From the NCBI GenBank assembly GCA_003550725.1, contig PUKZ01000003.1, positions 31,124-95,123 on the forward strand: a stretch of DNA of 64,000 nt, in the 5' to 3' direction. Both the position numbers and the translations under genes were made by a program. Numbering within the stretch: the stretch's first letter is position 1; the number at the start of each line of letters is the position of its first letter. A model generated the notes under the pieces. That model saw nothing but the letters and a program-made list of their open reading frames with translations, had not been told where the DNA came from and made no database searches. This document shows positions 1 through 64,000 of this stretch, piece after piece. The DNA comes from Bacteroidales bacterium (lineage in GTDB: Bacteria > Bacteroidota > Bacteroidia > Bacteroidales > UBA7960).

Positions 1-1858
1 GCATATATCCATAATAATCCTTTTTATTGGGATTGCCCCATTCATCATATTCGGCTGTTGTTAGTGGTATAGACTCATCAAGCATGGTAGTAACAACATC
101 AACAAAAGGTACTTTTGCAATTATCCCTTCAAATAAATCCGGTCGCTTGTTTGCCACTGCACCAACAAGCAATCCTCCAGCACTTATGCCTTTTGCAAAA
201 AACTTTTCCGGGCTGGTATAGTTCTCTTTGATAAGAAATTCAGCACAATCAATAAAATCATAAAAGGTATTTTTTTTATTAAAAAGTTTGCCATCATCAT
301 ACCATTGACGGCCCATCTCCTGTCCTCCCCTTACATGAGCAAGTGCCACAACAAACCCCCTGTCTAAAAGGCTCAGATAGTTTTTGTTAAAGCGTGGGTT
401 AAGGCTGGCGCCATATGATCCATACCCGTATAGCTTTGTTGGATTGGAACCGTCTTTTTCAATGCCATTTTTATAAACAAGTGTTATGGGAATTTTTGTA
501 CCATCACGGGCTGTTGCATTATAACGACGGGTTTTGTATTTACCGGGGTCAAATTCTCCCATAACTTCCTGCTGTTTAATTAATTCCTTATCACCGGTTT
601 CCATATTATAATCATATACGGTTAGTGGAGTGGTCATAGATGTATATGTATAGCGCAAAATATTTGTATCCATATTAGGATTGCGGCCTATTTGCGCAGA
701 ATATGCCTCCTCGGGAAAATCTATAAAATGCTCTTGATTTGTTGATTTGTCAATTATTTTTATATTTCGCATCCCTTTAACTCTTTCCTGCAACACCAGG
801 TGGTCGTCAAAAACATCAATATCTTCAATAAAAACATCTTTGCGATGAGGAATAACATTTGACCAATTTTCTTTTGTAGTATTTTTATCGTCGGTTTGCA
901 TTAACCTAAAGTTTTGAGCATCCCAATTGGTGAGCACATAAAACCTGCCGTTGTCATGCCAGACGCGGTATCGTAAATCTTCCGTCCTGGGCTGAAATAT
1001 TTCAAACTCCCCATCAGGGTCATCGGCATCCAGAATATGAATTTCATTAGAAAGCCTGCTGTTGGATGAAATAACCAGGTAACGGTCATCCTTGGTTTTT
1101 TCAATAGATACATGATAGAAGGTTTCATCTTCCTCATAATAAACCTCTTCATATTCTCCATTTGCAACATCATATTTATAAATACTCTCATACCTTAATG
1201 TTTCAGGGTGTAAAGAAGTGTAAAAAATAGTTTGATTATCATTTGCCCATACAACCCTTCCGCCACAATATTTTATGCCGGTATCATTAACTTCACCGGT
1301 TTCCAAATCTTTAATTTTAACCCTGTATTGGCGACGCCCAAGTGTGTCAACAGTATAAGCAATCATTTTATTATCAGTACTCACATCATAAGTGGCAACA
1401 TTATAAAAAGAATAGTCTTTCGCCATTTCAGGAACATTGAGAATAACCTCTTCTTCAGAATCCATACTTCCTTTCTTTCGGCAATAAATAGGATATTCAC
1501 CCCCCTCCTCATACCTGTAATAATAATAGTATCCGTTATCATAATAAGGTGCCGACTTATAATCTTGTTTAATTCGCCCGGTCAGTTCATTAAAGAGCTT
1601 TTCCTGTAATGATTCTGTATGTTTTAACATATTGTCTAAATACTTATTCTCTTTTTCAATATATGAAATTACATCGGGGTTATCACGCTGATTCATATAA
1701 TAATAAGGATCAATCCTGGTATCACCATGCATTATTAATTTTTTTTCATCCCTTTTTGCTTCGGGTACTTCAACATCCGATTTTTCAACTCTTGGACCGC
1801 AGCCTTGAAAAAAAAGAATAGAAGCTGCCAGTACCGATAAAATAACTTTTTTTTGCAT
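1..1858 (-). CDS. ptrB: Oligopeptidase B / S9A prolyl-oligopeptidase-family serine peptidase; its C-terminus lies beyond the left window edge
   Basis: It is absent from the ORF track because no stop lies in the window. Hand translation of the minus strand from ATG 1858-1856 gives MQKKVILSVLAASILFFQGCGP... then GDTRIDPYYYMNQRDNPDVISYIEKENKYL. It continues in the same frame to LAHVRGGQEMGRQWYDDGKL and FAKGISAGGLLVGAVAN (GxSxGG nucleophile elbow) near the left edge. A mid-gene spot check showed no stops. Confidence 0.85.
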   Translation of the reverse strand, partial: MQKKVILSVLAASILFFQGCGPRVEKSDVEVPEAKRDEKKLIMHGDTRIDPYYYMNQRDNPDVISYIEKENKYLDNMLKHTESLQEKLFNELTGRIKQDYKSAPYYDNGYYYYYRYEEGGEYPIYCRKKGSMDSEEEVILNVPEMAKDYSFYNVATYDVSTDNKMIAYTVDTLGRRQYRVKIKDLETGEVNDTGIKYCGGRVVWANDNQTIFYTSLHPETLRYESIYKYDVANGEYEEVYYEEDETFYHVSIEKTKDDRYLVISSNSRLSNEIHILDADDPDGEFEIFQPRTEDLRYRVWHDNGRFYVLTNWDAQNFRLMQTDDKNTTKENWSNVIPHRKDVFIEDIDVFDDHLVLQERVKGMRNIKIIDKSTNQEHFIDFPEEAYSAQIGRNPNMDTNILRYTYTSMTTPLTVYDYNMETGDKELIKQQEVMGEFDPGKYKTRRYNATARDGTKIPITLVYKNGIEKDGSNPTKLYGYGSYGASLNPRFNKNYLSLLDRGFVVALAHVRGGQEMGRQWYDDGKLFNKKNTFYDFIDCAEFLIKENYTSPEKFFAKGISAGGLLVGAVANKRPDLFEGIIAKVPFVDVVTTMLDESIPLTTAEYDEWGNPNKKDYYGYM

Positions 1859-2286
1859 CTCTTATAATGATATTTAATTAATATTTTTAATAGTCTGAAT
1901 TATTTACCTTAATATTTTATTAAAGCCCATAAAATTAGTAAGAATTGTTGTAATTCATTGTAATCATAAAACTTTTTAGTTAATACCTTAATGTTTTTAA
2001 AATAAATCTAAAACCCTGAGCAAATTTTTCAACCATTTCTTTATGTAAGAAACGTTAAAACAACATTTTTTGTGCAGAAAAATATCAACATTACTAAATG
2101 TTTTTGTTATATAAGTAATTACGTTAATTATCGCCAAAAATCCTCTGACGGAAGTTTCATGGCAATAGTTCTGCATGAAATGCAGGGAAAATTAGTGATA
2201 TATTGTAATTTTTAAATAAATTTGAAAAGTTATATATTTCATAAACATGTTTTGCATTAAATAATAAAAAATCATTAACAGTATAT

Positions 2287-2898
2287 ATGAAAATTTTATG
2301 TATTGGCAGAAACTATCGTGCTCATGCCGAAGAGCTTAAAAGCGAGATCCCCAAAGAACCCGTCTTCTTTATGAAGCCAGAAACTGCTATTATACGCAAT
2401 AATTTGCCGTTTTTTTATCCCGGGTTTTCGGAAAAGATACACTATGAAGTTGAGTTGGTGCTCAAAATATGTAAATTGGGCAAACACATTTCAGAAAAGT
2501 TTGCTCACACTTATTATGATCAAATAGGCATAGGACTTGACTTTACTGCAAGAGATATACAGGAAAACTGTAAGAAAAAGGGCTTGCCCTGGGAAATTGC
2601 CAAGGCATTTGATGGGTCGGCCGCAATAAGCAACTTTGTTGATAAAAATAAGTTTAAAGACCTTAATAACATTAATTTTTCATTGAATTTAAACGGGAAG
2701 ACGGTTCAGAAAGCTTCATCATCGCAAATGATATTCACTTTTGACCAACTTATTTCATACCTTTCAAAATTTGTTACTCTAAAAATAGGAGACCTGGTTT
2801 TTACAGGTACTCCCTCCGGTGTTGGAGAGCTGCATATAAACGACCAACTGGAAGCATATATTGAAAATGAAAAAATTCTCAATGTGAATGTCAAATAG
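2287..2898 (+). CDS. Fumarylacetoacetate hydrolase (FAH) family protein
   Basis: 203 aa. The N-terminus KILCIGRNYRAHAEE...PVFFMKP and the C-terminal GDLVFTGTPSGVG are typical of small FAH-family hydratases/isomerases. Confidence 0.8.
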   Translation: MKILCIGRNYRAHAEELKSEIPKEPVFFMKPETAIIRNNLPFFYPGFSEKIHYEVELVLKICKLGKHISEKFAHTYYDQIGIGLDFTARDIQENCKKKGLPWEIAKAFDGSAAISNFVDKNKFKDLNNINFSLNLNGKTVQKASSSQMIFTFDQLISYLSKFVTLKIGDLVFTGTPSGVGELHINDQLEAYIENEKILNVNVK

Positions 2899-3018
2899 AG
2901 GCAAGATATTCTTTTGCAGGTATTTTTTAGTAAAATAAAACCAATATATGCGGAAATCCCTAAGAAAAAAATATTATTTTAGCAACAAAAGTTCATAGAT
3001 AAATTAAAAATAATTATT

Positions 3019-5316
3019 ATGAATGATCGCAGCAATAAAAGCCTAATCAGCCAGTTCGTTTTAACCGGCTTTTTTTTGGGGCTTATATTTCCAATTATTG
3101 CAATAGTAATTGATCTATTGACAAATGATATGGCTTTTACATTTGGTAATATTGCCAGGGCTCATAATAACACTCCTGTATTATGGATAATAAACACTGC
3201 CCCTTTTGTTATTGCTGCCACAGGCTATTTTATTGGCAAAAGGTTTGCCAGTAAATCCCATGAAATAGAGCGTGTTGCCGGTCAGGAAAAGAAGAAAACC
3301 GAGAAAATACTTTCATTTACAGAGAAGCTTGCCAAAGGTGATGTAGATATAGAATATAAGCCAGACCCCGGAGAGGAATCTGTTGACAAAATAGGTCAAT
3401 CGCTAATTCAATTACAAGAATATCTTAAGAAAAGCAAAGAAGAAGAGGAGTTACGTAAAAAGGAAGATTATCAACGCAGCTGGATAAACGAGGGTTTAGC
3501 AAAATTTAGTGATATTGTAAGGCAAAATAACGATGATCTGCAAGAGTTGTCATACAACATAATATCCAGCCTGGTTGATTATGTGGACGCCAAACAGGGT
3601 GGTGTATTCCTTATAAATGATGACAACCCTAATGACAAACATTTTGAGCTTACTGCATGTTATGCTTACAACAGAAAAAAATTTCTTGAAAAACGTATTG
3701 AGTGGGAAGAAGGGCTTGTAGGTGCATGTGCCCTGGAACAGGAAACCATATATTTGCTTGATATACCAGAAGAACATGTTACCATTACCAGCGGGCTTGG
3801 AGAAACGAAGCCAACAGCATTATTAATTGTACCCTTAAAAGTAAATGAAGAAATTCATGGGGTCATGGAGCTTGCCTCTTTGAATAAATTCGAAAAATAT
3901 CAAATCGAATTTATTGAAAAACTTGCCGAAACAATAGCATCAGTAGTTTCAAGTACAAAAATAAATATTCACACTGCTAAACTTTTAGAAGAATCCCAGG
4001 AAAAAGAAAAAAAGCTTAGGGAGCAGGAAGATGAAATGCGCAAGAACCTTGAAGAGCTTAATATAGCTAAGGAAGAAGCCGCAAGGCAAGGAGAAATGCT
4101 AAGTAATTTCACTAATGCTGTTAATCATACACTTGTAAGAGCTGAATATGAAACAAGCGGCAAATTAATATACGCCAACACAAGGTTTTTAAACAAGCTT
4201 GGGTATAGCAGCAATAAAGAAGTTGAAGGCAAGCACATATCTATGTTTATCAACAAAAAAGACGAAGACTGGTTCTTTAAAATTTGGGACGGATTAGCTA
4301 AAGGCGGCAAACACTTTGAAGGTGATATGAAGCATGTGACCAAGCAGGGACGAGATTTCTGGTCTATGGCTACATATACCTGCGTCAGAAATCCCGACGG
4401 AAGCATAGAAAAAATTCTTTTCCTCGGTATTGATATAACCGAACAAAAGAAACAAAACCTTGACTATGAAGGGCAAATTGATGCTCTTGACCTCTCAAAT
4501 TTAAAAGCCAATTTTAATCCTGAAAGTTATCTCACCGGTGCCAACAAAAAATTTATAAATATATTGAACCTCGATCCTAAAAATTTAAAAGACTTAACTA
4601 TTTTAGATCTTCTAAAAGATGATCATAAAAAAAGTATTAAGTCTGCCTGGAACAATATTCTTAAAGGGATCCCTTTTGAAAGTCAACTTAAGTTTCAAAC
4701 TAAAACAGGGGAAGAAAAATGGCTTCATGGTAACTTTACCGCCGTTAAAGACATGTATGGTGAAGTTGCAAAAGTAATATACCTGGCAACTGATATCACA
4801 GAACGTAAACTTATGGAGCTTGAGAATATAAAACAAACCAAACAACTTCGCAAACAAGAAGAACAATTGTTAAAACAACAAGAACAAATAAAAAAGCAGC
4901 ATGAAGAGTTTAAAAAGCAAACTGAAAAACATATCAAAGATATCGAAACCGTTAAAGAACGAAATGAAAAAACATTGGAAGGTGCTCTTGATGCAATAGT
5001 AACAATCAACCACAATGAAGAAATAGAGTTGTTTAACAAAGCTGCTGAGCAACTATGGAAAATAAACCGCAGTGATGTTCTTGGTCAAAACGTAAAAAAA
5101 ATCCTGCCGCCACCTCATAATAAAGTAAAAAATGGAGAAGTAATAAAATTTCTGCAATCACCTGACAATAACCTTACAGGTAATAGAACAGAGGTCAATA
5201 TTATAGATTATAACGGAGAAGAAATACCTGTTTTGCTTACATTATCAGGCGTAAAAGTAGGCAATAAATATACTTATACAGCATTTATACAAAATATATC
5301 TGTAGAGTTGTTCTAA
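3019..5316 (+). CDS. Membrane-anchored GAF plus multi-PAS sensor protein with no recognisable output domain
   Basis: 765 aa. It has two N-terminal hydrophobic helices, a GAF-like block (..VDAKQGGVFLIND...ELTACYAY...IHGVMELASL), coiled-coil KE-rich linkers and about three PAS-like blocks, and it ends inside the last PAS (..YTYTAFIQNISVELF). I saw no HisKA/HATPase, GGDEF or HTH motif. Confidence 0.75.
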   Translation: MNDRSNKSLISQFVLTGFFLGLIFPIIAIVIDLLTNDMAFTFGNIARAHNNTPVLWIINTAPFVIAATGYFIGKRFASKSHEIERVAGQEKKKTEKILSFTEKLAKGDVDIEYKPDPGEESVDKIGQSLIQLQEYLKKSKEEEELRKKEDYQRSWINEGLAKFSDIVRQNNDDLQELSYNIISSLVDYVDAKQGGVFLINDDNPNDKHFELTACYAYNRKKFLEKRIEWEEGLVGACALEQETIYLLDIPEEHVTITSGLGETKPTALLIVPLKVNEEIHGVMELASLNKFEKYQIEFIEKLAETIASVVSSTKINIHTAKLLEESQEKEKKLREQEDEMRKNLEELNIAKEEAARQGEMLSNFTNAVNHTLVRAEYETSGKLIYANTRFLNKLGYSSNKEVEGKHISMFINKKDEDWFFKIWDGLAKGGKHFEGDMKHVTKQGRDFWSMATYTCVRNPDGSIEKILFLGIDITEQKKQNLDYEGQIDALDLSNLKANFNPESYLTGANKKFINILNLDPKNLKDLTILDLLKDDHKKSIKSAWNNILKGIPFESQLKFQTKTGEEKWLHGNFTAVKDMYGEVAKVIYLATDITERKLMELENIKQTKQLRKQEEQLLKQQEQIKKQHEEFKKQTEKHIKDIETVKERNEKTLEGALDAIVTINHNEEIELFNKAAEQLWKINRSDVLGQNVKKILPPPHNKVKNGEVIKFLQSPDNNLTGNRTEVNIIDYNGEEIPVLLTLSGVKVGNKYTYTAFIQNISVELF

Positions 5317-5318
5317 CA

Positions 5319-5930
5319 ATGAAATTATCACAGCAGTTCTACATAAATGAAGATGTAGTTACCCTGGCAAGGAAAATGCTCGGCAAATACCTTTTTACAA
5401 ACATAGATTCCCATACAATAACAGGCGGTTTAATCAGTGAAACTGAAGCTTATGCCGGCATCAATGACAAAGCTTCGCATGCATACAATAACAAGCGGAC
5501 AAAACGCACCAACACCATGTATATGGAAGGTGGCATAGCATACGTTTATCTTTGTTATGGTATTCATGCCTTATTTAACATAGTAACCAACGATAAAAAT
5601 GAACCACATGCCATACTTGTCAGGGGTATTATACCAACCCACGGCCTTGATAAAATTAAACAACGCACAGGATACAACAAAATAACCAAAGATTCACTAA
5701 ACGGCCCGGGAAAAGTTACAAAAGCACTGGGAATCAATACATCCCACGACAAAACACCACTTACTGAAAATAAAATCTGGATAGAAAACAGCAAAATAAC
5801 AATCCCTGAAGAAAAAATAATTACAACCAAAAGAATTGGTATTGATTATGCCGGCAAAGATGCCCTCCTGCCCTATCGTTTTATCTTAGATTACAAATAT
5901 GATAATCTAAAAAAAAACAATAAAGATTAA
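5319..5930 (+). CDS. DNA-3-methyladenine glycosylase (MPG/AAG family)
   Basis: 203 aa with the motifs ETEAYAG, DKASHAY and GGIAYVYLCYGIHALFNIVT, characteristic of the MPG family. It starts 2 nt after the sensor gene's stop codon. Confidence 0.85.
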   Translation: MKLSQQFYINEDVVTLARKMLGKYLFTNIDSHTITGGLISETEAYAGINDKASHAYNNKRTKRTNTMYMEGGIAYVYLCYGIHALFNIVTNDKNEPHAILVRGIIPTHGLDKIKQRTGYNKITKDSLNGPGKVTKALGINTSHDKTPLTENKIWIENSKITIPEEKIITTKRIGIDYAGKDALLPYRFILDYKYDNLKKNNKD

Positions 5931-6209
5931 TATTGGCAAAAAGAGGATCTGAAAAGTTATAAAAAACCTACTCTTCACTACTGTCAATTCACTGAAGTAG
6001 CTATAAATAAAACAACTTCAAACTAAGAAAAATTTCGGAAACAAGAATGATTTATGCATGCTACAAATGCATTATCTCTTTATTTAACAATTTTATAATT
6101 TACATAACATAATAATATTTTCAACTGTTAAATGCTAATCTATAGTTAATTAGCCAAAAAATTAAAAAAATAAGCAAATTATTTTTTTAATTTTTATAAT
6201 AAAATTATT

Positions 6210-6217
6210 TATTTTTG
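6210..6217 (+). promoter_or_regulatory. Candidate Bacteroidota -7 promoter box (TAnnTTTG)
   Basis: TATTTTTG lies 27 nt upstream of the ATG at 6245. The motif alone is frequent in AT-rich DNA, so only its position supports the call. Confidence 0.35.
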
Positions 6218-6244
6218 AATAAACCCAATTAAGCGAATATAGTT

Positions 6245-6679
6245 ATGAAAATACTGATTTTGTGTACCGGCAATTCATGCAGAAGCCAAATGGCTCACGG
6301 CTTTTTAAAAAGCTTCGACCCCATGTTAAGTGTCTATTCAGGTGGAACTAAGCCCGAATCTAAAGTTAATCCATACGCAGTTAAGGTTATGAAAGAAGCC
6401 GGCGTCGATATAAGTGATCACCTGCCCGTAGATGCAGCCAAATATACTGACACTTCGTTCGATTGGGTTATTACCTTATGCGATAAGGCAAAGGAAACAT
6501 GCCCGGTTTTTAAAGGAAAAGTTGCATGCAAAATGCATATTAGTTTTGATGACCCCTCTGCTTATAATGGTTCAGAAGAACAAATACTAAAAGAATACCG
6601 CCGAATACGCGACCAAATTCTGGAAAGATTTAAAGCATTTTACAATAAAAGAATCCTGCAGGTAGATCAAGAGGGATAA
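6245..6679 (+). CDS. arsC: Arsenate reductase, thioredoxin-coupled LMW-PTP family
   Basis: 144 aa. It has the P-loop LCTGNSCRSQMA plus downstream Cys in ITLC and KETC, matching the Cys10/82/89 spacing of pI258-type ArsC. No arsR/arsB/acr3 gene is adjacent. Confidence 0.75.
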   Translation: MKILILCTGNSCRSQMAHGFLKSFDPMLSVYSGGTKPESKVNPYAVKVMKEAGVDISDHLPVDAAKYTDTSFDWVITLCDKAKETCPVFKGKVACKMHISFDDPSAYNGSEEQILKEYRRIRDQILERFKAFYNKRILQVDQEG

Positions 6680-6919
6680 CACCTAATAAACCAGAATATT
6701 TGTTGCTGTTTTATAAAAATTTTACAATAACACTCTTTTACATTCTTACTGATTTTGTAATTAATTAAAAAATCATTTTTTGTATATTTAGGTCAGGTTT
6801 TGAGTTTTATGTAACTTAAAGCTATTTTAATATATGACAACAAACAAAACATTTATTTCTAAATATTTAATCAGTTTTTTCTGGATAAACCTCAATTTTA
6901 ATTTGAAAAATATAAATAT

Positions 6920-7927
6920 ATGCATGAAGCACAATTTTATATCTCTCTCGAAGAAAATAAATTACAATGTCAACTTTGCCCCCATGTTTGTATAATAGGA
7001 GAAAACCGCCGGGGTAAATGCAATGTACGTATCAACAAATCAGGAAAGCTTTATAGTGAAAACTATGGCAAAGCTACAGGTATGCATTGCGAGCCGGTTG
7101 AAAAAAAACCCTTATATAACTTTTATCCCGGCCGCAAAATTTTTTCACTAGGCTCATACGGATGTAATCTTGATTGTAGTTTCTGTCAAAACTATCACTT
7201 ATCAAAAGCTTCATATTATAGTGTTATTTCTGCAAGCAATGCAAGTGTTAATGATGTAGTTGACAGGGTAATAAATTCGCCAAATAGTTGTGGTATCTCA
7301 TATACTTTTAACGAACCTTTTGTATGGTATGAGTATATGATAGATATTGCCGTTAAGGTAAAAGAAGAAGGTTATGCAAATGCAATTGTTTCAAATGGAT
7401 ACATTAATCCCAAACCTCTTGAAAAACTTCTTGATGTTATAGACGGTTTTAATATAGATTTAAAATCGTTCACCGATGATTTTTACAAAAAATATACAGG
7501 CGCATCATTGGAGCCGGTAAAAAAAACTCTAAAAACCATAGCCAAAAGAAATATTCACCTCGAAATTGCCAACCTGGTAATTCCCGGTTTAAATGATGAC
7601 ACAAAAACATTCGGTGATATGATAACCTGGATTTCTGACGAACTTGGTAAAGATACACCATTGCATATAAACAGATACTATCCTTCATATAAAATGAGTA
7701 TTGAACCAACTCCCCTTGAAACAATTGTAGAGCTAAGAGAAACAGCCCTTGAAAAACTTAATTTTGTCTATTGTGGTAACGTACCCCCGTTAAATGGCTG
7801 TAGCGATACTACATGCCCGGGATGCAGCGAAACAGTTATAAAAAGAACCGGTTATAAAACACTTGTTGATAATATAAATAAAAATGGTCATTGCGTGCAT
7901 TGTGATTATAAAATTGCTATTTGTTAA
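6920..7927 (+). CDS. amrS: AmmeMemoRadiSam system radical SAM enzyme
   Basis: 335 aa. It has an N-terminal Cys cluster (CQLCPHVC...GKCNVR), the radical SAM motif CNLDCSFCQNY and a C-terminal Cys-rich tail (CSDTTCPGC...CVHC). It is adjacent to a Memo-like gene. Confidence 0.8.
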   Translation: MHEAQFYISLEENKLQCQLCPHVCIIGENRRGKCNVRINKSGKLYSENYGKATGMHCEPVEKKPLYNFYPGRKIFSLGSYGCNLDCSFCQNYHLSKASYYSVISASNASVNDVVDRVINSPNSCGISYTFNEPFVWYEYMIDIAVKVKEEGYANAIVSNGYINPKPLEKLLDVIDGFNIDLKSFTDDFYKKYTGASLEPVKKTLKTIAKRNIHLEIANLVIPGLNDDTKTFGDMITWISDELGKDTPLHINRYYPSYKMSIEPTPLETIVELRETALEKLNFVYCGNVPPLNGCSDTTCPGCSETVIKRTGYKTLVDNINKNGHCVHCDYKIAIC

Positions 7928-8059
7928 TTTATTAGTTTTGATGAAATTAAATCAGATTATCAGTTATTTGAAAATTATATTGAATTCAGGTTTATTATTT
8001 TGTAAATTGTCAATATTCGGTTGGTTATTAATCTATAAACTTATAAATAATTATTATTT

Positions 8060-8896
8060 ATGTCAAAAAGCATTAGAAAACCTGCGGTATCAGGGATGTT
8101 TTATCCATCAGGCAAAAACGAGTTATTAAATTTAATTAAGGAAATTGATCGTCAGGAAGAATCAAGATTTGAAACCGTTTTTGCACAGCATAATATTATT
8201 GGTGGCATTGTACCACATGCCGGCTATATGTATTCCGGATACCAGGCTGTTCATTTTTTTAAAGTCTTGCAAAATGCCCGGCAAACTATTGATACAGTAG
8301 TTATTTTAAACCCTAATCATAGTGGTATAGGCCCCGGAGTTGCATTAGATGAAAATTCTTTATGGGCAACACCTTTAGGGCATGCAGAAATAGATGATGA
8401 ATTTTACCGTGCACTTGATATACTCGCCTCATCTATCGCGCATGATAACGAACATTCAGGCGAAGTTATGGTGCCATTTTTACAATATTACCTGGATGAT
8501 TCAAAAAAAATAGCGCCAATAAGCATGTCTGACCAATCATATGAAACTGCTGTTGAAATAGCACGCAAAATCAATATCGCAGTATCAGAAACCGGGAAAA
8601 AGATAGTTATGATTGCCTCAAATGATTTTTCACACTTTGTCGAACCGAGTGAAGGATACAAACTTGACAACCTTGTTTATGAAAAAATAGAAAAACTTGA
8701 CGCCAAAGGTGTTTATGACACTATCAGAAAAAACAATATAAGTGTTTGCGGTTATGGGCCGATTATGGTTATGATTGAATATTGTAAACAAAAACATCCC
8801 GGTGTAAAAACAAAGCTATTGAGAAGAGGTAATTCCGGTGATATATCCCCTTCAACAAGTGTGGTAAACTATATTACTTCTTTATTTTATGAATAA
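8060..8896 (+). CDS. amrB: AmmeMemoRadiSam system protein B (MEMO1 family)
   Basis: 278 aa. IRKPAVSGMFYP and IVPHAGYMYSG at the N-terminus are typical of Memo/AmrB proteins. Confidence 0.8.
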   Translation: MSKSIRKPAVSGMFYPSGKNELLNLIKEIDRQEESRFETVFAQHNIIGGIVPHAGYMYSGYQAVHFFKVLQNARQTIDTVVILNPNHSGIGPGVALDENSLWATPLGHAEIDDEFYRALDILASSIAHDNEHSGEVMVPFLQYYLDDSKKIAPISMSDQSYETAVEIARKINIAVSETGKKIVMIASNDFSHFVEPSEGYKLDNLVYEKIEKLDAKGVYDTIRKNNISVCGYGPIMVMIEYCKQKHPGVKTKLLRRGNSGDISPSTSVVNYITSLFYE

Positions 8897-8972
8897 AAAG
8901 CGGGTTTTAGAATAAAACACCCTTATTATTCAGAGAGTATAAAATAATAATACGCCGGAATAATAAAAGAAT

Positions 8973-10733
8973 ATGAGCTCAAAGATAGAATATCCTGGAA
9001 AAAATTTTTTACCCACATCAAGGCATGAAATGGAAGAGCTTGATTGGGAACAGGCCGATATAATAATTGTAAGTGGCGATGCCTATATTGATCATCCATC
9101 ATTTGGCTCAGCAATACTAGGGCGGTTAGGTGAAAAAATGGGGCTAAAAGTGGCTATATTACCTCAACCTAATTGGCGTGATGATTTACGTGATTTTAAA
9201 AAACTTGGTAAGCCACGTCTTTTTTTTGGGGCAACAGCAGGTAATATGGATTCAATGATAAACCATTATACTGCTCTTAAGAGGCTTCGCTCAAACGATA
9301 ATTATACCCCCGGTGGAAAAGCCGGTTTCAGGCCTGATTATGCTACATCGGTATACACTAAAATACTCAAAAAAATCTACCCCGATACACCTGTAATAAT
9401 CGGTGGTATTGAAGCTTCAATGAGAAGATTAACTCATTACGACTACTGGTCTGATTCTGTTAAACCATCTATATTGTCGGAAAGCGGTGCAGACATGTTG
9501 ATTTACGGCATGGCCGAACAACCATTTATGCAAATAATAAAGCTGCTAAATCGCGGAGTACCATTATCATCATTACAAAATATTTTACAAACTTCTTTTC
9601 TGGTAAAAAACAAAGAAAACCTGCAAACCCTAAAAAATACTGACAACATAACTCTACCTTCTTATGAGCTATGTAAAAAAAGTAAAAAAACTTTTGCAGA
9701 TGCCTTTAAAATAATTGAAGAGTCGTCAAACCTGGCAACCCAGCCAAGGTTATTCCAAAAAACAGGTGAATCTTTTGTTGTAGTCAATCCCCCCTACCCT
9801 GTCGCCAAAGAAAAAGAAATTGATGAATTTTATGATTTGCCTTTCACAAGAATACCTCATCCAAGGTACAAAAGCAAATCGCCAATACCCGCATATGAAA
9901 TGATCAGGCATTCTGTAACGCTTCACCGGGGGTGTTTTGGAGGATGTAGTTTTTGTACCATATCAGCTCACCAGGGCAAATTCATCGCCAGCCGCTCTGA
10001 AAAATCAATATTAGCCGAATTAGAGAAAATCACAAAAATGGAAGACTTTAAAGGTCATATAACAGATCTGGGCGGGCCAACAGCCAATATGTATAAAATG
10101 TCGGGTTTTAATAAAACAGCCTGCATTAAATGCATAAGAGCATCTTGTATATTCCCCGACACCTGTACAAACCTGAATTTTGATCACAACACCTTGATCA
10201 AATTATATAAAAAAGCCTCTTTAATAGAAGGTATAAAAAAAATTACAATAGGAAGCGGAATCCGTTATGATATGTTGGTTAAAAAAAACAAAGAGCAAAA
10301 CAAAAAATTTGCCCTGAACAAATATGCCAGGTTATTAATTAATAATCACGTTTCAGGAAGGCTAAAAGTAGCACCGGAGCATATTTCAGCCAAGGTTTTG
10401 CAACTAATGAGAAAACCTTCCTTTGATTATTATAAAGAATTTGATAATTTATTCAGGAAAATATGCAAAGAAAATAACTTAAGGCAGGAATTGGTGCCTT
10501 ATTTTATCTCAGGACATCCTGGAAGCAGTGAAAATGAAATAAAAAAACTTAATGAGGTTGTAGCCGACTGCAAACTTGACTCACGGCTGGTTCAGGAATT
10601 TACGCCCACTCCAATGACATTGGCAACGACAATATATTACACAGGCATTGATCCTTTTACCGGTAAAAAAATATATACACCTAAAATTAGCCATCTTAAG
10701 CGAAAGCAAAAAAATTATTTTATGACCTCATGA
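8973..10733 (+). CDS. ygiQ: YgiQ family radical SAM protein (UPF0313)
   Basis: 586 aa. FLPTSRHEMEELDWEQADIIIVSGDAYIDHPSFG matches the YgiQ N-terminal domain. The radical SAM cluster motif is CFGGCSFC. Confidence 0.85.
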   Translation: MSSKIEYPGKNFLPTSRHEMEELDWEQADIIIVSGDAYIDHPSFGSAILGRLGEKMGLKVAILPQPNWRDDLRDFKKLGKPRLFFGATAGNMDSMINHYTALKRLRSNDNYTPGGKAGFRPDYATSVYTKILKKIYPDTPVIIGGIEASMRRLTHYDYWSDSVKPSILSESGADMLIYGMAEQPFMQIIKLLNRGVPLSSLQNILQTSFLVKNKENLQTLKNTDNITLPSYELCKKSKKTFADAFKIIEESSNLATQPRLFQKTGESFVVVNPPYPVAKEKEIDEFYDLPFTRIPHPRYKSKSPIPAYEMIRHSVTLHRGCFGGCSFCTISAHQGKFIASRSEKSILAELEKITKMEDFKGHITDLGGPTANMYKMSGFNKTACIKCIRASCIFPDTCTNLNFDHNTLIKLYKKASLIEGIKKITIGSGIRYDMLVKKNKEQNKKFALNKYARLLINNHVSGRLKVAPEHISAKVLQLMRKPSFDYYKEFDNLFRKICKENNLRQELVPYFISGHPGSSENEIKKLNEVVADCKLDSRLVQEFTPTPMTLATTIYYTGIDPFTGKKIYTPKISHLKRKQKNYFMTS

Positions 10734-10856
10734 TACAAAAAATAAAATTTAAACCACCTACTAAAATAACTGTCGACTAAACTATATATATTGATTAATT
10801 TGATTTAAAATAAATAAGCCGGCCACACGAGTTTTATAAATTTCACTTAAATAAAA

Positions 10857-11342
10857 CTATTGCTGCCTGTCTCTCCTTTGCTTGCGGCGCATTTCACGAA
10901 ACAAGTGACGTTTGAAGTCTTTTTCAGCCTCGTATAACAATGCCACTTTTTTGACTGATAAAACATCAAGATATTTTTCGTGGTATTCTCTTCTCAGCTT
11001 TGCCATCTCTTCAATCCTGCGAATTTCAAATTCAGCATATTCGGCAGCCTTCTCTTCAGAAACATCTGATAAAGATTTATCACCATTTTTAATTTCACAA
11101 ACATATTTTTCTCTTATTTCCTGCATCTCCTCATTATACTTATTATAAAGAGGCCAAAACTGCTGAGCTTCTTCACTTGTTAATGAAAGCCGATCAGTTA
11201 TAAAAGCAATCTTCATTGAACGAATATTTTCATGGTGCTCAGAATCGCGAAACTGACCACGCCAGGGCTGAGAAATAGAAGGGTAAACTATTACAACAAG
11301 ACAAAATAAAACTATTAACCTTTTTATTTGTATATTTTTCAT
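10857..11342 (-). CDS. Periplasmic Spy/CpxP-like helical protein (third gene of the ECF sigma module)
   Basis: 161 aa. It has a signal peptide (MKNIQIKRLIVLFCLVVIVYPSISQ) and repeated helical LTxEQ-type segments (LSLTSEEAQQFWPLYNKYNEEMQEIREK). It is on the same strand as the sigma gene and downstream of it. Confidence 0.55.
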   Translation of the reverse strand: MKNIQIKRLIVLFCLVVIVYPSISQPWRGQFRDSEHHENIRSMKIAFITDRLSLTSEEAQQFWPLYNKYNEEMQEIREKYVCEIKNGDKSLSDVSEEKAAEYAEFEIRRIEEMAKLRREYHEKYLDVLSVKKVALLYEAEKDFKRHLFREMRRKQRRDRQQ

Positions 11343-11394
11343 TTCTTCTAAAAATTTATTTAACCTGATTAATGTTTCTGTAATTTATTAATAG

Positions 11395-11916
11395 TTAATC
11401 AAAATAAGCAATATCTTCAGGCGAATACTGATATAAATCCATATAATCCAACAAATATTCGAAATAAGCATCATCTTCCAATTCATCATCCATTGTAAAA
11501 AAATCAAACGATCCTTCAGGATATTCTAAATGTTCAATCTCTTCAGCCGCCAAAATATCATAATATGCTGTTTCATCATAATCTGCAAAATACGAAAAAT
11601 ATGATTCAAAAAGTTCATTATCAGCCTCTGAGTATAAATCGATATCGTTATTATTTGTAAAAAACAAGATTGATATTCCAAAAGATATCAACACTAATAA
11701 TGCTGATGCATAAGCCAGTAGTTTCCTGGGTGAAATGCTTAAAACTCCGGCATAAACTTTTTGCGGCTCACTATTTTTTAAATTTTGTACTTTCTCAGGC
11801 AAACCGGAAAAATAATTACCCGGAACATCGAATGGATTATCTTTTGAAACTTCTGATATATCGGGAGCTATATCATTAAGTTCTTTTTTCAGTATGTCAG
11901 GCTTTTCTTTTTCCAT
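11395..11916 (-). CDS. Single-pass membrane protein with an extremely acidic/aromatic C-terminal tail; possible anti-sigma partner
   Basis: 173 aa with a central TM helix (LLAYASALLVLISFGISILFF). The C-terminal ~85 aa are dominated by D/E/Y/F. It lies immediately downstream of the ECF sigma gene. No zf-HC2 motif is seen, so the anti-sigma role rests on position only. Confidence 0.45.
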   Translation of the reverse strand: MEKEKPDILKKELNDIAPDISEVSKDNPFDVPGNYFSGLPEKVQNLKNSEPQKVYAGVLSISPRKLLAYASALLVLISFGISILFFTNNNDIDLYSEADNELFESYFSYFADYDETAYYDILAAEEIEHLEYPEGSFDFFTMDDELEDDAYFEYLLDYMDLYQYSPEDIAYFD

Positions 11917-11962
11917 TTTAATTATTACATTTTTTTATTAGATTAAAAAAAAGCTCAGATGT

Positions 11963-12508
11963 TTAATCGCTTTTCAAAAATTCTTCTACTTTTTTTGCAG
12001 CAATATGATAAGATGCTTTTAAAGCACCGGTTGATGTATTTAATATTTGTGACATGTCCTCATATTTCATCTCATCAAAATAACGTAAATTAAAAATTAC
12101 CCTTTGTTTCTCGGGCAATTTTAATATGACTTTCTGCAATTTTTTCTGAATTTCGTCGCCTTTAAAAAAGTGGTCTGACTCAATTTTTTCTGACAAATTA
12201 GCTTCAACATCCACCAAAGGTATAAAAAATCTTTTTTGCTTTTTTTTTAGAAATGACAGGGCTTCATTAGTAGCTATTCTGTAGAGCCATGTATATAATT
12301 TCGAATCTCCCCTGAATTTACTGATATTTTGCCAAACTTTAAGGAACACATTTTGTACAACGTCGTTTGAGTCATCATGATCAATTAGAAGTCGCCGCAC
12401 ATGCCAGTAAATATTCTGTTGGTATTTACGCATAATGAGATTAAATGCATAATCCGGATTACCGGACTTAAACATTTTCAGCAATTCTTTGTCATCAAGA
12501 TGATCCAT
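11963..12508 (-). CDS. ECF-type RNA polymerase sigma-70 family factor
   Basis: 181 aa. The region-2-like sequence is DSNDVVQNVFLKVWQNISKFRGDSKLYTWLYRIATNEALSFL. The region-4-like sequence is LPEKQRVIFNLRYFDEMKYEDMSQILNTSTGALKASYHIAAKKV. Confidence 0.85.
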   Translation of the reverse strand: MDHLDDKELLKMFKSGNPDYAFNLIMRKYQQNIYWHVRRLLIDHDDSNDVVQNVFLKVWQNISKFRGDSKLYTWLYRIATNEALSFLKKKQKRFFIPLVDVEANLSEKIESDHFFKGDEIQKKLQKVILKLPEKQRVIFNLRYFDEMKYEDMSQILNTSTGALKASYHIAAKKVEEFLKSD

Positions 12509-12523
12509 ATATTATTTGGCCGT

Positions 12524-12531
12524 CAAAAGTA
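12524..12531 (-). promoter_or_regulatory. Candidate -7 promoter box (TAnnTTTG) for the ECF sigma operon
   Basis: The minus strand reads TACTTTTG, 16 nt upstream of the start at 12508. Confidence 0.35.
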
Positions 12532-12774
12532 ATAGTATAAAACAATTATTTTTATTATTTAAGCCACAACTTGTAATCAGCAATCTGCAATTAGTAACCT
12601 TTTAAATTATAAACTTCGTTTTATGATTGTGATCTTTTATTTATGGTCTAAATTACCTGAAGCAAAAAATGAATAACGGTTTCAAACAACTAAACTGCAG
12701 GGTAGGCTTAAATAGATATTAATTTGGTAATATGACCTTAATAATTCTATTTAACAAATCATTTTTCTTATTAT

Positions 12775-13764
12775 TTATTTCCGTGAAATGACTTTTTGTG
12801 CAGCTTTGACGATATTTTCGGCATCAAGGCCGTATTTAACCATCAACTCATCGGGTTTACCGCTTTCTCCAAAAACATCTTTTATACCTATCATTTCCAG
12901 GGGTTTAGCACAGTATTTTGTCAATAATTGTGCAATGCTTTCACCCATTCCGCCATTTATCTGATGTTCTTCGGCAGTAATACCGCAGCCGGTTTTTTTT
13001 ATTGATCCTAAAATTGTATCAACATCAAGGGGTTTAATTGTATGAATATTTATTATTTCGGCTCTTATACCTTTCTCAAAGAGAATTTTTCCTGCCTCCA
13101 GGGCTTGCCAGACCATATGCCCGGTAGCAAATACTGATATATCTTTGCCTTCATTAAGTATATCAGCCTTCCCTATAATAAATTCCTGATCTTCACTGGT
13201 AAAATTAGGCACTTTTGGTCGGCCAAATCGCAGATAAACAGGCCCTTTATAATCAGCTATTGCAATAGTAGCAGCTTTAGTCTGATTAAAATCACATGGG
13301 CTTATTACTGTCATATTGGGTAACATCTTCATCATACCAAAATCTTCAAGCATTTGGTGAGTAGCTCCGTCTTCTCCAAGAGTTATACCTGCATGAGATG
13401 CACAAATCTTAACATTTTTATTTGAATATGCTATAGATTGCCGTATCTGGTCATAAACCCTACCTGTTGAAAAGTTAGCAAATGTACCGGTAAATGGAAT
13501 TTTTCCTCCTATAGTTAAACCTGCAGCTATACCCATCATGTTGGCTTCTGCAATACCGGTTTGATAAAACCTTTCGGGAAATTGTTTTTGAAACTTGTCC
13601 ATCTTCAATGAACCGGTCAGATCGGAACATAGTGCAACAATTTTTGAATTTTTATTGCCAAGCTCAAACAACCCCTCACCAAAACCAGACCTTGTATCTT
13701 TCTTTTCTTTATATGAATATTTTTTCATCTTAAGTTTATTGTTTATTTCATTCTCTATTGTCAT
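12775..13764 (-). CDS. Transketolase, C-terminal (pyrimidine-binding) subunit of a split enzyme
   Basis: 329 aa with RSGFGEGLFELG, FYQTGIAEANMMGIAAGL and GATHQMLEDFGMMKMLPNM. The true start may be the internal MKKYSYKEKK (13 codons in). Confidence 0.9.
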   Translation of the reverse strand: MTIENEINNKLKMKKYSYKEKKDTRSGFGEGLFELGNKNSKIVALCSDLTGSLKMDKFQKQFPERFYQTGIAEANMMGIAAGLTIGGKIPFTGTFANFSTGRVYDQIRQSIAYSNKNVKICASHAGITLGEDGATHQMLEDFGMMKMLPNMTVISPCDFNQTKAATIAIADYKGPVYLRFGRPKVPNFTSEDQEFIIGKADILNEGKDISVFATGHMVWQALEAGKILFEKGIRAEIINIHTIKPLDVDTILGSIKKTGCGITAEEHQINGGMGESIAQLLTKYCAKPLEMIGIKDVFGESGKPDELMVKYGLDAENIVKAAQKVISRK

Positions 13765-13895
13765 ATAATCGAATATTTAATTCAGTACTTAAAAACCGGC
13801 TGCGATTTTTCTATATCATTTAAATCGGGGCATATACAATTTATATATTCAACTCAACAGTTGATTGGTTTGAGTCAAAATGCTTGATTTTGAAA

Positions 13896-14741
13896 TCAAT
13901 AATCGCCGAGTGTTTCTTCAAAATTGGATATAGCTTTATTAAATTGCTCTTCATTTGGTGGTTTGCCATGCCATTCGTGAGTGCCCATCATAAAATCGAC
14001 TCCATAACCCATGTCAGTATTCATAATAATTACAACAGGTTTTTTTTGACCGGTTTTTTCTATGGCTTTAGGTATTATCTTAACAATATCCTCCATATCA
14101 TTGCCATTCATTTCCAATACAGACCATCCAAATGCTTTCCATTTGGCATGAAGATCACCAAGTGGCATCACTTCGCAGCATGGCCCGTCAATTTGTTGCC
14201 CATTATAATCAATTATGCCTATAATATTATCAACTTCCCTGCCTGCACCAAACATAGCAGCTTCCCATATCTGCCCCTCTTGCTGCTCACCATCACCCAT
14301 AAGGCAATAAACTAAATGATTGTCATTGTTTAATTTTTTAGATAAAGCAGCTCCCAAAGCAACGCTTAATCCCTGTCCCAGTGAGCCGGAAGCCACCCTG
14401 ACGCCGGGTAAGCCCTCTTCTGTTGCCGGATGCCCCTGGAGACGAGTGTTGAGTTTGCGAAAAGTTGACAGCTCTTTTACAGGAAAATAACCAGAGCGAG
14501 CCAAAACACTATACCAGGCAGCAGATAAATGACCGTTGGAAAGAAAAAATAAATCTTCCCCAAAACCATCCATAGAAAAACCACCGGGATCATGTTTTAA
14601 AATTTTAAAATAAAGAGCAGTAAAAATGTCAGCACATCCTAATGCTCCTCCGGGATGACCCGACTTGGCATCATAAATCATACGCAAAATATCCCGGCGT
14701 ACCTGCGTAGCAACTTGCTTCAATTCATCAATTTCAGACAT
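13896..14741 (-). CDS. Transketolase, N-terminal (TPP-binding) subunit of a split enzyme
   Basis: 281 aa with SGHPGGALGCADIFTALYF, GSLGQGLSVALG and MGDGEQQEGQIWEA (GDG TPP motif). Confidence 0.9.
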   Translation of the reverse strand: MSEIDELKQVATQVRRDILRMIYDAKSGHPGGALGCADIFTALYFKILKHDPGGFSMDGFGEDLFFLSNGHLSAAWYSVLARSGYFPVKELSTFRKLNTRLQGHPATEEGLPGVRVASGSLGQGLSVALGAALSKKLNNDNHLVYCLMGDGEQQEGQIWEAAMFGAGREVDNIIGIIDYNGQQIDGPCCEVMPLGDLHAKWKAFGWSVLEMNGNDMEDIVKIIPKAIEKTGQKKPVVIIMNTDMGYGVDFMMGTHEWHGKPPNEEQFNKAISNFEETLGDY

Positions 14742-14762
14742 ATATTAATAATTTTAAAAAAA

Positions 14763-14770
14763 CAAAATTA
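14763..14770 (-). promoter_or_regulatory. Candidate -7 promoter box for the split transketolase genes
   Basis: The minus strand reads TAATTTTG, 22 nt upstream of the start at 14741. Confidence 0.35.
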
Positions 14771-14935
14771 TAAAAAATCACTTTTGACATAAATTGAATT
14801 GTTATTTATTTTCTAACATTCACAATTTCAAACTTTGTAAAATATTTTTTTTTGAATAAACAAATAATATCAAACTTGCATGTTTGGAGGTTTATTTGCT
14901 AATTATTTCAGAAGGTAGCTGGTTTTTTTTAAGAA

Positions 14936-15502
14936 TCATTTATTTTCATCCTCCAGCTCCATTTTTATCAAAGCAAAGACAGCATAATTAATAATATCAT
15001 ATAGGTTTGCGTCTATACCTTCTGATGTTGATGTTTTACCTTTGTTGTTCTCGATTTGTTTAATCCTTAGTAATTTCATCAAAATAATATCTGCAAGTGA
15101 TGAAATGCGCATTTCCCGCCATGCTTCACTGTAGTCATGATTTTTATTTTGCATCAGTTCAAATGCCTTCTCATAGTATTTATCATAAAGATCCACAGCC
15201 TCTTCGACTGTTAGGTCAGGTTTATCACTATGACCCTTCTCAATCTGGATAATTGCCATAATACAGTAATTAACAATACCAATAAACTCAGGCTTTATAC
15301 CTTCATCAATTTTTTGTTTACCTTTGTCCTGCAAAGAGCGTATTCTTTGAGCTTTTATGTATATTTGATCTGTCAATGAAGGAGAGCGTAAAACCCGCCA
15401 TGCACTGCCGTAATCTTTCATTTTGGCAAGAAAAACTTTCATGCAAAGTTCCTTTATCAATGGAAACTGTTCTTCAGTATTTGATCGCGATACTTTATTC
15501 AT
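14936..15502 (-). CDS. DUF1599 domain-containing protein
   Basis: 188 aa with two internal repeats (KDYGSAWRVLRSPSLTDQIYIKAQRIRSLQ and HDYSEAWREMRISSLADIILMKLLRIKQIE). Its divergent position next to folP is, as I recall, common in Bacteroidota. Confidence 0.65.
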   Translation of the reverse strand: MNKVSRSNTEEQFPLIKELCMKVFLAKMKDYGSAWRVLRSPSLTDQIYIKAQRIRSLQDKGKQKIDEGIKPEFIGIVNYCIMAIIQIEKGHSDKPDLTVEEAVDLYDKYYEKAFELMQNKNHDYSEAWREMRISSLADIILMKLLRIKQIENNKGKTSTSEGIDANLYDIINYAVFALIKMELEDENK

Positions 15503-15506
15503 TTTT

Positions 15507-15514
15507 TATATTTG
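15507..15514 (+). promoter_or_regulatory. Candidate -7 promoter box for folP
   Basis: TATATTTG lies 18 nt upstream of the ATG at 15533. Confidence 0.4.
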
Positions 15515-15532
15515 TAATTTGAAAAAAATAAG

Positions 15533-16393
15533 ATGGCGAAAGATAATTATTTTAATACAAAACTAACTATAAATTGCCTGGGTAAAGTTATAAATTTATC
15601 TTCACCTGTTGTAATGGGAATTATTAATCTTTCCCCTGATTCTTTTTTTGACGGCGGCAAATACAAAAGCAACTGGGATGTTATAAAACAAGCTGAAAAA
15701 CTTTTATATGAGGGTGCAACTTTTATTGACCTGGGAGCTGTATCAACACGACCGGGCGCTAAAATAATTTCGCCGGGCGAAGAGCAAAAAAGGCTTTTAC
15801 CTGCTTTGGAAGCTATATTGAAATATTTTCCTTCAGCACTAATTTCAGTTGACACATATAACTCCTCTACGGCAAGCACAGCAATCGAATATGGAGCTCA
15901 CATGATTAACGATATCTCTGCAGGCAACTTTGACCCAAATATGTTTAAGACTATTGCAAATCTTAATGTTCCTTATATAATAATGCACATAAAAGGAACA
16001 CCCGAAACCATGCAAAAAAACCCTGTCTATGACGGCTTGCTTGAAGAGGTAATCACTTATTTTTCAGAAAAAATTGAAAAATTACATCAACATGGGGTCA
16101 TAGATATAATTATAGATCCGGGGTTTGGTTTCGGCAAAAATTTAGATCATAATTATGAATTATTAAGCAAGCTGGAATATTTGAAAATCTTAGAATTACC
16201 AATCATGGCAGGAGTATCAAGAAAATCAATGATAAATAAAGTTCTTGACATTAAACCCGATGAAGCCCTGAACGGAACCACTGTTATTAACACTATAGCA
16301 TTAACAAAAGGAGTTGATATACTGAGAGTTCATGATGTAAAACAAGCTATGGAAGCAATTAGTCTTGTTAAAAGATACAGGGAGATATTATAA
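15533..16393 (+). CDS. folP: Dihydropteroate synthase
   Basis: 286 aa with VMGIINLSPDSFFDGG, IDLGAVSTRPGA, DPGFGFGK and ILRVHDV, the classic pterin-binding-domain motifs. Confidence 0.9.
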   Translation: MAKDNYFNTKLTINCLGKVINLSSPVVMGIINLSPDSFFDGGKYKSNWDVIKQAEKLLYEGATFIDLGAVSTRPGAKIISPGEEQKRLLPALEAILKYFPSALISVDTYNSSTASTAIEYGAHMINDISAGNFDPNMFKTIANLNVPYIIMHIKGTPETMQKNPVYDGLLEEVITYFSEKIEKLHQHGVIDIIIDPGFGFGKNLDHNYELLSKLEYLKILELPIMAGVSRKSMINKVLDIKPDEALNGTTVINTIALTKGVDILRVHDVKQAMEAISLVKRYREIL

Positions 16394-16577
16394 TTTTGTT
16401 ATTTGTACCTTTGGAAAAAATATTGGGTTTTATTATCAATATTTTATATTTTTCTGAGTGGTATATTACTCATATTCATCAGAAAAACCAAATAATTGTA
16501 AAAGATAATGAAAACCGGCAACAAAGATTATTTCATTTGTATAAAATGTATTTAAAGTATAGATATTTAAATTTTTA

Positions 16578-16760
16578 ACGACAGGTAATCCCGGAAAACA
16601 GGGGTTTCGGTGCCGCTCAACGGGTACGGGGTTTTACGTAAATTGACTCATAATGAATCTATAAAACAAGAATTGTATCGGGACATAATTATTAGATCTG
16701 TCATTGTTATACCTCACCCGTTACTATTATGTCGTAAGATCGCTGACGCTAAGTTCATAT
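16578..16760 (+). ncRNA. Candidate structured RNA: a GC-rich island in the folP-cdaA spacer, class unknown
   Basis: Within a 507-nt AT-rich spacer there is a locally G/C-rich stretch (cccggaaaacaggggtttcggtgccgctcaacgggtacggggttttacg ... cacccgttac...gtcgtaagatcgctgacgc). Possible long-range pairing is AACGGGT (16619-16625) with ACCCGTT (16716-16722). The strand is not established and no family was recognised. Confidence 0.2.
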
Positions 16761-16900
16761 TCTTTTATGAACCTATAGTTAGGGTTATGTGTAATTTTTG
16801 ATTTAAATTGTTAAGAAATTATTTAAGTTCTTTTTTAACTTTTTTGAATTAATATGTTTTTTCGGTTTTTAATATTATTCACACAACAAACAAATAGATC

Positions 16901-17695
16901 ATGATTATTGGTTCATTACTACCATTTTTAGATATAAGGTTTCTGGATATTTTGGACATCTTGCTTGTTGCTTTTTTACTTTATCGTCTTTATTATTTGA
17001 TTCGGGGTACGGGAGCTTTATACATATTTCTGGGCATTTTATCAATATATTTATTATGGTGGGTAGTTCGCATCTTTGAGATGGAGCTTCTCACTGAAAT
17101 ACTTGGTCAGTTTATGAGTGTAGGGGTTCTGGCTCTCATTATTGTATTCCAGCCCGAAATACGCAAGTTTCTTCTTATGATAGGAACAAGATCCATTATT
17201 AATAAGGGATCTAAAAGCATTTTTAAAAAATTCTGGCAATTTGGCGAGCAGTTCTCCTTTAACTTAACACCAATTGTAAACGCTTGTGAAACATTTTCGC
17301 AAAAAAAAACCGGTGCACTTATAGTATTCACAAAAGAAAATAATTTAGAATATTATATCGAAACAGGTGAGATTCTCGATGCAAAAATCTCTGAAGATCT
17401 TCTTGAGAACATTTTTTACCGAAACAGCCCGTTACATGACGGTGCTGTTATAATAACAAATAACAAAATAGCGGCTGCACGTTGTGTACTGCCGGTATCA
17501 GATAACCCTTCATTTCCTACCAACCTGGGGCTAAGACACCGGGCAGCTCTTGGCATAACAGAACATTCTGATGCAATAGCCGTTGTTGTAAGTGAACAAA
17601 CCGGACGGATATCGTGGTTTAAAGATGGAAATATGAAGAGAAATATTAAACCTGTGCAATTGAAAGAATTTTTAGCTAAAGAATTTATGTCATAA
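16901..17695 (+). CDS. cdaA: Diadenylate cyclase (membrane-anchored, CdaA/DacA type)
   Basis: 264 aa. It has three N-terminal TM helices followed by a DAC domain with the motifs PLHDGAVII and GLRHRAALGITE...VVVSEQTG. Confidence 0.9.
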   Translation: MIIGSLLPFLDIRFLDILDILLVAFLLYRLYYLIRGTGALYIFLGILSIYLLWWVVRIFEMELLTEILGQFMSVGVLALIIVFQPEIRKFLLMIGTRSIINKGSKSIFKKFWQFGEQFSFNLTPIVNACETFSQKKTGALIVFTKENNLEYYIETGEILDAKISEDLLENIFYRNSPLHDGAVIITNNKIAAARCVLPVSDNPSFPTNLGLRHRAALGITEHSDAIAVVVSEQTGRISWFKDGNMKRNIKPVQLKEFLAKEFMS

Positions 17696-17710
17696 ATCAA
17701 ATTACTACTC

Positions 17711-18562
17711 ATGCAATTAATAGCCGACAGTGGAAGTACAAAAACTGACTGGGCAATACTGAATAACCACATCATTGAAAAACAATTTCAAACTGCCGGC
17801 ATAAACCCTTATTTTATGACGGGCAAAGATATTTATGATGAATTACATAGTGTGTTTATCAATAATTTCGACCCTCAATCAATAAAAAAAGTTATTTTTT
17901 ATGGTGCTGGTTGTTCATCACAAAAAAAAGCAGCCAAAATCAAAAATTCTATAAAACAAATATTACCTTTTTCAAAAATTTCAGTAAACCATGATATACT
18001 TGGTGCGGCAAGAGCTCTTCTTGGAAACAAGCCCGGGATAGCATGCATTTTGGGTACAGGTTCAAACTCTTGCCTGTACGACGGAAAAAATATTATCGAA
18101 AACCTGTTTTCACTCGGGTATATGTTTGGTGATGAAGGTAGTGGGGCACACCTGGGAAAAACATTTATCAAAGAGCATCTTAAAAAACAAACACCTGACG
18201 AATTAAGTGAAGCTTTTACTAACAAATATAATTTGTCTGATGAAGAAATTCTCACAAATATTTATCAGAAACCCAATCCAAATAAATTTCTGGCATCATT
18301 CACGCATTTTTTAAAAGAAAAAATACAACATTCTTATATTAAAAATATGATAGAATATTGTTTTGATGAATTTATTAATGAACAGGTTTCAAAATATTCA
18401 AATTATAAGCTATATACTACTTGTTGTGTAGGTTCAATAGCATACCATTTTAAGGATATATTAGTCCTATCCCTTAAAAAACATAACATTACTCCCGGGA
18501 AAATAATCAACTCACCTATGGAAGATTTGATCAAATATCATAGCAAAGAGCATAATATATAG
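17711..18562 (+). CDS. BadF/BadG/BcrA/BcrD-type ATPase, N-acetylglucosamine-kinase-like
   Basis: 283 aa with the ASKHA-fold motifs LIADSGSTKTDW, ILGTGSNS and GDEGSGAHLG. Confidence 0.7.
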   Translation: MQLIADSGSTKTDWAILNNHIIEKQFQTAGINPYFMTGKDIYDELHSVFINNFDPQSIKKVIFYGAGCSSQKKAAKIKNSIKQILPFSKISVNHDILGAARALLGNKPGIACILGTGSNSCLYDGKNIIENLFSLGYMFGDEGSGAHLGKTFIKEHLKKQTPDELSEAFTNKYNLSDEEILTNIYQKPNPNKFLASFTHFLKEKIQHSYIKNMIEYCFDEFINEQVSKYSNYKLYTTCCVGSIAYHFKDILVLSLKKHNITPGKIINSPMEDLIKYHSKEHNI

Positions 18563-18660
18563 ACCATAGAACCACGCACTTTATCAACCGGGCTAACCAA
18601 AAATATTCTATAACCTTATTTTATTTTCAAAAACAAATTAGATGAACTTTATTATTTTAC

Positions 18661-19581
18661 TTACGCCATACTATCTATGGTTCTCATGATTTTTTCTTTC
18701 TCTCCCGGTTGGTCAATTGAAATCCATTCAGCATCATTATATTTTTTAAACCAGGTTAGTTGCCTTTTTGCATAGCGACGTGTATTAGTTTTTATTTTTT
18801 CTATAGCTAAAGACAAAGAATAATGATTGCAAAAGAAAGCAAAAATCTCCTTATAGCCAACCGTATTGAGAGCATTATAATCTTTGTATAAAAACAAATC
18901 CCATGCCTCTTCAATAAGGCCTTGTTCAATCATATCGTCAACACGTTTATTAATACGTTCAAAGAGCTCTTGTCGCGGCCGGTTGAGTATTATGCGAATT
19001 ATTTTGAAAGGACGCTGCATGGGTTTACTCAAGGAGTGGAACTCTGAAAGATTCTTGCCTGTTTGCATATAAATCTCAACAGCTCTCATAATCCGGTTTG
19101 GATTAAACAAATCTGCTTTCCGATAATAGGCGGGATCAGCTTTTAGAAGTATCTTTCTTAACCCTGCCAATCCTTGTTTGTCATATATATGTTTAACATT
19201 TTTTCTTGTTTCTTTATCTACATCAGGCAAGTAATCTATCCCTTTACACACAGCATCAATATACAAACCCGAGCCACCCGTTAACACAACAAAATCTTTG
19301 GAAGCAAACAAATCTTCAATCACTCTCAAAGCATCTTTCTCAAACATGTATGCATTATAATACTGGCTTATTGAAAGGTGGCCAACGAAGTGATGCTTTA
19401 CCTGGTTAAGCTCCTCACCCGAGGGTGTAGCTGTACCTATTTTAAGTTCTTTATAAAACTGCCGTGCATCTGCAGAAATTATTTCAGTATTAAGCTCCTT
19501 TGCAATCTCAATACTTAATTTGGTTTTACCGACGGCGGTAGGCCCTGTTATAACTATCAGTGTTTTATCATTATTTATCAT
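18661..19581 (-). CDS. miaA: tRNA dimethylallyltransferase
   Basis: 306 aa with the P-loop ITGPTAVGKT, then IISADARQFY and TGGSGLYIDAV. Its ATG shares one base with the TAA of the upstream gene. Confidence 0.9.
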   Translation of the reverse strand: MINNDKTLIVITGPTAVGKTKLSIEIAKELNTEIISADARQFYKELKIGTATPSGEELNQVKHHFVGHLSISQYYNAYMFEKDALRVIEDLFASKDFVVLTGGSGLYIDAVCKGIDYLPDVDKETRKNVKHIYDKQGLAGLRKILLKADPAYYRKADLFNPNRIMRAVEIYMQTGKNLSEFHSLSKPMQRPFKIIRIILNRPRQELFERINKRVDDMIEQGLIEEAWDLFLYKDYNALNTVGYKEIFAFFCNHYSLSLAIEKIKTNTRRYAKRQLTWFKKYNDAEWISIDQPGEKEKIMRTIDSMA

Positions 19582-20246
19582 TATTGATCATCATCCGGTT
19601 CAAACTGCTCATTAGAATTATCATCTGTTATATTCAAATCATCATCATTATCATATTTAATATTCAATCCTTTAGTATCATCATAAGAATCCCCTTCACT
19701 ACCGCCTTCCTGATCCTTATCAGGATTATCTTCACTATTTATTGAATCAACCTTTTTTGGTAAAAATTCCTGTGGTATACCCCCGCTTTGTTTAATAATT
19801 TCAGGATAACTAACCTGCGGCTCTGCAGGAATGATTTTTAACAATTCAATATAAAAAGTCCAGTTATTCTGAAAGTCATAAACATATACAAGCCTTTGAT
19901 GCGGATCATCAATAAGATCGCTAAGCCTGTGATCTCTCATAATTAAAGCTTGCCTGTTGTTTTCTTCATTTTGATCATCCGCAACACTGTCTTCTGAAAT
20001 TTCATCATCAACGATTTCTTCAGATTCCTGATTATTGGTGCTTTCAGGCCGATCCATAATAATTTGCTTTTGCTTCCTGAATTTATAATTGCTTAAAAAA
20101 AAGGCTGCTGACTTTGTTTTGTCAAGCTTTAAATTTTCAACAATAAAATTGTGGAAATCTTCAAAGTTTTGATTTGAACTAAAAACAACCTCTCTTAAAA
20201 AAGAGTCATTATTTTCGAATCTTATTCTGAATCTAAAAGCAAACAT
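19581..20246 (-). CDS. Hypothetical protein; the N-terminal domain is possibly pRiA4b-ORF3-like, with long acidic low-complexity regions
   Basis: 221 aa. The sequence FRFRIRFENNDSFLREVVF...NFEDFHNFI...LVYVYDFQNNWTFYIELLKI resembles the PRiA4_ORF3 fold pattern from memory only. The C-terminal ~60 aa are D/E/N-rich. Confidence 0.45.
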   Translation of the reverse strand: MFAFRFRIRFENNDSFLREVVFSSNQNFEDFHNFIVENLKLDKTKSAAFFLSNYKFRKQKQIIMDRPESTNNQESEEIVDDEISEDSVADDQNEENNRQALIMRDHRLSDLIDDPHQRLVYVYDFQNNWTFYIELLKIIPAEPQVSYPEIIKQSGGIPQEFLPKKVDSINSEDNPDKDQEGGSEGDSYDDTKGLNIKYDNDDDLNITDDNSNEQFEPDDDQ

Positions 20247-20439
20247 TAAAACATTAAAATTAAAAAAGTCACAAAATTTTTTACTAAATTAATTGTTTTG
20301 TATTTTTTTTAATCATTTTTTGTTTATTATTGACATAAAGATATTATTATTACAATATAAAATTTATTTTGTTATTAGAAAATAATACCCAATAAATATA
20401 GAAGTTGTTATATAATTAAATAATCATTTACTCATATTT

Positions 20440-21879
20440 TTATCTATCAGTATTATCAGGTTCTTCAAAGGGTTCCAGGCCCAGCTTTTTGCCTTCTTTA
20501 AACATAAATTTTAACGCTTCTTTTCGATTATTTGGAATAATACCATCTAATATTGCTTCCCTGATAGCATTTTTAATAATGCCCACTTCTTTGCATGGCA
20601 AGATATTAAAGCTGCGCATTATGTCATTTCCGGTAACAGGTGGTTGCCAATTCCTTATCCGGTCTTTTTCTTCAATTTCTTTTAATTTTTCTTTAACTTT
20701 TTCAAAGTTTTCAAGATACTTTTTTACCTTTTCGGGATTTTCGGAAGTTATATCAGCTTTACAAAGCATCATCAAATCATCTATATCATCGCCCGCATCA
20801 AAAAGCAGTCTTCTTATTGCAGAGTCGGTAACCTGATTTGTAACTAATGCTATTGGCCTAAGATGCAAAAGCACAAGCTTCTGGACATATTTCATTTTTT
20901 CGTTTTGCGGAAGTTTCAGCCTTTTAAAAATTTGTTTTACCATTTTTGAACCCAGGTATTCATGCCCATGAAAAGTCCAGCCAGTATTATTATCCCATTT
21001 TTTGGTAACCGGCTTAGCAATATCATGTAATAACACAGCCCAGCGTAACCAAAGGTTGTCAGTCTTCTCCGCAATATTATCAAGAACTTTGAGTGTATGA
21101 TAAAAATTATCTTTATGTGCTTTCCCGTCCTTTACCTCAACACCATAAAGATCATCCAGCTCTTTAAAAAAATACTTTAAAAGCCCTGATTCACGCAGTA
21201 ATTCAAGGCCTTTTGACGGTTTGCAGGATGCAATAATTTTGTTAAACTCATCAGTTATTCTTTCAATAGATACAATATTTATTCGATGAGCCATCTCGCT
21301 AATTGCTTTAAACGAATCGGGATGTATTTCAAAATTCAACTGAGCAGCAAAACGCACAGCTCTCATCATTCTTAACGGATCATCCGAAAAGGTGCTTAAT
21401 GGATCAAGTGGTGTGCGAATTATTTTGGATTTCAAATCTTTCATTCCATTAAATGGATCAAGAAAAACCCCTTTAATATTGCCATTAAGACCAACAGCCA
21501 AAGCATTTATTGTAAAATCTCTTCTTTTCTGGTCATCAATAAGTGTACCGTCTTCTACAATGGGCTTTCGTGAGTTCGACCGATAGGATTCCTTACGGGC
21601 CCCAACGAATTCAATGTCCCATCCTTCCCAATGTAAAAAAGCTGTTTGAAAATTTTTGTAAACAGTAAGATTACCGGAACAATCAACCATTCGAGCAAAA
21701 TTCTTTGCTAATTCAATGCCCCTGCCAATTACAAGAATATCAATATCTTTAGAATGACGACCCAGCAGATAATCACGAACATACCCACCAATGATATATG
21801 ACTCAACATTTATCTCATCGGCGGCCTCTCCAACCAATTTAAAAACAGAATTATTTAATAGCTTTTCCAAAAAAATCAA
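20440..21879 (-). CDS. cca: CCA-adding tRNA nucleotidyltransferase / poly(A) polymerase family protein with an HD domain
   Basis: 479 aa with GGYVRDYLLGRHSKDIDILV (nucleotidyltransferase GG..D.D), RRDFTINALA and HD-domain residues (HTLKVL...LLHDIAKP). Confidence 0.8.
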   Translation of the reverse strand: MIFLEKLLNNSVFKLVGEAADEINVESYIIGGYVRDYLLGRHSKDIDILVIGRGIELAKNFARMVDCSGNLTVYKNFQTAFLHWEGWDIEFVGARKESYRSNSRKPIVEDGTLIDDQKRRDFTINALAVGLNGNIKGVFLDPFNGMKDLKSKIIRTPLDPLSTFSDDPLRMMRAVRFAAQLNFEIHPDSFKAISEMAHRINIVSIERITDEFNKIIASCKPSKGLELLRESGLLKYFFKELDDLYGVEVKDGKAHKDNFYHTLKVLDNIAEKTDNLWLRWAVLLHDIAKPVTKKWDNNTGWTFHGHEYLGSKMVKQIFKRLKLPQNEKMKYVQKLVLLHLRPIALVTNQVTDSAIRRLLFDAGDDIDDLMMLCKADITSENPEKVKKYLENFEKVKEKLKEIEEKDRIRNWQPPVTGNDIMRSFNILPCKEVGIIKNAIREAILDGIIPNNRKEALKFMFKEGKKLGLEPFEEPDNTDR

Positions 21880-21955
21880 GATTTGCTTAAATGTAATTTA
21901 AGTTTTTTTCAACTTTTCAGCTAACAAGGCTTTATAAAAATCATAGCAAAAATAA

Positions 21956-22519
21956 TTAATTCCTGACAATTTCAATTTCACCGTTATCTTGTATTCTTAT
22001 AATCGTAGAAGGTCTTGGCCTGCTAATAACAAACCTGTCGCTTTTAACAATATAATCAACAGAATTTTTAATTTCATCAGATACCCTGCTATAAGATAAT
22101 GGTGTTGAATCACCTGAAATATTTGCTGATGTTGAAGTTATTGGTTTTCCGAAACTTTTGAGCAACTCAATGCAAAATTGATTTTTGGGAATCCTGACAG
22201 CAATAGTACCATCAGGTGCAATAACATCTTTAGCAAGATTTCGTCCCTTATTATATATAATGGTTAAAGGCTCTTTTATATTGTTTATTAAGTCAATAGC
22301 AACCTCCGGAACATATTTGACATATTTTTTAAGTTGTTCTGTATCTAAAACAAGTATAATTAAAGATTTATAAGGTATCCTTACCTTTATTTTATAAATT
22401 TTGCTTACGGCAATATTATCCGTAGCATCACATCCTATCCCCCATACCGTATCTGTAGGGTAAAGAATGGTGCCTCCAGAATTCAAAACCTCAACCGCTT
22501 TTTTTACTTCCTGATCCAT
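21956..22519 (-). CDS. tsaC: L-threonylcarbamoyladenylate synthase (YrdC/TsaC/Sua5 family)
   Basis: 187 aa with GGTILYPTDTVWGIGCDA and ITSTSANISG. Confidence 0.85.
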   Translation of the reverse strand: MDQEVKKAVEVLNSGGTILYPTDTVWGIGCDATDNIAVSKIYKIKVRIPYKSLIILVLDTEQLKKYVKYVPEVAIDLINNIKEPLTIIYNKGRNLAKDVIAPDGTIAVRIPKNQFCIELLKSFGKPITSTSANISGDSTPLSYSRVSDEIKNSVDYIVKSDRFVISRPRPSTIIRIQDNGEIEIVRN

Positions 22520-22868
22520 ATTAAAATAGTATAATAAAAGTAAATATTCACTAAAACATCACTAATTAACCATTAAGAAAAACAATTGATTCATCTATTT
22601 TATAAAACGCAAATTTATAAACAAATAACACAAGAACTGTTCCATTCAAAAAAGATTTTTTAATGATAAATCATAATTAAACAAAAAACTTAAACAAAAT
22701 TGCAAGACTGTTTGCGGTAAGTTAGCGATTTCCAGAACAATAGTAACAATAATTTTAACCGGACATTAGTAATCTATAAGCTTTATTGAATAGATTAATT
22801 GACACTTTTTTATATCAAAGCCCTTATTCTTTTTTATAATTTAAAAGAAATTTTCAATATTAGAGATG

Positions 22869-22876
22869 TATCTTTG
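22869..22876 (+). promoter_or_regulatory. Candidate -7 promoter box for holB
   Basis: TATCTTTG lies 61 nt upstream of the ATG at 22938. Confidence 0.4.
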
Positions 22877-22937
22877 CAAAGTAATATAAACTCAAAAGTT
22901 AATTTAATCCGTTTTATTTATATAAGATCAATTATTT

Positions 22938-24074
22938 ATGTATTTTAAAGACATCATTGGTCAAGAAGAAATAAAAAAACAACTAATTAAGAATGTAGGC
23001 AGCAACCGTATAAGTCATGCATATTTATTTGCTGAATCGGAAGGGAGAGGTGCATTGGGAATGGCCTTTGCTTATGCACAATTCATTAACTGCCTTGATC
23101 AAACAAGGTTAAAAGACAGTTGCGGAAGATGCTCTTCATGTCTTAAGTTCCAAAAAATTGCCCACCCCGATTTACACATATTTTTTCCAACTGCTACCTC
23201 GTCAAAAGAGAAAAAAAACATAAGCAGTAAAACATATATCAATCAATTCAGGGAAATAATACTTGAATCACATTACTTATCGCTCTCACAATGGTATGAT
23301 AAAATAGGTGTTGAAAAAAAACATGCCATTATTAATGCAGATGATTGTAACGAAATAATAAATAAGGCTAGCATTAAACCTTATGAAAACAAGTTTAAAA
23401 TATTTATAGTTTGGATGGTCGAAAAACTTTACCCAAAAGCGGCGCCAAAGATTCTGAAAATTGTTGAAGAACCGCCTGAAAACACTATTTTTATTTTCAT
23501 TACACATAACCCTGATAAATTACCTGAAACCATATTATCACGTTTGCAATTAATAAGGTTTCCTCCTCTTTCCAATTTGGAAATAAAAAACGCGCTTATT
23601 AATAAATATAATTGTAACGAAGAAACAGCGTCAAATATAAGCTTTATGGCTTCAGGCAATTTTACTGAAGCTTTGCATAAATATTATTTAACCCAGCCGG
23701 ATGATATATTCTATTTTTTCAGAGATTGGTTAAGATCATGCTATTCGCTGTCAACCAAAGAAATATTTTCGCATGTGGAAAAAATTTCTTTGCTGGGGCG
23801 CGAAAAGCAGAAAGCTTTTCTAAATTACGGATTAAAAATAATTAATGAATGTTTGCTGATAAATTACAATGCCAATAAACCGCAAAAGCTATTTGAAGAA
23901 GAGGCTGATTTTTTGTTAAAATTTTCAAAATTCACCAATCATAAAAATATTATATCGGTTACCAACCGTTTTAATGAATCTATAATCCATATTGAAAGGA
24001 ATGCAAACAGTAAAATTGTATTTGCCGACCTTTCTTTTAAATTGCATAAATTATTAAAATACGGTTCAAAATAA
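22938..24074 (+). CDS. holB: DNA polymerase III subunit delta-prime
   Basis: 378 aa with ISHAYLFAESEGRGALGMAFAYAQFINC, the Zn-module-like CGRCSSCLKFQKIAHPD, and KILKIVEEPPENTIFIF. Confidence 0.8.
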   Translation: MYFKDIIGQEEIKKQLIKNVGSNRISHAYLFAESEGRGALGMAFAYAQFINCLDQTRLKDSCGRCSSCLKFQKIAHPDLHIFFPTATSSKEKKNISSKTYINQFREIILESHYLSLSQWYDKIGVEKKHAIINADDCNEIINKASIKPYENKFKIFIVWMVEKLYPKAAPKILKIVEEPPENTIFIFITHNPDKLPETILSRLQLIRFPPLSNLEIKNALINKYNCNEETASNISFMASGNFTEALHKYYLTQPDDIFYFFRDWLRSCYSLSTKEIFSHVEKISLLGREKQKAFLNYGLKIINECLLINYNANKPQKLFEEEADFLLKFSKFTNHKNIISVTNRFNESIIHIERNANSKIVFADLSFKLHKLLKYGSK

Positions 24075-24102
24075 TTAATTTTGTAAAAAAACAAGAGTAG
24101 TT

Positions 24103-25248
24103 TTGGATAATAACAGTTTTAAATCAAGAGGGTGTAGATGTTCACCTGATCCTTATAACAAACAATGGAAAGTCCATTCTCAGTCTTGTGCTAAGCTAAA
24201 TGCACAAAACTGGTTAAAAAATATACATCAGCCCGAGAGCATAGAGGAAAAAACAGATTATGTGGAAGTCAGGTTCAAAAACAGCAGCAAGGATTTTTTC
24301 GAGGCATCGTCGGATCTGAACCTGGTAGAAGGTGATATTGTAGCTATTGAGGCTTCACCCGGCCATGAAATCGGTATTGTGACTTTAAGTGGTGAAATAG
24401 TAAAGCTTCAAATGAAAAGCAAAAATATTGACCCTCATAATCACGAATTAAAAAGGGTTTATCGCAGAGCCAAAGTATCTGATATTGAAAAATGGATGGA
24501 AGCCGTTAAACTCGAAGACAATACCATGTATGAATCAAGGGGAATAGCATCATCTTTGGGTTTGTCTATGAAAATAAGTGATGTGGAATACCAGGGCGAT
24601 ATGACTAAAGCAACATTTTATTATACTGCCGACGAAAGGGTTGATTTTCGCGAACTAATAAAAGTTTTAGCAGATACCTTTAATGTAAAGATTGAAATGC
24701 GACAGATAGGCATGCGACAAGAGGCTGCCCGTCTTGGAGGTATAGGATCGTGCGGGCGTGAGCTTTGCTGTTCGAGTTGGTTGACAAACTTCCGTTCAGT
24801 TTCAACAAGTGCAGCCAGAGATCAACAACTCTCGTTAAACCCGCAAAAATTAGCAGGCCAGTGTAGTAAGCTTAAATGCTGCATTAACTTTGAAAAAGAC
24901 TGTTATGCTGATTATGCCAAATATTTACCTGACTCTGATATAAACCTGGAAACAAAAAAAGGTGTTGCAGTTTACAAAAAACCCGACACTCTTAATAAGC
25001 AAGTTTATTATGCCTACGAAGAATCAGCCGAACAGATGATAAAAATTTCATCCAAAAGAGCATGGGAAATTATTTCAATGAACCAAAAAGGAATAATACC
25101 TGATGACCTTGAAGAAACAATAACATCAGAAGAACTTGATTCAACTCCTGACATGATCAATCCAGAGGAGGATAATTTAGAAAGATTTGACAAACCAAAA
25201 AAACAAAAAAGAAGACGCAGTAAAAAGAAAAAAAAACAAAGCAAATAA
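24103..25248 (+). CDS. PSP1 domain protein (RicT/YaaT-like)
   Basis: 381 aa with a TTG start per the ORF track. It has an N-terminal Cys-rich segment, a PSP1 core (YYTADERVDFRELIKVLADTFNVKIEMRQIGMRQEA...GSCGRELCCSSWL) and a Lys-rich tail. Confidence 0.8.
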   Translation: MDNNSFKSRGCRCSPDPYNKQWKVHSQSCAKLNAQNWLKNIHQPESIEEKTDYVEVRFKNSSKDFFEASSDLNLVEGDIVAIEASPGHEIGIVTLSGEIVKLQMKSKNIDPHNHELKRVYRRAKVSDIEKWMEAVKLEDNTMYESRGIASSLGLSMKISDVEYQGDMTKATFYYTADERVDFRELIKVLADTFNVKIEMRQIGMRQEAARLGGIGSCGRELCCSSWLTNFRSVSTSAARDQQLSLNPQKLAGQCSKLKCCINFEKDCYADYAKYLPDSDINLETKKGVAVYKKPDTLNKQVYYAYEESAEQMIKISSKRAWEIISMNQKGIIPDDLEETITSEELDSTPDMINPEEDNLERFDKPKKQKRRRSKKKKKQSK

Positions 25249-25423
25249 GGTCTTAATATGAATAAATTAATGTAATAATTCTATATTAAAAGATAATATA
25301 CAAATAACTTGTGAAATATTAAGATACAAAATTACGGGCTATTAATAACTAATGATTAAAAGGCAGGATAACAAAAAAAATTTATTTGAATTTTGCAATA
25401 CAATCAAATAATAAATTTACCTT

Positions 25424-25897
25424 ATGACCAAATACCTTTTCCATCGAGCTGTTTTATTTTTGTCTTTATTAGCTTTTTTTGTCTCTTGCGACAGAAATAT
25501 GGTTTTTGAAAAAAATAAAAAAATACCATAAATGAAATGGCATTATAAAGACAAAATTACATTTGAAGCAGAAATAAATGACACATCCAATTTACATAAT
25601 ATTCACATCAATATACGTAACAGTGTTGATTATAAATATATGAATTTTTATATGTTTCTCGATACGAAGTTACCTGATGGAACTGTTGTGCGCGACACAT
25701 TAGAGTGCCTTTTAGCTGACAGCCATGGCAAATGGTTGGGAGATGGATACGGAAAAATCCGAACCAATCAGTTTTTGATGAGAGAAAATGTATGGTTTCC
25801 CGAAAAAGGCAATTATACTTTCAGCTTCAAGCAAGCTATGCGTGAAGAAGAACTTGAGGGAATATCCGATATAGGAATACGCATTGAAAGAAATTAA
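25424..25897 (+). pseudogene. gldH: Gliding motility lipoprotein GldH, interrupted by an in-frame TAA (25529-25531) between the signal peptide and the mature domain
   Basis: ATG 25424 opens MTKYLFHRAVLFLSLLAFFVSCDRNMVFEKNKKIP, followed by TAA. ATG 25532 follows in the same frame and opens the 121-aa track ORF MKWHYKDKITFEAEI...LEGISDIGIRIERN, which reads as GldH. The conserved neighbourhood holB-PSP1-gldH-PBP1A supports the call. Confidence 0.7.
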
Positions 25898-25962
25898 AAA
25901 TATTATAAAGAATATATCGTTAAAAAAAATACAAAATAACATTAAATATCGGCAAATAAAAT

Positions 25963-28221
25963 ATGAGTAAAAAACAGGATAACAAAAAATTAAAAAAGTA
26001 TATAAAGAGATTTTGGATTATATTTTTCACTCCTATTATACTTGTTTTTTTATTATTTTTTTCGATTAATATAGGGCTTTTTGGACCTATGCCTTCATTT
26101 GAAGAACTTGAAAATACCAGAAGCAACCTAGCCAGTGAGGTTTATTCTGCCGATAGTGTTTTGTTGGGTACTTATTACATCGACAACCGTACCAACATCA
26201 ATTACGATGATCTCTCTCCTGAAGTTGTAAATGCGCTATTATCAGCAGAAGACATAAGATTTCATTACCACTCGGGTGTTGATATACGAAGTGTATTCAG
26301 GGTCCTTTTCCGCACAATAATTGCCGGGCAGCAAAGTGCCGGTGGAGGCAGCACAATAAGTCAACAACTTGCCAAAAATCTTTTTCCAAGACAGGAAGAC
26401 CCATCTACATTGCAAATAGGAATTATAAAACTTAAAGAATGGGTTACTGCCATTAAGCTTGAAAGAAATTACACTAAAGAAGAGTTAATAGCCATGTATT
26501 TGAACACTGTGGATTTTGGAAGCCACTCATTTGGAATAAAAGCTGCATCAAATACTTATTTTAACACTACACCCGATTCGCTCCAAACAGAAGAAGCCGC
26601 ATTGCTTATAGGTATGCTAAAGGCACCATCCTGGTATCATCCGGTCAGAAATCCGGACAGGGCGTTTTCAAGAAGAAATGTGGTTTTACGACAAATGGCC
26701 AGATATAATTATATTGAACCTCACGAATATGATTCTTTAAGTACCATTGATATAGATATGTCAAAATTTCAGATACAAGATCAGCATTCAGGGCTGGCAA
26801 CTTATCTGAGAGAATACCTAAGGAGGGAACTTGTTGAATGGAGTAAAAACCGATATAAACCCGACGGCACTCAATATGACATTTATCGTGATGGGCTTAA
26901 GATATATACTACAATAGATTCGCGAAAACAAAAATATGCTGAAGAAGCTGTAAGAGAGCATTTAGGCGAATACCTGCAACCATTATTCTTTGAACACTGG
27001 GAAGGCTTTCCAAATGCGCCTTTTGGATGGGATTTAAGCCCTGCACAAATAGAAAGAAACTACATGCTCTCAATCAGGAGGTCTGACAGATACATTAATA
27101 TGAGGAGGGAAGGAATACCAGAGGATTCCATAATGAAATCATTTGACAAGCCTGTTAACATGAAGGTTTTTTCATGGGATGGTGATATAGACACAGTGAT
27201 GACCCCTATGGACTCCATAAAATATTATAAACATTTTCTCAATGCCGGATTGATGGCTATGGATCCCCATACGGGAAATGTCAGAGCCTATGTTGGAGGA
27301 AATGATTCAAGGTACTTCAAATTTGACCATGTTACTTCTATCAGGAGGCAGGTCGGCTCAACATTCAAACCATTTCTTTATACTTTAGCCATGCAGGAGG
27401 GCGAAAGCCCATGTACCAAAGTACCAAACACACCGGTAACTTTTCGCCTTGAAGATGGTAGTAAATGGACACCAAAAAATGCAACTGATGCCAGGGAAGG
27501 TGAAATGGTAACTCTAAAATGGGGGTTGGCAAACTCAGTTAATACCATCTCCGCTTTCCTGATGAAAAGATATAACCCGCAGGCTGTAATAAATCTCATC
27601 AGAAGAATGGGCATAGAAAGCCATATTGACCCCGTACCGGCTATAGCATTGGGCACGCCTGATCTTTCTGTTTATGAAATGACGGGGGCAATGTCGGCCT
27701 ATGCAAATAAAGGTTTTTATATTGAACCAAACTTTATTACGCATATAACCGATAATAATGACAATCTTATTGAGTCTTTCGTGCCATATCAAAAAGAAGC
27801 CATGAGCGAACAAACTGCATATCTTATGTTAGAACTATTAAAAAATGTCGTAGACGAAGGTACGGGAAGAAGATTGAGACACAGGTATGAATTTGAAAAT
27901 ACTATAGCAGGTAAAACCGGTACAACACAAAGAAACGCTGATGGTTGGTTCGTAGGTATTACACCCGACCTGGTAACAGGTATATGGGTGGGCTGTGAGG
28001 ACAGAGGAGCCCGATTTAGAGAAATGTCACTGGGGCAAGGTGCTAATACTGCTCTGCCTGTTTGGGCAAAATTTATGAAAAAAGTATATGAAGATGATAA
28101 CCTTGATATATCAAAAGATGATTTTGAAAAACCGGCGCAGCCATTATCAGTAGAAATAGATTGTTCTGAATATGAACAAACTGAAGACTTTGATGATGTC
28201 TTTAGCCCCGACATATTTTGA
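25963..28221 (+). CDS. mrcA: Penicillin-binding protein 1A (bifunctional transglycosylase/transpeptidase)
   Basis: 752 aa with an N-terminal TM anchor, the GT51 motifs (SAEDIRFHYHSGVD, GGSTISQQLAKN) and the transpeptidase motifs (STFKP, SVN, KTGTT). Confidence 0.9.
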   Translation: MSKKQDNKKLKKYIKRFWIIFFTPIILVFLLFFSINIGLFGPMPSFEELENTRSNLASEVYSADSVLLGTYYIDNRTNINYDDLSPEVVNALLSAEDIRFHYHSGVDIRSVFRVLFRTIIAGQQSAGGGSTISQQLAKNLFPRQEDPSTLQIGIIKLKEWVTAIKLERNYTKEELIAMYLNTVDFGSHSFGIKAASNTYFNTTPDSLQTEEAALLIGMLKAPSWYHPVRNPDRAFSRRNVVLRQMARYNYIEPHEYDSLSTIDIDMSKFQIQDQHSGLATYLREYLRRELVEWSKNRYKPDGTQYDIYRDGLKIYTTIDSRKQKYAEEAVREHLGEYLQPLFFEHWEGFPNAPFGWDLSPAQIERNYMLSIRRSDRYINMRREGIPEDSIMKSFDKPVNMKVFSWDGDIDTVMTPMDSIKYYKHFLNAGLMAMDPHTGNVRAYVGGNDSRYFKFDHVTSIRRQVGSTFKPFLYTLAMQEGESPCTKVPNTPVTFRLEDGSKWTPKNATDAREGEMVTLKWGLANSVNTISAFLMKRYNPQAVINLIRRMGIESHIDPVPAIALGTPDLSVYEMTGAMSAYANKGFYIEPNFITHITDNNDNLIESFVPYQKEAMSEQTAYLMLELLKNVVDEGTGRRLRHRYEFENTIAGKTGTTQRNADGWFVGITPDLVTGIWVGCEDRGARFREMSLGQGANTALPVWAKFMKKVYEDDNLDISKDDFEKPAQPLSVEIDCSEYEQTEDFDDVFSPDIF

Positions 28222-28456
28222 TAGTAAAAATTAAATCTATGACAGGAAAGCAGATAAATTTACTTATCTTTAAATACCTCTGTTAATTATCTACACTTCG
28301 CTGAAAAAAATAACTTTTTTAAAAATGTGAAAATAATAATAAAAAATAATTATTTTTGCGCCCTGAAATTTTGATCTGTTTGGGATTCAAGGCATCTTCT
28401 TCTAAACTTATCGAATTTTATTTGTTGATAAATTTGTTGAAATAAAATAATAATTT

Positions 28457-28464
28457 TACCTTTG
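28457..28464 (+). promoter_or_regulatory. Candidate -7 promoter box for rplM-rpsI-rpsB-tsf
   Basis: TACCTTTG lies 77 nt upstream of the rplM ATG. A second match, TATTTTTG, is at 28351-28358. Confidence 0.4.
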
Positions 28465-28541
28465 CAGCCTTATTTTAATATGGTTTATGCAATAATATTA
28501 ATATTTATTTGATTTTGAAAAAGGATAAAAATAAGTAAATA

Positions 28542-28997
28542 ATGGATACAACGAGTTATAAAACAATTTCTGCAAACAAAAACACGGTTAATAAAGAATG
28601 GTTATTAGTAGATGCAGAAAATGAGGTACTTGGCCGTTTAGCCTCCAAAGTAGCAAAAATTTTAAGGGGCAAGCACAAGCCTGATTTCACTCCTCATGTT
28701 GATTGCGGTGATAATGTAATTATTATCAACTCTGATAAAATCAACCTTACAGGCAAGAAATTTTTCCAAAAAGAATATGTTCGTCATACGGGTTATCCCG
28801 GCGGGCAAAGATTTAAATCAGTAGAAAATATGATGTCTAAAAAGCCAACTTTTGTTGTGGAAAAAGCTATAAAAGGAATGTTGCCCAAAAACAAGCTTGG
28901 CAATAAGTTGTTTAATAATTTGCATGTTTATGCTGACAATAATCATCCCCACGAAGCGCAAAAACCAAAAAAAATCAACATTAATTCAATAAAGTAA
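28542..28997 (+). CDS. rplM: 50S ribosomal protein L13
   Basis: 151 aa with WLLVDAENEVLGRLAS..ILRGKHKPDFTPHVDCGD and HTGYPGG. Confidence 0.95.
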   Translation: MDTTSYKTISANKNTVNKEWLLVDAENEVLGRLASKVAKILRGKHKPDFTPHVDCGDNVIIINSDKINLTGKKFFQKEYVRHTGYPGGQRFKSVENMMSKKPTFVVEKAIKGMLPKNKLGNKLFNNLHVYADNNHPHEAQKPKKININSIK

Positions 28998-28999
28998 TT

Positions 29000-29386
29000 A
29001 TGGATATTATAAACACTATAGGCAGGAGAAAAACTGCCGTTGCACGTATTTATCTTCAGCCGGGTAACGGAAGTATTAATGTAAACGGCAAAGATTATAA
29101 AGAATACTTTCCGGTAGAAACACTCCGCTATGTGGTTACTCAACCTTTAGACTTAACCAATAATTTAGATAAATTTGAAATAAAGGCTAATCTTAAAGGC
29201 GGAGGTATCAAGGGTCAGGCTGAAGCTATAAGGCTTGCTATTGCAAGAGCTTTAGCCAAATCAAACAATGAATTAAGGCCAACACTTAAAGAAAAGGGAT
29301 TGCTTAGCCGTGATCCAAGGATGGTTGAAAGGAAAAAACCGGGACTAAGAAAAGCAAGAAAAAGAGATCAGTTTAGTAAGCGATAA
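29000..29386 (+). CDS. rpsI: 30S ribosomal protein S9
   Basis: 128 aa with GRRKTAVARIYL, GGGIKGQAEAIRLAIARAL and a C-terminal RKKPGLRKARKRDQFSKR. Confidence 0.95.
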   Translation: MDIINTIGRRKTAVARIYLQPGNGSINVNGKDYKEYFPVETLRYVVTQPLDLTNNLDKFEIKANLKGGGIKGQAEAIRLAIARALAKSNNELRPTLKEKGLLSRDPRMVERKKPGLRKARKRDQFSKR

Positions 29387-29422
29387 ATTTTATTATAGTA
29401 CAGGAAATTATATAAAAATAAT

Positions 29423-30349
29423 ATTGCAAGAACAAACTATAAAGAATTATTAGATGCAGGAGTACATTTCGGACATATGAGAAGAAAATGGAATCCTAAT
29501 ATGGCTCCATATATTTTTATGGAGCGCAACAGTATTCATATCATTGATCTGAATAAAACCATTGCAAAAATTGACGAGGCAGCTGCAGCTTTGAAACAAA
29601 TTGCCAAATCAGGCAAAAAAATCCTTTTTGTTGCTACTAAAAAACAAGCTAAAGATGCAGTCGAACAACTTGTTAAGCCAATAAACATGCCCTATATTAC
29701 TGAAAGATGGCCGGGGGGTATGTTAACCAACTTTGCTACTATTCGCAGGGCGATAAAAAAGATGGATGCTATTGATAAAATGGCAACCGATGGTACTTTT
29801 GACAATATGTCAAAAAAAGAAAAACTTCAAATAACGCGTCAAAGGGCAAAATTAGAAAAGTTGCTTGGTAGTATAGCAGATCTTAACCGATTACCTGCAG
29901 CCCTTTTTGTTGTTGATATAACGAAAGAACACATTGCAGTGGCTGAAGCAAAAAAACTCAATATACCTACTTTTGCTATTGTTGATACAAATTCTAATCC
30001 AAATAATGTCGACTTCCCTATTCCTGCTAACGATGACGCAACAAAGTCTATTCATGTTATAGTCAAAAAAATTGTTGAAGCTATCCAGGAGGGTATGGAA
30101 GAAAGAAAATATGAAAAGGATAAGTCAACAGAAGAAGATGATTCTAAAAAAACTGAAGAAAATAAAAAAACAATAGAAGAAAAAGATGATAGTATTGAGG
30201 AAACTGTTGATGAAGGACAGGAGATTGAAATAAAAAAAGCAAAAGCCGGCAGAAAAGCTTTAAAAGAAGATGAAATTTCTCACGATAATAAGGATAAAAA
30301 AGGCCTTAAAAGTCCGCGCGGATCTGCAAAAAAGAAATACAATAAATAA
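29423..30349 (+). CDS. rpsB: 30S ribosomal protein S2, with an apparent ATT initiation codon
   Basis: The track ORF starts at ATG 29477 (MRRKWNPNMAPYIF...). The same frame upstream reads (ATT)ARTNYKELLDAGVHFGH, the universally conserved S2 N-terminus. An in-frame TAG lies at 29396-29398, and there is no ATG/GTG/TTG between it and 29477. The protein has a KE-rich C-terminal extension. Confidence 0.85.
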   Translation: MARTNYKELLDAGVHFGHMRRKWNPNMAPYIFMERNSIHIIDLNKTIAKIDEAAAALKQIAKSGKKILFVATKKQAKDAVEQLVKPINMPYITERWPGGMLTNFATIRRAIKKMDAIDKMATDGTFDNMSKKEKLQITRQRAKLEKLLGSIADLNRLPAALFVVDITKEHIAVAEAKKLNIPTFAIVDTNSNPNNVDFPIPANDDATKSIHVIVKKIVEAIQEGMEERKYEKDKSTEEDDSKKTEENKKTIEEKDDSIEETVDEGQEIEIKKAKAGRKALKEDEISHDNKDKKGLKSPRGSAKKKYNK

Positions 30350-30399
30350 TATAAATTAAGTTATAATTTTCATAATCAAAAAAATAAGATACCTAAGAA

Positions 30400-31236
30400 A
30401 TGACAAAGATAACTGCTGCAGAAGTTAACAAACTTCGCCAATCAACCGGAGCCGGGATGATGGATTGCAAAAAAGCTTTGACAGAAGCAAACGGTGATTT
30501 CGACACTGCTGTTGAAGTATTACGCAAAAAAGGTCAAAAAGTAGCTAACAAGAGAGCTGATCGCCAGGCCAACGAAGGAGTTGTGCTGGCAAAAATTAAT
30601 AATGATGCAACCAGTGCTGCTATAATAATGTTAAACAGTGAAACCGACTTTGTTGCCAAAAACGAAGAGGTTGTGTCGTTGGCCCAAGAGATAATCAAAA
30701 CGGCTGTAGAAAAAGAACCCGGCACACTTGAAGAACTAAAACAAACCACAATTAACGGGCGAACAATAGAAGAAAAGATAACCGACATGATAGGTAAAAC
30801 GGGCGAAAAACTTATTCTTAGTTGCTACGAAAAAGTAAAAGGAACAAAAGCTTTTGCATATACTCATTCAAATAACAGAGTAGCATCAATAGCAACTCTT
30901 AACAAGGAAAATGTCAGTAATATAGATCAGGTCGGAAAAGATATTGTAATGCAAATCGCTGCTATGTCACCTGTTGCAATAGATAAAGACGATGTACCCC
31001 AGGAAATTATTGACAGGGAAATAGAAATAGGAAAGGATCAGGCACGACAGGAAGGCAAACCCGAAGAATTGCTTGAAAAAATAGCAATGGGTAAAGTAAA
31101 CAAATTCTATAAAGAATCTACTTTGCTTAACCAGGAATTCATTAAAGACAGCAAAAAATCCGTCAGGCAAATGCTTACCGAAGCTGATAAGGATCTTACA
31201 GTTACGGAGTTTAAAAGACTGGCGCTTGGAGAGTAA
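30400..31236 (+). CDS. tsf: Translation elongation factor Ts
   Basis: 278 aa. The N-terminal UBA-like sequence is ITAAEVNKLRQSTGAGMMDCKKALTEANGDFDTAVEVLRKKG. Confidence 0.95.
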   Translation: MTKITAAEVNKLRQSTGAGMMDCKKALTEANGDFDTAVEVLRKKGQKVANKRADRQANEGVVLAKINNDATSAAIIMLNSETDFVAKNEEVVSLAQEIIKTAVEKEPGTLEELKQTTINGRTIEEKITDMIGKTGEKLILSCYEKVKGTKAFAYTHSNNRVASIATLNKENVSNIDQVGKDIVMQIAAMSPVAIDKDDVPQEIIDREIEIGKDQARQEGKPEELLEKIAMGKVNKFYKESTLLNQEFIKDSKKSVRQMLTEADKDLTVTEFKRLALGE

Positions 31237-31261
31237 ATAAACATAAAAAATAACACATCAC

Positions 31262-31299
31262 AAAAAAAAGCTGTTACCCCTTAAGTAACAGCTTTTTTT
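31262..31299. terminator. Bidirectional rho-independent terminator between tsf (+) and a T9SS cargo gene (-)
   Basis: A perfect 10-bp stem AAGCTGTTAC/GTAACAGCTT (31268-31277 with 31285-31294) has loop CCCTTAA. It is flanked by an A-run on the 5' side and a T-run on the 3' side. Confidence 0.8.
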
Positions 31300-31349
31300 A
31301 CTATGAACCAAAATATCTTACATATAATCAAAAAATGAATTATAAAAAA

Positions 31350-32096
31350 CTATTTGCTTATTATAAGTTTTTTGGTACTTACCACCGTGTTGTCAATTAC
31401 AAGCGAATATAGGTATATACCATCCTGAAAAGATGATGTATTAAGCCTGTAATAATCGCTAAAGAGATCAAGGGTTATTTTTTTTACCAACAAACCATTT
31501 ATGTTGTTTATAACTATTGAGGCATTACTTGCACCATCGGGTAAATTATAAGAAATATGAGTAAAATCAGTGGCAGGATTGGGTGCAGGGCCAGACAGAT
31601 GATACACCGGGGCTTTTGGAAGCTCAACGCTGGAAGTAGATTCTGTATCAAAAACTATTGTCACATTGACCGCTTCAAAAGAATCATCCTCTTCGCTAAA
31701 AAATTCATAATTTATGATGCTTATACCAGAATTTCCATTTGGAATATACTCGGCATAAAAATCATCATCTGCCGAAGTTTCGCCCGGCCCCAATATTATC
31801 GGCTCAGTAGCTTCATAAACATCAGGGGGAAAACAAAGCCCATTCCAACAAAAAGTATTCATTGTGCCAGGCAGGATTTCTATTTCTTCTTTTCTTACAA
31901 GTACCTCAACATCTTCACCTGTATTGTTATGAAAAAAAACTTCACCTTTTATGATACTTTCATCCGGCGAACCTCTTACATGCAGCGTATCACCTGTAAT
32001 TTCATTATCTTCCGAATCAAGTAATATCAATCCTTCCCCCAAAGAAATTGAAGGTATAACAAAAAAACTTAAAATAAAATATACTAATTTGTTCAT
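31350..32096 (-). CDS. Secreted protein with a T9SS type A C-terminal sorting domain; N-terminal domain unknown
   Basis: 248 aa with a signal peptide. The C-terminal ~80 aa (PNPATDFTHISYNLPDG...GIYLYSLVIDNTVVSTKKLIISK) match the Por/T9SS CTD pattern. It contains FCWNGLCFPP. Confidence 0.7.
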   Translation of the reverse strand: MNKLVYFILSFFVIPSISLGEGLILLDSEDNEITGDTLHVRGSPDESIIKGEVFFHNNTGEDVEVLVRKEEIEILPGTMNTFCWNGLCFPPDVYEATEPIILGPGETSADDDFYAEYIPNGNSGISIINYEFFSEEDDSFEAVNVTIVFDTESTSSVELPKAPVYHLSGPAPNPATDFTHISYNLPDGASNASIVINNINGLLVKKITLDLFSDYYRLNTSSFQDGIYLYSLVIDNTVVSTKKLIISK

Positions 32097-32212
32097 AAAT
32101 GAAAAAATATTTAAAAATTATATAACGCTTGTAAACTATTCTTTTAGGATAGTTTTTAATAATCCCATAAAAACCTTAAATAATAATCCCGGAGCAACCG
32201 GGATTATTATCT

Positions 32213-34096
32213 TTAACGAGCCACTTGCACTCGCTTGGTTATGATACTTTCTTTGGTATGTATTTGAACAAAGTAAATACCCTGATGCAAATTACTAACA
32301 TTGATTTCTGAGCTTAATGCATCAACTGAAATCTCTTTTACCATTTGTCCGCTGACATTTATCAGCCTGATTTGTTTTATCAATTCATTTGATTCAACTG
32401 TAAGCCGGTTGCGTGCGGGATTGGGAAATATTACCATATCAATGGCATCATGTTTTTCAACAGAAGTAACATCATTAAAGTTAGCAACAATTTCAACATC
32501 ACCGGCCGGCATAGTTACAGTAGCTGTTTCCGATTCTGGGTCATCAATATGCTCTGTATCGCCCGACCAGTTTACAAACTCATAGTTTTCATTTGCTTCT
32601 GCAGAAATTGTCACTTCTTCACCAAAATAATATTCACCTTCACCGTCAACACTACCACCTTCTTCTGGGTCTGCTGAAATATTAAGACTATATAATATCG
32701 GTTCCATTATTACATTAACAGTTATATCATCATCAACATCAACACTTCCTTCATAATCAAGATGATATTCTGCTTCTACAAGGTAATCATATTCTCCGGG
32801 GATAACTATAAACTCGTAGTCGCCCGCTTGGTTAGTCATATCACCTAAAGTAATGACGGCATTATCGATTACGTAGCCATATTCATTTTCCACCTCGAAA
32901 GTAACTGTATACTCTTCGCCGGATTCAAGTTCAATTTCTACTGTTGTATCTTCAGTTATTTCAATATCTCCTGATTGAGTAAGATAATCTTCTAATGAAA
33001 CGCTCCATTCATAAGTACCTTCAAATACTTCATCAAAAACTATTATACCGTCTTCATCGGTTTCGCCTTCGTGGTCACCCAGTTCAACCCAGGCTCCTTC
33101 AAGGGGATCTTCGGTTGTTTCGCAAGTCACGATAAAAGTAACTTCATAAGCCTCTTCAAGCACTATATTTATTGTCATATCATCATCAACAGTAACTTCA
33201 TCTACAACGGTTTTATATCCGTCTTTTTCTACCTTATATTGATAATCACCCCCCGGTATATTGTTGAAAGAATAATCACCCGGACTGTTTTTAAAAACAT
33301 CGAATGTTACAATTGCATCAGTTATTTCATTACCATCATCGTCAAAAACATCAAAAGTGACTTCATGAAAGTCGGCCTGAAGATGAACGATATTAGCCTG
33401 AAATATTTCTTTGGAAGGTACATCCTGAACAAAAGCTATCACACTCATATTCTCTTCCTCCCAGTTTTGATCCAGGGTAAAACTTAAATCAACCACTTCA
33501 ACATCATTTGATGAAAAGTCGAGTGAAGTACCAAACTGATCAGGCGCCATAAGACGAAGCGCATCTTTCACATAGTTCTGGTTTTGCCAGTTATAAGGGA
33601 TATCTGTTTCAGTAACAGCAAAATGTAAAACAAGGTCATCAGCATCATAATCGTCTGAAACTTCTGTTATCTCAATACTTGCATCCCAGTCTAAACCTCC
33701 TGTGTTTTCAAAATAAATAGCAACAGTAAATGGAGAAGGAACATCAATTCTTTGATTATAGTAATTTAAATATACCGGATAAAGACTTTGGTTTGTACTT
33801 CCTCCCGCATGTTCCAGAATACCATCAATACGGGTATTAGGATAACCGGAAACCCCATAATAGCTGTTCCTGGCATTGGAATACACATTAGCAAAAGCAT
33901 CTCCATTATGATTTTTAATGATTGCTACTTCATGGCCATTTTCTATCAAATCATCGGCTCCCATTGCAGCACCAACACAAAACGGACACCAGGTCCCGGT
34001 TCCTATTTCAAAAACGACTTTTTGCCTTGAAACAGGCTCACCATAGGCTGTTAAGCCAAAAAAAATCACAATTAAACTAAGTATCGCTTTTTTCAT
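32213..34096 (-). CDS. T9SS cargo: an N-terminal WCxxC thioredoxin-like (Omp28-related-like) domain, three beta-sandwich repeats, a Listeria-Bacteroides-type repeat and a T9SS CTD
   Basis: 627 aa with a signal peptide, EIGTGTWCPFCVGAAMGADDL, and three CarboxypepD_reg-like ~70-aa repeats (e.g. HEVTFDVFDDDGNEITDAIVTFD...GGDYQYKVEKDGY). Further along are EGGSVDGEGEYYFGEEVTISAEANENYEFVNWSGD and the CTD FPNPARNRLTVESN...GIYFVQIHTKESIITKRVQVAR. The protein is strongly acidic. Confidence 0.7.
   Translation of the reverse strand: MKKAILSLIVIFFGLTAYGEPVSRQKVVFEIGTGTWCPFCVGAAMGADDLIENGHEVAIIKNHNGDAFANVYSNARNSYYGVSGYPNTRIDGILEHAGGSTNQSLYPVYLNYYNQRIDVPSPFTVAIYFENTGGLDWDASIEITEVSDDYDADDLVLHFAVTETDIPYNWQNQNYVKDALRLMAPDQFGTSLDFSSNDVEVVDLSFTLDQNWEEENMSVIAFVQDVPSKEIFQANIVHLQADFHEVTFDVFDDDGNEITDAIVTFDVFKNSPGDYSFNNIPGGDYQYKVEKDGYKTVVDEVTVDDDMTINIVLEEAYEVTFIVTCETTEDPLEGAWVELGDHEGETDEDGIIVFDEVFEGTYEWSVSLEDYLTQSGDIEITEDTTVEIELESGEEYTVTFEVENEYGYVIDNAVITLGDMTNQAGDYEFIVIPGEYDYLVEAEYHLDYEGSVDVDDDITVNVIMEPILYSLNISADPEEGGSVDGEGEYYFGEEVTISAEANENYEFVNWSGDTEHIDDPESETATVTMPAGDVEIVANFNDVTSVEKHDAIDMVIFPNPARNRLTVESNELIKQIRLINVSGQMVKEISVDALSSEINVSNLHQGIYFVQIHTKESIITKRVQVAR
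32298..32676. repeat. Duplicated block R1, copy a (partner 34261-34639)
   Basis: My hand alignment is collinear with no indels (constant offset 1963), with roughly 25 mismatches over ~379 nt. The block covers the Listeria-Bacteroides repeat and most of the CTD. Confidence 0.85.
33209..33752. repeat. Duplicated block R2, copy a (partner 34722-35264)
   Basis: The hand alignment is collinear at constant offset 1513, with about nine in ten bases identical by eye. It covers the first beta-sandwich repeat and the distal half of the N-terminal domain. Identity falls off sharply beyond 33752/35264. Confidence 0.85.
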
Positions 34097-34175
34097 AAGT
34101 TTAGGTTTTAAATTAATAATTAGATGTTAGTAAATATATTTTAATTTCCATGTTATAACAAAAACAAAATTATGT

Positions 34176-35624
34176 TTAGTTTACTATCTGAATAATTTCG
34201 TTTATTATACTTTCTTTAGTAAATATTTGCATGATGTAAGCCCCGTTTTTTAAGTTACTCACATTGATTTCTGAGCTTGAAGCATCAACTGAAATCTCCT
34301 TTACCATTTGTCCGCTGGCATTTATAAGCCTTATTTGTTTTATCAATTCATTTGATTCAACTGTAAGCTTGTTGCGTGCGGGATTGGGAAATATTACCAT
34401 ATCAATGGCATCATGTTTTTCAACATAAGTAACATCATTAAAGTTAGCAACGATCTCAACATCACCGGCCGGCATGGTTACAGTTGCTGTTTCCGATTCA
34501 GGATCATCAATATGCTCTGTATTACCTGACCAGTTTACAAACTCATAGTTTTCATTTGCTTCTGCAGAAATTGTCACTTCTTCACCAAAATAATATTCAC
34601 CTTCGCCGTAAACACTTCCTCCTTCTTCAGGGTATGCTGATAAACCAAGGCTAAAGAATTCCAACTCTTCCATAACAACCTCCAAAGTAACTTCATCATC
34701 AACAACAACCTCATCTTCAATGGTTTTATACCCGTCTTTTTCTACCTTATATTGATAATTACCCCCTGGTATATTGTTGAAGGAATAATCACCCGGATTG
34801 TTTTTAAAAACATCGAATGTTACAATTGCATCAATTATTTCATTACCATCATTGTCAAAAACATCAAAAGTGACAGTATGGAAGTCGGCCTGAAGATGAA
34901 CAATATTAGCCTGAAATATTTCTTTGGTTTGTTTATCCTGAACAAAAGCTATCACACTCATATTCTCTTGCTTCCAGTCTTCATCCAGGGTAAAACTTAA
35001 ATCAACCACTTCTATATCATTTGATGAAAAGTCGAGAGAAGTACCAAACTGATCTGGTGCCATGATGCGAAGCACATCTTTCACATGCGTTTGATTAAAC
35101 CAGTTATGAGGAATATCAGTTTCAGTAACGGCAAAATGTAAAACAAGGTCATCAGCATCATAGTCGTCTGAAACTTCTGTTATCTCAATACTTGCATCCC
35201 AGTTTAAGTCTCCCGTGTTTTCAAAATAAATGGCAACAGTATGTGGAGAGGGAATGTCAATTCTCTTATCGTAATATTGCTTATAGGCCACATATAAACT
35301 GCTGTCCGGACTTCCCGAAGAATGTGTAAGCACGCCATCAAACTTAGCTGTTGGATAGCCCAAAATTCCATAATAATCTATACGGTGTGTATGGTAAGCA
35401 TTAGTAAATTCATCGTTAAAGTGATATTTTAAAACAGCCACATTATGCTGGTTTTCGATCAAATCTGCAGCTCCCATTGCAGCACCCGGACAGTTGTAAC
35501 ACCATACATCGGTAACTATTTCTACAACCACATTTTGACGTGGTATACCCCTACCATAAAGAGAATTAAGCCCAAGTAAAATCAAAATAAAAAAAAATAT
35601 TCCTTTTTTCCTAATTATTAACAT
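34176..35624 (-). CDS. T9SS cargo, shorter tandem paralog of 32213-34096 (WCxxC domain, one beta-sandwich repeat, Listeria-Bacteroides-type repeat, CTD)
   Basis: 482 aa with EIVTDVWCYNCPGAAMGAADL. Large blocks are nearly identical to the neighbouring gene at both the protein and DNA level. The CTD is FPNPARNKLTVESN...GAYIMQIFTKESIINEIIQIVN. Confidence 0.7.
   Translation of the reverse strand: MLIIRKKGIFFFILILLGLNSLYGRGIPRQNVVVEIVTDVWCYNCPGAAMGAADLIENQHNVAVLKYHFNDEFTNAYHTHRIDYYGILGYPTAKFDGVLTHSSGSPDSSLYVAYKQYYDKRIDIPSPHTVAIYFENTGDLNWDASIEITEVSDDYDADDLVLHFAVTETDIPHNWFNQTHVKDVLRIMAPDQFGTSLDFSSNDIEVVDLSFTLDEDWKQENMSVIAFVQDKQTKEIFQANIVHLQADFHTVTFDVFDNDGNEIIDAIVTFDVFKNNPGDYSFNNIPGGNYQYKVEKDGYKTIEDEVVVDDEVTLEVVMEELEFFSLGLSAYPEEGGSVYGEGEYYFGEEVTISAEANENYEFVNWSGNTEHIDDPESETATVTMPAGDVEIVANFNDVTYVEKHDAIDMVIFPNPARNKLTVESNELIKQIRLINASGQMVKEISVDASSSEINVSNLKNGAYIMQIFTKESIINEIIQIVN
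34261..34639. repeat. Duplicated block R1, copy b (partner 32298-32676)
   Basis: See copy a. Confidence 0.85.
34722..35264. repeat. Duplicated block R2, copy b (partner 33209-33752)
   Basis: See copy a. Confidence 0.85.
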
Positions 35625-35644
35625 GTATTCTATCGTAATATCTA

Positions 35645-35652
35645 CAAATATA
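35645..35652 (-). promoter_or_regulatory. Candidate -7 promoter box for the T9SS cargo genes
   Basis: The minus strand reads TATATTTG, 21 nt upstream of the start at 35624. A similar box (TAATTTTG, minus strand, 34165-34172) precedes the second paralog. Confidence 0.4.
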
Positions 35653-35846
35653 CATCATTATATTTTTCTATAAAAATTTTTGGTCTAATTTTTCAAAAAA
35701 AAATTTAACTTTGTTATTATAGGGCGGATAATTAGATTATTACATGTAAATTTTGTCTTATTACTGCATGTAAATTATTATATCAATTAATACGAAACTT
35801 GCTAATTTAAGAAGAGAAATCCCAAAACTCACATAATAATTATTTA

Positions 35847-35854
35847 TATCTTTG
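35847..35854 (+). promoter_or_regulatory. Candidate -7 promoter box for the polyamine gene pair
   Basis: TATCTTTG lies 18 nt upstream of the ATG at 35873. Confidence 0.4.
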
Positions 35855-35872
35855 TAAAAAACCTGTTATTTT

Positions 35873-37072
35873 ATGAGTAAAGTATTAATTATTGGTGCCG
35901 GAGGTGTTGGCAATGTAGTTACACGCAAATGTGTTTCTAACCCTGAAATATTCAGCGAAATAATGCTTGCCAGCAGAACCCTGGAAAAATGTGAAAAAAT
36001 AGCTACAGATATTGGTAGCAATCGTGTTAAAACAGCAAAAGTTGATGCTGATAATTTGGGAGAATTGGTTTTTTTGATTGACAAATTCAACCCCAAACTA
36101 GTTATTAATGTGGCATTGCCATATCAGGATCTGACTATCATGGAAGCCTGTCTTAAAACCAAAACACACTACCTTGACACAGCTAATTACGAGCCAAAAG
36201 ATGAAGCTAAGTTTGAATATAAATGGCAATGGGCATATCATGATAAATTTAAAAATGCGGGGATTCTGGCATTACTAGGCTGCGGATTTGACCCCGGCGT
36301 TACAGGTGTTTTCACAGCTTATGCTTCAAAGCACTATTTTGATAAAATGCATTATCTTGATATTGTCGATTGTAATGCAGGTGATCACGGCAAATTTTTT
36401 GCCACCAACTTTAATCCTGAGATAAATATACGTGAGATTACACAAAATGGGCGTTACTGGGAAAACGGCAAATGGATAGAAACAAAACCTATGGAAATAC
36501 ATAAGCCTATTGAATATCCGGGTATTGGTAAAAAAGAATCTTACCTTTTGTATCATGAAGAATTAGAATCGCTGGTAAAAAATTTCCCGGAGATCAGGCG
36601 GGCAAGATTCTGGATGACATTTGGAGAAAGTTATTTAACTGCACTTAATGTTTTGCAGGAGGTTGGGATGACAAGCATAAAACCTGTTAAGTTTAAAGGT
36701 ATCGATATTATTCCACTCGAATTTCTTAAATCAATATTACCTGAACCATCAAACCTGGGCGAAGGATATAAAGGGCAAACTTCCATAGGATGCCAGATAA
36801 GAGGCATAAAAGATGGTAAAGAACGTACATACTACATATGGAATAACTGTGAACATGAAAAAGCTTATAATGATTCCAAAGCCCAGGCTGTTTCATTTAC
36901 AACAGGAGTTCCGGCTATGATCGGTTCAATGATGATCTTGTCCGGAAAATGGAATGGCAAGGGTGTTTATAATGTTGAACAGTTTGACCCGGATCCATTT
37001 ATGAAAGAATTGCCAAAATATGGTTTGCCATGGCATGAACAAATAGATCAGCCCTTACCTGTTGAAAAATAG
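35873..37072 (+). CDS. Carboxynorspermidine/carboxyspermidine dehydrogenase (saccharopine dehydrogenase family)
   Basis: 399 aa with the Rossmann motif VLIIGAGGVGNVV. It is adjacent to nspC, and this pair defines the alternative spermidine/norspermidine route. Confidence 0.8.
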   Translation: MSKVLIIGAGGVGNVVTRKCVSNPEIFSEIMLASRTLEKCEKIATDIGSNRVKTAKVDADNLGELVFLIDKFNPKLVINVALPYQDLTIMEACLKTKTHYLDTANYEPKDEAKFEYKWQWAYHDKFKNAGILALLGCGFDPGVTGVFTAYASKHYFDKMHYLDIVDCNAGDHGKFFATNFNPEINIREITQNGRYWENGKWIETKPMEIHKPIEYPGIGKKESYLLYHEELESLVKNFPEIRRARFWMTFGESYLTALNVLQEVGMTSIKPVKFKGIDIIPLEFLKSILPEPSNLGEGYKGQTSIGCQIRGIKDGKERTYYIWNNCEHEKAYNDSKAQAVSFTTGVPAMIGSMMILSGKWNGKGVYNVEQFDPDPFMKELPKYGLPWHEQIDQPLPVEK

Positions 37073-37077
37073 CCGAT

Positions 37078-38232
37078 ATGAAAGTTAATTTTTCGAAAAT
37101 ACCCTCCCCATGTTTTGTTTTGGATGAAGAATTACTAAAGATCAATCTTCAGATACTTGATATTATTCAAAAAGAAGCTGGAGTTGACATAATATGTGCA
37201 TTAAAAGGTTTTGCTTTTTGGGATACTTTTCCTTTAATTGGCCGATACCTTAAAGGGGCTGCTGCCAGCTCGCTTAATGAAGCACGGCTTGTTTACGAAG
37301 AAATGGGGGTTAAGGCTTATACTTATTGTCCTGCTTTTGATAAAAAGGAGGTCAAAGATATTGCCAAATACAGTTCACATATAACCTTTAATTCTTTAAG
37401 CCAATACGAACAACTGCTGGAAAAAATTCACAAATATGATTCAAATATAAGTTGCGGTTTAAGAATTAACCCAGAATACTCTGAAGTACAAACCGATATA
37501 TACAACCCGGCTCAGCCCGGATCGAGGCTTGGTATAACTTCAACCCAGATTGGAGATAGTTTACCACCCGGTATTGATGGTTTACTTTTTCACCTATTAT
37601 GCGAAAACGACTCATTTACTCTTGAACGAACATTACGGGAAGTTGAAAAACGCTTTTCTCATCTTATCAAACAGGCTCGCTGGTTCAATATGGGAGGTGG
37701 CCATCATATTACACGTAAAGATTATGACGTAAAGCACCTTGTTAAATTACTAAAAGACTTTAAAAACCGTTATCCCAACCTTGAACAAGTGATCCTGGAA
37801 CCGGGAGAAGCTATCGGCTGGCAAACCGGGGACCTGCTTGCAACAATTATTGACATAATTGAAAACAATAATATTAAAATTGCAATGCTGGATGTAAGTT
37901 TTGCCGCCCACATGCCCGACTGCCTTGAAATGCCATATAAACCGGAAATAATTGGAGCTTTTGATCCTGCTGATAAAAATGATGGCCACATATATCGGAT
38001 GGGAGGCACAACATGCATGGCAGGCGATTTTATGGGAATGGGTGACTATGCTTTCCAAAACCCATTAAAAATAGGAGATAAAATTATTTTTGATGATATG
38101 ATCCACTACACAATGGTAAAAACAACATTTTTTAATGGCGTGAAACACCCTTCAATCGGAATATGGAGAAACAACGAATTTAAAATGCTCAAACAGCCCG
38201 GTTATTTTGATTATAAAAATAAACTTTCCTGA
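37078..38232 (+). CDS. nspC: Carboxynorspermidine/carboxyspermidine decarboxylase
   Basis: 384 aa. It is a fold-III PLP decarboxylase-like protein (PSPCFVLDEELL, ALKGFAF, EPGEAI, GGTTCMAGD) with a 5-nt gap after the dehydrogenase gene. Confidence 0.85.
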   Translation: MKVNFSKIPSPCFVLDEELLKINLQILDIIQKEAGVDIICALKGFAFWDTFPLIGRYLKGAAASSLNEARLVYEEMGVKAYTYCPAFDKKEVKDIAKYSSHITFNSLSQYEQLLEKIHKYDSNISCGLRINPEYSEVQTDIYNPAQPGSRLGITSTQIGDSLPPGIDGLLFHLLCENDSFTLERTLREVEKRFSHLIKQARWFNMGGGHHITRKDYDVKHLVKLLKDFKNRYPNLEQVILEPGEAIGWQTGDLLATIIDIIENNNIKIAMLDVSFAAHMPDCLEMPYKPEIIGAFDPADKNDGHIYRMGGTTCMAGDFMGMGDYAFQNPLKIGDKIIFDDMIHYTMVKTTFFNGVKHPSIGIWRNNEFKMLKQPGYFDYKNKLS

Positions 38233-38241
38233 ATTTAATAA

Positions 38242-39237
38242 TCAATTCAACTTTTCCGATAGTTTTGAAATTTCTTCGGAAGGTAATTTACCTTTATACA
38301 ATATATTATAAACTGCCTCTGTGATTGGCATATTTAAATGCAACTTAATACTCATATCATATATGCCTTTCACAGCATAATATCCTTCAGCAACCATTTT
38401 GGTTTCGTATTGCGCTGATTTTACACTATGCCCTTTACCTATCATATTTCCAAACATCCTGTTGCGACTAAATTGCGAATAACAGGTAACTAACAAATCA
38501 CCAAGATAAACCGTATCATTAATATTTCTATTTAAATTAGACTGGGAAGCAAGAAAACAATTTATTTCCTTTACAGCATTGGAAATAAGTACAGCCTGGA
38601 AGTTATCACCATAACCCAAACCATTACAAATACCGCTGGCAACAGCAATAATGTTTTTTAAGACAGGCGAATATTCAGCCCCTACAACATCATTGGTAAT
38701 TGATGTTTTGATATATCTGCAATCAAATAAAACTGAAATTTCTTTTGCCAAATATTTATCGGATGAAGCAATGGTCAAATAGGTAAGCTTTTCCAAAGCT
38801 ACTTCCTCTGCATGTGAAGGACCCGTAGCAATTGCAACCCGGCTTAAATCAACACCATAATATTTCGTTAAATATTCTCCAACAACCATATTATAATCCG
38901 GTATTATACCTTTAATAGCACTAACTAAAATCTTATCTTTTATTAAGTTGTAATCAATATTTTTTGTTGTTTCATAAAAATATACTGCAGGCAGGCAAAA
39001 GATAATTATTTGGGAATCTTTAATTGTTGAGCCAAGATTGTCATACAAATTGATTTGTTTTTTATCAAATTGAACCGAGCTTAAATAATAAGGATTATGA
39101 TTAAACCTTTTCAGATGATTTATTATTTCCGGTTCACGTATCCACCAATTGACCTTTTTAACATTATTGAGTAAAATTTTAACTATAGCAGTAGCCCAGC
39201 TTCCAGAACCTATTACTGCGATCTCATTTTTTTGCAT
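38242..39237 (-). CDS. gpsA: NAD(P)H-dependent glycerol-3-phosphate dehydrogenase
   Basis: 331 aa with IAVIGSGSWATAI, GPSHAEEVA and NVIAVASGI. Confidence 0.9.
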   Translation of the reverse strand: MQKNEIAVIGSGSWATAIVKILLNNVKKVNWWIREPEIINHLKRFNHNPYYLSSVQFDKKQINLYDNLGSTIKDSQIIIFCLPAVYFYETTKNIDYNLIKDKILVSAIKGIIPDYNMVVGEYLTKYYGVDLSRVAIATGPSHAEEVALEKLTYLTIASSDKYLAKEISVLFDCRYIKTSITNDVVGAEYSPVLKNIIAVASGICNGLGYGDNFQAVLISNAVKEINCFLASQSNLNRNINDTVYLGDLLVTCYSQFSRNRMFGNMIGKGHSVKSAQYETKMVAEGYYAVKGIYDMSIKLHLNMPITEAVYNILYKGKLPSEEISKLSEKLN

Positions 39238-39257
39238 AAATAAAAAATTTTTATGTG

Positions 39258-39265
39258 CAAATATA
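39258..39265 (-). promoter_or_regulatory. Candidate -7 promoter box for gpsA
   Basis: The minus strand reads TATATTTG, 21 nt upstream of the start at 39237. Confidence 0.4.
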
Positions 39266-39729
39266 GCCCTTAAATCAGCAATTTACCTAATATTTTGCCC
39301 TACCTGCTTAATTTTTTCACAAAAAATATATCCCACTTTTATACTTTCTCTGCTATACAGCTTTTTGGTATATTATTTTAAGACCTGGTTTTACAATAAT
39401 TTTGCCGTTTAATAAATTTAAAACATTACCACTCTGCAAGCATCAACTACTGGTTTCGTTCAAAAATTTAAATTAATAACAGAAAATTTGAAACAAACCA
39501 TTAAAATAAAACTCCGGACTTAATATTCAGCAATATTATGGAAGCTGATTTGAATGACCAAATAAAGTTATTATTTGAAAAACCCGTCTTAAAACTGGTA
39601 TTTTCGGTCATTACTACTGATTGGTTATTATGCTTTTGAGGGTCGGAACACAATAGCTTAAAACGAAACTTTAAACCAGGTAAAATAACAAACTTTAGAA
39701 TTAAATTTGTTCTTTTTCGAAAACCTTTT

Positions 39730-39737
39730 TATATTTG
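39730..39737 (+). promoter_or_regulatory. Candidate promoter of the metH leader (-7 TATATTTG with an upstream TTTG)
   Basis: TATATTTG is at 39730-39737 and TTTG at 39706-39709, a 20-nt spacer that matches the two-part Bacteroides-type promoter. It lies ~45 nt upstream of the riboswitch. Confidence 0.45.
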
Positions 39738-39755
39738 TATTTAATTAAAATTTAA

Positions 39756-39779
39756 AATCCTTCTTCCTAAAGAAGGATT
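39756..39779 (+). other. Perfect 10-bp hairpin at the 5' end of the metH leader
   Basis: AATCCTTCTT (39756-39765), loop CCTA, AAGAAGGATT (39770-39779). It sits between the candidate promoter and riboswitch stem P1. Its function is unknown. Confidence 0.5.
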
Positions 39780-39782
39780 TGA

Positions 39783-39878
39783 TTTATAAAGAAGAGCTGA
39801 GAGAACAGGCTCTATGAAGCTCTAGCAACCTACTTACCGGAGTAAAGGTGCTAAAACCTGCCTTAAAGGAATTATAAA
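39783..39878 (+). promoter_or_regulatory. SAM-I (S-box) riboswitch aptamer
   Basis: The sequence is UUUAUAAAGAAGAGCUGAGAGAACAGGCUCUAUGAAGCUCUAGCAACC...AAGGUGCUAAAACCUGCC...AAUUAUAAA. It keeps the conserved AGAG / GAGnGA / AUGAA / GCAACC / GGUGCUAA / CCUGC blocks in order. Stem P1 is 39783-39789 with 39872-39878. It lies upstream of metH. Confidence 0.8.
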
Positions 39879-39895
39879 CTCAAAATTCAATTATC

Positions 39896-40027
39896 ATGAA
39901 AAATTTCTTTTCTTGTTATGTTGTTCAGGCACAAGGGCTTTTGCCTTTGGAAAGTAGTTTATCCTCTCAAAATGGAATTTTCGGATTAACATCATGTTCA
40001 TTTATGTTGATGTTTATGCGCGTATAA
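39896..40027 (+). CDS. Candidate 43-codon leader ORF with a Met-rich C-terminus (unverified)
   Basis: Hand translation gives MKNFFSCYVVQAQGLLPLESSLSSQNGIFGLTSCSFMLMFMRV. It is too short for the ORF track. It starts 17 nt after the riboswitch P1, and 3 of its last 7 codons are ATG. There is no homology evidence. Confidence 0.2.
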   Translation: MKNFFSCYVVQAQGLLPLESSLSSQNGIFGLTSCSFMLMFMRV

Positions 40028-40038
40028 AAACGCGCCAT
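40016..40038 (+). terminator. GC hairpin overlapping the leader-ORF stop codon; candidate attenuator
   Basis: GCGCG (40018-40022) pairs with CGCGC (40031-40035) across the loop TATAAAAA, extendable by AT/AT with one bulge. The hairpin is followed by CTTTAAAATT, a weak U-tract. Confidence 0.3.
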
Positions 40039-40272
40039 CTTTAAAATTCGCTTAATATCCGGGGTTTTTCACACCTAAATTCTAAATCTCGAAAAGGTAG
40101 TATTCAATTTTTGATTTTTCATGTGAAGTATTACAGCATGCTCTCACAACAAGTTACTACCTAATATTCCGGATTTTTGTTGGTAAATGTGGATTATAGG
40201 TAGAAACACCGGGATATATTATCAAATAAAGTATTAAATAAAAAAACAGGGAACTAAATAAATATATTACTT

Positions 40273-42888
40273 ATGTTATTAAAAAAAATATTAAAAGAAC
40301 GCATTCTTATACTTGATGGTGCCATGGGCTCGCTCATTCAGCACAATGAGCCTAAAGAGTCAGACTACAGGGGCAGTAAACTGAAGGATCATCCAATAAA
40401 ACTAAAAGGAAATCACGAGTTGCTCAACTTGCATTGTAAAGATTTGGTTTATGATATTCATTCTTCTTATTTGAAAGCCGGGGCAGATATTATAACGACC
40501 AATACATTTAATGCAAATTCGTTGTCACAAAGTAATTATAAAACAGAGCATCTATGCTACGATATAAATCTTAATGCAAGTCTAATTGCCGTTAAAGCTG
40601 CAAAAAAATATTCGACCGGTATCAAGCCCAGGTTTGTTGCCGGGTGTGTTGGTCCAACATCCAAATCATTATCAATGTCATTGGTTTCAAAAGTATCTGA
40701 AGAGCAAGGCTTATCTTTTGATAAGCTTGCAGATGCATATTCTGAACAAATAAGCGGACTTATTGACGGTGGGGTTGATATACTGATGATAGAAACGGTT
40801 TTTGACACCCTTAATACTAAAGCAGCTATTTATGCTGCAAAAAAAATATTACACGACAGGGCCAAAAGCATTCCTTTAATGATATCAGCAACAATTGCAG
40901 GAAAATCGGGGCGTTTACTTTCGGGGCAAACCATATCTGCCTTCTACCACTCTGTAAAACATGCTAATCTATTATCTATAGGTTTAAATTGCAGCTTCGG
41001 TCCGGAAGAGTTGAAACCATTTATAAAAGATCTTCAGGAAGAAGCTGAATGTTTTATTTCTTTTCATCCAAATGCCGGAATGCCTGACCATGAAGGTAGT
41101 TACACACAAACACCGGGGCAGATGGCAAAGAATATTGAAAATATTTTGCAAAACATTAAAATAAATATAATTGGAGGATGTTGCGGCACAACACCCGAAC
41201 ATATAAATACTTTATCGAATGTTGTAACAAAATTCAGCCCTAAGCCACCAAATATAAAAAAACATTCAACAGTTTTAGCAGGTCTTGAACCTTTAAAAAC
41301 AAATGATAGCAACGAGCTCATTTATGTTGGCGAAAAAACAAATGTATCCGGATCACGAAAATTTGCGAAATTAATAAAATCGCAAAACTACCGTGAAGCT
41401 GTTATTGTTGCAGAACAACAAATTGAAGAAGGAGCAAGAATCCTTGATATTTGCATGGATACAGCAGGAGTTGATTCTGCATCAGCAATAAAAGATTTTT
41501 TGACACATTTAAACGCTAATCCGCATCTTTCGAAGCATCCTGTAATGATTGATTCTTCGGATTTTCAAACAATCAAAACTGCCTTAAAATGTATTCAGGG
41601 CAAACCCATTGTCAACAGCATTTCACTAAAGAACGGGGAGCAAGATTTTATTAATAAAGCCACCGAAATAAAAAACATGGGTGCATCAATTGTAGTTATG
41701 TTATTTGATGAAAAGGGTCAGGCAGATACAACCAAAAGAAGGAAAGAGATAGTTTCAAGAAGCTACGAATTACTAACCAATAAAGCAGGCCTGCCTGCCG
41801 AAGACATTATATTCGACCCAAACTTAATGGCTTTAGGAATAGATGTTAATGATTCCGAAAATCAAGCAATAAGCTTTTTAGAAACCTGCAAGTATATTAA
41901 GTCTAATTACCCGCAAACAAATATTACAGGTGGGGTAAGTAATTTATCTTATGCTTTCAGAGGGGCAAACCAATCGCGCAGAGCTATACATCATGTTTTT
42001 TTAAAAAAGGCACTTGAAGCAGGCTTTAAATTTGCCATAGTAAATCCCTCTATGATCAATAATAATGACATACCAGATGAGTTATTAAAATTAGCCGGCG
42101 ACGTGGTATTTGAAAAAAGACCTGCAGCTATAGAGCATTTATTAAACTACATTAAGCCTGAGTCAAGTAAAAAAACAAAAGAAAAAAAGAGCTCGTGGCG
42201 TGAACAAAATATCAAAAATCGTTTAAAATATGCACTAATTAATGGTATAGGTGATTATCTTAAAAAAGACGTAGAATCTGCTATTAAAAAGCTTGATAAC
42301 CCTTACAAAATTATTGAAGAGATTCTTATGCCTGCTATGGATGAAATTAGCAACAGGTATGACGAAGGAACCCTGTTTTTGCCACAGGTAATACGCAGTG
42401 CCACAATATTTCAAAAAGCTGTCGAATATATACATCCTTATCTAAGCTCTAAAAGCAGAAATACAAATGATTCAGAGCAGGTAGTTGTCCTGGCCACGGT
42501 TGAGGGAGACGTTCATGATATCGGTAAAAACATTGGATCAATTGTTTTTGAATGCAATGGTTTCAAAGTAATTGACCTTGGTGTTATGGTTCCGGCTCAG
42601 AAAATTATTGAAACAGCAAAGAAAAATGATGCCGCCATGATTGGCTTAAGCGGCCTTATCACCCCATCACTGATGGAAATGGCAAGGGTAGCTGAATTAA
42701 TGGAAAAAAATAAATTAAAAATCCCTCTGCTTATTGGAGGAGCAACAACTTCAGAAAAGCATACCAAAGAAAATATATCTGTCAAATATAATGGACCGGT
42801 AATACATATAAAAGATGCTTCAAAAATTGGTGCAATTTTAAAAAAATATCATGAAAACAATGCCATTAATAATGTTTGCAGAAAATAA
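40273..42888 (+). CDS. metH: Cobalamin-dependent methionine synthase, short form lacking the C-terminal AdoMet reactivation domain
   Basis: 871 aa. It has an Hcy-binding domain (ILDGAMGS...GGCCGTTPEHI), a pterin-binding domain, the B12 cap and a B12-binding domain with the DxHxxG motif (EGDVHDIGKNIG). The protein ends right after the Rossmann-like B12 domain. Confidence 0.9.
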   Translation: MLLKKILKERILILDGAMGSLIQHNEPKESDYRGSKLKDHPIKLKGNHELLNLHCKDLVYDIHSSYLKAGADIITTNTFNANSLSQSNYKTEHLCYDINLNASLIAVKAAKKYSTGIKPRFVAGCVGPTSKSLSMSLVSKVSEEQGLSFDKLADAYSEQISGLIDGGVDILMIETVFDTLNTKAAIYAAKKILHDRAKSIPLMISATIAGKSGRLLSGQTISAFYHSVKHANLLSIGLNCSFGPEELKPFIKDLQEEAECFISFHPNAGMPDHEGSYTQTPGQMAKNIENILQNIKINIIGGCCGTTPEHINTLSNVVTKFSPKPPNIKKHSTVLAGLEPLKTNDSNELIYVGEKTNVSGSRKFAKLIKSQNYREAVIVAEQQIEEGARILDICMDTAGVDSASAIKDFLTHLNANPHLSKHPVMIDSSDFQTIKTALKCIQGKPIVNSISLKNGEQDFINKATEIKNMGASIVVMLFDEKGQADTTKRRKEIVSRSYELLTNKAGLPAEDIIFDPNLMALGIDVNDSENQAISFLETCKYIKSNYPQTNITGGVSNLSYAFRGANQSRRAIHHVFLKKALEAGFKFAIVNPSMINNNDIPDELLKLAGDVVFEKRPAAIEHLLNYIKPESSKKTKEKKSSWREQNIKNRLKYALINGIGDYLKKDVESAIKKLDNPYKIIEEILMPAMDEISNRYDEGTLFLPQVIRSATIFQKAVEYIHPYLSSKSRNTNDSEQVVVLATVEGDVHDIGKNIGSIVFECNGFKVIDLGVMVPAQKIIETAKKNDAAMIGLSGLITPSLMEMARVAELMEKNKLKIPLLIGGATTSEKHTKENISVKYNGPVIHIKDASKIGAILKKYHENNAINNVCRK

Positions 42889-42934
42889 AACAACCCATAC
42901 ACACTATATTACCTAATATATTTTATACTCCAAA

Positions 42935-44611
42935 TCAAAATAGACCGGTAATATTACCATCATTATCTATACTGATTTTTTCCGCTGATGGTTTTGCGGG
43001 CAAGCCGGGCATACGCATAATAGTACCGGCTACAGGCACGATAAATCCGGCACCTGCAGCTATTTCAAACTCGCGGATTTTAATGACAAAATCTCTGGGT
43101 CTGTTAATTTTATTTTGATCATCGGAAAGCGACTTTTGTGTTTTTGCAACACATACAGGGAGTTTATCCAGTCCGAGTTTTTTGAAATTTTCTATCTGTG
43201 TCTTGGCTTTTACAGTATATTCAACGTGGTCGGCTCCATATAATTTAGTGGCTATAGTATGAAGCTTTCTTTCAATATCCCAGTTAAAATCGTATAAAGG
43301 ATCAAAACATGTAGTACATTTTTCAGCTTCTTGTTTGACTAGTTCAGCAAGCTCAATTGCTCCTTCTCCTCCTTTTGCCCATGATTCACAAACTGCTACT
43401 CTGACACCGAGACTTTCGCATTTTTGTTTAACAATATTAATTTCTTCTTCGGTATCATCAGTGAAGTGGTTAATTGCAACCACCGGACTGATATTGAAAT
43501 GTTGTATGTTTTCAATATGTTTTTCCAGGTTTTGGAGCCCTCTGCTAACCGCCTCAGGATCACTCTCGTTAAGCATATTGGATTTAACACCTCCATGATG
43601 TTTCAAAGCCCTGATAGTGGCAACAATTACCGATGCATTAGGGAAAAGTCCGCCATATTGACATTTGATATTAAGAAACTTTTCTGCTCCCAGTTCAGAA
43701 GCAAAACCGGCCTCTGTAACAACATAATCAGAAAGTGACAGGCCCATTTTTGTTCCGATAAGAGAATTTGTGCCTTGTGCTATATTGGCAAAAGGCCCTC
43801 CATGAATAATCGCCGGATTACCCTCTATGGTTTGAACCAGGTTAGGCATAATGGCATATTTCATCAATGCTGCCATAGCTCCCTGGGCATTAAGTTGATG
43901 TGCATATACAGGTTTGTCGTCAAAAGAAAAGCCAAAAAGAATATTACCAAATTTATTTTTTAAATCTTCAATATCTTTTGCAAGGCATAAAGCAGCCATA
44001 ACTTCAGATGCTGCAGTAATATCAAAGCCGGTTTGCCTGGGCATACCCTGTTTACGACCTCCAAGACCAATAACAATATCACGCAAAGACCTCTCATTCA
44101 TATCCATTACCCGCTTCCATATAACTTTGCGAGGATCGAGATCCAAAGTGTTTTGCCTGTTGTGTATATGATTATCAATAAGAGCCGAAAGCAGATTATG
44201 TGCCTTTTCAACAGCGGCTATGTCGTTAGTAAAGTGAAAGTTAATATCTTCCATTGGTAAAACCTGCGAAAATCCCCCACCGGCTGCACCACCTTTTATG
44301 CCAAACACCGGGCCTAATGAGGGCTCGCGCAAAACCACAGTAGTTTTAGTTCCAATCCGATTTAAACCTTCAGCTAAACCAATACTGGTCGTGGTTTTTC
44401 CCTCCCCGGCAGGAGTCGGAGTAATAGCTGTTACCAGTACCAGCTTTTTATTATTTAATACTTTATCATCTATCAATCGTAAAGGCAACTTAGCAATATA
44501 TTTACCATATTTATGAAGATCATCTTCCTTCAAACCAAGTTTAGCTGCTATATCTTCAATATCTTGCATTTTAATTGCTTTGGCTATTTCTATATCTGTT
44601 TTCATATGCAA
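42935..44611 (-). CDS. fhs: Formate-tetrahydrofolate ligase
   Basis: 558 aa with TPAGEGKTTTSIGL, PSLGPVFGIKGGAAGGG and HGGPFANIA. Confidence 0.95.
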   Translation of the reverse strand: MHMKTDIEIAKAIKMQDIEDIAAKLGLKEDDLHKYGKYIAKLPLRLIDDKVLNNKKLVLVTAITPTPAGEGKTTTSIGLAEGLNRIGTKTTVVLREPSLGPVFGIKGGAAGGGFSQVLPMEDINFHFTNDIAAVEKAHNLLSALIDNHIHNRQNTLDLDPRKVIWKRVMDMNERSLRDIVIGLGGRKQGMPRQTGFDITAASEVMAALCLAKDIEDLKNKFGNILFGFSFDDKPVYAHQLNAQGAMAALMKYAIMPNLVQTIEGNPAIIHGGPFANIAQGTNSLIGTKMGLSLSDYVVTEAGFASELGAEKFLNIKCQYGGLFPNASVIVATIRALKHHGGVKSNMLNESDPEAVSRGLQNLEKHIENIQHFNISPVVAINHFTDDTEEEINIVKQKCESLGVRVAVCESWAKGGEGAIELAELVKQEAEKCTTCFDPLYDFNWDIERKLHTIATKLYGADHVEYTVKAKTQIENFKKLGLDKLPVCVAKTQKSLSDDQNKINRPRDFVIKIREFEIAAGAGFIVPVAGTIMRMPGLPAKPSAEKISIDNDGNITGLF

Positions 44612-44916
44612 TATTTTTATCTATTAACAAATTGTTATTATCTATAAAATATTTAATAATTGTATCCCAATTAATTATACATTAAAATCTGAAATTAACA
44701 GCTTTAAATATAATCTTAATAATAAAATATATTATTTAAATTACCCGGAAAAACTAATACAAGATCAAAATAAAATATCGTCAATATTCATTTTAACAAA
44801 CCAAAAATATAATAAATTGTTTAATTATAATATTATTATCTAAAATACCTGCAACATGAAACCACGGTTTTTTATCAACAAAAACTACTAATGCGATTGA
44901 GTAGATTATTTTTTTG

Positions 44917-44924
44917 TAAATTTG
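44917..44924 (+). promoter_or_regulatory. Candidate -7 promoter box for ftsX
   Basis: TAAATTTG lies 16 nt upstream of the ATG at 44941. Confidence 0.4.
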
Positions 44925-44940
44925 CGTTTTATAAAATACT

Positions 44941-45822
44941 ATGGCAAAACAAGAAGATATTATTGTAGGCAGGAGGCTTAAGAGCTCATACATTTCTACA
45001 GTGGTTAGTATAACACTTGTATTATATGTATTGGGTTTGTTAGGGTTAATAGTATTACACGCACAAAAAATATCAGGCCATATTCAGGAAAACATTGGAT
45101 TCCAGGTGATACTGGCAGAAAATGCCGGGCAACCCGAAGTAATGTCAATGCAAAGAACTATTGATGCTATGCCGGCAGTGAAATCTTCTAAGTTTATTTC
45201 CAAAGAAGAAGCTGCCGAAGACTTAATGGATGAATTGGGTGAAGACTTTGTTGACTTTCTCGGATATAACCCACTTTTCCCTTCAATAGATGTTAGACTA
45301 AGAGCTGATTATACACATCCTGATTCCATTCAAATTTTCGAAAATCAATTAACAGAAAACAGAATAGTAAAAGAAGTATATTACCAAAAATCCTTAGTGC
45401 ATTTGATTAATGAAAATGTCAGAAGAATAGGTTTTGTGTTACTTCTTTTCAGTGCTTTACTTACAATAATTGCATTTGCACTTATAAATAACACAATAAG
45501 ACTTAGTGTTTTTGCAAAACGTTTTCTTATAAAAAGCATGCAGCTTGTAGGTGCAACACAATCCTTTATAAGAAGGCCATTTGTTATTAAAGGTATTACA
45601 CAGGGAATTATAGGATCAATAATAGCTATAGGCCTACTTATTTTTACACTATACACGGCGCAAAGACAAATACCAGATTTACAGGCGTTTCAGGATATCA
45701 CTTTGCTGTTTTTGCTTTTTGCTCTTATTGTAATTTTAGGTATTATAATAAGCTGGGTTTCGTCTTATTTTGCAGTTAGGAAATATTTGAAAATAAAAAC
45801 CGATTATCTTTACTTTTATTAG
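44941..45822 (+). CDS. ftsX: Cell division protein FtsX-like permease
   Basis: 293 aa with one N-terminal TM helix, a periplasmic domain, then three C-terminal TM helices (FtsX topology). No ftsE gene is adjacent. Confidence 0.8.
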   Translation: MAKQEDIIVGRRLKSSYISTVVSITLVLYVLGLLGLIVLHAQKISGHIQENIGFQVILAENAGQPEVMSMQRTIDAMPAVKSSKFISKEEAAEDLMDELGEDFVDFLGYNPLFPSIDVRLRADYTHPDSIQIFENQLTENRIVKEVYYQKSLVHLINENVRRIGFVLLLFSALLTIIAFALINNTIRLSVFAKRFLIKSMQLVGATQSFIRRPFVIKGITQGIIGSIIAIGLLIFTLYTAQRQIPDLQAFQDITLLFLLFALIVILGIIISWVSSYFAVRKYLKIKTDYLYFY

Positions 45823-45836
45823 AAAATTTAAAAAAT

Positions 45837-46088
45837 ATGGCAAAAAAAAAACAACCCGAAAAAGAATTGTTGTTTGATAAACGCAAGTACACTTTGTTGA
45901 TTGCAGGATTGCTGATCATAGCATTAGGCTTTATCCTTATGATTGGAGGAGGCACAGAAGATCCAACAAAATTTTCTGAAGATATATTCAGCTTTAGAAG
46001 AATCACTTTGGCACCTATTTTGGTAATACTAGGCTTTGCTTTGCAAATTTATGTTATCCTCAGCAAAAAGGGTAATAAATCTACATGA
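45837..46088 (+). CDS. DUF3098 domain-containing small membrane protein
   Basis: 83 aa with two TM helices and FSFRRITLAP. It sits in the conserved position between ftsX and uppP. Confidence 0.65.
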   Translation: MAKKKQPEKELLFDKRKYTLLIAGLLIIALGFILMIGGGTEDPTKFSEDIFSFRRITLAPILVILGFALQIYVILSKKGNKST

Positions 46089-46346
46089 GATACCATCAAT
46101 AAAAAGTAAACATGTTAGCCTTGTTAATGCTAATCCACCATTAAAAGTATTCTGTTAGCTGTAAAAAGGCTTTAATATCTTTTCCATTGATTTTAGTATT
46201 TTTTTTATTTATCCCGGAAGTGGTCTGTAATGTTGTTTTTTTTACGCTTTAAATTAAACTAAACATTTTATTTTATTTAATTTTTTTCTGAAGTCTTCAC
46301 GTAAAATTTAATTTTTGCTAATCCAAAACCCGATAATAATTTTTTT

Positions 46347-46354
46347 TATTTTTG
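46347..46354 (+). promoter_or_regulatory. Candidate -7 promoter box for uppP-truB
   Basis: TATTTTTG lies 31 nt upstream of the ATG at 46386. Confidence 0.4.
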
Positions 46355-46385
46355 CGCAAATTATATTCATAAAGTAAATTTATAT

Positions 46386-47180
46386 ATGAGTTGGCTTGAA
46401 GCATTTATACTTGGCCTTTTACAAGGCCTTACCGAGTTTTTACCTGTAAGCAGCAGTGGTCATTTAGAACTGGGAGGAGCTTTATTCGGATTAGAAGACC
46501 CTCACGATTTTTTTACTTTTAACATAATTGTACATGGTGCAACATTCTTGAGTGTTGTAGTAGTATTTTGGCGTGATATTGTTTCATTGGTAACAAATTT
46601 TTTCAGATTCAAGTGGAATTCTGAAATGCGTTTTGCTTTATTATTATTGGCATCTGCAGTACCCACAGGTATTGTAGGCTTACTTTTTGAAGAACAAATA
46701 GAAAGCATTTTTGAAGGCAGGGTTTCATTCATTGGGTTTATGCTTCTTATCACAGCTACTTTGCTTTTCCTGACACGTTTTATACCAAAGAATGACAAAG
46801 ACGTTACACTGAAAAGTGCCATTACAATTGGTATTGCGCAAACATTTGCAATACTTCCCGGCATTAGCCGTAGCGGGGCCACAATCAGCACGGCTTTGTT
46901 TTTTGGTATTGAGAGAACCAGGGCAATACGCTTCTCTTTCATAATGGCGCTGATTCCAATATTTGGGGCTAATTTCCTTAAGATAGTCAGAATGTCAGAA
47001 GAAGTTGGAAGCGCATCTATAGATATAGCACCCATGTTAATAGGTGCCATAACTGCTTTTATTGCAGGTATAATTGCCTGCAAATGGATGTTAAACATTG
47101 TAAGAAGAGGAAAAATAGAATATTTCTCCATTTATTGCCTGATAGTAGGCTTAACGGCTATAATTGCCGGCAGCATTTAA
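46386..47180 (+). CDS. uppP: Undecaprenyl-diphosphate phosphatase
   Basis: 264 aa with LGLLQGLTEFLPVSSSGHL and PGISRSGATI, the BacA/UppP signature motifs. Confidence 0.9.
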   Translation: MSWLEAFILGLLQGLTEFLPVSSSGHLELGGALFGLEDPHDFFTFNIIVHGATFLSVVVVFWRDIVSLVTNFFRFKWNSEMRFALLLLASAVPTGIVGLLFEEQIESIFEGRVSFIGFMLLITATLLFLTRFIPKNDKDVTLKSAITIGIAQTFAILPGISRSGATISTALFFGIERTRAIRFSFIMALIPIFGANFLKIVRMSEEVGSASIDIAPMLIGAITAFIAGIIACKWMLNIVRRGKIEYFSIYCLIVGLTAIIAGSI

Positions 47181-47185
47181 AGCTC

Positions 47186-47893
47186 ATGAATTCAGAAAAA
47201 CAATTAAAAGAATCTTTGGTAATAGGGCGCATGTTGCTTTTGGATAAACCATATCAATGGACATCATTTGATGTGGTAAACAAGATCAGAGTATTGTTGC
47301 GTTATAAACTCGACATTAAAAAAATAAAAATAGGACATGCCGGCACTTTAGACCCGCTGGCTACAGGATTATTAATTATATGCACAGGCCAAATGACCAA
47401 GTCGATCCATGAATTTCAAAACATGGATAAAGAGTATACCGGCACCTTCTATCTTGGAGCAACAACACCTTCATTCGACCTTGAAACATCTCCTGATAAA
47501 AATTACCCCATTGAGCATATTACAAAAAAAATGATCATTGACGCGACAAAATTACTGACAGGAAAAATAGAACAATTGCCACCATTGTATTCTGCAAAAA
47601 AAATCAATGGCAAACGCGCTTACAAATATGCAAGAAAAGGTGAAAACGAAACTCCGATCAAATCAAACCCGGTTCATATATATAACTTCAAAATAACAAG
47701 GATAGAACTCCCCGAAGTAGATTTCAATATTGAATGCAGCAAAGGAACATATATAAGATCTTTAGCGCGTGATTTTGGAGCTTACCTCCAGTCAGGCGCC
47801 TATCTTAAATCTTTAAGGCGAATTAGAATTGGAAAGTACCGGGTATGCGATGCATTTAGCTTAGAGCAATTAGAAAAGTTTTTAAAAAATTAA
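47186..47893 (+). CDS. truB: tRNA pseudouridine(55) synthase
   Basis: The track ORF begins at 47084, inside uppP. I place the start at the in-frame ATG 47186 (MNSEKQLKESLVIGRMLLLDKPYQWTSFDVV). The catalytic motif is GHAGTLDPLATG. Confidence 0.9.
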   Translation: MNSEKQLKESLVIGRMLLLDKPYQWTSFDVVNKIRVLLRYKLDIKKIKIGHAGTLDPLATGLLIICTGQMTKSIHEFQNMDKEYTGTFYLGATTPSFDLETSPDKNYPIEHITKKMIIDATKLLTGKIEQLPPLYSAKKINGKRAYKYARKGENETPIKSNPVHIYNFKITRIELPEVDFNIECSKGTYIRSLARDFGAYLQSGAYLKSLRRIRIGKYRVCDAFSLEQLEKFLKN

Positions 47894-48256
47894 AGGAGTA
47901 GTGCCCTTTATTTTCAATAAACATTTTTATAAAAAATCAAACAATTTATTTTTCCTAAATGTTAAAATTTCACAAATAATCAGCTTTTTTTTTATAGTTA
48001 AATCATAATAAATTATGCAACATAATGAAAAAACATATTTAGTTATTGTTTTTTATTTTTAAACTATTATTGACAAAAGCCTTTTCAAATATTATATTTG
48101 TAAATCTTATCAAAAAATATTTAATTTTTATCAAATCATACCTAAAATCAATTACCTGTGATTTAACAATTATTATTTGATTGGGTAAAGCGAAAAACAG
48201 CCGGCTGTTTTCCACCGAAATAAACATAATTTATAAAATTAAAATAAGATAGTAAG

Positions 48257-49306
48257 ATGAAGTTATCGGATTTTAAAATAAACTTGCCTTCAGGTTTGAT
48301 TGCCAAGCATCCCGCAAATAATCGTGATGAATCAAGATTAATGGTTCTTGACAGAAAAAAACAAACCATAGAGCATAAGATTTTTAAAGATATAATGAAT
48401 TATTTTGATGATGGTGACATCATGGTGCTTAATAACACTAAGGTTTTTCCTGCCCGATTATATGGAATTAAAGAAAAGACCGGGGCAAAAATAGAGGTAT
48501 TTTTGCTAAGGGAGCTTAACCGCGAAACACGATTATGGGATGTAATGGTTGATCCTGCAAGAAAGATAAGGATTGGTAACAAGCTCTATTTTGGCGAAGA
48601 TGATAATCTAGTAGCTGAAGTTATAGATAATACTACCTCTAGGGGTCGTACTCTCAGGTTTCTTTTCGACGGAACTTACAATGAGTTTAAAAAAACGCTT
48701 GAAGCTCTTGGCGAAACACCAATACCTAAACAGATCAACAGACCTGTAACAGATGAAGATAAAGAACGCTATCAAACCGTATTTGCCAAAAGAGAGGGAG
48801 CTGTTGTTGCTCCTACAGCAGGAATGCATTTTAGTCGCGAATTAATAAAAAGACTCGAAATTAAAGGGGTTACTTTTACAGAATTAACTCTGCATGCAGG
48901 TTTAGGTAATTTTAGAAGTGTTGATGTTGAAGACCTAAGTAAACACAAAATGGATTCCGAACAATTTCTTATCGAACAAAGAACTGTTGATATTGTCAAC
49001 AAGGCAAAAGAAAAACGAAAAAAAATATGTGCTGTTGGAACCACCACCATGAGGGCATTAGAGTCATCAGTATCTATTGCAGGTTATCTTAAACCAAATG
49101 AAGGCTGGACAAACAAATTTATATATCCGCCTTATGATTTTAGTGTAGCAAATTGTATGGTAACAAATTTTCACCTCCCTCAATCAACCCAAATGATGAT
49201 GGCATCTGCCTTTGCAGGTCATGATTTTCTTATTAAGGCTTACAAAACAGCTATTAAAGAAAAATACAATTTTTTCACATATGGAGATGCTATGTTGATT
49301 ATATGA
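48257..49306 (+). CDS. queA: S-adenosylmethionine:tRNA ribosyltransferase-isomerase
   Basis: 349 aa with [39 protein letters not shown] and [12 protein letters not shown]. Confidence 0.95.
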
Positions 49307-49314
49307 TTTAAAAT

Positions 49315-49998
49315 ATGCAAAAAAAAGCTGTATTAATTACATCAGGTGGAAAAGGTTTGCGAATGCAAACAAAAACCCCAAAACAATTCATTGTTATAAA
49401 TGAAAAACCTGTGTTGTTTCACACAATTACAGCTTTTATACAATATGAATCAGACATCAAAATAGTAGTAGTTCTGCCTGAAGACTTGATAGGTCAATGG
49501 AAAGAACTTTGTCAAAAACATAACTTTTCTCATAAACATACAATTGTTTCAGGTGGCCCTACAAGATTTCATTCCGTAAAAGCAGGCTTAAAACATATTC
49601 CTGACAATCACATTGTAGCTATACATGATGGCGTCAGGCCAATGGTAAGCAAAGAAACTATTCAAAAAACATTTGACTTTGCCAGGCGTTTTGGCAATGC
49701 CATACCTGTTGTTGGTATTAATGAATCAATCAGGAAAGTTGAAGGAGCAGTTAATAAAACAGAAGACCGTAATAAAATAAAAATAGTACAAACTCCCCAA
49801 ACATTCATATCGGAAAAGATTAAAAAAGCATATAATCAAAATTACAGGGACAGTTTCACAGACGATGCTACTGTACTTGAGTCAACAGGAGAAAGAATAT
49901 TTCTTGTAGATGGTAACAGCGAAAATATTAAAATAACCATGCCTGAAGATATCCTGTTTGCAAAAACTATTTTAAAACAAAAAAGCAAAAACAAGTAG
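49315..49998 (+). CDS. ispD: 2-C-methyl-D-erythritol 4-phosphate cytidylyltransferase
   Basis: 227 aa with AVLITSGGKGLRM, IHDGVRP and VQTPQTF. Confidence 0.9.
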   Translation: MQKKAVLITSGGKGLRMQTKTPKQFIVINEKPVLFHTITAFIQYESDIKIVVVLPEDLIGQWKELCQKHNFSHKHTIVSGGPTRFHSVKAGLKHIPDNHIVAIHDGVRPMVSKETIQKTFDFARRFGNAIPVVGINESIRKVEGAVNKTEDRNKIKIVQTPQTFISEKIKKAYNQNYRDSFTDDATVLESTGERIFLVDGNSENIKITMPEDILFAKTILKQKSKNK

Positions 49999-50005
49999 CT
50001 GCATA

Positions 50006-51340
50006 TTATAATGCTTCACCTAACAGGGTTGCAGATGTACACTTCTCAATTTTAACCTTAACATAAGATCCGGGTTCAAAACCTTTATCTTTAAAAACCA
50101 CTACCTTATTCTGTGAATTTCTGCCCATCATTTTATCTTTTGACCTTTTAGACTTCCCTTCAACCAATACAGTAAAAACTTTGCCTATATCACTTTTATT
50201 ACTTTCATGTGAGAGCTTTTGTTGTAGTTGAATTATTTCTTCCAATCGCTTTGTTTTAATCTCTTCAGGTACATCATCCACTAGTTTTGCTCCGGTTGTT
50301 CCGGGTCTCTCAGAATATTTAAACATAAAAGCAAAATCAAACATTGACTCCTCCATCAATTTTAGTGTCTGTTGATGATCTTTTTCCGTTTCTCCGCAAA
50401 AACCCGTTATAATATCGGTAGTAACAGAACATTTCGGAATCATATTTCTTATCGCAGTCAACCGTTGTTTGTATGACTCAGCCGTATATTTCCGGTTCAT
50501 CCTTTTTAAAACAGAGTTACTGCCCGATTGCACCGGCAAATGAATTGCCCGGCATATATTAGGATTGGAGGCTATCACTTCAATAAGCCTGTCAGACAAG
50601 TCTTTAGGATGTGAAGTAGCAAAACGGATTCTTGCTTGTGGAAGTCTGTGTGCTATTTCACCAATCAAGTCGGGGAAATTTATATTTCCTTTATCTGAAG
50701 GTTCTTTCCAATTATAAGAATTAACATTTTGGCCTAAAAGGGTCAGTTCACGGTAACCTTCTTCATATAGCTGATTTGCTTCCTCTATAATAGAGCCGGG
50801 ATTGCGGCTTCTTTCCTTTCCCCTTGTTGAAGGTACAACACAATAAGAGCAATGATTTTCGCACCCCCGCATAATAGAAATAAAAGCAGAAACCCCATTT
50901 GAGGCATACCTGACAGGTGTAACATCTGCATAAGTCTCTTCAGCTGATAAAATAACATTAATAGCTTGCTGCCCACCTTCAACGTTTTTAATCAAATTGG
51001 GCAAATCACGGTAGGCATCGGGCCCCACTACCATATCTACTCGCATACCGAGTTTTGATTCCTCCAACAAACTGGTCTTTGCGCGTTCTGCCAAACAACC
51101 TAGAACTCCAATTATAATACCTGAATTATTTTTTCGCAAAGACTGTATCTGGCGTAAACGCTTAAACACCCTTTGTTCAGCATTATCGCGTATAGAGCAT
51201 GTATTAATGAAAATAACATGAGCCTTGCATATATCATTGGTAATTTTATATCCATTTTCATGCATTATGGAAGCAACAATCTCACTGTCAGAAAAATTCA
51301 TCTGACATCCATAAGTTTCAATATATAATTTTCTAACCAC
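50006..51340 (-). CDS. miaB: tRNA (N6-isopentenyl adenosine(37)-C2)-methylthiotransferase
   Basis: 444 aa with a GTG start. The UPF0004 domain reads YIETYGCQMNFSDSE. The radical SAM motif is MRGCENHCSYCVVP, and there is a C-terminal TRAM domain. Confidence 0.9.
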   Translation of the reverse strand: MVRKLYIETYGCQMNFSDSEIVASIMHENGYKITNDICKAHVIFINTCSIRDNAEQRVFKRLRQIQSLRKNNSGIIIGVLGCLAERAKTSLLEESKLGMRVDMVVGPDAYRDLPNLIKNVEGGQQAINVILSAEETYADVTPVRYASNGVSAFISIMRGCENHCSYCVVPSTRGKERSRNPGSIIEEANQLYEEGYRELTLLGQNVNSYNWKEPSDKGNINFPDLIGEIAHRLPQARIRFATSHPKDLSDRLIEVIASNPNICRAIHLPVQSGSNSVLKRMNRKYTAESYKQRLTAIRNMIPKCSVTTDIITGFCGETEKDHQQTLKLMEESMFDFAFMFKYSERPGTTGAKLVDDVPEEIKTKRLEEIIQLQQKLSHESNKSDIGKVFTVLVEGKSKRSKDKMMGRNSQNKVVVFKDKGFEPGSYVKVKIEKCTSATLLGEAL

Positions 51341-51382
51341 TTCTTATTATAAAAAATATTTATTAATCAACCTTTTGCAATG

Positions 51383-51390
51383 CAAAAATA
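51383..51390 (-). promoter_or_regulatory. Candidate -7 promoter box for miaB
   Basis: The minus strand reads TATTTTTG, 42 nt upstream of the GTG at 51340. It is embedded in the palindrome TTTTGCA-A-TGCAAAA. Confidence 0.35.
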
Positions 51391-51556
51391 CTTAATTTCA
51401 ATGTGAAATCTTTTAAAATTTTTTCTTAAAGATGTTGATTGTAAATTCCTTTTGCTTTTCTTTGCAAGCTGTAAAAATTTTACTTTATAAAATATACTTT
51501 TTCTGTATAAATTAAGTTAATACAACCCTACAATATAATAATATCAAAAAGTTATT

Positions 51557-53893
51557 ATGGAAAAAAACCTGGTAATCGTTGAATCACCGGCAAAAGCCAA
51601 AACCATCAAAAATTTTTTAGGCAAGCAATACCTTGTAAAATCAAGTTACGGGCACGTTCGTGATCTCTCAAAATCAAAACTAGGTGTTGATGTCGAAAAT
51701 AATTTTTCTCCTAATTACGAAATACCATCAGATAAGAAGGCTGTAGTAAGTGAATTGAAAAAATTATCGAAACAAACTGATACGGTTTGGCTCGCAACTG
51801 ATGAAGACCGTGAGGGAGAAGCTATTTCGTGGCATCTGGCCGAAAGCCTGAATTTGGATGAAAAAAAATATAAGCGCATAGTATTTCATGAAATTACTCC
51901 AAAAGCTATAAAGCAAGCAATTGAAAACCCGCGAAAAATAGATACTAATCTTGTAAATGCTCAACAGGCAAGGCGAATTCTCGACAGGCTAGTTGGCTTT
52001 GAGTTGTCTCCGCTTTTATGGAAAAAAGTAAAACCTTCTCTGTCTGCGGGCAGGGTTCAGTCGGTTGCTGTCAGGCTCATTGTAGAGCGCGAGAGGGAAA
52101 TAAAAAACTTCAAACCTGAGGTATCATATAGAATATACGCTTACTTTCAGGTGGAGAGCAAAGGCCAAAAACATACTTTCAGGGCAGAATTACCAAAAAG
52201 GTTTAAAACAAAAAAGGAGGCTCTTGAATTCCTGGAATCATGTAAAGATGCAGTTTACATAGTAGAAAAAACTGAAACCAAGCCATCAAAAAAATCACCT
52301 GCTGCACCCTTTACAACTTCAACATTACAACAAGAAGCAAGCCGAAAACTAGGTTTTTCTGTCGCAAGAACCATGACAGTTGCACAAAGACTTTACGAGT
52401 CAGGTATGATAACATATATGCGTACTGACTCGGTAAACCTTTCCAATACAGCTATAGAAGCAACAAAAAAAATTATTTTACAACAATATGGCGAAAGCTA
52501 TTTAAAAACCCGGAAATACACAGCCAAGTCAAAAGGCGCACAAGAAGCACATGAAGCCATTCGCCCAACTTTCATGAAAGAAAATGAAATTAAAGGAACC
52601 CAGGACGATCAAAAACTTTATGATTTGATTTGGAAAAGAACAATTGCTTCACAAATGAGCGATGCTTTATTTGATAAAACTAATGTAACAATAAACATTT
52701 CAACTTCAGAACATAAATTTCAGGCTTCGGGTGAAGTATTGAAGTTTGACGGTTTCTTAAAAGTTTATATTGAATCTACTGATGATGAGGAAGAAACCGA
52801 AACAAGTATATTGCCACCTTTGAAAACAAATGAAAAGCTTCAGCTTAACGAAATAAATGCAATACAAAGATTTTCGAAGCATCCGCCGAGATATACCGAA
52901 GCCAGTCTTGTTAAAAAACTCGAAGAGCTTGGTATTGGCAGACCTTCTACTTATGCACCAACTATTTCAACTATTCAAAAACGCGAATATGTTGTAAAAG
53001 AAAGCAAAGAAGGAGTAAAAAGAAATTTTGATTTTATAGTTTTAAAAGACAATAAAATTAATGAAACTAAAAGATCTGAAAATACAGGAGTTGAAAAGAA
53101 CAAGCTTTTTCCAACTGATATAGGTATTGTTGTAACAAATTTTTTGCTTGAATATTTTAATAATATTTTAGACTATAATTTCACTGCAAACCTTGAAAAG
53201 GAGTTTGATGATATTGCAAAGGGGCTGAATCAATGGAACAAAGTAATAGATAATTTTTACTGGACTTTCCACGAAAAAGTTGAAGATACCAACAAAAAAT
53301 CTCAAAAATTTTCGGGTGAAAGGTTACTTGGCAAAGACCCTTCAACAGGCCGCAATGTATATGCGAAAATAGGCAGGTATGGGCCTATGGTACAAATAGG
53401 AGATGCAGAAGAAGATGAAAAACCAAAATTTGCAGCAATACTCAAAGAACAAAGCCTTGAAAATATTACACTAAAAGAAGCTCTTGATCTTTTTAAGCTC
53501 CCACGCTCTATAGGAAATTATGAAGGCAAAGAGCTTGTTGCATCAATAGGAAGGTACGGGCCATATATAAGATTCGATAATAAGTTTTTCTCTATACCGG
53601 CCGATGAAGATCCATTATCTATAAATAAGGACAGGGCCATAGAATTAATTGAAGAAAAAAGAGAAGCAGAAAGAAAAAAAGTTATCAAAAATTTTGATAA
53701 TGACAGCGAAACAAAAATTCTTAAAGGCAGATGGGGCCCTTACATATCTCATAAAGGCAAGAATATCAAGATACCCAAAAATTTAAACCCCGAAACTATT
53801 GACTATAATGAATGTTTAGAATTAATAAAACAGGCAACCTCTGATAAAAAAAAACGTACAACAAGTAAAAAAGCTGCCAAAAAGAAAAAATAG
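51557..53893 (+). CDS. topA: DNA topoisomerase I
   Basis: 778 aa with the Toprim domain LVIVESPAKAKTI and the catalytic region YMRTDS. The C-terminus has three GR(Y/W)GPY-type repeats and a Lys-rich tail instead of Cys4 zinc ribbons. Confidence 0.95.
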   Translation: MEKNLVIVESPAKAKTIKNFLGKQYLVKSSYGHVRDLSKSKLGVDVENNFSPNYEIPSDKKAVVSELKKLSKQTDTVWLATDEDREGEAISWHLAESLNLDEKKYKRIVFHEITPKAIKQAIENPRKIDTNLVNAQQARRILDRLVGFELSPLLWKKVKPSLSAGRVQSVAVRLIVEREREIKNFKPEVSYRIYAYFQVESKGQKHTFRAELPKRFKTKKEALEFLESCKDAVYIVEKTETKPSKKSPAAPFTTSTLQQEASRKLGFSVARTMTVAQRLYESGMITYMRTDSVNLSNTAIEATKKIILQQYGESYLKTRKYTAKSKGAQEAHEAIRPTFMKENEIKGTQDDQKLYDLIWKRTIASQMSDALFDKTNVTINISTSEHKFQASGEVLKFDGFLKVYIESTDDEEETETSILPPLKTNEKLQLNEINAIQRFSKHPPRYTEASLVKKLEELGIGRPSTYAPTISTIQKREYVVKESKEGVKRNFDFIVLKDNKINETKRSENTGVEKNKLFPTDIGIVVTNFLLEYFNNILDYNFTANLEKEFDDIAKGLNQWNKVIDNFYWTFHEKVEDTNKKSQKFSGERLLGKDPSTGRNVYAKIGRYGPMVQIGDAEEDEKPKFAAILKEQSLENITLKEALDLFKLPRSIGNYEGKELVASIGRYGPYIRFDNKFFSIPADEDPLSINKDRAIELIEEKREAERKKVIKNFDNDSETKILKGRWGPYISHKGKNIKIPKNLNPETIDYNECLELIKQATSDKKKRTTSKKAAKKKK

Positions 53894-53914
53894 TAGTTTT
53901 GAAACCTTGAATTT

Positions 53915-55099
53915 ATGGAAATAACTGATTTTCTTGAGCCTGTAAACAAAAAAAACATTCATCAACCTGATAAGCAGCATCCGTTAGCATTATCAGAAAT
54001 TATAACAACATACTATGACAAAAGTCATTTTCCTGACCTTGATAATGTTGATATAGCCCTTATAGGAATAAAAGAAGACCGTAGCGCCCTGATGAATAAG
54101 GGATGCCGGCTTGCTCCCGATTATGTTAGAAAGTATTTATATCAACTTTTTCAGGGAAATTTTAAAGCAAAAATAGCAGACATAGGAGATATAATACCCG
54201 GCGAAACTGTTGATGACACATATTCTGCCGTAAAGTTTACTATTGCCAGCCTTATTGAAAATAATGTAGTGCCTGTTATTATCGGTGGCAGCCAGGATTT
54301 AACCTATGCAAATTATCTGGCTTACGAATCCCTTGGCCAAATTATAAACATTGTCACAGTCGACTCCTCTTTTGATCTCGGAACTGACAAACAATCTATT
54401 AATAATTCCAACTATCTGAGCGCAATATTTACTCATCAACATAACTACTTGTTCAACTTTACCAATATTGGTTACCAAACCTACTTTGTTGACCCGGATG
54501 CTTTAGAATTAATGGATAAGCTTTATTTTGATGTTTATCGTATAGGCTATGTGCGCCAAAATATACAGGAAGTAGAACCTATTGTCAGAAATGGCGATAT
54601 GCTTTCCTTTGACATATCAAGTATTCGCCAGTCTGATGCACCTGCAACACCTAACTCCTCTCCAAATGGCTTTTATGGAGAAGAAGCCTGCCAAATCATA
54701 AGATATGCAGGCTTGAGTGAAAAATTATCTTCAATTGGGTTTTATGAATTAAATCCCGCATTTGATAAAGGAGAACAATCTGCACACATGGTTGCTCAAA
54801 TGATTTGGTATTTCATAGATGGATTTTATAGCAGGCAAAATGATTTTCCCGGAAAAGTTAACAAAGACTCAAATAAATACGTAAAATACGTTGTATCTTT
54901 TAAAGATTTTCAAAATGAAATTGTTTTTTACAAAAGCAAAATGAGCGACCGCTGGTGGATGGAAATTCCATGCTCGTCAGGCACACAAAATAAATATGAA
55001 CGCCAACACCTGGTTCCATGCTCCTATAAAGATTACCAATCGGCTTGCAGTGAAGAAATACCAGAAAAATGGTGGCAAGTTTACCAGAAATTTCTGTAA
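53915..55099 (+). CDS. Arginase/formimidoylglutamase-fold protein with substituted metal-ligand positions and a ~80-aa C-terminal extension
   Basis: 394 aa. The overall pattern matches ureohydrolases (ALIGIKEDR..., IIGGSQDLTY, VTVDSSFDLG, LSFDISSIRQSDAP, FYELNP). However, the positions aligned by eye with GGxH, DAHxD and DxD carry Q, S and S. Confidence 0.6.
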   Translation: MEITDFLEPVNKKNIHQPDKQHPLALSEIITTYYDKSHFPDLDNVDIALIGIKEDRSALMNKGCRLAPDYVRKYLYQLFQGNFKAKIADIGDIIPGETVDDTYSAVKFTIASLIENNVVPVIIGGSQDLTYANYLAYESLGQIINIVTVDSSFDLGTDKQSINNSNYLSAIFTHQHNYLFNFTNIGYQTYFVDPDALELMDKLYFDVYRIGYVRQNIQEVEPIVRNGDMLSFDISSIRQSDAPATPNSSPNGFYGEEACQIIRYAGLSEKLSSIGFYELNPAFDKGEQSAHMVAQMIWYFIDGFYSRQNDFPGKVNKDSNKYVKYVVSFKDFQNEIVFYKSKMSDRWWMEIPCSSGTQNKYERQHLVPCSYKDYQSACSEEIPEKWWQVYQKFL

Positions 55100-55480
55100 T
55101 AAATTAAATTATAAAAAAAAATGAACCCGCTAATTATCAATGAATAAATAATATCAAATATCAAAAATTTCTGTTAGATAACATACAATTTTCACACATA
55201 GAATTAATTTACAGTAAATTTACGGATAAATACTATTACATACCGCAATATTTTTGTATGGTATTAATATGATTAAAGGTGATATATTAATATGCTTTAA
55301 ATCAATTGTTCTTTGAAAACTTGGTCTCAAAAATATAGAAAAGTAGTATTGGCAATAAAAAAAATTATATTATTTTTACACTCTTTTTGCAAAAATGAAT
55401 TTTATTTATAATATTTATCTCTTTGTTTATTTCAATGATTTTTTAAAAAAGTGATAAAGGATAAACGAATATAACATATA

Positions 55481-56434
55481 ATGTCAAAAAGAATTTCAAC
55501 GTTTGTCATTTTCATATTTATTGGATTAAGCGCGTTATCGCAACAAGATATTCAGTTTAGTCACAATATGTACAATACGATGGGTATTAATCCCGGATAT
55601 GCAGGTATGCGTGGTGCGATTTGTGCTACTGCATTTGCCAGGCAGCAATGGGTTGGATTCAGAGATGATGAAGATGCACGTGTTCATCCGCAAACATACA
55701 GCCTCAATATTGATGCACCCATAAACATTTTAAGGGGCGGTGTTTCATTAGGTCTTTTGCAAGACGAGTTAGGGTATGAAAATAATATCGGTTTAAAATT
55801 AGGATATGCTTATCATGTTCCTTTAGGTTTAGGCGATCTTGGGATTGGTTTCCATGCCGGCTTTCTTGACAAAAGCATTGGGTTTGATAAATTCGAGCCC
55901 ATAGATCAAAATGACCCAGCTCTTTCGGGAGGCAGTGATGAGTCGGCAATGTTTATTGATGCTGCTATGGGTGCTTTTTACAAATTAGATGATTGGTGGG
56001 CAGGATTCTCTCTTACACAGATGTTTCAAACCAGTAGAGAAATTGGTGGAGGAAATGCCGAATATGAACTGCAAAGACATGCTTATCTGAGCGGAGGATA
56101 CAATTTCAAAATACCCGATCATCCAACATTTGTTGTAAGTCCATCATTATTAATAAAAACAGATATTAATGCGTTACAGGCTGATTTAAACACACTGGTA
56201 ACATACAATGACAGGGTATGGGGCGGATTAAGCTACAGGTATCAAGATGCCGTTGTTATATTTTTGGGATTAAGCCTTGACCAAATAAGTGTTGGTTATT
56301 CCTATGACATAACCACTTCACCTATTGGTCGTCATGGCCGCAGTTATGGAAGTCATGAGCTTATGGTTCAATATTGTTTCGACCTTGAGCTTGACCGTAT
56401 TCTAAGGCCGCATAGAACTACAAGACATTTATAA
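55481..56434 (+). CDS. porP: Type IX secretion system membrane protein, PorP/SprF family
   Basis: 317 aa with a signal peptide followed by QQDIQFSHNMYNTMGINPGYAG, the family N-terminal signature. It lies directly upstream of gldK. Confidence 0.8.
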   Translation: MSKRISTFVIFIFIGLSALSQQDIQFSHNMYNTMGINPGYAGMRGAICATAFARQQWVGFRDDEDARVHPQTYSLNIDAPINILRGGVSLGLLQDELGYENNIGLKLGYAYHVPLGLGDLGIGFHAGFLDKSIGFDKFEPIDQNDPALSGGSDESAMFIDAAMGAFYKLDDWWAGFSLTQMFQTSREIGGGNAEYELQRHAYLSGGYNFKIPDHPTFVVSPSLLIKTDINALQADLNTLVTYNDRVWGGLSYRYQDAVVIFLGLSLDQISVGYSYDITTSPIGRHGRSYGSHELMVQYCFDLELDRILRPHRTTRHL

Positions 56435-56582
56435 GCATTAAAAAAATATTATCGTACGATGTAACAATATGTACAAAATATCGTTAAAGACTTTAAAGCT
56501 TATTATAAAAAGCTTATTATAATAAGAGAAAGAGTATAAATTGAAAAAAATATGATCATAAAAAGTAAATAAGGAGCCTAGC

Positions 56583-57881
56583 ATGAAAAATTTAGTTTTA
56601 TTTATTTTGGTTATTATTGTTTTTGCCAGTTGCGACAGAAGAACCGGTCAACTAACGGGTGTACAAGACAGGCCCAGGGTATATGATGAAAAGCCTGCGG
56701 GTATGGTTTATATACCAATGGGAAGTTTTATGATGGGGCCCTCTGACGAAGATATAGCATATTCACATAATGCCGTATCAAAAAGAGTTTCTGTAAGGTC
56801 ATTCTACATGGATGAAACAGCCATAACCAATAACCAATACCGCCAGTTTGTACATTGGGTAAGAGACTCTTTGTTCAGATTGGAGTTGGGAGAAGCCTTA
56901 GACGATGAGTTTTTAATCTTTAGTGATGATTTCGGCCAGGAATTAGACCCCCCATTGATCAACTGGGATGCCGGGTTCGACTTGCAAGATGAGGAAGTCA
57001 GGTTAGCTTTAGAAGACTTTTATCTGCCGGAACATGAAAGGTTCTTTCGCCGAAGAGAAATTGATACACGCCAGCTTATTTACAGATATCATATAATAGA
57101 CCTAAATCGTGCAGCCAGGAAAGATGAGCGGGATACACCGAGAAATGAATTCGTAAGAGAATGGGAAACACATGTTTATCCTGATACGCTTACATGGATT
57201 CACGATTTCAGCTATGCCTATAATGAGCCTATGACACAAATGTATTTTTGGCACCCGACCTATGACCATTACCCCGTGGTAGGTGTAAATTGGGAACAGG
57301 CTCGTGCTTTCACTGTTTGGAGAACGCAATTCCTTAACAGTTATTTACAAAGAAGGGGAAGGGCAATGGCTATGGACTTCAGGCTACCAACCGAAGCCGA
57401 ATGGGAATATGCAGCAAGAGGTGGACTGGAGCTTAATCCATATCCCTGGGGTGGTCCGTATACAAGAAACCAGGATGGTTGTTTCCTTGCTAACTTTAAG
57501 CCTATGCGTGGAGATTATGTCTCTGACGGAGGCTTCCAAACAGTTATAGTTGGCCACTATCCACCAAATGATTATGGACTTTATGATATGGCAGGAAACG
57601 TTTCAGAATGGACCCGAAATACATACGACGAATCTTTTTACATATATGGCCATGATATGAATATGGATTATCATTATGAGTTCGATCCGGATGAAGACCC
57701 ACCGGCTCTTAGCAGAAAAGTAATCAGGGGCGGTTCATGGAAAGATGTAGCCTATTTTTTGCAAGTAAGCACAAGAAACTATGAATATCAGGACACAGCA
57801 AAATCCTATATAGGCTTTCGTACTGTACAAACATATTTAGGTACAGACAGGAGACACGGAGAAACTTCCAATATTTATTAA
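56583..57881 (+). CDS. gldK: Gliding motility/T9SS lipoprotein GldK (PorK), FGE-sulfatase fold
   Basis: 432 aa with the lipobox FASCD. The FGE/SUMF1-type motifs are YMDETAITNNQY, NWEQARAF, EAEWEYAARGG and RGGSW. Confidence 0.9.
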   Translation: MKNLVLFILVIIVFASCDRRTGQLTGVQDRPRVYDEKPAGMVYIPMGSFMMGPSDEDIAYSHNAVSKRVSVRSFYMDETAITNNQYRQFVHWVRDSLFRLELGEALDDEFLIFSDDFGQELDPPLINWDAGFDLQDEEVRLALEDFYLPEHERFFRRREIDTRQLIYRYHIIDLNRAARKDERDTPRNEFVREWETHVYPDTLTWIHDFSYAYNEPMTQMYFWHPTYDHYPVVGVNWEQARAFTVWRTQFLNSYLQRRGRAMAMDFRLPTEAEWEYAARGGLELNPYPWGGPYTRNQDGCFLANFKPMRGDYVSDGGFQTVIVGHYPPNDYGLYDMAGNVSEWTRNTYDESFYIYGHDMNMDYHYEFDPDEDPPALSRKVIRGGSWKDVAYFLQVSTRNYEYQDTAKSYIGFRTVQTYLGTDRRHGETSNIY

Positions 57882-57935
57882 TATTTTACGTTATTAAGAA
57901 AAAAATTAAACTAAATAAATTAAACCTTAAGCAAT

Positions 57936-59015
57936 ATGAAATTCACGCACACAAAAGCTTTTAAAAGCTGGATGACAAAATTATATGGATTTGGAGCAGC
58001 TGTTGTACTTCTGGGAGCTTTATTCAAAATACAGCACTATCCAGGGGCTGATATAATGCTCGTTGTTGGATTAGGCACCGAGGCTTTTATATTTTTTATG
58101 TCGGCTTTCGAACCGGTTCATTCTGAACCCGACTGGTCGTTAGTATATCCTGAATTAGGAGGCCTGGATAATCTTGATGAAGAAGAAATAGAAGAAAGAA
58201 AAGCATTAAGGCAATCAAATGCTGCAGCTGCAGCACCAGTTAGTGCAGCAGGACAAACCACACAAAACATAACCCTGTCAGGAAACCTTGACAAATTATT
58301 AGAAGAAGCTGATATCGGTCCTGAGCTTATTGAAAATCTTGGTCAAGGACTTAGAAATCTAAGTGAAAATACTCAAAAATTAGCCGATATTTCAAATGCT
58401 GCCATTGCAACAAATAATTATATTCAAAATATGGAAGCAGCATCTCAATCAGTTATTGAACTTAGCCAATCATACAAAAATACTGCTGAATATCTAAAGC
58501 ATGATCTTAGTCTTAATGAAGAATATGCAAATAGTTTGCAAAACGCAGTGAAATCGGTTAACGAAATAAGTGATTCTTATCAAAAAACAGCAGAAACTGC
58601 AAAAGAAAATCTTGATGCTACTAAAGAATATACTGAAAGCCTGAAAAGTATAAGTGGATATACAAATAAACTGGCTGAGGTTTATGCCAACAGCTCTGAA
58701 TCTTTAACAAAAACAGCAGAGTCATTGCAAAAATCAACGCAAAGCGGCCAGCAATTCAGTAATCAGTTGCAGGAAACAGTTGAAAATCTTTCAGCCTTAA
58801 ATGCAGTATATGAGCTCCAATTACAGTCATCAAATGAACAATACCAACATAGCAGTAAATTACAGGAAACAATGTCAACGCTTATTGAAAATCTCAACAA
58901 TTCAGCTAATGATACCCAGAAATACAGAGAAGAGATGGATAAGTTGACAAATAATATAACTGCATTAAACAGCGTTTATGGCAATATGCTTTCTGCTATG
59001 AATGTTAACAAATAA
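57936..59015 (+). CDS. gldL: Gliding motility/T9SS protein GldL (PorL)
   Basis: 359 aa with two N-terminal TM helices (LYGFGAAVVLLGALFKIQHYPGADIMLVVGLGTEAFIFFMSAFEP) and a long helical cytoplasmic domain. Confidence 0.9.
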   Translation: MKFTHTKAFKSWMTKLYGFGAAVVLLGALFKIQHYPGADIMLVVGLGTEAFIFFMSAFEPVHSEPDWSLVYPELGGLDNLDEEEIEERKALRQSNAAAAAPVSAAGQTTQNITLSGNLDKLLEEADIGPELIENLGQGLRNLSENTQKLADISNAAIATNNYIQNMEAASQSVIELSQSYKNTAEYLKHDLSLNEEYANSLQNAVKSVNEISDSYQKTAETAKENLDATKEYTESLKSISGYTNKLAEVYANSSESLTKTAESLQKSTQSGQQFSNQLQETVENLSALNAVYELQLQSSNEQYQHSSKLQETMSTLIENLNNSANDTQKYREEMDKLTNNITALNSVYGNMLSAMNVNK

Positions 59016-59062
59016 AAATAATTATTAAGCTTAAAACAGATATAATAAATATCCCATAACCT

Positions 59063-60649
59063 ATGGCTAAAGAAACCAATCGCCAGAAACTAGTCAAGCT
59101 GATGTATCTCGTTTTCCTGTCTTTAATGGCACTCAACGTTGATGTATCAGTACTTAATTCATTTGTACGTGTTGATGACGGGTTAAATGAAACCAATGTC
59201 AATTTTGCGAGAAAAGTGGATATGGTTTATTCCGATTTTGATCAGCAAAAAGCCATTTCAGAAGATTTAGTTTATCCATATTATGATAGAGCATATTATG
59301 TCAAGGAATTATCTGATTCACTTGTCAATAAAATTAAAAGATTAAGAAGTCAGACGATAGCAGAAGCAGATGGTATTGATTTTGAAAAAGCTGATACTCT
59401 CAATCTTATGGATCTCCAAAATAAGGACAATTATAGCAGGACAACAAGATTTTGGATGACAGAAGGATTAAGTACGGGTGCCAGCGATGGAGGTTCAGGT
59501 TCCAGGGCATATAAACTTCGCAATACAATCGAAAACTATAAAGAAGAAATTATCAATCAACTTGACTCTGCCCATCGTGAATTTCTCAGGTTAGGACTAG
59601 ACACTGAAGGCCCTTTTTATACCGCGGGTGGTGATGAAATAAACTGGCAACAAGCAATGTTTAATCGCATCCCCCCTGTTGCCAAAGCAACCAGTCTGAG
59701 CCGGCTGATTACTGATGTACGTAATGCCGAATTTGATGTTATATCAATACTATATGGAGCAATTACCGAGGAAGACTTCCGGTTTGACCGAATTGAAGCA
59801 AGAGTTGTACCTCAAAGCCAGATAGTAATGGCCGGAGACGAATATACGGCTGACATTTTTGTTGCAGCTTATGATACCCGGCAAGAACCTACAATTATTG
59901 TTGACGGTCGTGAAATCCCGGTAGAAGATGGAATGGGTAAGTTCAGAAGAACTGCTGGCAGTGAAGGCGAGCAGAGTTTCAGTGGCGTTATCCGGGTTAC
60001 TTCTCCGGCAGGTATTGTGCAAGAATACGAATTTTCTGAACAATATACAGTGCAAAGGCCTTCGGTTACAGTATCAGCCGACAGAATGAATGTTTTTTAT
60101 GCCGGTGTTGATAATCCGGTTTCAATCTCTGCACCCGGAGTACCCGATGATAATATCAGGGCAAGTATTTCTCGCGGTTCAATCACACGAGAAGGAGGAG
60201 GTAGATATACTGTAAATGTGCCGGCAGATGTCAATGAAGTAGATGTTAGCATATCAGCTATAGTATCCGGTGAAACACACCCATTGCCTTCACAAACTTT
60301 CAGGGTACAAACAATTCCAGACCCAACACCAACAATAGCAGGACAGAAAGGAGGCGCCAGAATACCTGAATCAAGGCTTGTAAGCAACCGATTTGTTCGC
60401 GCAGAAGTTGATGAAAGTTTTCTTTTTGACATGGACTTTGAAATTGAATCTTTCACAATGGTTACCACTTCAAGAGCAGGCGATATAATTAGGGAATCCA
60501 CAACAGGTGGTATGCTTTCCGACAGAATGATTGAAATAATTGAAAGATTAAGAAGAGGTACATATATACATTTTGAAGACATCACTACCAGACCGGCAGC
60601 TGATGGAAGGAGAAGAAATTTGGGAACAGTCACAATAAGGCTGGACTAA
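59063..60649 (+). CDS. gldM: Gliding motility/T9SS protein GldM (PorM)
   Basis: 528 aa. The N-terminus RQKLVKLMYLVFLSLMALNV matches the GldM TM signature. It is followed by a large periplasmic domain. Confidence 0.9.
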   Translation: MAKETNRQKLVKLMYLVFLSLMALNVDVSVLNSFVRVDDGLNETNVNFARKVDMVYSDFDQQKAISEDLVYPYYDRAYYVKELSDSLVNKIKRLRSQTIAEADGIDFEKADTLNLMDLQNKDNYSRTTRFWMTEGLSTGASDGGSGSRAYKLRNTIENYKEEIINQLDSAHREFLRLGLDTEGPFYTAGGDEINWQQAMFNRIPPVAKATSLSRLITDVRNAEFDVISILYGAITEEDFRFDRIEARVVPQSQIVMAGDEYTADIFVAAYDTRQEPTIIVDGREIPVEDGMGKFRRTAGSEGEQSFSGVIRVTSPAGIVQEYEFSEQYTVQRPSVTVSADRMNVFYAGVDNPVSISAPGVPDDNIRASISRGSITREGGGRYTVNVPADVNEVDVSISAIVSGETHPLPSQTFRVQTIPDPTPTIAGQKGGARIPESRLVSNRFVRAEVDESFLFDMDFEIESFTMVTTSRAGDIIRESTTGGMLSDRMIEIIERLRRGTYIHFEDITTRPAADGRRRNLGTVTIRLD

Positions 60650-60720
60650 TGCAGTAATATAAAATATATGTTGCAGCATAAAAAATGAAAAAATAATTAG
60701 AGAAATAAAATCTTAATACT

Positions 60721-61824
60721 ATGAAAAAAATACTTATATCATTATTCGCCGGAGTTTTCCTTTTATTAATTTGCTCTAATATTGACGCACAAAGATATTC
60801 AGTTACATTTCAAATACTGGATGCAGATGGAGAGCGGCTGCGCGATGCTGTTGTAACTTTATCCGGCGTAACACAAGAGCCGGGTGAACATATATTCGAT
60901 AATGTACAAGCCGGCACCCAAACCTACTCAGTAGAAAAAGAAGGTTATACCTCAATCAGCTATGTAGATATTGAGGTTGATGATAATATCGAAGAGGTGG
61001 TAACAATGAGAGAAATCCCTCCAGATAGGTATTATTCTACTGACAGAGAACCGGATTTGTTGGACTTGAGGCAAAGGAAACCCCAGGAATTGGCTTATGT
61101 TAGAGAAGCTGATGTGTTGTGGGCAAAAAGAGTATGGCAGCAAGTAGATTTGCGCGAAAAAATAAACCAAACATTGTATTTCCCTATAGAACCAACAGAG
61201 GGAAGAAGAAGTTTAGCCCAGATATTATATGATGCTATTTTGGAAGGTGAAATCACAGCATTTCCTTATGAATACGATGATTTTAGCCATAGTTATACAC
61301 CATCTCAAGTCAGGCAACGACTGGAAGATGAATATGAAGAAACAATTTCTGCCGAAGAAGCTAGGCTGAGAGGCTGGGGTGAAATTGAAGGTACTGACAC
61401 TACATTTACTGTAACTGAACGTTTTAGGCCAGATGAAGTTACAAAACTAAGAATAAAGGAAGACTGGTTTTTTGATTCAAAAAGATCTGTACTGGATGTG
61501 AGAATTCTTGGAATAAGCCTGGTATCAGAACAATATGATGAGCATGAAGGAGTTTACAGGGACGAGCCGCTCTTTTGGGTATATTATCCTGAAGTACGAG
61601 ATGTATTAGCCAACGAAGAAGTTTATACAAGACATAGTGATGCACAAAAGATTTCTTTTGATGATTTGTTTTTGCGCCGCATGTTTAATGGATATATTAT
61701 CAAAGAAGCAAATGTTTATGACAGAAGTATTGCGGAATATGCCAGTGGATTAGATGCATTACTGGAAGCTGAAGAGATAAAAAACAAAATTCGGGAATTC
61801 GAACACGATCTTTGGGAATACTAA
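60721..61824 (+). CDS. gldN: Gliding motility/T9SS protein GldN (PorN)
   Basis: 367 aa with a signal peptide. It contains VLWAKRVWQQVDLREKIN and KLRIKEDWFFDSKRSVLDVRILGI, the characteristic GldN blocks. Confidence 0.85.
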   Translation: MKKILISLFAGVFLLLICSNIDAQRYSVTFQILDADGERLRDAVVTLSGVTQEPGEHIFDNVQAGTQTYSVEKEGYTSISYVDIEVDDNIEEVVTMREIPPDRYYSTDREPDLLDLRQRKPQELAYVREADVLWAKRVWQQVDLREKINQTLYFPIEPTEGRRSLAQILYDAILEGEITAFPYEYDDFSHSYTPSQVRQRLEDEYEETISAEEARLRGWGEIEGTDTTFTVTERFRPDEVTKLRIKEDWFFDSKRSVLDVRILGISLVSEQYDEHEGVYRDEPLFWVYYPEVRDVLANEEVYTRHSDAQKISFDDLFLRRMFNGYIIKEANVYDRSIAEYASGLDALLEAEEIKNKIREFEHDLWEY

Positions 61825-61880
61825 TAACCTGTTTTTTAAAGCAATTATCTTGCCGAAAAATTGTTTTTTGTATAATAAAA

Positions 61881-61915
61881 AAATGGTGCTTGATTTTGAA
61901 AATCAAGCACCATTT
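61881..61915. terminator. Bidirectional rho-independent terminator between gldN (+) and fumarate hydratase (-)
   Basis: AAATGGTGCTTGATTTT / AAAATCAAGCACCATTT is a near-perfect inverted repeat with core stem ATGGTGCTTGAT. It has an A-run on the 5' side and a T-run on the 3' side. Confidence 0.8.
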
Positions 61916-61949
61916 TTTTATTTAAGATCTTAATACATTATTTGATTTA

Positions 61950-63569
61950 TTACCCATCTATTCTGTAAAAATCATTGCCTTTATCATCAACTAATATGAA
62001 AGCCGGAAAATCTTCAACTTCAATGCGATAAATAGCTTCCATACTTAATTCGGGATATTCTATCAACTCAACCTTTTTGATGTTTTCCTGGGCAAGTATA
62101 GCTGCAGGGCCTCCAATGCTACCAAGGTAAAACCCCCCGTATTTCTTGCATGCATCAGTTACAGCTTGGCTTCGGTTACCCTTGGCTATCATAACAAGGC
62201 TGCCGCCATTTTTTTGAAAAATATCAACATAATAATCCATTCGACCGGCTGTTGTTGGTCCAAAAGAACCTGATGCCATCCCCTCGGGTGTTTTTGCAGG
62301 GCCTGCATAATATATAGGATGATCTTTTATATACCTGGGTAGCTCTTCTCCTTTATCAAGCCGTTCTTTAAGCTTTGAATGAGCCATATCCCTTCCAACT
62401 ATGATTGTTCCATTAAGTGACAATCGCGTACCGACAGGATGCCTGGTCAACTCACCAAGTATTTCTTTCATTGGTTGATCCAAATCAATTTTAACAGCCC
62501 CGGCATCGTCGGCTTTACGATATTTTTCGGGAATAAAACGACCCGGATTGTCCTCTAGCTTTTCTACCCATATACCATCTTTATTAATCTTAGCTTTAAT
62601 ATTTCTGTCAGCAGCACATGAAACTCCCATACCAACAGGACAAGAAGCACCGTGGCGTGGCATACGTATAATTCTAATATCCAGGGCAAAATACTTGCCG
62701 CCAAACTGGGCTCCAATGCCTAATTCATAAGCATAATTCAATACTTTTTCTTCCAGCTCCCGGTCACGAAAAGCCTGCCCTCCCTCATTACCTTTAGTGG
62801 GTAAATTGTCAAGTTCTTTAGCAGATGCAAGTTTAACAGCTTTCAAACATGCTTCACCGGAAGTGCCGCCTATCACAAACGCAACATGATAAGGAGGACA
62901 TGCAGCAGTACCCAAAGATTTTAACTTTTCGACAAGAAACTGCTCTAACTTTTCAGGATTAAGTAAGGCCTTTGTTTGCTGATATAATGCAGTTTTGTTT
63001 GCTGAACCCCCTCCTTTTGCTACAAAAAGAAAATTGTATTCATTACCTTCGGTTGCATGTATATCAATCTGGGCAGGCAAGTTTGTACCTGAATTCTTCT
63101 CTTTATACATATCCAAAGGAATGATCTGAGAGTATCTAAGATTTTCCTTTTTATATGTGTTGTAAACACCCAACGACAATGCTTCTCCATCATTAACACC
63201 TGTCCATACATTTTGTCCTTTTTTTGCAACAACTGTTGCTGTTCCGGTATCCTGGCAAAATGGCAAAACACCTTTAGCTGAAATTTCAGCATTACGAAGC
63301 ATAGTCAACGCCACATACTTGTCGTTTTGACTCGCATCAGGATCATCTAAAATTTCAGCAACCTGCTTTATATGCTCAGTACGTAACATAAATGCACTGT
63401 CGCGCATAGCAGTTTCTGCAAGCTTGACAAGCCCTTCATAATCAACCCTTAACACCTTGTGGCCTTCAAATTCGGAAACAGTAACATAATCCCGCGTAAG
63501 CAGATAATAATCCGTATCATCCTTACCCAAAGGAAAAGGCTCCTGATAATTAAACTCTGATTTTGACAT
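61950..63569 (-). CDS. Class I (Fe-S dependent) fumarate hydratase
   Basis: 539 aa. It fuses an N-terminal catalytic region (CQDTGTA, GGGSANK) with a C-terminal beta-subunit-like region ([23 protein letters not shown]). Confidence 0.9.
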
Positions 63570-63719
63570 AATGAATGTTTTTTAATTAATAAATACTTTA
63601 TTAACAAGATAAAATTAATCTAAAAATAATTACTTCCCAAAAATGCAATCAAAAATAACTATAAATAGCTGTTTTACAATAACAAACTGCCAATTTCTTA
63701 CTCTTTGAATATTTTATTA

Positions 63720-63727
63720 TATATTTG
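63720..63727 (+). promoter_or_regulatory. Candidate -7 promoter box for rbfA, only 5 nt before the ATG
   Basis: TATATTTG is at 63720-63727 and the ATG at 63733. Confidence 0.35.
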
Positions 63728-63732
63728 CAAAT

Positions 63733-64000
63733 ATGGAAACTACCAGACAAAATAAAATTTCAAGACTAATACAGAAAGACCTGGGTGAAATATTCCAAAG
63801 AAATGAACAAAGAATGTTTCCCGGAGCAATGATAACAGTCACAAAAGTTAATATTACCCGTGACTTGTCTATTGCAAGAGTATATCTTAGCATATTTGGA
63901 AAAAACCCTGAGAAAGTTATTAAAATGATAGAAGCTTCATCAAAGGAAATACGAAGGCTTCTAGGATTAAGAATAAAAAACCAGGTAAAAGCAATACCGG
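63733..64000 (+). CDS. rbfA: Ribosome-binding factor A; the 3' end lies beyond the right window edge
   Basis: Hand translation gives METTRQNKISRLIQKDLGEIFQRNEQRMFPGAMITVTKVNITRDLSIARVYLSIFG..., the typical RbfA N-terminal region. There is no stop before the window end. Confidence 0.85.
   Translation, partial: METTRQNKISRLIQKDLGEIFQRNEQRMFPGAMITVTKVNITRDLSIARVYLSIFGKNPEKVIKMIEASSKEIRRLLGLRIKNQVKAIP

Follow-up and report, generated by a model that had tools for sequence, protein, structure and literature searches.

Introduction

GldH, a small component of the gliding and type IX secretion (T9SS) apparatus, is a lipoprotein (PMC9127263). In Flavobacterium psychrophilum, phage-resistant isolates have been found to carry mostly nonsense or frameshift mutations in gld/T9SS genes, with one such mutation in gldH (PMC9804748). 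The gene considered here lies in a window of 64,000 nucleotides, with a G+C content of 34.5%, and in this window an in-frame TAA followed directly by an ATG separates the part of gldH that encodes the lipoprotein signal peptide from the part that encodes the mature domain. A sequence-only reading of the window had described this interruption and had left four options for it, namely a nonsense mutation, a consensus or assembly error, readthrough of the stop codon, or termination at the TAA coupled with reinitiation at the ATG. According to the interpretation argued for below, the gene would be an ordinary gldH, with the small lipoprotein of the gliding/type IX secretion machinery as its product, and its host an uncultured Bacteroidales population of soda lakes (ML635J-40 group).

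The gldH Reading Frame and Its Interruption

When coordinates and translations were re-read, the split of gldH by an in-frame TAA with an ATG right behind it was found exactly as it had been described (Table 1). The segment upstream of the stop harbors a hydrophobic core and a lipobox-like FVSC, both features of a signal peptide, and lipidation is predicted from them; the Cys residue of FVSC is invariant in an alignment of 21 sequences. Across the junction the sequence reads ...ATACCATAAATGAAATGG..., and the peptide that flanks the stop is KKIP-X-MKWH.

That the ORF downstream of the stop represents the mature part of GldH had been proposed from its translation, and the family models bear this out. 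On its own, the 121-aa product scores 117.7 bits against TIGR03511 (GldH_lipo; curated cut-off 78.7) and 137.2 bits against PF14109 (cut-off 27). When the two parts are fused, with X in place of the stop, the resulting 157-aa sequence reaches 137.9 bits with TIGR03511, in an ungapped alignment of residues 10–155 with profile positions 7–154, and 145.2 bits with PF14109. Since the match to the family model runs ungapped across the stop, this is one gldH gene cut by a single stop codon rather than two ORFs placed next to each other by chance. A single uninterrupted ORF of about 155–160 codons is absent from the window; it is present in four sibling assemblies (157 aa, with GAA at codon 36), and the uninterrupted gldH genes of all close relatives encode 158 aa.

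An in-frame TAA would be of no consequence if TAA were a sense codon in this organism. For such an altered genetic code, an extremely improbable explanation, only the in-frame stop itself speaks. TAA is the main and ordinary stop of the window, where it terminates 38 of the 56 long ORFs at positions that give full-length family matches, and the altered code was rejected on this ground. The genes of the window are otherwise uninterrupted, and the presence of GAA at codon 36 in the sibling assemblies also argues against it.

The compared loci L005, L006, and L008–L010 retain the arrangement holB, PSP1-domain gene, gldH, while locus L007 has the PSP1-domain gene and gldH without a holB match; a PBP1A gene lies 3′ of gldH in L005 and L006. 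The Bacteroidetes −7 promoter motif TAnnTTTG occurs 117 times in the window, with 106 matches expected, which is not above chance, and it is absent from the plus strand between 25249 and 25423. Elsewhere in the window, PorP, GldK, GldL, GldM, and GldN are intact and all five exceed their NCBIfam cut-offs; a T9SS sorting domain is present in three proteins. This agrees with the earlier description of porP-gldKLMN and three T9SS cargo genes as intact.

Several other features of the window were recorded in passing. GldL matches a model of 247 positions only over residues 12–247 and has a long C-terminal extension, and GldN, whose model match begins only at residue 117, has an N-terminal extension. 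Two tandem paralogous T9SS cargo genes encode proteins with an Omp28-like N-terminal region and a Por_Secre_tail domain; their matches to the “Omp28-related selenoprotein” model stay under its cut-off, and the end of the corresponding PWFF locus (L001) matches the second cargo copy at 89% identity. The methionine synthase gene is preceded by a gap of 1 kb that contains a SAM riboswitch. Two overlapping ORFs that had been considered as a possible frameshift were rejected as such, as they correspond to BacA plus TruB.

Table 1. Positions in the window of the gldH segments, of the substitutions private to the window or to the sister MAG PWFF, and of other features (changes are given as other assemblies > assembly concerned).
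Feature	Position	Strand	Change	Details
gldH	25424..25897	+		157 codons plus terminal stop, broken at codon 36
gldH codons 1–35	25424..25528	+		start ATG 25424; translation MTKYLFHRAVLFLSLLAFFVSCDRNMVFEKNKKIP; includes lipobox-like FVSC and start of mature part
gldH Cys22 codon	25487..25489	+		Cys of FVSC
gldH codon 36, in-frame TAA (E36*)	25529..25531	+	G>T at 25529, GAA (Glu36) > TAA	T private to the contig; consensus base in 4 other assemblies
gldH codons 37–157 (mature domain) and TAA stop	25532..25897	+		121-aa ORF from ATG 25532, same frame
PBP1A Val153>Gly	26420	+	T>G	T in 4 other assemblies; relatives have Ile or Val
rpsB start codon	29423..29425	+	G>T at 29425, ATG>ATT	ATG in 6 other assemblies
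T9SS cargo gene Phe14>Leu	35583	-	G>C on + strand	in signal peptide; G in 3 others
Orn/DAP/Arg decarboxylase Tyr252>Asp	37831	+	T>G	directly after GGG; T in 3 others
porP Phe300	56380	+	T>C	synonymous; T in 3 other assemblies
CCA-adding enzyme E397K (PWFF)	20691		C>T	private to PWFF
tsaC S129* (PWFF)	22134	-	G>C, TCA>TGA	private to PWFF; L001 6710–6712 = window 22133–22135
MetH T711P (PWFF)	42403		A>C	private to PWFF
Tandem T9SS cargo genes	32213–34096 and 34176–35624	-		
SAM riboswitch RF00162	39781–39880	+		78.7 bits
Methionine synthase gene	40273–42888			
BacA plus TruB	46386–47893			overlapping ORFs
PorP, GldK, GldL, GldM, GldN	55481–61824			
GldL	57936–59015	+		359 aa
GldN	60721–61824	+		367 aa

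Codon 36 in Sibling Assemblies and Relatives

A protein search located the exact 121-aa GldH product on a single contig, which is from NCBI and measures 132,689 b; the 90% cluster of this product has one other member, a 157-aa protein (P0121) that is the same throughout except for Glu in place of the stop. P0121 is encoded on PWFF01000149.1 of the NCBI assembly GCA_003553765.1, in JGI 3300000557, and in the Logan assemblies SRR490134 and SRR490150. All four read AATAAAAAAATACCAGAAATGAAATGG at this site, where the window is the same but for T instead of G at 25529, and over tens of kb these sibling assemblies are 99.96–100% identical to the window.

The sequence-only reading had proposed to look at this codon in the gldH loci of the closest relatives, as was done here. 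The two nearest named relatives, the soda-lake sediment MAGs Bacteroidales bacterium CSSed165cm_83 and T3Sed10_157R1, have AAA and CAA, the same population has GAA, and a stop occurs nowhere else among these. At codon 36, E, Q, or K is found in eight homologues (158 aa, one of 169 aa) that share 66–74% identity with the fused sequence; the position is variable and is also occupied by G, S, and other residues. The adjacent column, that of Met37, holds Met in all eight of these relatives and in the DNA of L005 and L006. When genome contigs were scanned with intact GldH, only relatives at ≤81% identity were recovered, not the species itself, and an exact 39-mer (with N at 25529) gave 0 matches in a metagenome contig collection that lacks the JGI 3300000557 contig (L002) carrying that 39-mer.

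Given GAA and a conserved Met in siblings and relatives, the stop is to be regarded as the result of a G>T change of GAA, and the ATG at 25532, judged by its place in the alignment, is the ordinary, ancestral codon for Met37 and not a new start. As Met37 is normally encoded there, the TAA-ATG junction arose as a coincidental by-product of one base change, and not by design.

This bears directly on the idea that the stop is real and tolerated, in which case the cell would obtain full-length GldH by reading through the UAA, or else the mature part by termination followed by reinitiation at the adjacent AUG. The in-frame ATG directly after the TAA would suit such a mechanism, and the variability of codon 36 indicates that any residue inserted by readthrough would probably be tolerated. 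The stop is not conserved, however, as the same population has GAA and the relatives have AAA or CAA, and the codon at which reinitiation would take place is the ancestral Met37 codon, so that the idea appears very improbable. Furthermore, as GldH is a lipoprotein (PMC9127263), a reinitiated 121-aa product devoid of the signal peptide and of Cys22 could presumably be neither exported nor lipidated. With regard to an RNA structure that might stimulate readthrough, the 100 nt downstream of the stop fold no better than shuffled sequences (z = +0.91), and a search for a suppressor tRNA revealed no tRNA gene within the window.

Private Substitutions in the Window and in Other Assemblies

The window was compared with 27 loci from seven other assemblies, namely PWFF, JGI 3300000557, Logan SRR490134, SRR490150, SRR13089369, and SRR9330141, and ENA ERZ27266011. 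Together they span positions 1–58315 of the window, and 43.2 kb of this is represented in two or more of them. Identity to the window ranges from 99.91 to 100%, and a single homopolymer base, in JGI only, accounts for the indels. In these 43.2 kb, the window has six positions at which its base is found in none of the others (Table 1), or approximately 1.4 per 10 kb. These six changes comprise one nonsense change, one start loss, three missense changes, and one synonymous change, and five of the six are transversions.

The start loss affects rpsB and is severe. An in-frame TAA three codons upstream of the lost ATG, at 29414–29416, leaves no upstream start available, and use of the next ATG, at 29477, would drop 18 conserved residues. 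The 308-aa rpsB product matches TIGR01011, and the NCBI product on the contig of the window has 276 aa.

The distribution of the alleles was determined by exact look-up in a collection of approximately 15 billion proteins, which comprises NCBI, JGI/IMG, Logan, and ENA data. The alleles of the window, i.e., the 121-aa GldH, PBP1A G153, decarboxylase D252, cargo L14, and the 276-aa RpsB, are present in NCBI only, all on the one 132,689-b contig. Both NCBI and JGI/IMG contain the full set of consensus alleles; in Logan, only the cargo allele is missing. The longest contig that bears the consensus alleles measures 132,634 b, 55 b less than the contig of the window, and it probably derives from the same reads.

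The population is strikingly clonal; a contig of Logan SRR490150 (L011) matches 17.9 kb of the window (positions 1–17927) at 100% identity. The same consensus alleles are borne by runs with much later accession numbers (SRR9330141, SRR13089369, and ERZ27266011).

Private singletons also occur in other assemblies of the set. The sister MAG PWFF (T1Sed10_53), assembled with MEGAHIT at 8.8x coverage, has three of them, and ENA ERZ27266011 has two. Between the Logan and JGI assemblies, the only differences are a mismatch at 58310, 6 b from the end of the Logan SRR490134 contig, and the homopolymer insertion in JGI. One of the three changes in PWFF creates a stop codon in tsaC, the gene for L-threonylcarbamoyladenylate synthase, which encodes 128 aa in that assembly vs. 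an intact protein of 187 aa in the window and in four other assemblies.

Taking all assemblies together, nine of the 11 private singletons are transversions. The probability of this is 0.0014 if transversions make up about one third of natural variation, as was assumed here, and 0.23 under uniform random change. Synonymous changes represent two of the 10 genic private changes, for 21% expected at random. In these genes, 4.9% of random coding substitutions are nonsense, and finding one nonsense change among six has a probability of 0.26. The private changes look like noise because so many of them are transversions and so few are synonymous.

Origin of the Stop Codon

What would be expected of a base error, that is, an allele private to one assembly and accompanied there by other private, random-like coding changes, is found in the window. 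A private T that is contradicted by every other assembly of the population most likely reflects a base error, and if real it would be no more than a rare strain-level variant. We lean to error because the T is private to this contig, four assemblies have GAA, the allele occurs nowhere else among 15 billion proteins, and the same contig has a private ATG>ATT change in rpsB. The probability that the TAA at codon 36 is an assembly or base error is put at roughly 0.65 from these sequence comparisons. The G>T at 25529 would then be a base error in the assembly, or a minority read variant taken up by the assembler, rather than a trait of the organism. That the base is private, that the sibling genes are intact, and that there are other private changes with such a spectrum are matters of observation, and they suggest a technical cause for the substitution. 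The organism itself almost certainly encodes an intact gldH. Among the four options of the sequence-only reading, error, which is favored, and a nonsense allele thus survive, while readthrough and TAA-ATG reinitiation fall away as designed features.

Some considerations run counter to an error. Assemblers normally follow the majority allele, and if the window comes from MAG B1Sed10_61, a likely sister MAG and probable member of the species that has 59x coverage, a random error reaching the contig would be unusual, as contig errors are uncommon at such depth. Very recent real mutations can likewise show near-neutral coding effects, and an oxidative-damage mutator acting in vivo would likewise yield G>T and T>G changes.

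The same coverage argument favors a real, strain-level nonsense allele. A sub-lineage with gldH E36* would have lost GldH, and hence gliding and type IX secretion, and the other private changes would be real as well. This is possible but doubtful. The base stands in the deposited record, and the rest of the ORF is without decay, as expected of a very recent event, its other 156 codons being identical to those of the intact P0121. Phage is known to select for loss of function in gld genes, gldH included, in F. psychrophilum (PMC9804748), and selection for phage resistance is a possible cause of the E36* allele. On the other hand, none of the six alleles of the window occurs in any other assembly, nor in the JGI, Logan, and ENA data of the 15-billion-protein collection, and a contig of nearly equal size bears all the consensus alleles. 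The same lineage would also lack the ATG of the essential rpsB, and the spectrum is dominated by transversions, with one synonymous change in six. The intact state of GldK, GldL, GldM, GldN, PorP, and the cargo genes is also unfavorable to a real allele. With respect to the hallmarks of a pseudogene, the allele was not found to be reproduced in independent data of the lineage, in which four other assemblies read G, and no extra stops, frameshifts, or relaxed constraint were found in the rest of gldH.

Were the TAA real, which is rather unlikely, a sub-lineage of this near-clonal haloalkaliphilic Bacteroidales, with gldH knocked out by G>T and an AUU start on rpsB, would represent a natural gliding- and T9SS-deficient variant, e.g., a phage-escape variant, living alongside the wild type in soda-lake sediment. 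Such a sub-lineage might have the spectrum of an oxidative-damage mutator, with G>T and T>G changes.

Significance

As a standard member of a known family, the gldH gene described here carries little biological weight. The matter is of more interest with respect to data quality. Approximately 1.4 private substitutions per 10 kb would extrapolate to some 420–460 in a genome of 3.0–3.3 Mb, including about 20 false nonsense pseudogenes. With about 20 spurious stops to be reckoned with by this extrapolation, claims of gene loss or recoding that are based on single MAGs of this set need sibling assemblies or reads as a check. If the allele were real, it would show in the field the kind of gld loss-of-function variant that phage-selection experiments have already yielded (PMC9804748).

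Comparison with Known Systems

The gene resembles that of F. johnsoniae GldH (Fjoh_0890; TIGR03511/PF14109) in its length of approximately 157 aa, its lipoprotein signal peptide, its invariant Cys, and its full-length match to the family model. As in the F. johnsoniae system, gldH comes after holB and a PSP1-domain gene, in a genome with gldK, gldL, gldM, gldN, and porP. It differs in that codon 36 is TAA in the contig of the window, the siblings being intact, and in that the host is an uncultured haloalkaliphilic Bacteroidales of the ML635J-40 group and not a Flavobacterium.

With termination-reinitiation, or translational coupling, the locus shares an AUG immediately 3′ of a stop in the same mRNA. 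In translationally coupled genes, the stop/start junction is retained among relatives, and each of the two genes yields a functional product. At the present locus, in contrast, the junction results from one private base change inside one conserved domain, and its ATG encodes a Met within the protein.

As in the phage-resistant mutants of F. psychrophilum, a single premature stop affects a gliding gene while the other gld genes are intact (PMC9804748). Those mutants, in contrast, were clones isolated and resequenced under phage selection (PMC9804748), whereas the allele of the window is seen in one metagenome-assembled contig only, against four assemblies, and together with the loss of the rpsB start codon. 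There is also a likeness to the substitution errors of metagenome assemblies that make apparent pseudogenes: the changes are isolated, private to one assembly, present at about 1.4 per 10 kb, random-looking in their coding effects, and rich in transversions, and the nonsense codon in the tsaC gene of PWFF follows the same pattern.

Follow-up and report, generated by a model that had tools for sequence, protein, structure and literature searches.

The window analyzed here is a 64,000 nt stretch of Bacteroidales DNA (contig PUKZ01000003.1) in which three consecutive genes are found on the minus strand. Gene B (positions 34176–35624) encodes 482 aa and is the upstream copy of a tandem pair; gene A (positions 32213–34096) encodes 627 aa and is the downstream copy. 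[quoted passage not shown] The third gene, g3 (positions 31350–32096), encodes a small T9SS cargo protein of 248 aa. Protein B consists of a signal peptide, a thioredoxin head with the motif CYNC, an Ig-like domain, one CarboxypepD_reg-like repeat, an InlB B-repeat (Flg_new_2) and a C-terminal sorting domain (CTD). The order in protein A is the same except that the head motif is CPFC and there are three CarboxypepD_reg-like repeats.

Directly after the gene A stop codon is a hairpin (positions 32178–32212, minus strand) that resembles a terminator, its stem being 15 bp long and its tail T-rich. No terminator-like hairpin was found between genes B and A. The Bacteroidetes motif TAnnTTTG, which is weak evidence here, is present at -28 of the gene B start and at -76 of the gene A start; the latter site overlaps the stop-codon region of gene B. 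The motif was not found upstream of g3. A sigma-70 promoter scan yielded 25 sites versus 21.9 expected and is uninformative.

All three proteins end in T9SS CTDs, as first proposed from the sequence, and exceed the curated cut-offs of both family models. The PF18962 matches are 56.2, 49.7 and 42.5 bits (cut-off 27) with E values of 4e-15, 5e-13 and 8e-11, the last being that of g3. The TIGR04183 scores are 47.7, 43.1 and 32.0 bits (cut-off 23). The CTD of protein A comprises aa 553–627 (positions 32216–32440, minus strand) and is of type A. The N-termini are K-rich and continue into hydrophobic stretches (MKKAILSLIVIFFGLTAYG; MLIIRKKGIFFFILILLGLNSLYG; MNKLVYFILSFFVIPSISLG), from which Sec signal peptides were read by eye. 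The T9SS core genes porP/sprF, gldK, gldL, gldM and gldN are in the same window, approximately 20 kb from the locus (positions 55481–61824, plus strand), and score over the equivalog cut-offs. These genes encode the machinery which the three CTDs require. The A and B proteins would be exported by Sec, and their CTDs would be recognized by the GldKLMN/PorP T9SS encoded 20 kb away.

The thioredoxin-fold head of protein A is at aa 21–115 (positions 33752–34036, minus strand), and that of protein B is at aa 26–120 (positions 35265–35549, minus strand). The motif W36-C37-P-F-C40 of protein A is encoded at 33977–33991 and W41-C42-Y-N-C45 of protein B at 35490–35504. The two copies therefore do carry different CxxC motifs, TWCPFC (C37/C40) and VWCYNC (C42/C45), as had been noted. 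An AlphaFold2 model of residues 1–245 of protein A has a pLDDT of 92.3 and displays a canonical thioredoxin fold (residues 27–117) followed by a beta-sandwich (residues 123–238). DSSP assigns E27–33, H40–52, E57–63, H71–79, E87–90, E94–97 and H106–117 to the head, i.e., a b-a-b-a-b-b-a order. In the model C37 and C40 are at the start of helix 1 (H40–52), and P86, in the sequence GYPT, is directly before strand 3 (E87–90). This agrees with the proposed thioredoxin-like nature of the N-terminal domain. Across a set of 30 family members neither C40 nor P86 varies, and conservation of C37 and W36 is at least 90%; in two homologs Ser replaces the first Cys of CxxC. The usual family motif is C-x-[YF]-C-P-G. 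Protein A carries V in place of P and protein B carries N in place of Y/F, and these atypical residues near CxxC mean that activity could be altered in both. At the level of sequence the head is less readily recognized. A Pfam search with the protein A head alone (aa 21–113) found no family at E ≤ 0.1, and the closest direct PDB sequence match is thioredoxin 1FO5 (E 0.21). The head of protein B is a divergent, long-branch copy. It is 51.6% identical to the protein A head, its best database match is 47%, and it departs from the family at 7 of 53 conserved columns. The long branch could reflect a relaxed function.

A Foldseek comparison of the protein A model (residues 1–245) with the PDB places hemin-binding protein 35 (HBP35) of Porphyromonas gingivalis (5Y1A) at rank 1, with an E value of 2.6e-15 and a TMq of 0.76 over 245 columns; the structurally aligned residues are 18% identical. 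Rank 2 is the Omp28 domain 2R2C (TMt 0.72). The family profile VVLEIgTGtWCxYCPG aligns with VVLEVFTAEWCGYCPG of HBP35 with an E value of 2.4e-4, with significance confined to 22 residues around CxxC. The original prediction considered this to be a family of unknown function, but the domain pair of A and B is that of HBP35, for which thioredoxin activity and hemin binding have been published. In P. gingivalis insulin reduction by HBP35 depends on C48/C51, hemin binding maps to M135–P344 outside the thioredoxin motif, and the protein is a T9SS cargo with T9SS-dependent surface attachment (PMC2907840). Proteins A and B are predicted to be HBP35-like, thioredoxin-headed surface proteins on an acidic stalk. 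By analogy with HBP35, the head may reduce or exchange disulfides and the region after it may serve in the binding of hemin or another ligand.

Similarity to Omp28 is also seen in family searches. With the Pfam Omp28 model PF11551 (gathering cut-off 34.9 bits) protein A scores 32.6, just under the cut-off, and protein B scores 36.2, over it. Homologs in databases carry the PGAP name 'Omp28-related outer membrane protein'. Scores with NF033782 (Omp28 lipoprotein, cut-off 150) are 17.5 and 28, far below the cut-off. Scores with NF045500 (Omp28-related selenoprotein, cut-off 200) are 69.2 and 58.9 for A and B, in an alignment that spans the CxxC region. Neither A nor B has an in-frame UGA (Sec) codon in its redox motif; both ORFs are uninterrupted and encode Cys at both positions. 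In weak second copies from Ignavibacteria loci, which were inspected for a TGA codon in frame within the motif, an ordinary N-V-S-C-x-P-C is present. A search for literature on Omp28 as a selenoprotein found none, and 'Omp28-related' is mentioned in passing only.

The Ig-like (Omp28-type) beta-sandwich of protein A comprises aa 116–240 (positions 33377–33751, minus strand) and appears homogenized with positions 34890–35264 of gene B; the two domains are 85.6% identical at the aa level. Protein A has a further segment of 155 aa (aa 316–470, positions 32687–33151, minus strand) that is not found in B. It consists of two CarboxypepD_reg/transthyretin-like stalk repeats that match PF13620 (E 3e-6 and 7e-4), which bears out the proposed variation in domain number. 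A DNA self-comparison of these repeats with repeat 1 shows no similarity and hence no recent repeat expansion. The extra repeats are thus old and not the product of a recent internal duplication, since there is no DNA self-similarity within gene A. Both large proteins are extremely acidic, as the original prediction held, with pI values of 4.05 (A) and 4.24 (B), D+E contents of 20% and 17%, and K+R contents of 4–6%. It is mainly the Ig and stalk domains that are acidic. Stalks have D+E contents of 24–34% and K+R contents of 0–5%, and CPD2, CPD3 and Flg_new_2 are without any K or R. The two extra repeats of protein A are at 24–34% D+E and contain neither K nor R. A halophile-type proteome acidity as the source of the low pI is rejected genome-wide, in that cytoplasmic ORFs have pI values of 5.6–10.

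Alignment of A and B (BLASTP E 1e-159) reveals a mosaic. Two collinear blocks are shared without indels. Positions 33209–33752 of gene A and 34722–35265 of gene B have 90.1% DNA identity over 544 nt with a dS of 0.27; the Ig-like domain and stalk repeat 1 fall within this block. Positions 32298–32676 of gene A and 34261–34639 of gene B have 93.7% DNA identity over 379 nt with a dS of 0.24; this block covers Flg_new_2 and the first approximately 45 CTD residues. The blocks stand as they were first described, apart from one end coordinate, given as 35264, which is 35265. Flanking these blocks the genes are far more diverged, also as described. DNA identity is 55–70% in codons 1–115 and 60–73% in the last approximately 29 codons, the protein A residues outside the converted tract, versus 90–94% in the blocks. 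Synonymous divergence follows the same pattern: dS is 1.75 in the head, yet dN/dS is 0.26–0.27 in head and blocks alike. A maximum chi-square breakpoint is found at codon 116 of gene A (chi2 of 123, reached in 0 of 1000 permutations). The proposed mosaic is therefore real.

A related Bacteroidales metagenome-assembled genome (MAG; PWZB01000198.1, here L001) has the same tandem pair, a g3 gene and the same tsf/rpsB/rpsI synteny. Neighbor-joining bootstraps (200 replicates) were computed separately for the head and the Ig segment. In the head tree gene A groups with the downstream copy of L001 in 147 of 200 replicates and with B in none; B groups with the upstream copy of L001 in 22 of 200. In the Ig-domain tree A and B group together in 195 of 200 replicates, and the upstream and downstream copies of L001 do so in 126 of 200 (63%). 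The jump in dS at similar dN/dS, together with trees that are discordant by segment, points to gene conversion that spared the heads. Because the A head groups with the downstream copy of L001 and never with B, the duplication would predate the split from L001, and the similarity of the blocks would be secondary, due to conversion. The original prediction of a recent duplication is thus not supported. The tandem duplication appears to be old, as dated from the sequences of one related genome, L001, whose own paralog clade has a bootstrap of 63%. A metagenome scan for relatives of A yielded only partial C-terminal matches (residues ~435–627) with 28–45% identity, none of them closer than L001. 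The locus probably represents two tandem HBP35/'Omp28-related' T9SS-cargo paralogs followed by a small cargo protein with a PorA-like N-domain; the pair would stem from an old duplication, with conversion acting later and leaving the heads untouched. The stretch of A and B homogenized by conversion would begin at the boundary of head and Ig domain (codon 116) and end approximately 30 codons short of the stop, the heads would have stayed divergent under purifying selection, and a 155-codon indel would have altered the number of stalk repeats.

The identity of 90–94% in the blocks and the long branch of the B head, deviating at 7 of 53 conserved columns, would also be expected of young tandem copies whose heads and CTD tails diverge fast under diversifying selection. 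We regard such a recent duplication as very improbable. The head dS is saturated (1.75) at a dN/dS equal to that of the blocks, so that the head is older and has not merely evolved faster at the protein level. The A head is nearer to many outsiders (up to 69.5% identity) and to the downstream copy of L001 (73.7%) than to B (51.6%), a clade of the A and B heads is absent from all 200 replicates, and L001 already holds the tandem pair. It is also improbable, if less so, that the pair is young or fully homogenized and that recombination with a distant, unsampled paralog or a foreign allele later swapped in the B head and CTD end. The B head has no close relative (best match 47%), its orthology to the upstream head of L001 is unclear (22 of 200), and the sharp breakpoints coincide with a domain boundary. 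However, the two heads of L001 are just 60% identical to each other, which argues that the common ancestor already had divergent heads. Searches of 5.8 billion proteins and scans of genomes and metagenomes yielded no donor of the B head, and the Ig segment clusters within the genome in both genomes, as conversion predicts. An assembly artefact, in which strain variants of one gene were mis-assembled as tandem copies, can almost be discounted. The window is apparently from an uncultured organism, no exact copy of protein A is on record in public assemblies, and repeats at 90–94% identity are hard to assemble; but both ORFs are intact, the heads and tails differ, the flanks are unrelated, and the copies differ in length by 155 codons. 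The independently assembled L001 has the same two-gene arrangement and synteny, and two copies are found in 14 of 80 related loci. An old duplication with later conversion is therefore preferred.

A separate question is whether the CxxC domain is catalytic. Proteins A and B might mainly be adhesins, heme or metal binders or a polyanionic coat, with a structural or metal-binding Cys pair. Hemin binding of HBP35 maps outside the thioredoxin motif, the acidity of the stalks (D+E 24–34%, K+R 0–5%) suits cation binding, the residues around CxxC are atypical in both copies, and two homologs have Ser for the first Cys. We consider a non-catalytic domain unlikely nevertheless: family-wide conservation, at a dN/dS of 0.26, extends to the Cys pair, W36 and the P86 loop, and the equivalent cysteines are needed for the thioredoxin activity of HBP35. 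The NCBI 'Omp28-related selenoprotein' subgroup also matches the CxxC region, which suggests redox chemistry. A redox-active head is the reading followed below.

The g3 protein has a signal peptide, a beta-sandwich of approximately 130 aa with an invariant Cys pair (FCWNGLCFPP) and a CTD (aa 172–246). In a Foldseek search the g3 model has the PorA N-terminal domain (residues 28–171; 6KJK) at rank 1 (E 3.5e-7, TMt 0.74). A profile of the g3 N-domain (A3) finds 6KJK in an hmmsearch of the PDB with an E value of 3.5e-5 over 91 residues that include the Cys pair. The g3 N-domain and that of PorA are remotely related. BLAST searches by the PorA authors gave homologs in Porphyromonas only. PorA acts as a PorXY ligand through its CTD, and activation of PorXY-SigP is reported for P. 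gingivalis PorA only. Since this role resides in the CTD, it says little about the N-domain. Judged by locus-tag number, a small CTD protein of P. gingivalis, PGN_0654, would be encoded close to hbp35 (PGN_0659) and is a candidate bearer of the g3-type domain.

The HBP35-like family is represented at more than 357 loci in MAGs of Bacteroidales, Cloacimonadota, Ignavibacteria and Marinimicrobia, with C-terminal ends that vary between PKD domains, dockerin, stalk repeats and CTD. HBP35-like cargo of other Bacteroidales has already been described in a 2026 preprint. The architecture seen in HBP35, a thioredoxin head and Ig-like domain with T9SS export, is thus not peculiar to P. gingivalis but that of a large environmental family. 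A g3-type gene neighbors the HBP35-like family in about 20 of 80 loci, and this recurrent PorA-related neighbor is a lead on the role of the PorA N-domain. As a tentative and rather doubtful proposal, a conserved surface redox module of two proteins may exist across the FCB group, made up of HBP35-like thioredoxins and of g3-type cargo with its invariant C-x3-4-C loop. The g3 domain would be the dedicated partner or substrate of the head, the CxxC dipeptides would tune redox potential, and conversion would keep the stalks interchangeable. If so, the N-domain of PorA, thought to be Porphyromonas-specific, would belong to a wide family and have a function open to test. The A/B pair would in addition be a clean natural experiment in which all but the catalytic heads have been equalized by conversion. 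As only the heads were spared, functional differences between A and B should map to them (CPFC versus CYNC). The locus itself is a tidy and fairly ordinary case, and current understanding is not overturned by it.

In comparison with known systems, HBP35 (PGN_0659/PG0616, 5Y1A) is similar to A and B in having a signal peptide, a thioredoxin domain with W-C-x-Y/F-C-P-G, an Ig-like beta-sandwich and a T9SS CTD. Unlike HBP35, A and B carry, after the Ig-like domain and ahead of the CTD, one to three transthyretin-like repeats together with an InlB B-repeat domain; they are also far more acidic and form a tandem pair with differing CxxC dipeptides. Their Ig-like domain shares the fold of Omp28 (2R2C). 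However, Omp28 proper is a lipoprotein, and A and B have a T9SS CTD and no lipobox Cys; neither signal peptide contains a Cys, the earliest ones in the proteins being C37 (A) and C42 (B). PorA (PGN_0123) of P. gingivalis is like g3 in size (~246–248 aa) and in its order of signal peptide, beta-sandwich of approximately 130 aa and CTD, although the relationship is very remote. The pattern of divergence is that of concerted evolution by partial gene conversion, where one segment clusters within the genome and another by ortholog, with sharp dS edges. There is nothing unusual relative to ordinary partial gene conversion except that the tract edge is at the thioredoxin/Ig boundary, which leaves the catalytic heads unconverted.

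Genes g3 (31350–32096), A (32213–34096) and B (34176–35624) are consecutive on the minus strand and are ORFs of 248, 627 and 482 aa. As originally predicted, each ends in a T9SS type A C-terminal sorting domain (CTD), with scores that exceed the curated cut-offs of PF18962 and TIGR04183. A and B share two ungapped, collinear DNA blocks, i.e., 32298–32676 with 34261–34639 (379 nt, 93.7% identity) and 33209–33752 with 34722–35265 (544 nt, 90.1% identity); only the last end coordinate of the original prediction was wrong, by one nucleotide. In windows of 20 codons, the DNA identity of the A and B cores is 80–100% but falls to 55–70% in codons 1–120 and to 61–73% in the last ~30 codons, which agrees with the diverged ends that had been described. 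The differing CxxC motifs, TWCPFC in A and VWCYNC in B, are both present.

Nei-Gojobori comparison of A with B gives dS 1.75 and dN 0.45 in the head (the N-terminal part, A residues 21–115), dS 0.27 and dN 0.07 in tract 1 (A 116–300) and dS 0.24 and dN 0.04 in tract 2 (A 471–598), the tracts being the near-identical blocks. In the last 29 codons dS is saturated and dN is 0.37. The dN/dS ratios of head and tract 1 are nearly equal (0.26 and 0.27), so what varies along the alignment is age and not selection at the protein level. A maximum chi-square analysis places a breakpoint at codon 116 (chi2 123, reached in 0 of 1000 permutations); with synonymous sites alone, the observed value was reached in 1 of 2000. 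The proposed mosaic is thus real. The A and B heads are 51.6% identical, and many outside sequences are closer to the A head (up to 69.5%); the Ig-like segments of A and B are 85.6% identical, with outsiders at 58% or less.

The mosaic had been attributed to a recent duplication with patchy gene conversion. When one genome of each GTDB species was scanned, at least 357 relatives came up, every one of them in a MAG of Bacteroidales, Cloacimonadota, Ignavibacteria or Marinimicrobia. The closest is locus L001 on PWZB01000198.1 (Bacteroidales bacterium T3Sed10_157R1), which has the arrangement of the window: a tandem pair of genes (715 and 553 aa), then a g3 homolog (58% identical) and, beyond it on the opposite strand, tsf, rpsB, rpsI and rplM. 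In neighbor-joining trees of the head, A groups with the L001 downstream copy, its positionally equivalent gene, in 147 of 200 bootstraps (73.7% identity) and with B in none of 200. In trees of the Ig-like domain, A and B group in 195 of 200 and the two L001 copies in 126 of 200. Heads group by position across genomes and Ig-like domains group within a genome, which dates the duplication to before the two lineages split; it is old and not recent. The similarity of the blocks reflects later gene conversion, independent in the window genome and the L001 genome, that left the thioredoxin heads and the very end of the C-terminus unconverted. The equal dS of tracts 1 and 2 fits a single conversion episode.

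The head of B forms a long branch in the neighbor-joining tree and departs from the family at 7 of the 53 columns with ≥90% conservation; its closest database match is 47% identical. No other CYNC motif is found among the 69 family ORFs examined, a set biased by the scan pattern. The B ORF is intact and under purifying selection.

The longer copy, A, has a segment of 155 residues (aa 316–470) that B lacks. Both of its repeats (E 3e-6 and 7e-4), as well as the shared repeat at aa 241–315 (E 4e-8), match PF13620 CarboxypepD_reg, so the two further repeats of the original prediction are present. DNA self-comparison shows no similarity of the extra repeats to repeat 1, which rules out a recent internal duplication as their source. 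As one of them also resembles a repeat type in the L001 upstream gene, they are old modules, lost or gained by indel. The window and L001 pairs have 1, 3, 3 and 5 repeats, and the L001 downstream gene shows a recent internal duplication (78% identity); the domain-number variation that had been suggested is therefore real.

The acidity noted for both large proteins is borne out by pI values of 4.05 and 4.24; the values computed at the locus are 4.05, 4.24 and 4.12. Acidity is mild across the family (median pI 4.7, D+E 9.6%), with the window and L001 proteins at 17–20% D+E, about twice the family value. Within A, the acidic parts are the Ig-like and stalk domains (D+E 20–34%, K+R 0–5%). D+E is 8% in the head, and the CTD, a part removed by cleavage, is basic (pI 9.4). 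The pI values of cytoplasmic ORFs in the window are ordinary, and the acidity is therefore a trait of the displayed stalks and not of the whole proteome. Two small, very acidic minus-strand ORFs at 11395–11916 and 19581–20246 (pI 4.05 and 4.24, D+E 22–23%) have no obvious signal peptide.

Directly 3' of the A stop codon, at 32178–32212 on the minus strand, is the strongest terminator-like site of the region, a hairpin with a perfect 15-bp stem (AGATAATAATCCCGG...CCGGGATTATTATTT) and a T-rich tail. No comparable hairpin is present between B and A. The motif TAnnTTTG is found 28 nt upstream of the B start and 76 nt upstream of the A start, with none upstream of g3. These signals hint that B and A may be co-transcribed, and g3 separately.

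The secretion system required by the CTDs is encoded in the window, as a complete T9SS core cluster (porP/sprF-gldK-gldL-gldM-gldN) is located at 55481–61824 on the plus strand, 20 kb from the cargo genes. In the GldN/PorN homolog (60721–61824, plus strand), the match to the GldN model starts at aa 117. The ~100 residues at the N-terminus of this homolog (nt 60778–61014) are similar to the CarboxypepD_reg-like repeat in the stalks of A and B (35–36% identity, tblastn E 1e-9 to 4e-11); such an extension is unusual for a GldN protein. In L001, the gene immediately upstream of the tandem pair encodes a TlpA/ResA-type periplasmic redoxin (6441–6947, minus strand; motif FWATWCRPC), a type that recurs in 10 of 80 HBP35-like loci. 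The corresponding position in the window has carboxynorspermidine synthase and decarboxylase genes and no redoxin.

The thioredoxin head by itself matches no Pfam model, which is why the WCxxC domain could not be placed originally. Pfam shows Omp28 (PF11551) across aa ~76–240 of the large proteins, and NCBIfam NF045500 (Omp28-related selenoprotein) aligns over aa 23–241 with a score far under its cut-off. A search of 5.8 billion proteins with the first 245 residues of A gave 65 homologs, the best just 60% identical; those named are an "Omp28-related outer membrane protein" or a "T9SS type A sorting domain-containing protein". When these homologs are aligned, one segment, E-I-G-T-G-T-W-C-x-Y/F-C-P-G-A-A-M-G-A-D-D-L, stands out as strongly conserved, and the Pro in G-Y-P-T is invariant. 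Two homologs (P0044 and P0055) have F-S-P-Y-C in place of W-C-x-Y-C and, having lost the first Cys, are monothiol variants. The C-terminal ends vary and consist of PKD domains, a T9SS CTD or a dockerin. The nearest relatives (P0001, P0003–P0006; 58–60% identical) have a dockerin (PF00404) instead of the CTD, and the thioredoxin and Ig-like module is therefore joined to different surface-anchoring systems.

A confident AlphaFold2 model of the same 245 residues, built from the homolog alignment (pLDDT 92.3, pTM 0.87), displays a strand (27–33), helix (40–52), strand (57–63), helix (71–79), two strands (87–90, 94–97) and a helix (106–117), followed by a beta-sandwich at 123–238. Residues 27–117 are thus modeled as a thioredoxin fold, as had been proposed, with the CxxC opening helix 1 and strand 3 directly preceded by the conserved Pro. 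The first Foldseek match in the PDB is P. gingivalis HBP35 (5Y1A; E 2.6e-15, TMq 0.76, all 245 columns); the second, Omp28 domain 2R2C, is ten orders of magnitude behind. The family profile also matches 5Y1A at the sequence level, with the active-site segment aligned. A and B are members of the HBP35/Omp28-related T9SS cargo family and not, as first thought, of a family of unknown function.

HBP35, a well-characterized T9SS cargo anchored via anionic LPS, surpasses E. coli thioredoxin in the rate of insulin reduction, for which C48 and C51 are essential. It complements an E. coli dsbA mutant, binds hemin through M135–P344 and is required for growth when hemin is scarce (PMC2907840). An HBP35-like thioredoxin and Ig-like T9SS surface protein has also been described in Muribaculaceae (2026 preprint), and a surface-directed WCxxC domain is therefore already of known type. 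Seven loci from Ignavibacteria and some Bacteroidales (L033, L036, L048, L066, L073, L075, L076) carry an additional copy upstream of the main match. These copies are more distant Omp28-type genes (25–31% identical) with their own N-V-S-C-x-P-C motif, so the CxxC belongs to the wider Omp28 superfamily.

Outside its CTD, g3 matches no Pfam family. Its homologs have N-x-F-C-x(3,4)-C-x-x-P in common, with both Cys invariant, and its AlphaFold2 model (pLDDT 84) is a beta-sandwich and CTD. A profile of 18 N-domains matches the PorA N-terminal domain (6KJK) at the sequence level with E 3.5e-5 over 91 residues, the Cys pair included, and the g3 family is remotely homologous to this domain. Against 1.84 billion representatives the domain profile finds 1890 proteins at E≤1e-3 (928 at E≤1e-10), which have one, two or three domain copies and lengths of ~245, 375 and 515 aa. 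Within the fetched loci, a g3-type ORF is the top recurrent neighbor, in 19–20 of 80 HBP35-like loci (L001, L009, L012, L015, L017, L018, L024, L027, L053, L058, L061, L073–L076 and others). By coordinate comparison roughly 16 directly adjoin the HBP35-like gene, and the two are often divergently oriented. This recurrent adjacency points to a possible functional link, and the PorA-like neighbor is the most useful lead of this case. BLAST homologs of PorA found by its authors were from Porphyromonas only, and its effect on the PorXY-SigP pathway runs through its CTD. At 246 aa, PorA has a layout like that of g3 (248 aa).

Follow-up and report, generated by a model that had tools for sequence, protein, structure and literature searches.

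How can a SAM-I riboswitch govern methionine synthase if no terminator stands behind its aptamer, and a short methionine-rich reading frame does? The question is raised by the leader of metH in a Bacteroidales contig, of which we analysed a stretch of 64,000 nucleotides (hereafter, the window). The first-pass annotation of this DNA had suggested a two-layer sensor, in which SAM is read through the aptamer and the charging of Met-tRNA through ribosomes stalling on a run of Met codons, and had offered as its alternative that the short ORF is fortuitous.

Most elements of the leader are present as that annotation had described them (Table 1): the promoter-like pair of TTTG and TATATTTG, the Met-rich ORF of 43 codons behind the aptamer (the leader ORF, or uORF), its three ATG codons, all of them in frame, the GCGCG/CGCGC hairpin that spans the TAA, and a distance of about 245 nt between this ORF and metH, which we measured at 245 nt (40028-40272). 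The SAM-I aptamer, called well formed and placed at 39783-39878, is confirmed with slightly wider limits. Two measurements had to be corrected. The perfect hairpin at the 5′ end has 11 bp instead of 10 (39755-39765 pairing with 39770-39780), and the ATG said to lie 17 nt after P1 is there, but at 15 nt from the end of P1 as defined by Rfam, the larger figure being counted from 39878.

Table 1. The metH leader of the window, feature by feature, followed by the uORF translations of related lineages.
Feature	Coordinates	Strand	Details
Bacteroidota sigma-A type promoter	39706..39737	+	-33 TTTG at 39706-39709; 20-nt spacer; -7 box TATATTTG at 39730-39737
5′ stem-loop, 11 bp	39755..39780	+	Arms AAATCCTTCTT / AAGAAGGATTT; loop CCTA; abuts the aptamer
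SAM-I (S-box) riboswitch aptamer	39781..39880	+	RF00162; 78.7 bits; E 8e-17; model positions 1-108
P1-to-uORF spacer, 15 nt, A/U-rich	39881..39895	+	CAAAATTCAATTATC; from the alignment
Leader ORF (uORF), 43 codons	39896..40027	+	Translation MKNFFSCYVVQAQGLLPLESSLSSQNGIFGLTSCSFMLMFMRV; stop TAA at 40025-40027
Met run M-L-M-F-M	40004..40018	+	In-frame AUG at 40004, 40010 and 40016
GC hairpin	40018..40035	+	GCGCG 40018-40022 / CGCGC 40031-40035; between the arms TATAAAAA; TAA in the loop
Long-range stem, 5′ arm	40054..40075	+	AATATCCGGGGTTTTTCACACC; conserved G-rich and U-tract block after the uORF
Direct repeat of the stem 5′ arm	40162..40180	+	TAATATTCCGGATTTTTG; alternative partner for 40211-40220 (10 bp)
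Long-range stem, 3′ arm	40187..40222	+	Core AAACACCGGGATATATT at 40204-40220
metH, cobalamin-dependent methionine synthase	40273..42888	+	871 aa; Pfam PF02574, PF00809, PF02607, PF02310
uORF translation, L004			MKNYFLDYKFLPEGIVKIAVNFIPQFSISISIFCLLSCMGMCARIMRVPR
uORF translation, L008			MKNFFFSYRFLSKGQLATAVFTKFWCQPTFMSFNMRMFMRFMRIT
uORF translation, L009			MKSFFFSFRILLQDPTAATTNAIEWYNPTPAPAFMTMRMRFMRII; L034/L017 carry a variant of it
uORF translation, L011			MKNSFLSYGFLLKNQLLIAVNVIIRHMPTLASSHMCMFMRYMRVN
uORF translation, L013			MKNFFSDYRFLIQCRPTNGQSRNFWCEPTFMPYYMCMFMHMMRVI

Transcription is predicted to start at about 39743-39746. The -7 box agrees with the TAnnTTTG consensus of Bacteroidota sigma-A promoters, which has been described for Flavobacteria (PMC9723704), and it is kept in all eight aligned leaders. 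By our reading of the leader alignment, the relatives also have a hairpin at the position of the 5′ stem-loop, with different arm sequences. The aptamer, which belongs to the SAM-I family, matches RF00162 over its full length with a score above the gathering threshold of 44.4; SAM binding is predicted from its sequence. Apart from SAM-I, no Rfam family reaches its gathering score in the 64-kb window, the T-box being among those absent from it. A search of 39600-40400 at E values up to 10 returned nothing credible besides SAM-I, and neither the Bacteroid-trp leader (RF01692) nor any other Rfam leader family was matched; the same search gave no reason to place another riboswitch, or any known RNA family, in the 245-nt spacer, and the idea was dropped.

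The junction between aptamer and ORF is where the riboswitch would be expected to act. As the annotation had said, there is no obvious terminator directly after P1, and none was returned for the leader as a whole, either by a terminator scan of the + strand (39200-40600) or by further scans for canonical intrinsic terminators. The uORF start codon is thus the nearest element able to act as an expression platform. It sits in a weak, conserved A/U hairpin, and folding gives the same accessibility of the start for aptamer-closed and P1-open models. We also considered an anti-sequestor pairing of the 5′ strand of the aptamer (AAAGAAG) with UUUCUUU in codons 4-6, and rejected it: the sequences are of low complexity, and folding favours the pairing in L009 only.

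The MetH encoded downstream has a homocysteine (Hcy)-methyltransferase, a pterin-binding and two B12-binding domains, and in the Pfam search the C-terminal activation domain PF02965 is absent. A protein search recovered six clusters of similarly short MetH (858-861 aa, 64-69% identity to that of the window), all from soda-lake sediment metagenomes and MAGs, the remaining matches being full-length proteins of Bacteroidales or Marinilabiliales type at about 49% identity. JGI metagenomes, scanned with a pattern across the 3′ end of the aptamer and the ORF start, added L017 and L024. In this way metH leaders were recovered from six other short-MetH lineages (~860 aa), so that the comparative sequence evidence presented here covers a clade of seven known lineages, all of them uncultured soda-lake bacteria. 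Their SAM-I aptamers (n = 7) score 72-82 bits and lie 231-474 nt upstream of metH; every short-MetH locus with enough upstream sequence carries one, with the exception of L010, which is without a leader. The leaders of more distant MetH proteins are without a comparable uORF. A query with the N-terminal 300 aa of MetH returned fragments only, at 46-56% identity, and the two that were fetched carry SAM-II or no riboswitch; a scan of genome collections returned only loci with 49%-identical MetH, two of them with short SAM-I leaders and none with a uORF. In L003, an ORF of 129 aa lies between aptamer and metH.

Within the clade, five of the six other lineages (L004, L008, L009/L017/L034, L011 and L013) have an ORF of 45-50 codons at the same position and in the same frame. 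The distance from P1 to its start is 15-16 nt, and this spacer is conserved in sequence as well as in length. The uORFs of the relatives begin with MKN or MKS and end in a Met run of the form M.M.M[RH].MR[VI]. Accordingly, conservation along the leader alignment has two foci: the 40 nt after P1, ATG included, are near-invariant, and the last ~40 nt of the ORF are conserved again, while the middle has diverged beyond alignment and has no conserved pattern of composition or hydrophobicity. A conserved hairpin at codons 8-16 was considered and discarded, its stability being no better than that of shuffled sequences. Frame 0 is free of internal stops in every lineage that bears the uORF, and it is the only one of the six frames open in all; no alternative coding frame or antisense ORF is open across lineages. 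When the middle is shuffled, 16-33% of trials in each lineage leave it open, and multiplying these fractions gives 6e-5.

Of the last 15 codons, three to six are in-frame Met codons in the relatives and three in the window (binomial P = 0.003); per lineage, P ranges from 3e-3 to 1e-7, values that overstate independence since the lineages are related. Outside the last 15 codons, a single Met occurs among all the ORFs, in L011. Pooled over lineages, 30 of the 32 ATGs in the last 20 codons are in frame and two are out of frame, and the Met codons vary in number and position from one lineage to another. The annotation had made its proposal depend on whether the ORF frame and its Met codons recur in orthologous leaders, and they do. 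The sixth relative, L024, keeps the aptamer, the spacer and the ATGAAAAAT start, and has an ORF of 12 codons with no Met run in a leader of 231 nt. The Met run is therefore dispensable in at least one lineage, which suggests that the start of the uORF could be the core of the riboswitch expression platform and the Met run a layer added to it.

We propose, as the best explanation, that the uORF is a translated leader ORF with two inputs, SAM at initiation and Met-tRNA at elongation, and that its occupancy by ribosomes then protects the transcript; from the sequences compared, we put the probability of this reading at roughly 0.5. Transcription would begin at the Bacteroidota-type promoter, the RNA would first fold the SAM-I aptamer, and translation of the uORF would begin 15 nt after P1. 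Binding of SAM would close P1 beside the start codon and so lower initiation at the uORF. Bacteroidota largely lack initiation led by Shine-Dalgarno sequences, and ribosomes probably use an unstructured A/U-rich landing site here instead, part of which a closed P1 would remove. Once under way, the ribosome would meet three to six Met codons within the final dozen, in a stretch that folds into a GC hairpin, and would dwell on them whenever charged elongator tRNA-Met runs short. While it stays there, at the uORF end, it may keep the transcript from being lost prematurely in the structured spacer of ~245 nt, with Rho-dependent termination, weak intrinsic termination and decay as candidate routes of loss. 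The expected outcome is that metH would be made when SAM is low, and more of it when Met-tRNA is low. The two-layer sensor of the annotation stands, in this form, as the reading best supported by the conserved frame and Met run, but we found no element that, across the lineages, consistently links a stalled ribosome to metH.

At the end of the uORF, a mutually exclusive terminator/antiterminator pair was sought and not found. A terminator built from the stop-codon region and the G-rich/U-tract block looks good in L008 and was rejected, as in no lineage does its upstream partner do better than shuffles. No rut-like tract, C-rich and G-poor, is common to the lineages, and the leader masks the metH start no more than expected by chance. 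Canonical terminators are rare across this genome, and hence the lack of a classical one in the leader is weak evidence against regulated termination. The gap between the convergent genes metH and fhs is likewise without a hairpin.

The spacer holds a conserved long-range stem, in which the G-rich/U-tract block pairs with a downstream segment (40054-40075 with 40187-40218; dG -16.9, matched by 6 of 300 dinucleotide shuffles). This stem appears in the MFE fold of the window. The block finds its partner 100-165 nt further on, in a segment whose core resembles AAACACC(C/U)GG; a 3′ arm of this kind is seen in L011, L013 and L008. Five of six lineages have a stem that beats most shuffles (Fisher combined p 3e-4 over six), and, by our reading of the arms, two-sided changes preserve the pairing (UUUGCCUG/CAGGCAAA in L008 and GUUAUUACCU/AGGUAAUGAC in L009). 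Within the domain of this stem, only four relatives, and not the window, have a weak hairpin with a U run behind it. The MFE folds also contain a hairpin of the direct repeat (40162-40180) with the 3′ arm, and a helix between the 5′ arm and the repeat, followed by a U run, was seen as well.

It is conceivable, though we judge it unlikely, that the uORF is the platform of the SAM riboswitch and nothing else: its translation, controlled by SAM, would protect the leader from Rho or RNases or expose it to them, and the Met run would be no sensor but the by-product of an AUGCGC/GCGCAU hairpin required at the RNA level, perhaps for pausing the ribosome or the polymerase. The start region of the uORF is indeed its best conserved part, and L024 retains that start with no Met run. 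Moreover, ATGCGC is self-complementary, so that Met/Arg codons can form hairpins among themselves. They do so in L008, L009 and L011, where AUGCGC/GCGCAU hairpins (93% paired in the relatives) form inside the Met/Arg codons of ORFs that run two to four codons beyond that of the window. The window retains a hairpin though its ORF ends earlier, its 5′ arm made up of the final Met, Arg and Val codons and its 3′ arm lying past the stop. Of what the annotation had said about this hairpin, its presence extends to several relatives, but only in the window does it lie over the stop. On the other hand, L013 has lost the GCGC hairpin and yet has the most Met codons (six, all in frame), so that the Met codons are more constant than the hairpin. 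Met codons also occur outside the hairpin arms, as in a conserved (T/F)-F-M further upstream, and the AUGs hold a strict codon period while the residues between them vary. AUG is the only Met codon, and selection on codons is for this reason not fully separable from selection on AUGCGC repeats as RNA.

A nascent-chain arrest peptide seems to us improbable. It would dispense with codon starvation altogether: the conserved C-terminal motif M.MFMR.MR[VI] would stall the ribosome on a small molecule, for instance methionine, SAM or homocysteine. Tryptophan plays that role for TnaC, ornithine for SpeFL, and SAM for plant CGS1. Residues other than Met are conserved (R and then V/I before the stop; an N-terminal MKNFF.SYRFL), some of the changes are synonymous (Arg AGG/CGG, Val GUA/GUU/GUC, Leu UUG/UUA), the uORF has exactly 45 codons in five of the seven lineages, and the long untranslated spacer resembles the layout of the tna operon. 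However, the conserved residues other than Met can be accounted for by the RNA hairpin and by the stem of the start region, the uORFs of the window and of L004 differ in length and C-terminal residues, and we know of no arrest peptide that the uORF product resembles.

The conserved ORF, with a promoter and a riboswitch directly upstream, might also encode a small functional protein co-regulated with metH, such as a Met-rich metal-binding or MetH-associated peptide; MxM motifs do occur in copper-binding proteins. We regard this as very improbable, given what is missing from the peptide and how it changes. The middle two thirds have neither conserved sequence nor conserved hydrophobicity, and the ORF is lost in L024. 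The peptide has no match in Pfam, and in protein libraries of 5.8 billion clusters and 1.8 billion representative proteins its only homologues are itself and the peptide of L005. A match of 318 aa at E 1e-5 looks spurious and was discarded. The 476-nt leaders of L009 and L034, which are near-identical strains, have ten differences against a background divergence of ~0.7%: all ten fall in uORF codons 15-30 and all ten are nonsynonymous. Read from these two sequences, the pattern is that of a frame that must be translated and whose middle is immaterial, as in a leader peptide and unlike a structural protein.

Lastly, a chance open frame in an AT-rich leader, the alternative that the annotation had left standing, has almost nothing to recommend it and is rejected: a single ORF of 43 codons is not rare, the shuffled middle staying open in 17% of trials, but frame, start and Met run are kept in six lineages despite unalignable middles, and no other frame is open in all.

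The two-input reading would, if true, fill a gap among known leaders. Attenuation by leader peptides has been described for His, Trp, Phe, Leu, Thr and Ile/Val and, more recently, for Cys. In the openly accessible full-text literature, we found no described natural leader peptide with Met codons, and no description of a SAM riboswitch followed by a leader peptide. We conjecture that Met cases are lacking possibly because Met also starts the leader peptide. That the metH leader is the first natural Met-run leader peptide in series with SAM-I, with an output that needs no classical terminator/antiterminator, is a claim we make tentatively from comparative evidence, at somewhat less than even odds. 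It would show that a Met-codon leader sensor can exist, and would be a natural and compact instance of RNA logic with two inputs, a metabolite read at the initiation and tRNA charging at the elongation of one uORF, so that a single leader integrates a cofactor pool and an amino-acid pool. The architecture of the uORF also points to a way in which a riboswitch might operate in bacteria largely without Shine-Dalgarno-led initiation.

The closest formal relatives are the ribosome-mediated attenuators (trpL, hisL, pheL, thrL, leuL, ilvL, the RF01692 leader and the Cys-codon uORF upstream of cysS, a recently found amino-acid-specific attenuator; PMC8632094). Like them, the metH leader has a short 5′ ORF upstream of an amino-acid biosynthesis gene, with cognate codons enriched near the ORF end and within a hairpin, and with a peptide middle that is free to vary. 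It differs in the length of the ORF (43-50 codons here and 14-32 in the classical cases), in its use of Met codons, in the structured spacer of 211-306 nt after the ORF and the riboswitch before it, and in that no overlapping terminator/antiterminator can be defined. Membership of the metH leader in the terminator/antiterminator class is not demonstrated, as the feature that defines the class was looked for and is not there.

Other systems share the logic more than the parts. In the tna operon leader (tnaC), as in other uORFs whose stalled ribosomes block Rho, a spacer of >200 nt comes after the ORF, and the ribosome at the ORF end is the signal; TnaC, however, responds through its nascent chain to free tryptophan, and a rut site lies at its stop codon, whereas no rut-like tract is common to the leaders studied here. 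The Met T-box of Firmicutes also senses the charging of tRNA-Met for methionine genes, and replaces or complements the S-box in some lineages, but it binds the tRNA directly, and the window has no T-box. The mgtA leader of Salmonella joins an RNA sensor of a ligand (a Mg2+ riboswitch) to the speed of translating an ORF (the proline-codon mgtL) as a second signal, with Rho-dependent termination at a distance as output. It has another ligand and another amino acid, and mgtL lies within its riboswitch structure, whereas the uORF here follows the aptamer; the relation is an architectural analogy only, with no sequence similarity. In Xanthomonas campestris, SAM-I(Xcc) senses SAM and uncharged tRNAfMet and acts at translation (PMC7270179). 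Its expression platform binds the uncharged initiator tRNA directly and has no leader peptide or Met-codon run, yet it too is a SAM-I leader of methionine synthesis genes, and its two inputs are the same as those that we propose for the metH leader (PMC7270179).

The 245-nt spacer between the short leader ORF (uORF) and metH contains two copies of a direct repeat, TAATAT(T)CCGG..TTTTT. Each copy is able to pair with a third, downstream segment, and the two can also pair mutually through their palindromic CCGG; these alternative pairings would therefore give mutually exclusive long-range helices. On the other side of the leader, an 11-bp hairpin adjoins the SAM-I aptamer and, with its T-rich tail, is terminator-like on the minus strand. 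It is retained in relatives with differing arm sequences, and candidate roles include 5′ end protection, assistance in aptamer folding and termination of antisense transcription. Further upstream, ~460 nt of unassigned DNA separate the divergent gene from the metH promoter (up to ~690 nt in relatives, among them L004, one of the contigs with a metH homologue); this stretch showed no Rfam match and no conserved ORF among those examined.

Coordinates of the features discussed (window positions unless a contig is named)
Feature	Sequence	Position
Upstream intergenic stretch	window	39238-39700
Corresponding stretch, relative	L004	1740-2425
Hairpin adjoining aptamer	window	39755-39780
Spacer repeat, copy 1	window	40053-40070
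Spacer repeat, copy 2	window	40162-40180
Pairing segment	window	40204-40222
metH/fhs gap	window	42889-42934
Terminator scan	window	30001-50000
Strain differences, uORF	L009	2690-2740
Strain differences, uORF	L034	1190-1240
Mosaic metH	L009	3001-5583
Mosaic metH	L034	1501-4083
Short-ORF leader	L024 (reverse strand)	5333-5664
SAM-II aptamer	L035	269-344
Region at the leaderless short metH locus	L010	1-378

No hairpin was found in the 46-nt gap between the convergent metH and fhs genes. A 20-kb scan returned 17 terminator-like sites against a chance expectation of 12.8; just one of these sites has a clearly canonical look, and it lies at a gene end. This organism may make little use of canonical intrinsic terminators to end transcription.

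Two contigs from near-identical strains, L009 and L034, differ at 10 positions across the 476-nt leader, all within uORF codons 15-30; every one of these differences is nonsynonymous and none falls at codon position 3. Background divergence between the two is ~0.7%. The cluster could be a local recombination tract or a product of relaxed constraint or diversifying selection. Their metH genes are also mosaic, with 12 differences across the first 1800 nt but 67 across the final 780 nt, which indicates recombination between strains or chimeric metagenome assembly.

The C-terminal AdoMet-dependent activation domain (PF02965) is missing from the window MetH (encoded at 40273-42888) and its six closest protein clusters, P0002-P0007 (858-871 aa), and is present in all other top matches (1210-1267 aa). 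In the short-MetH clade, the reactivation function must be provided by other means.

In another short-MetH lineage (L024), the SAM-I aptamer and the spacer are both retained, as is the ATGAAAAAT start, within a 231-nt leader. Its ORF has only 12 codons (MKNSYCFLLVFA) and lacks the Met run. A U run follows overlapping CCGG hairpins, UCGGA/UCCGG and UCCGG/CCGGA, in this lineage. Other arrangements are seen in metH genes that are more distant or differently organised: a short MetH at 64% identity (L010) is encoded without any leader, 36 nt after the upstream gene, and on L035 a SAM-II aptamer (RF00521) lies 17 nt upstream of metH.
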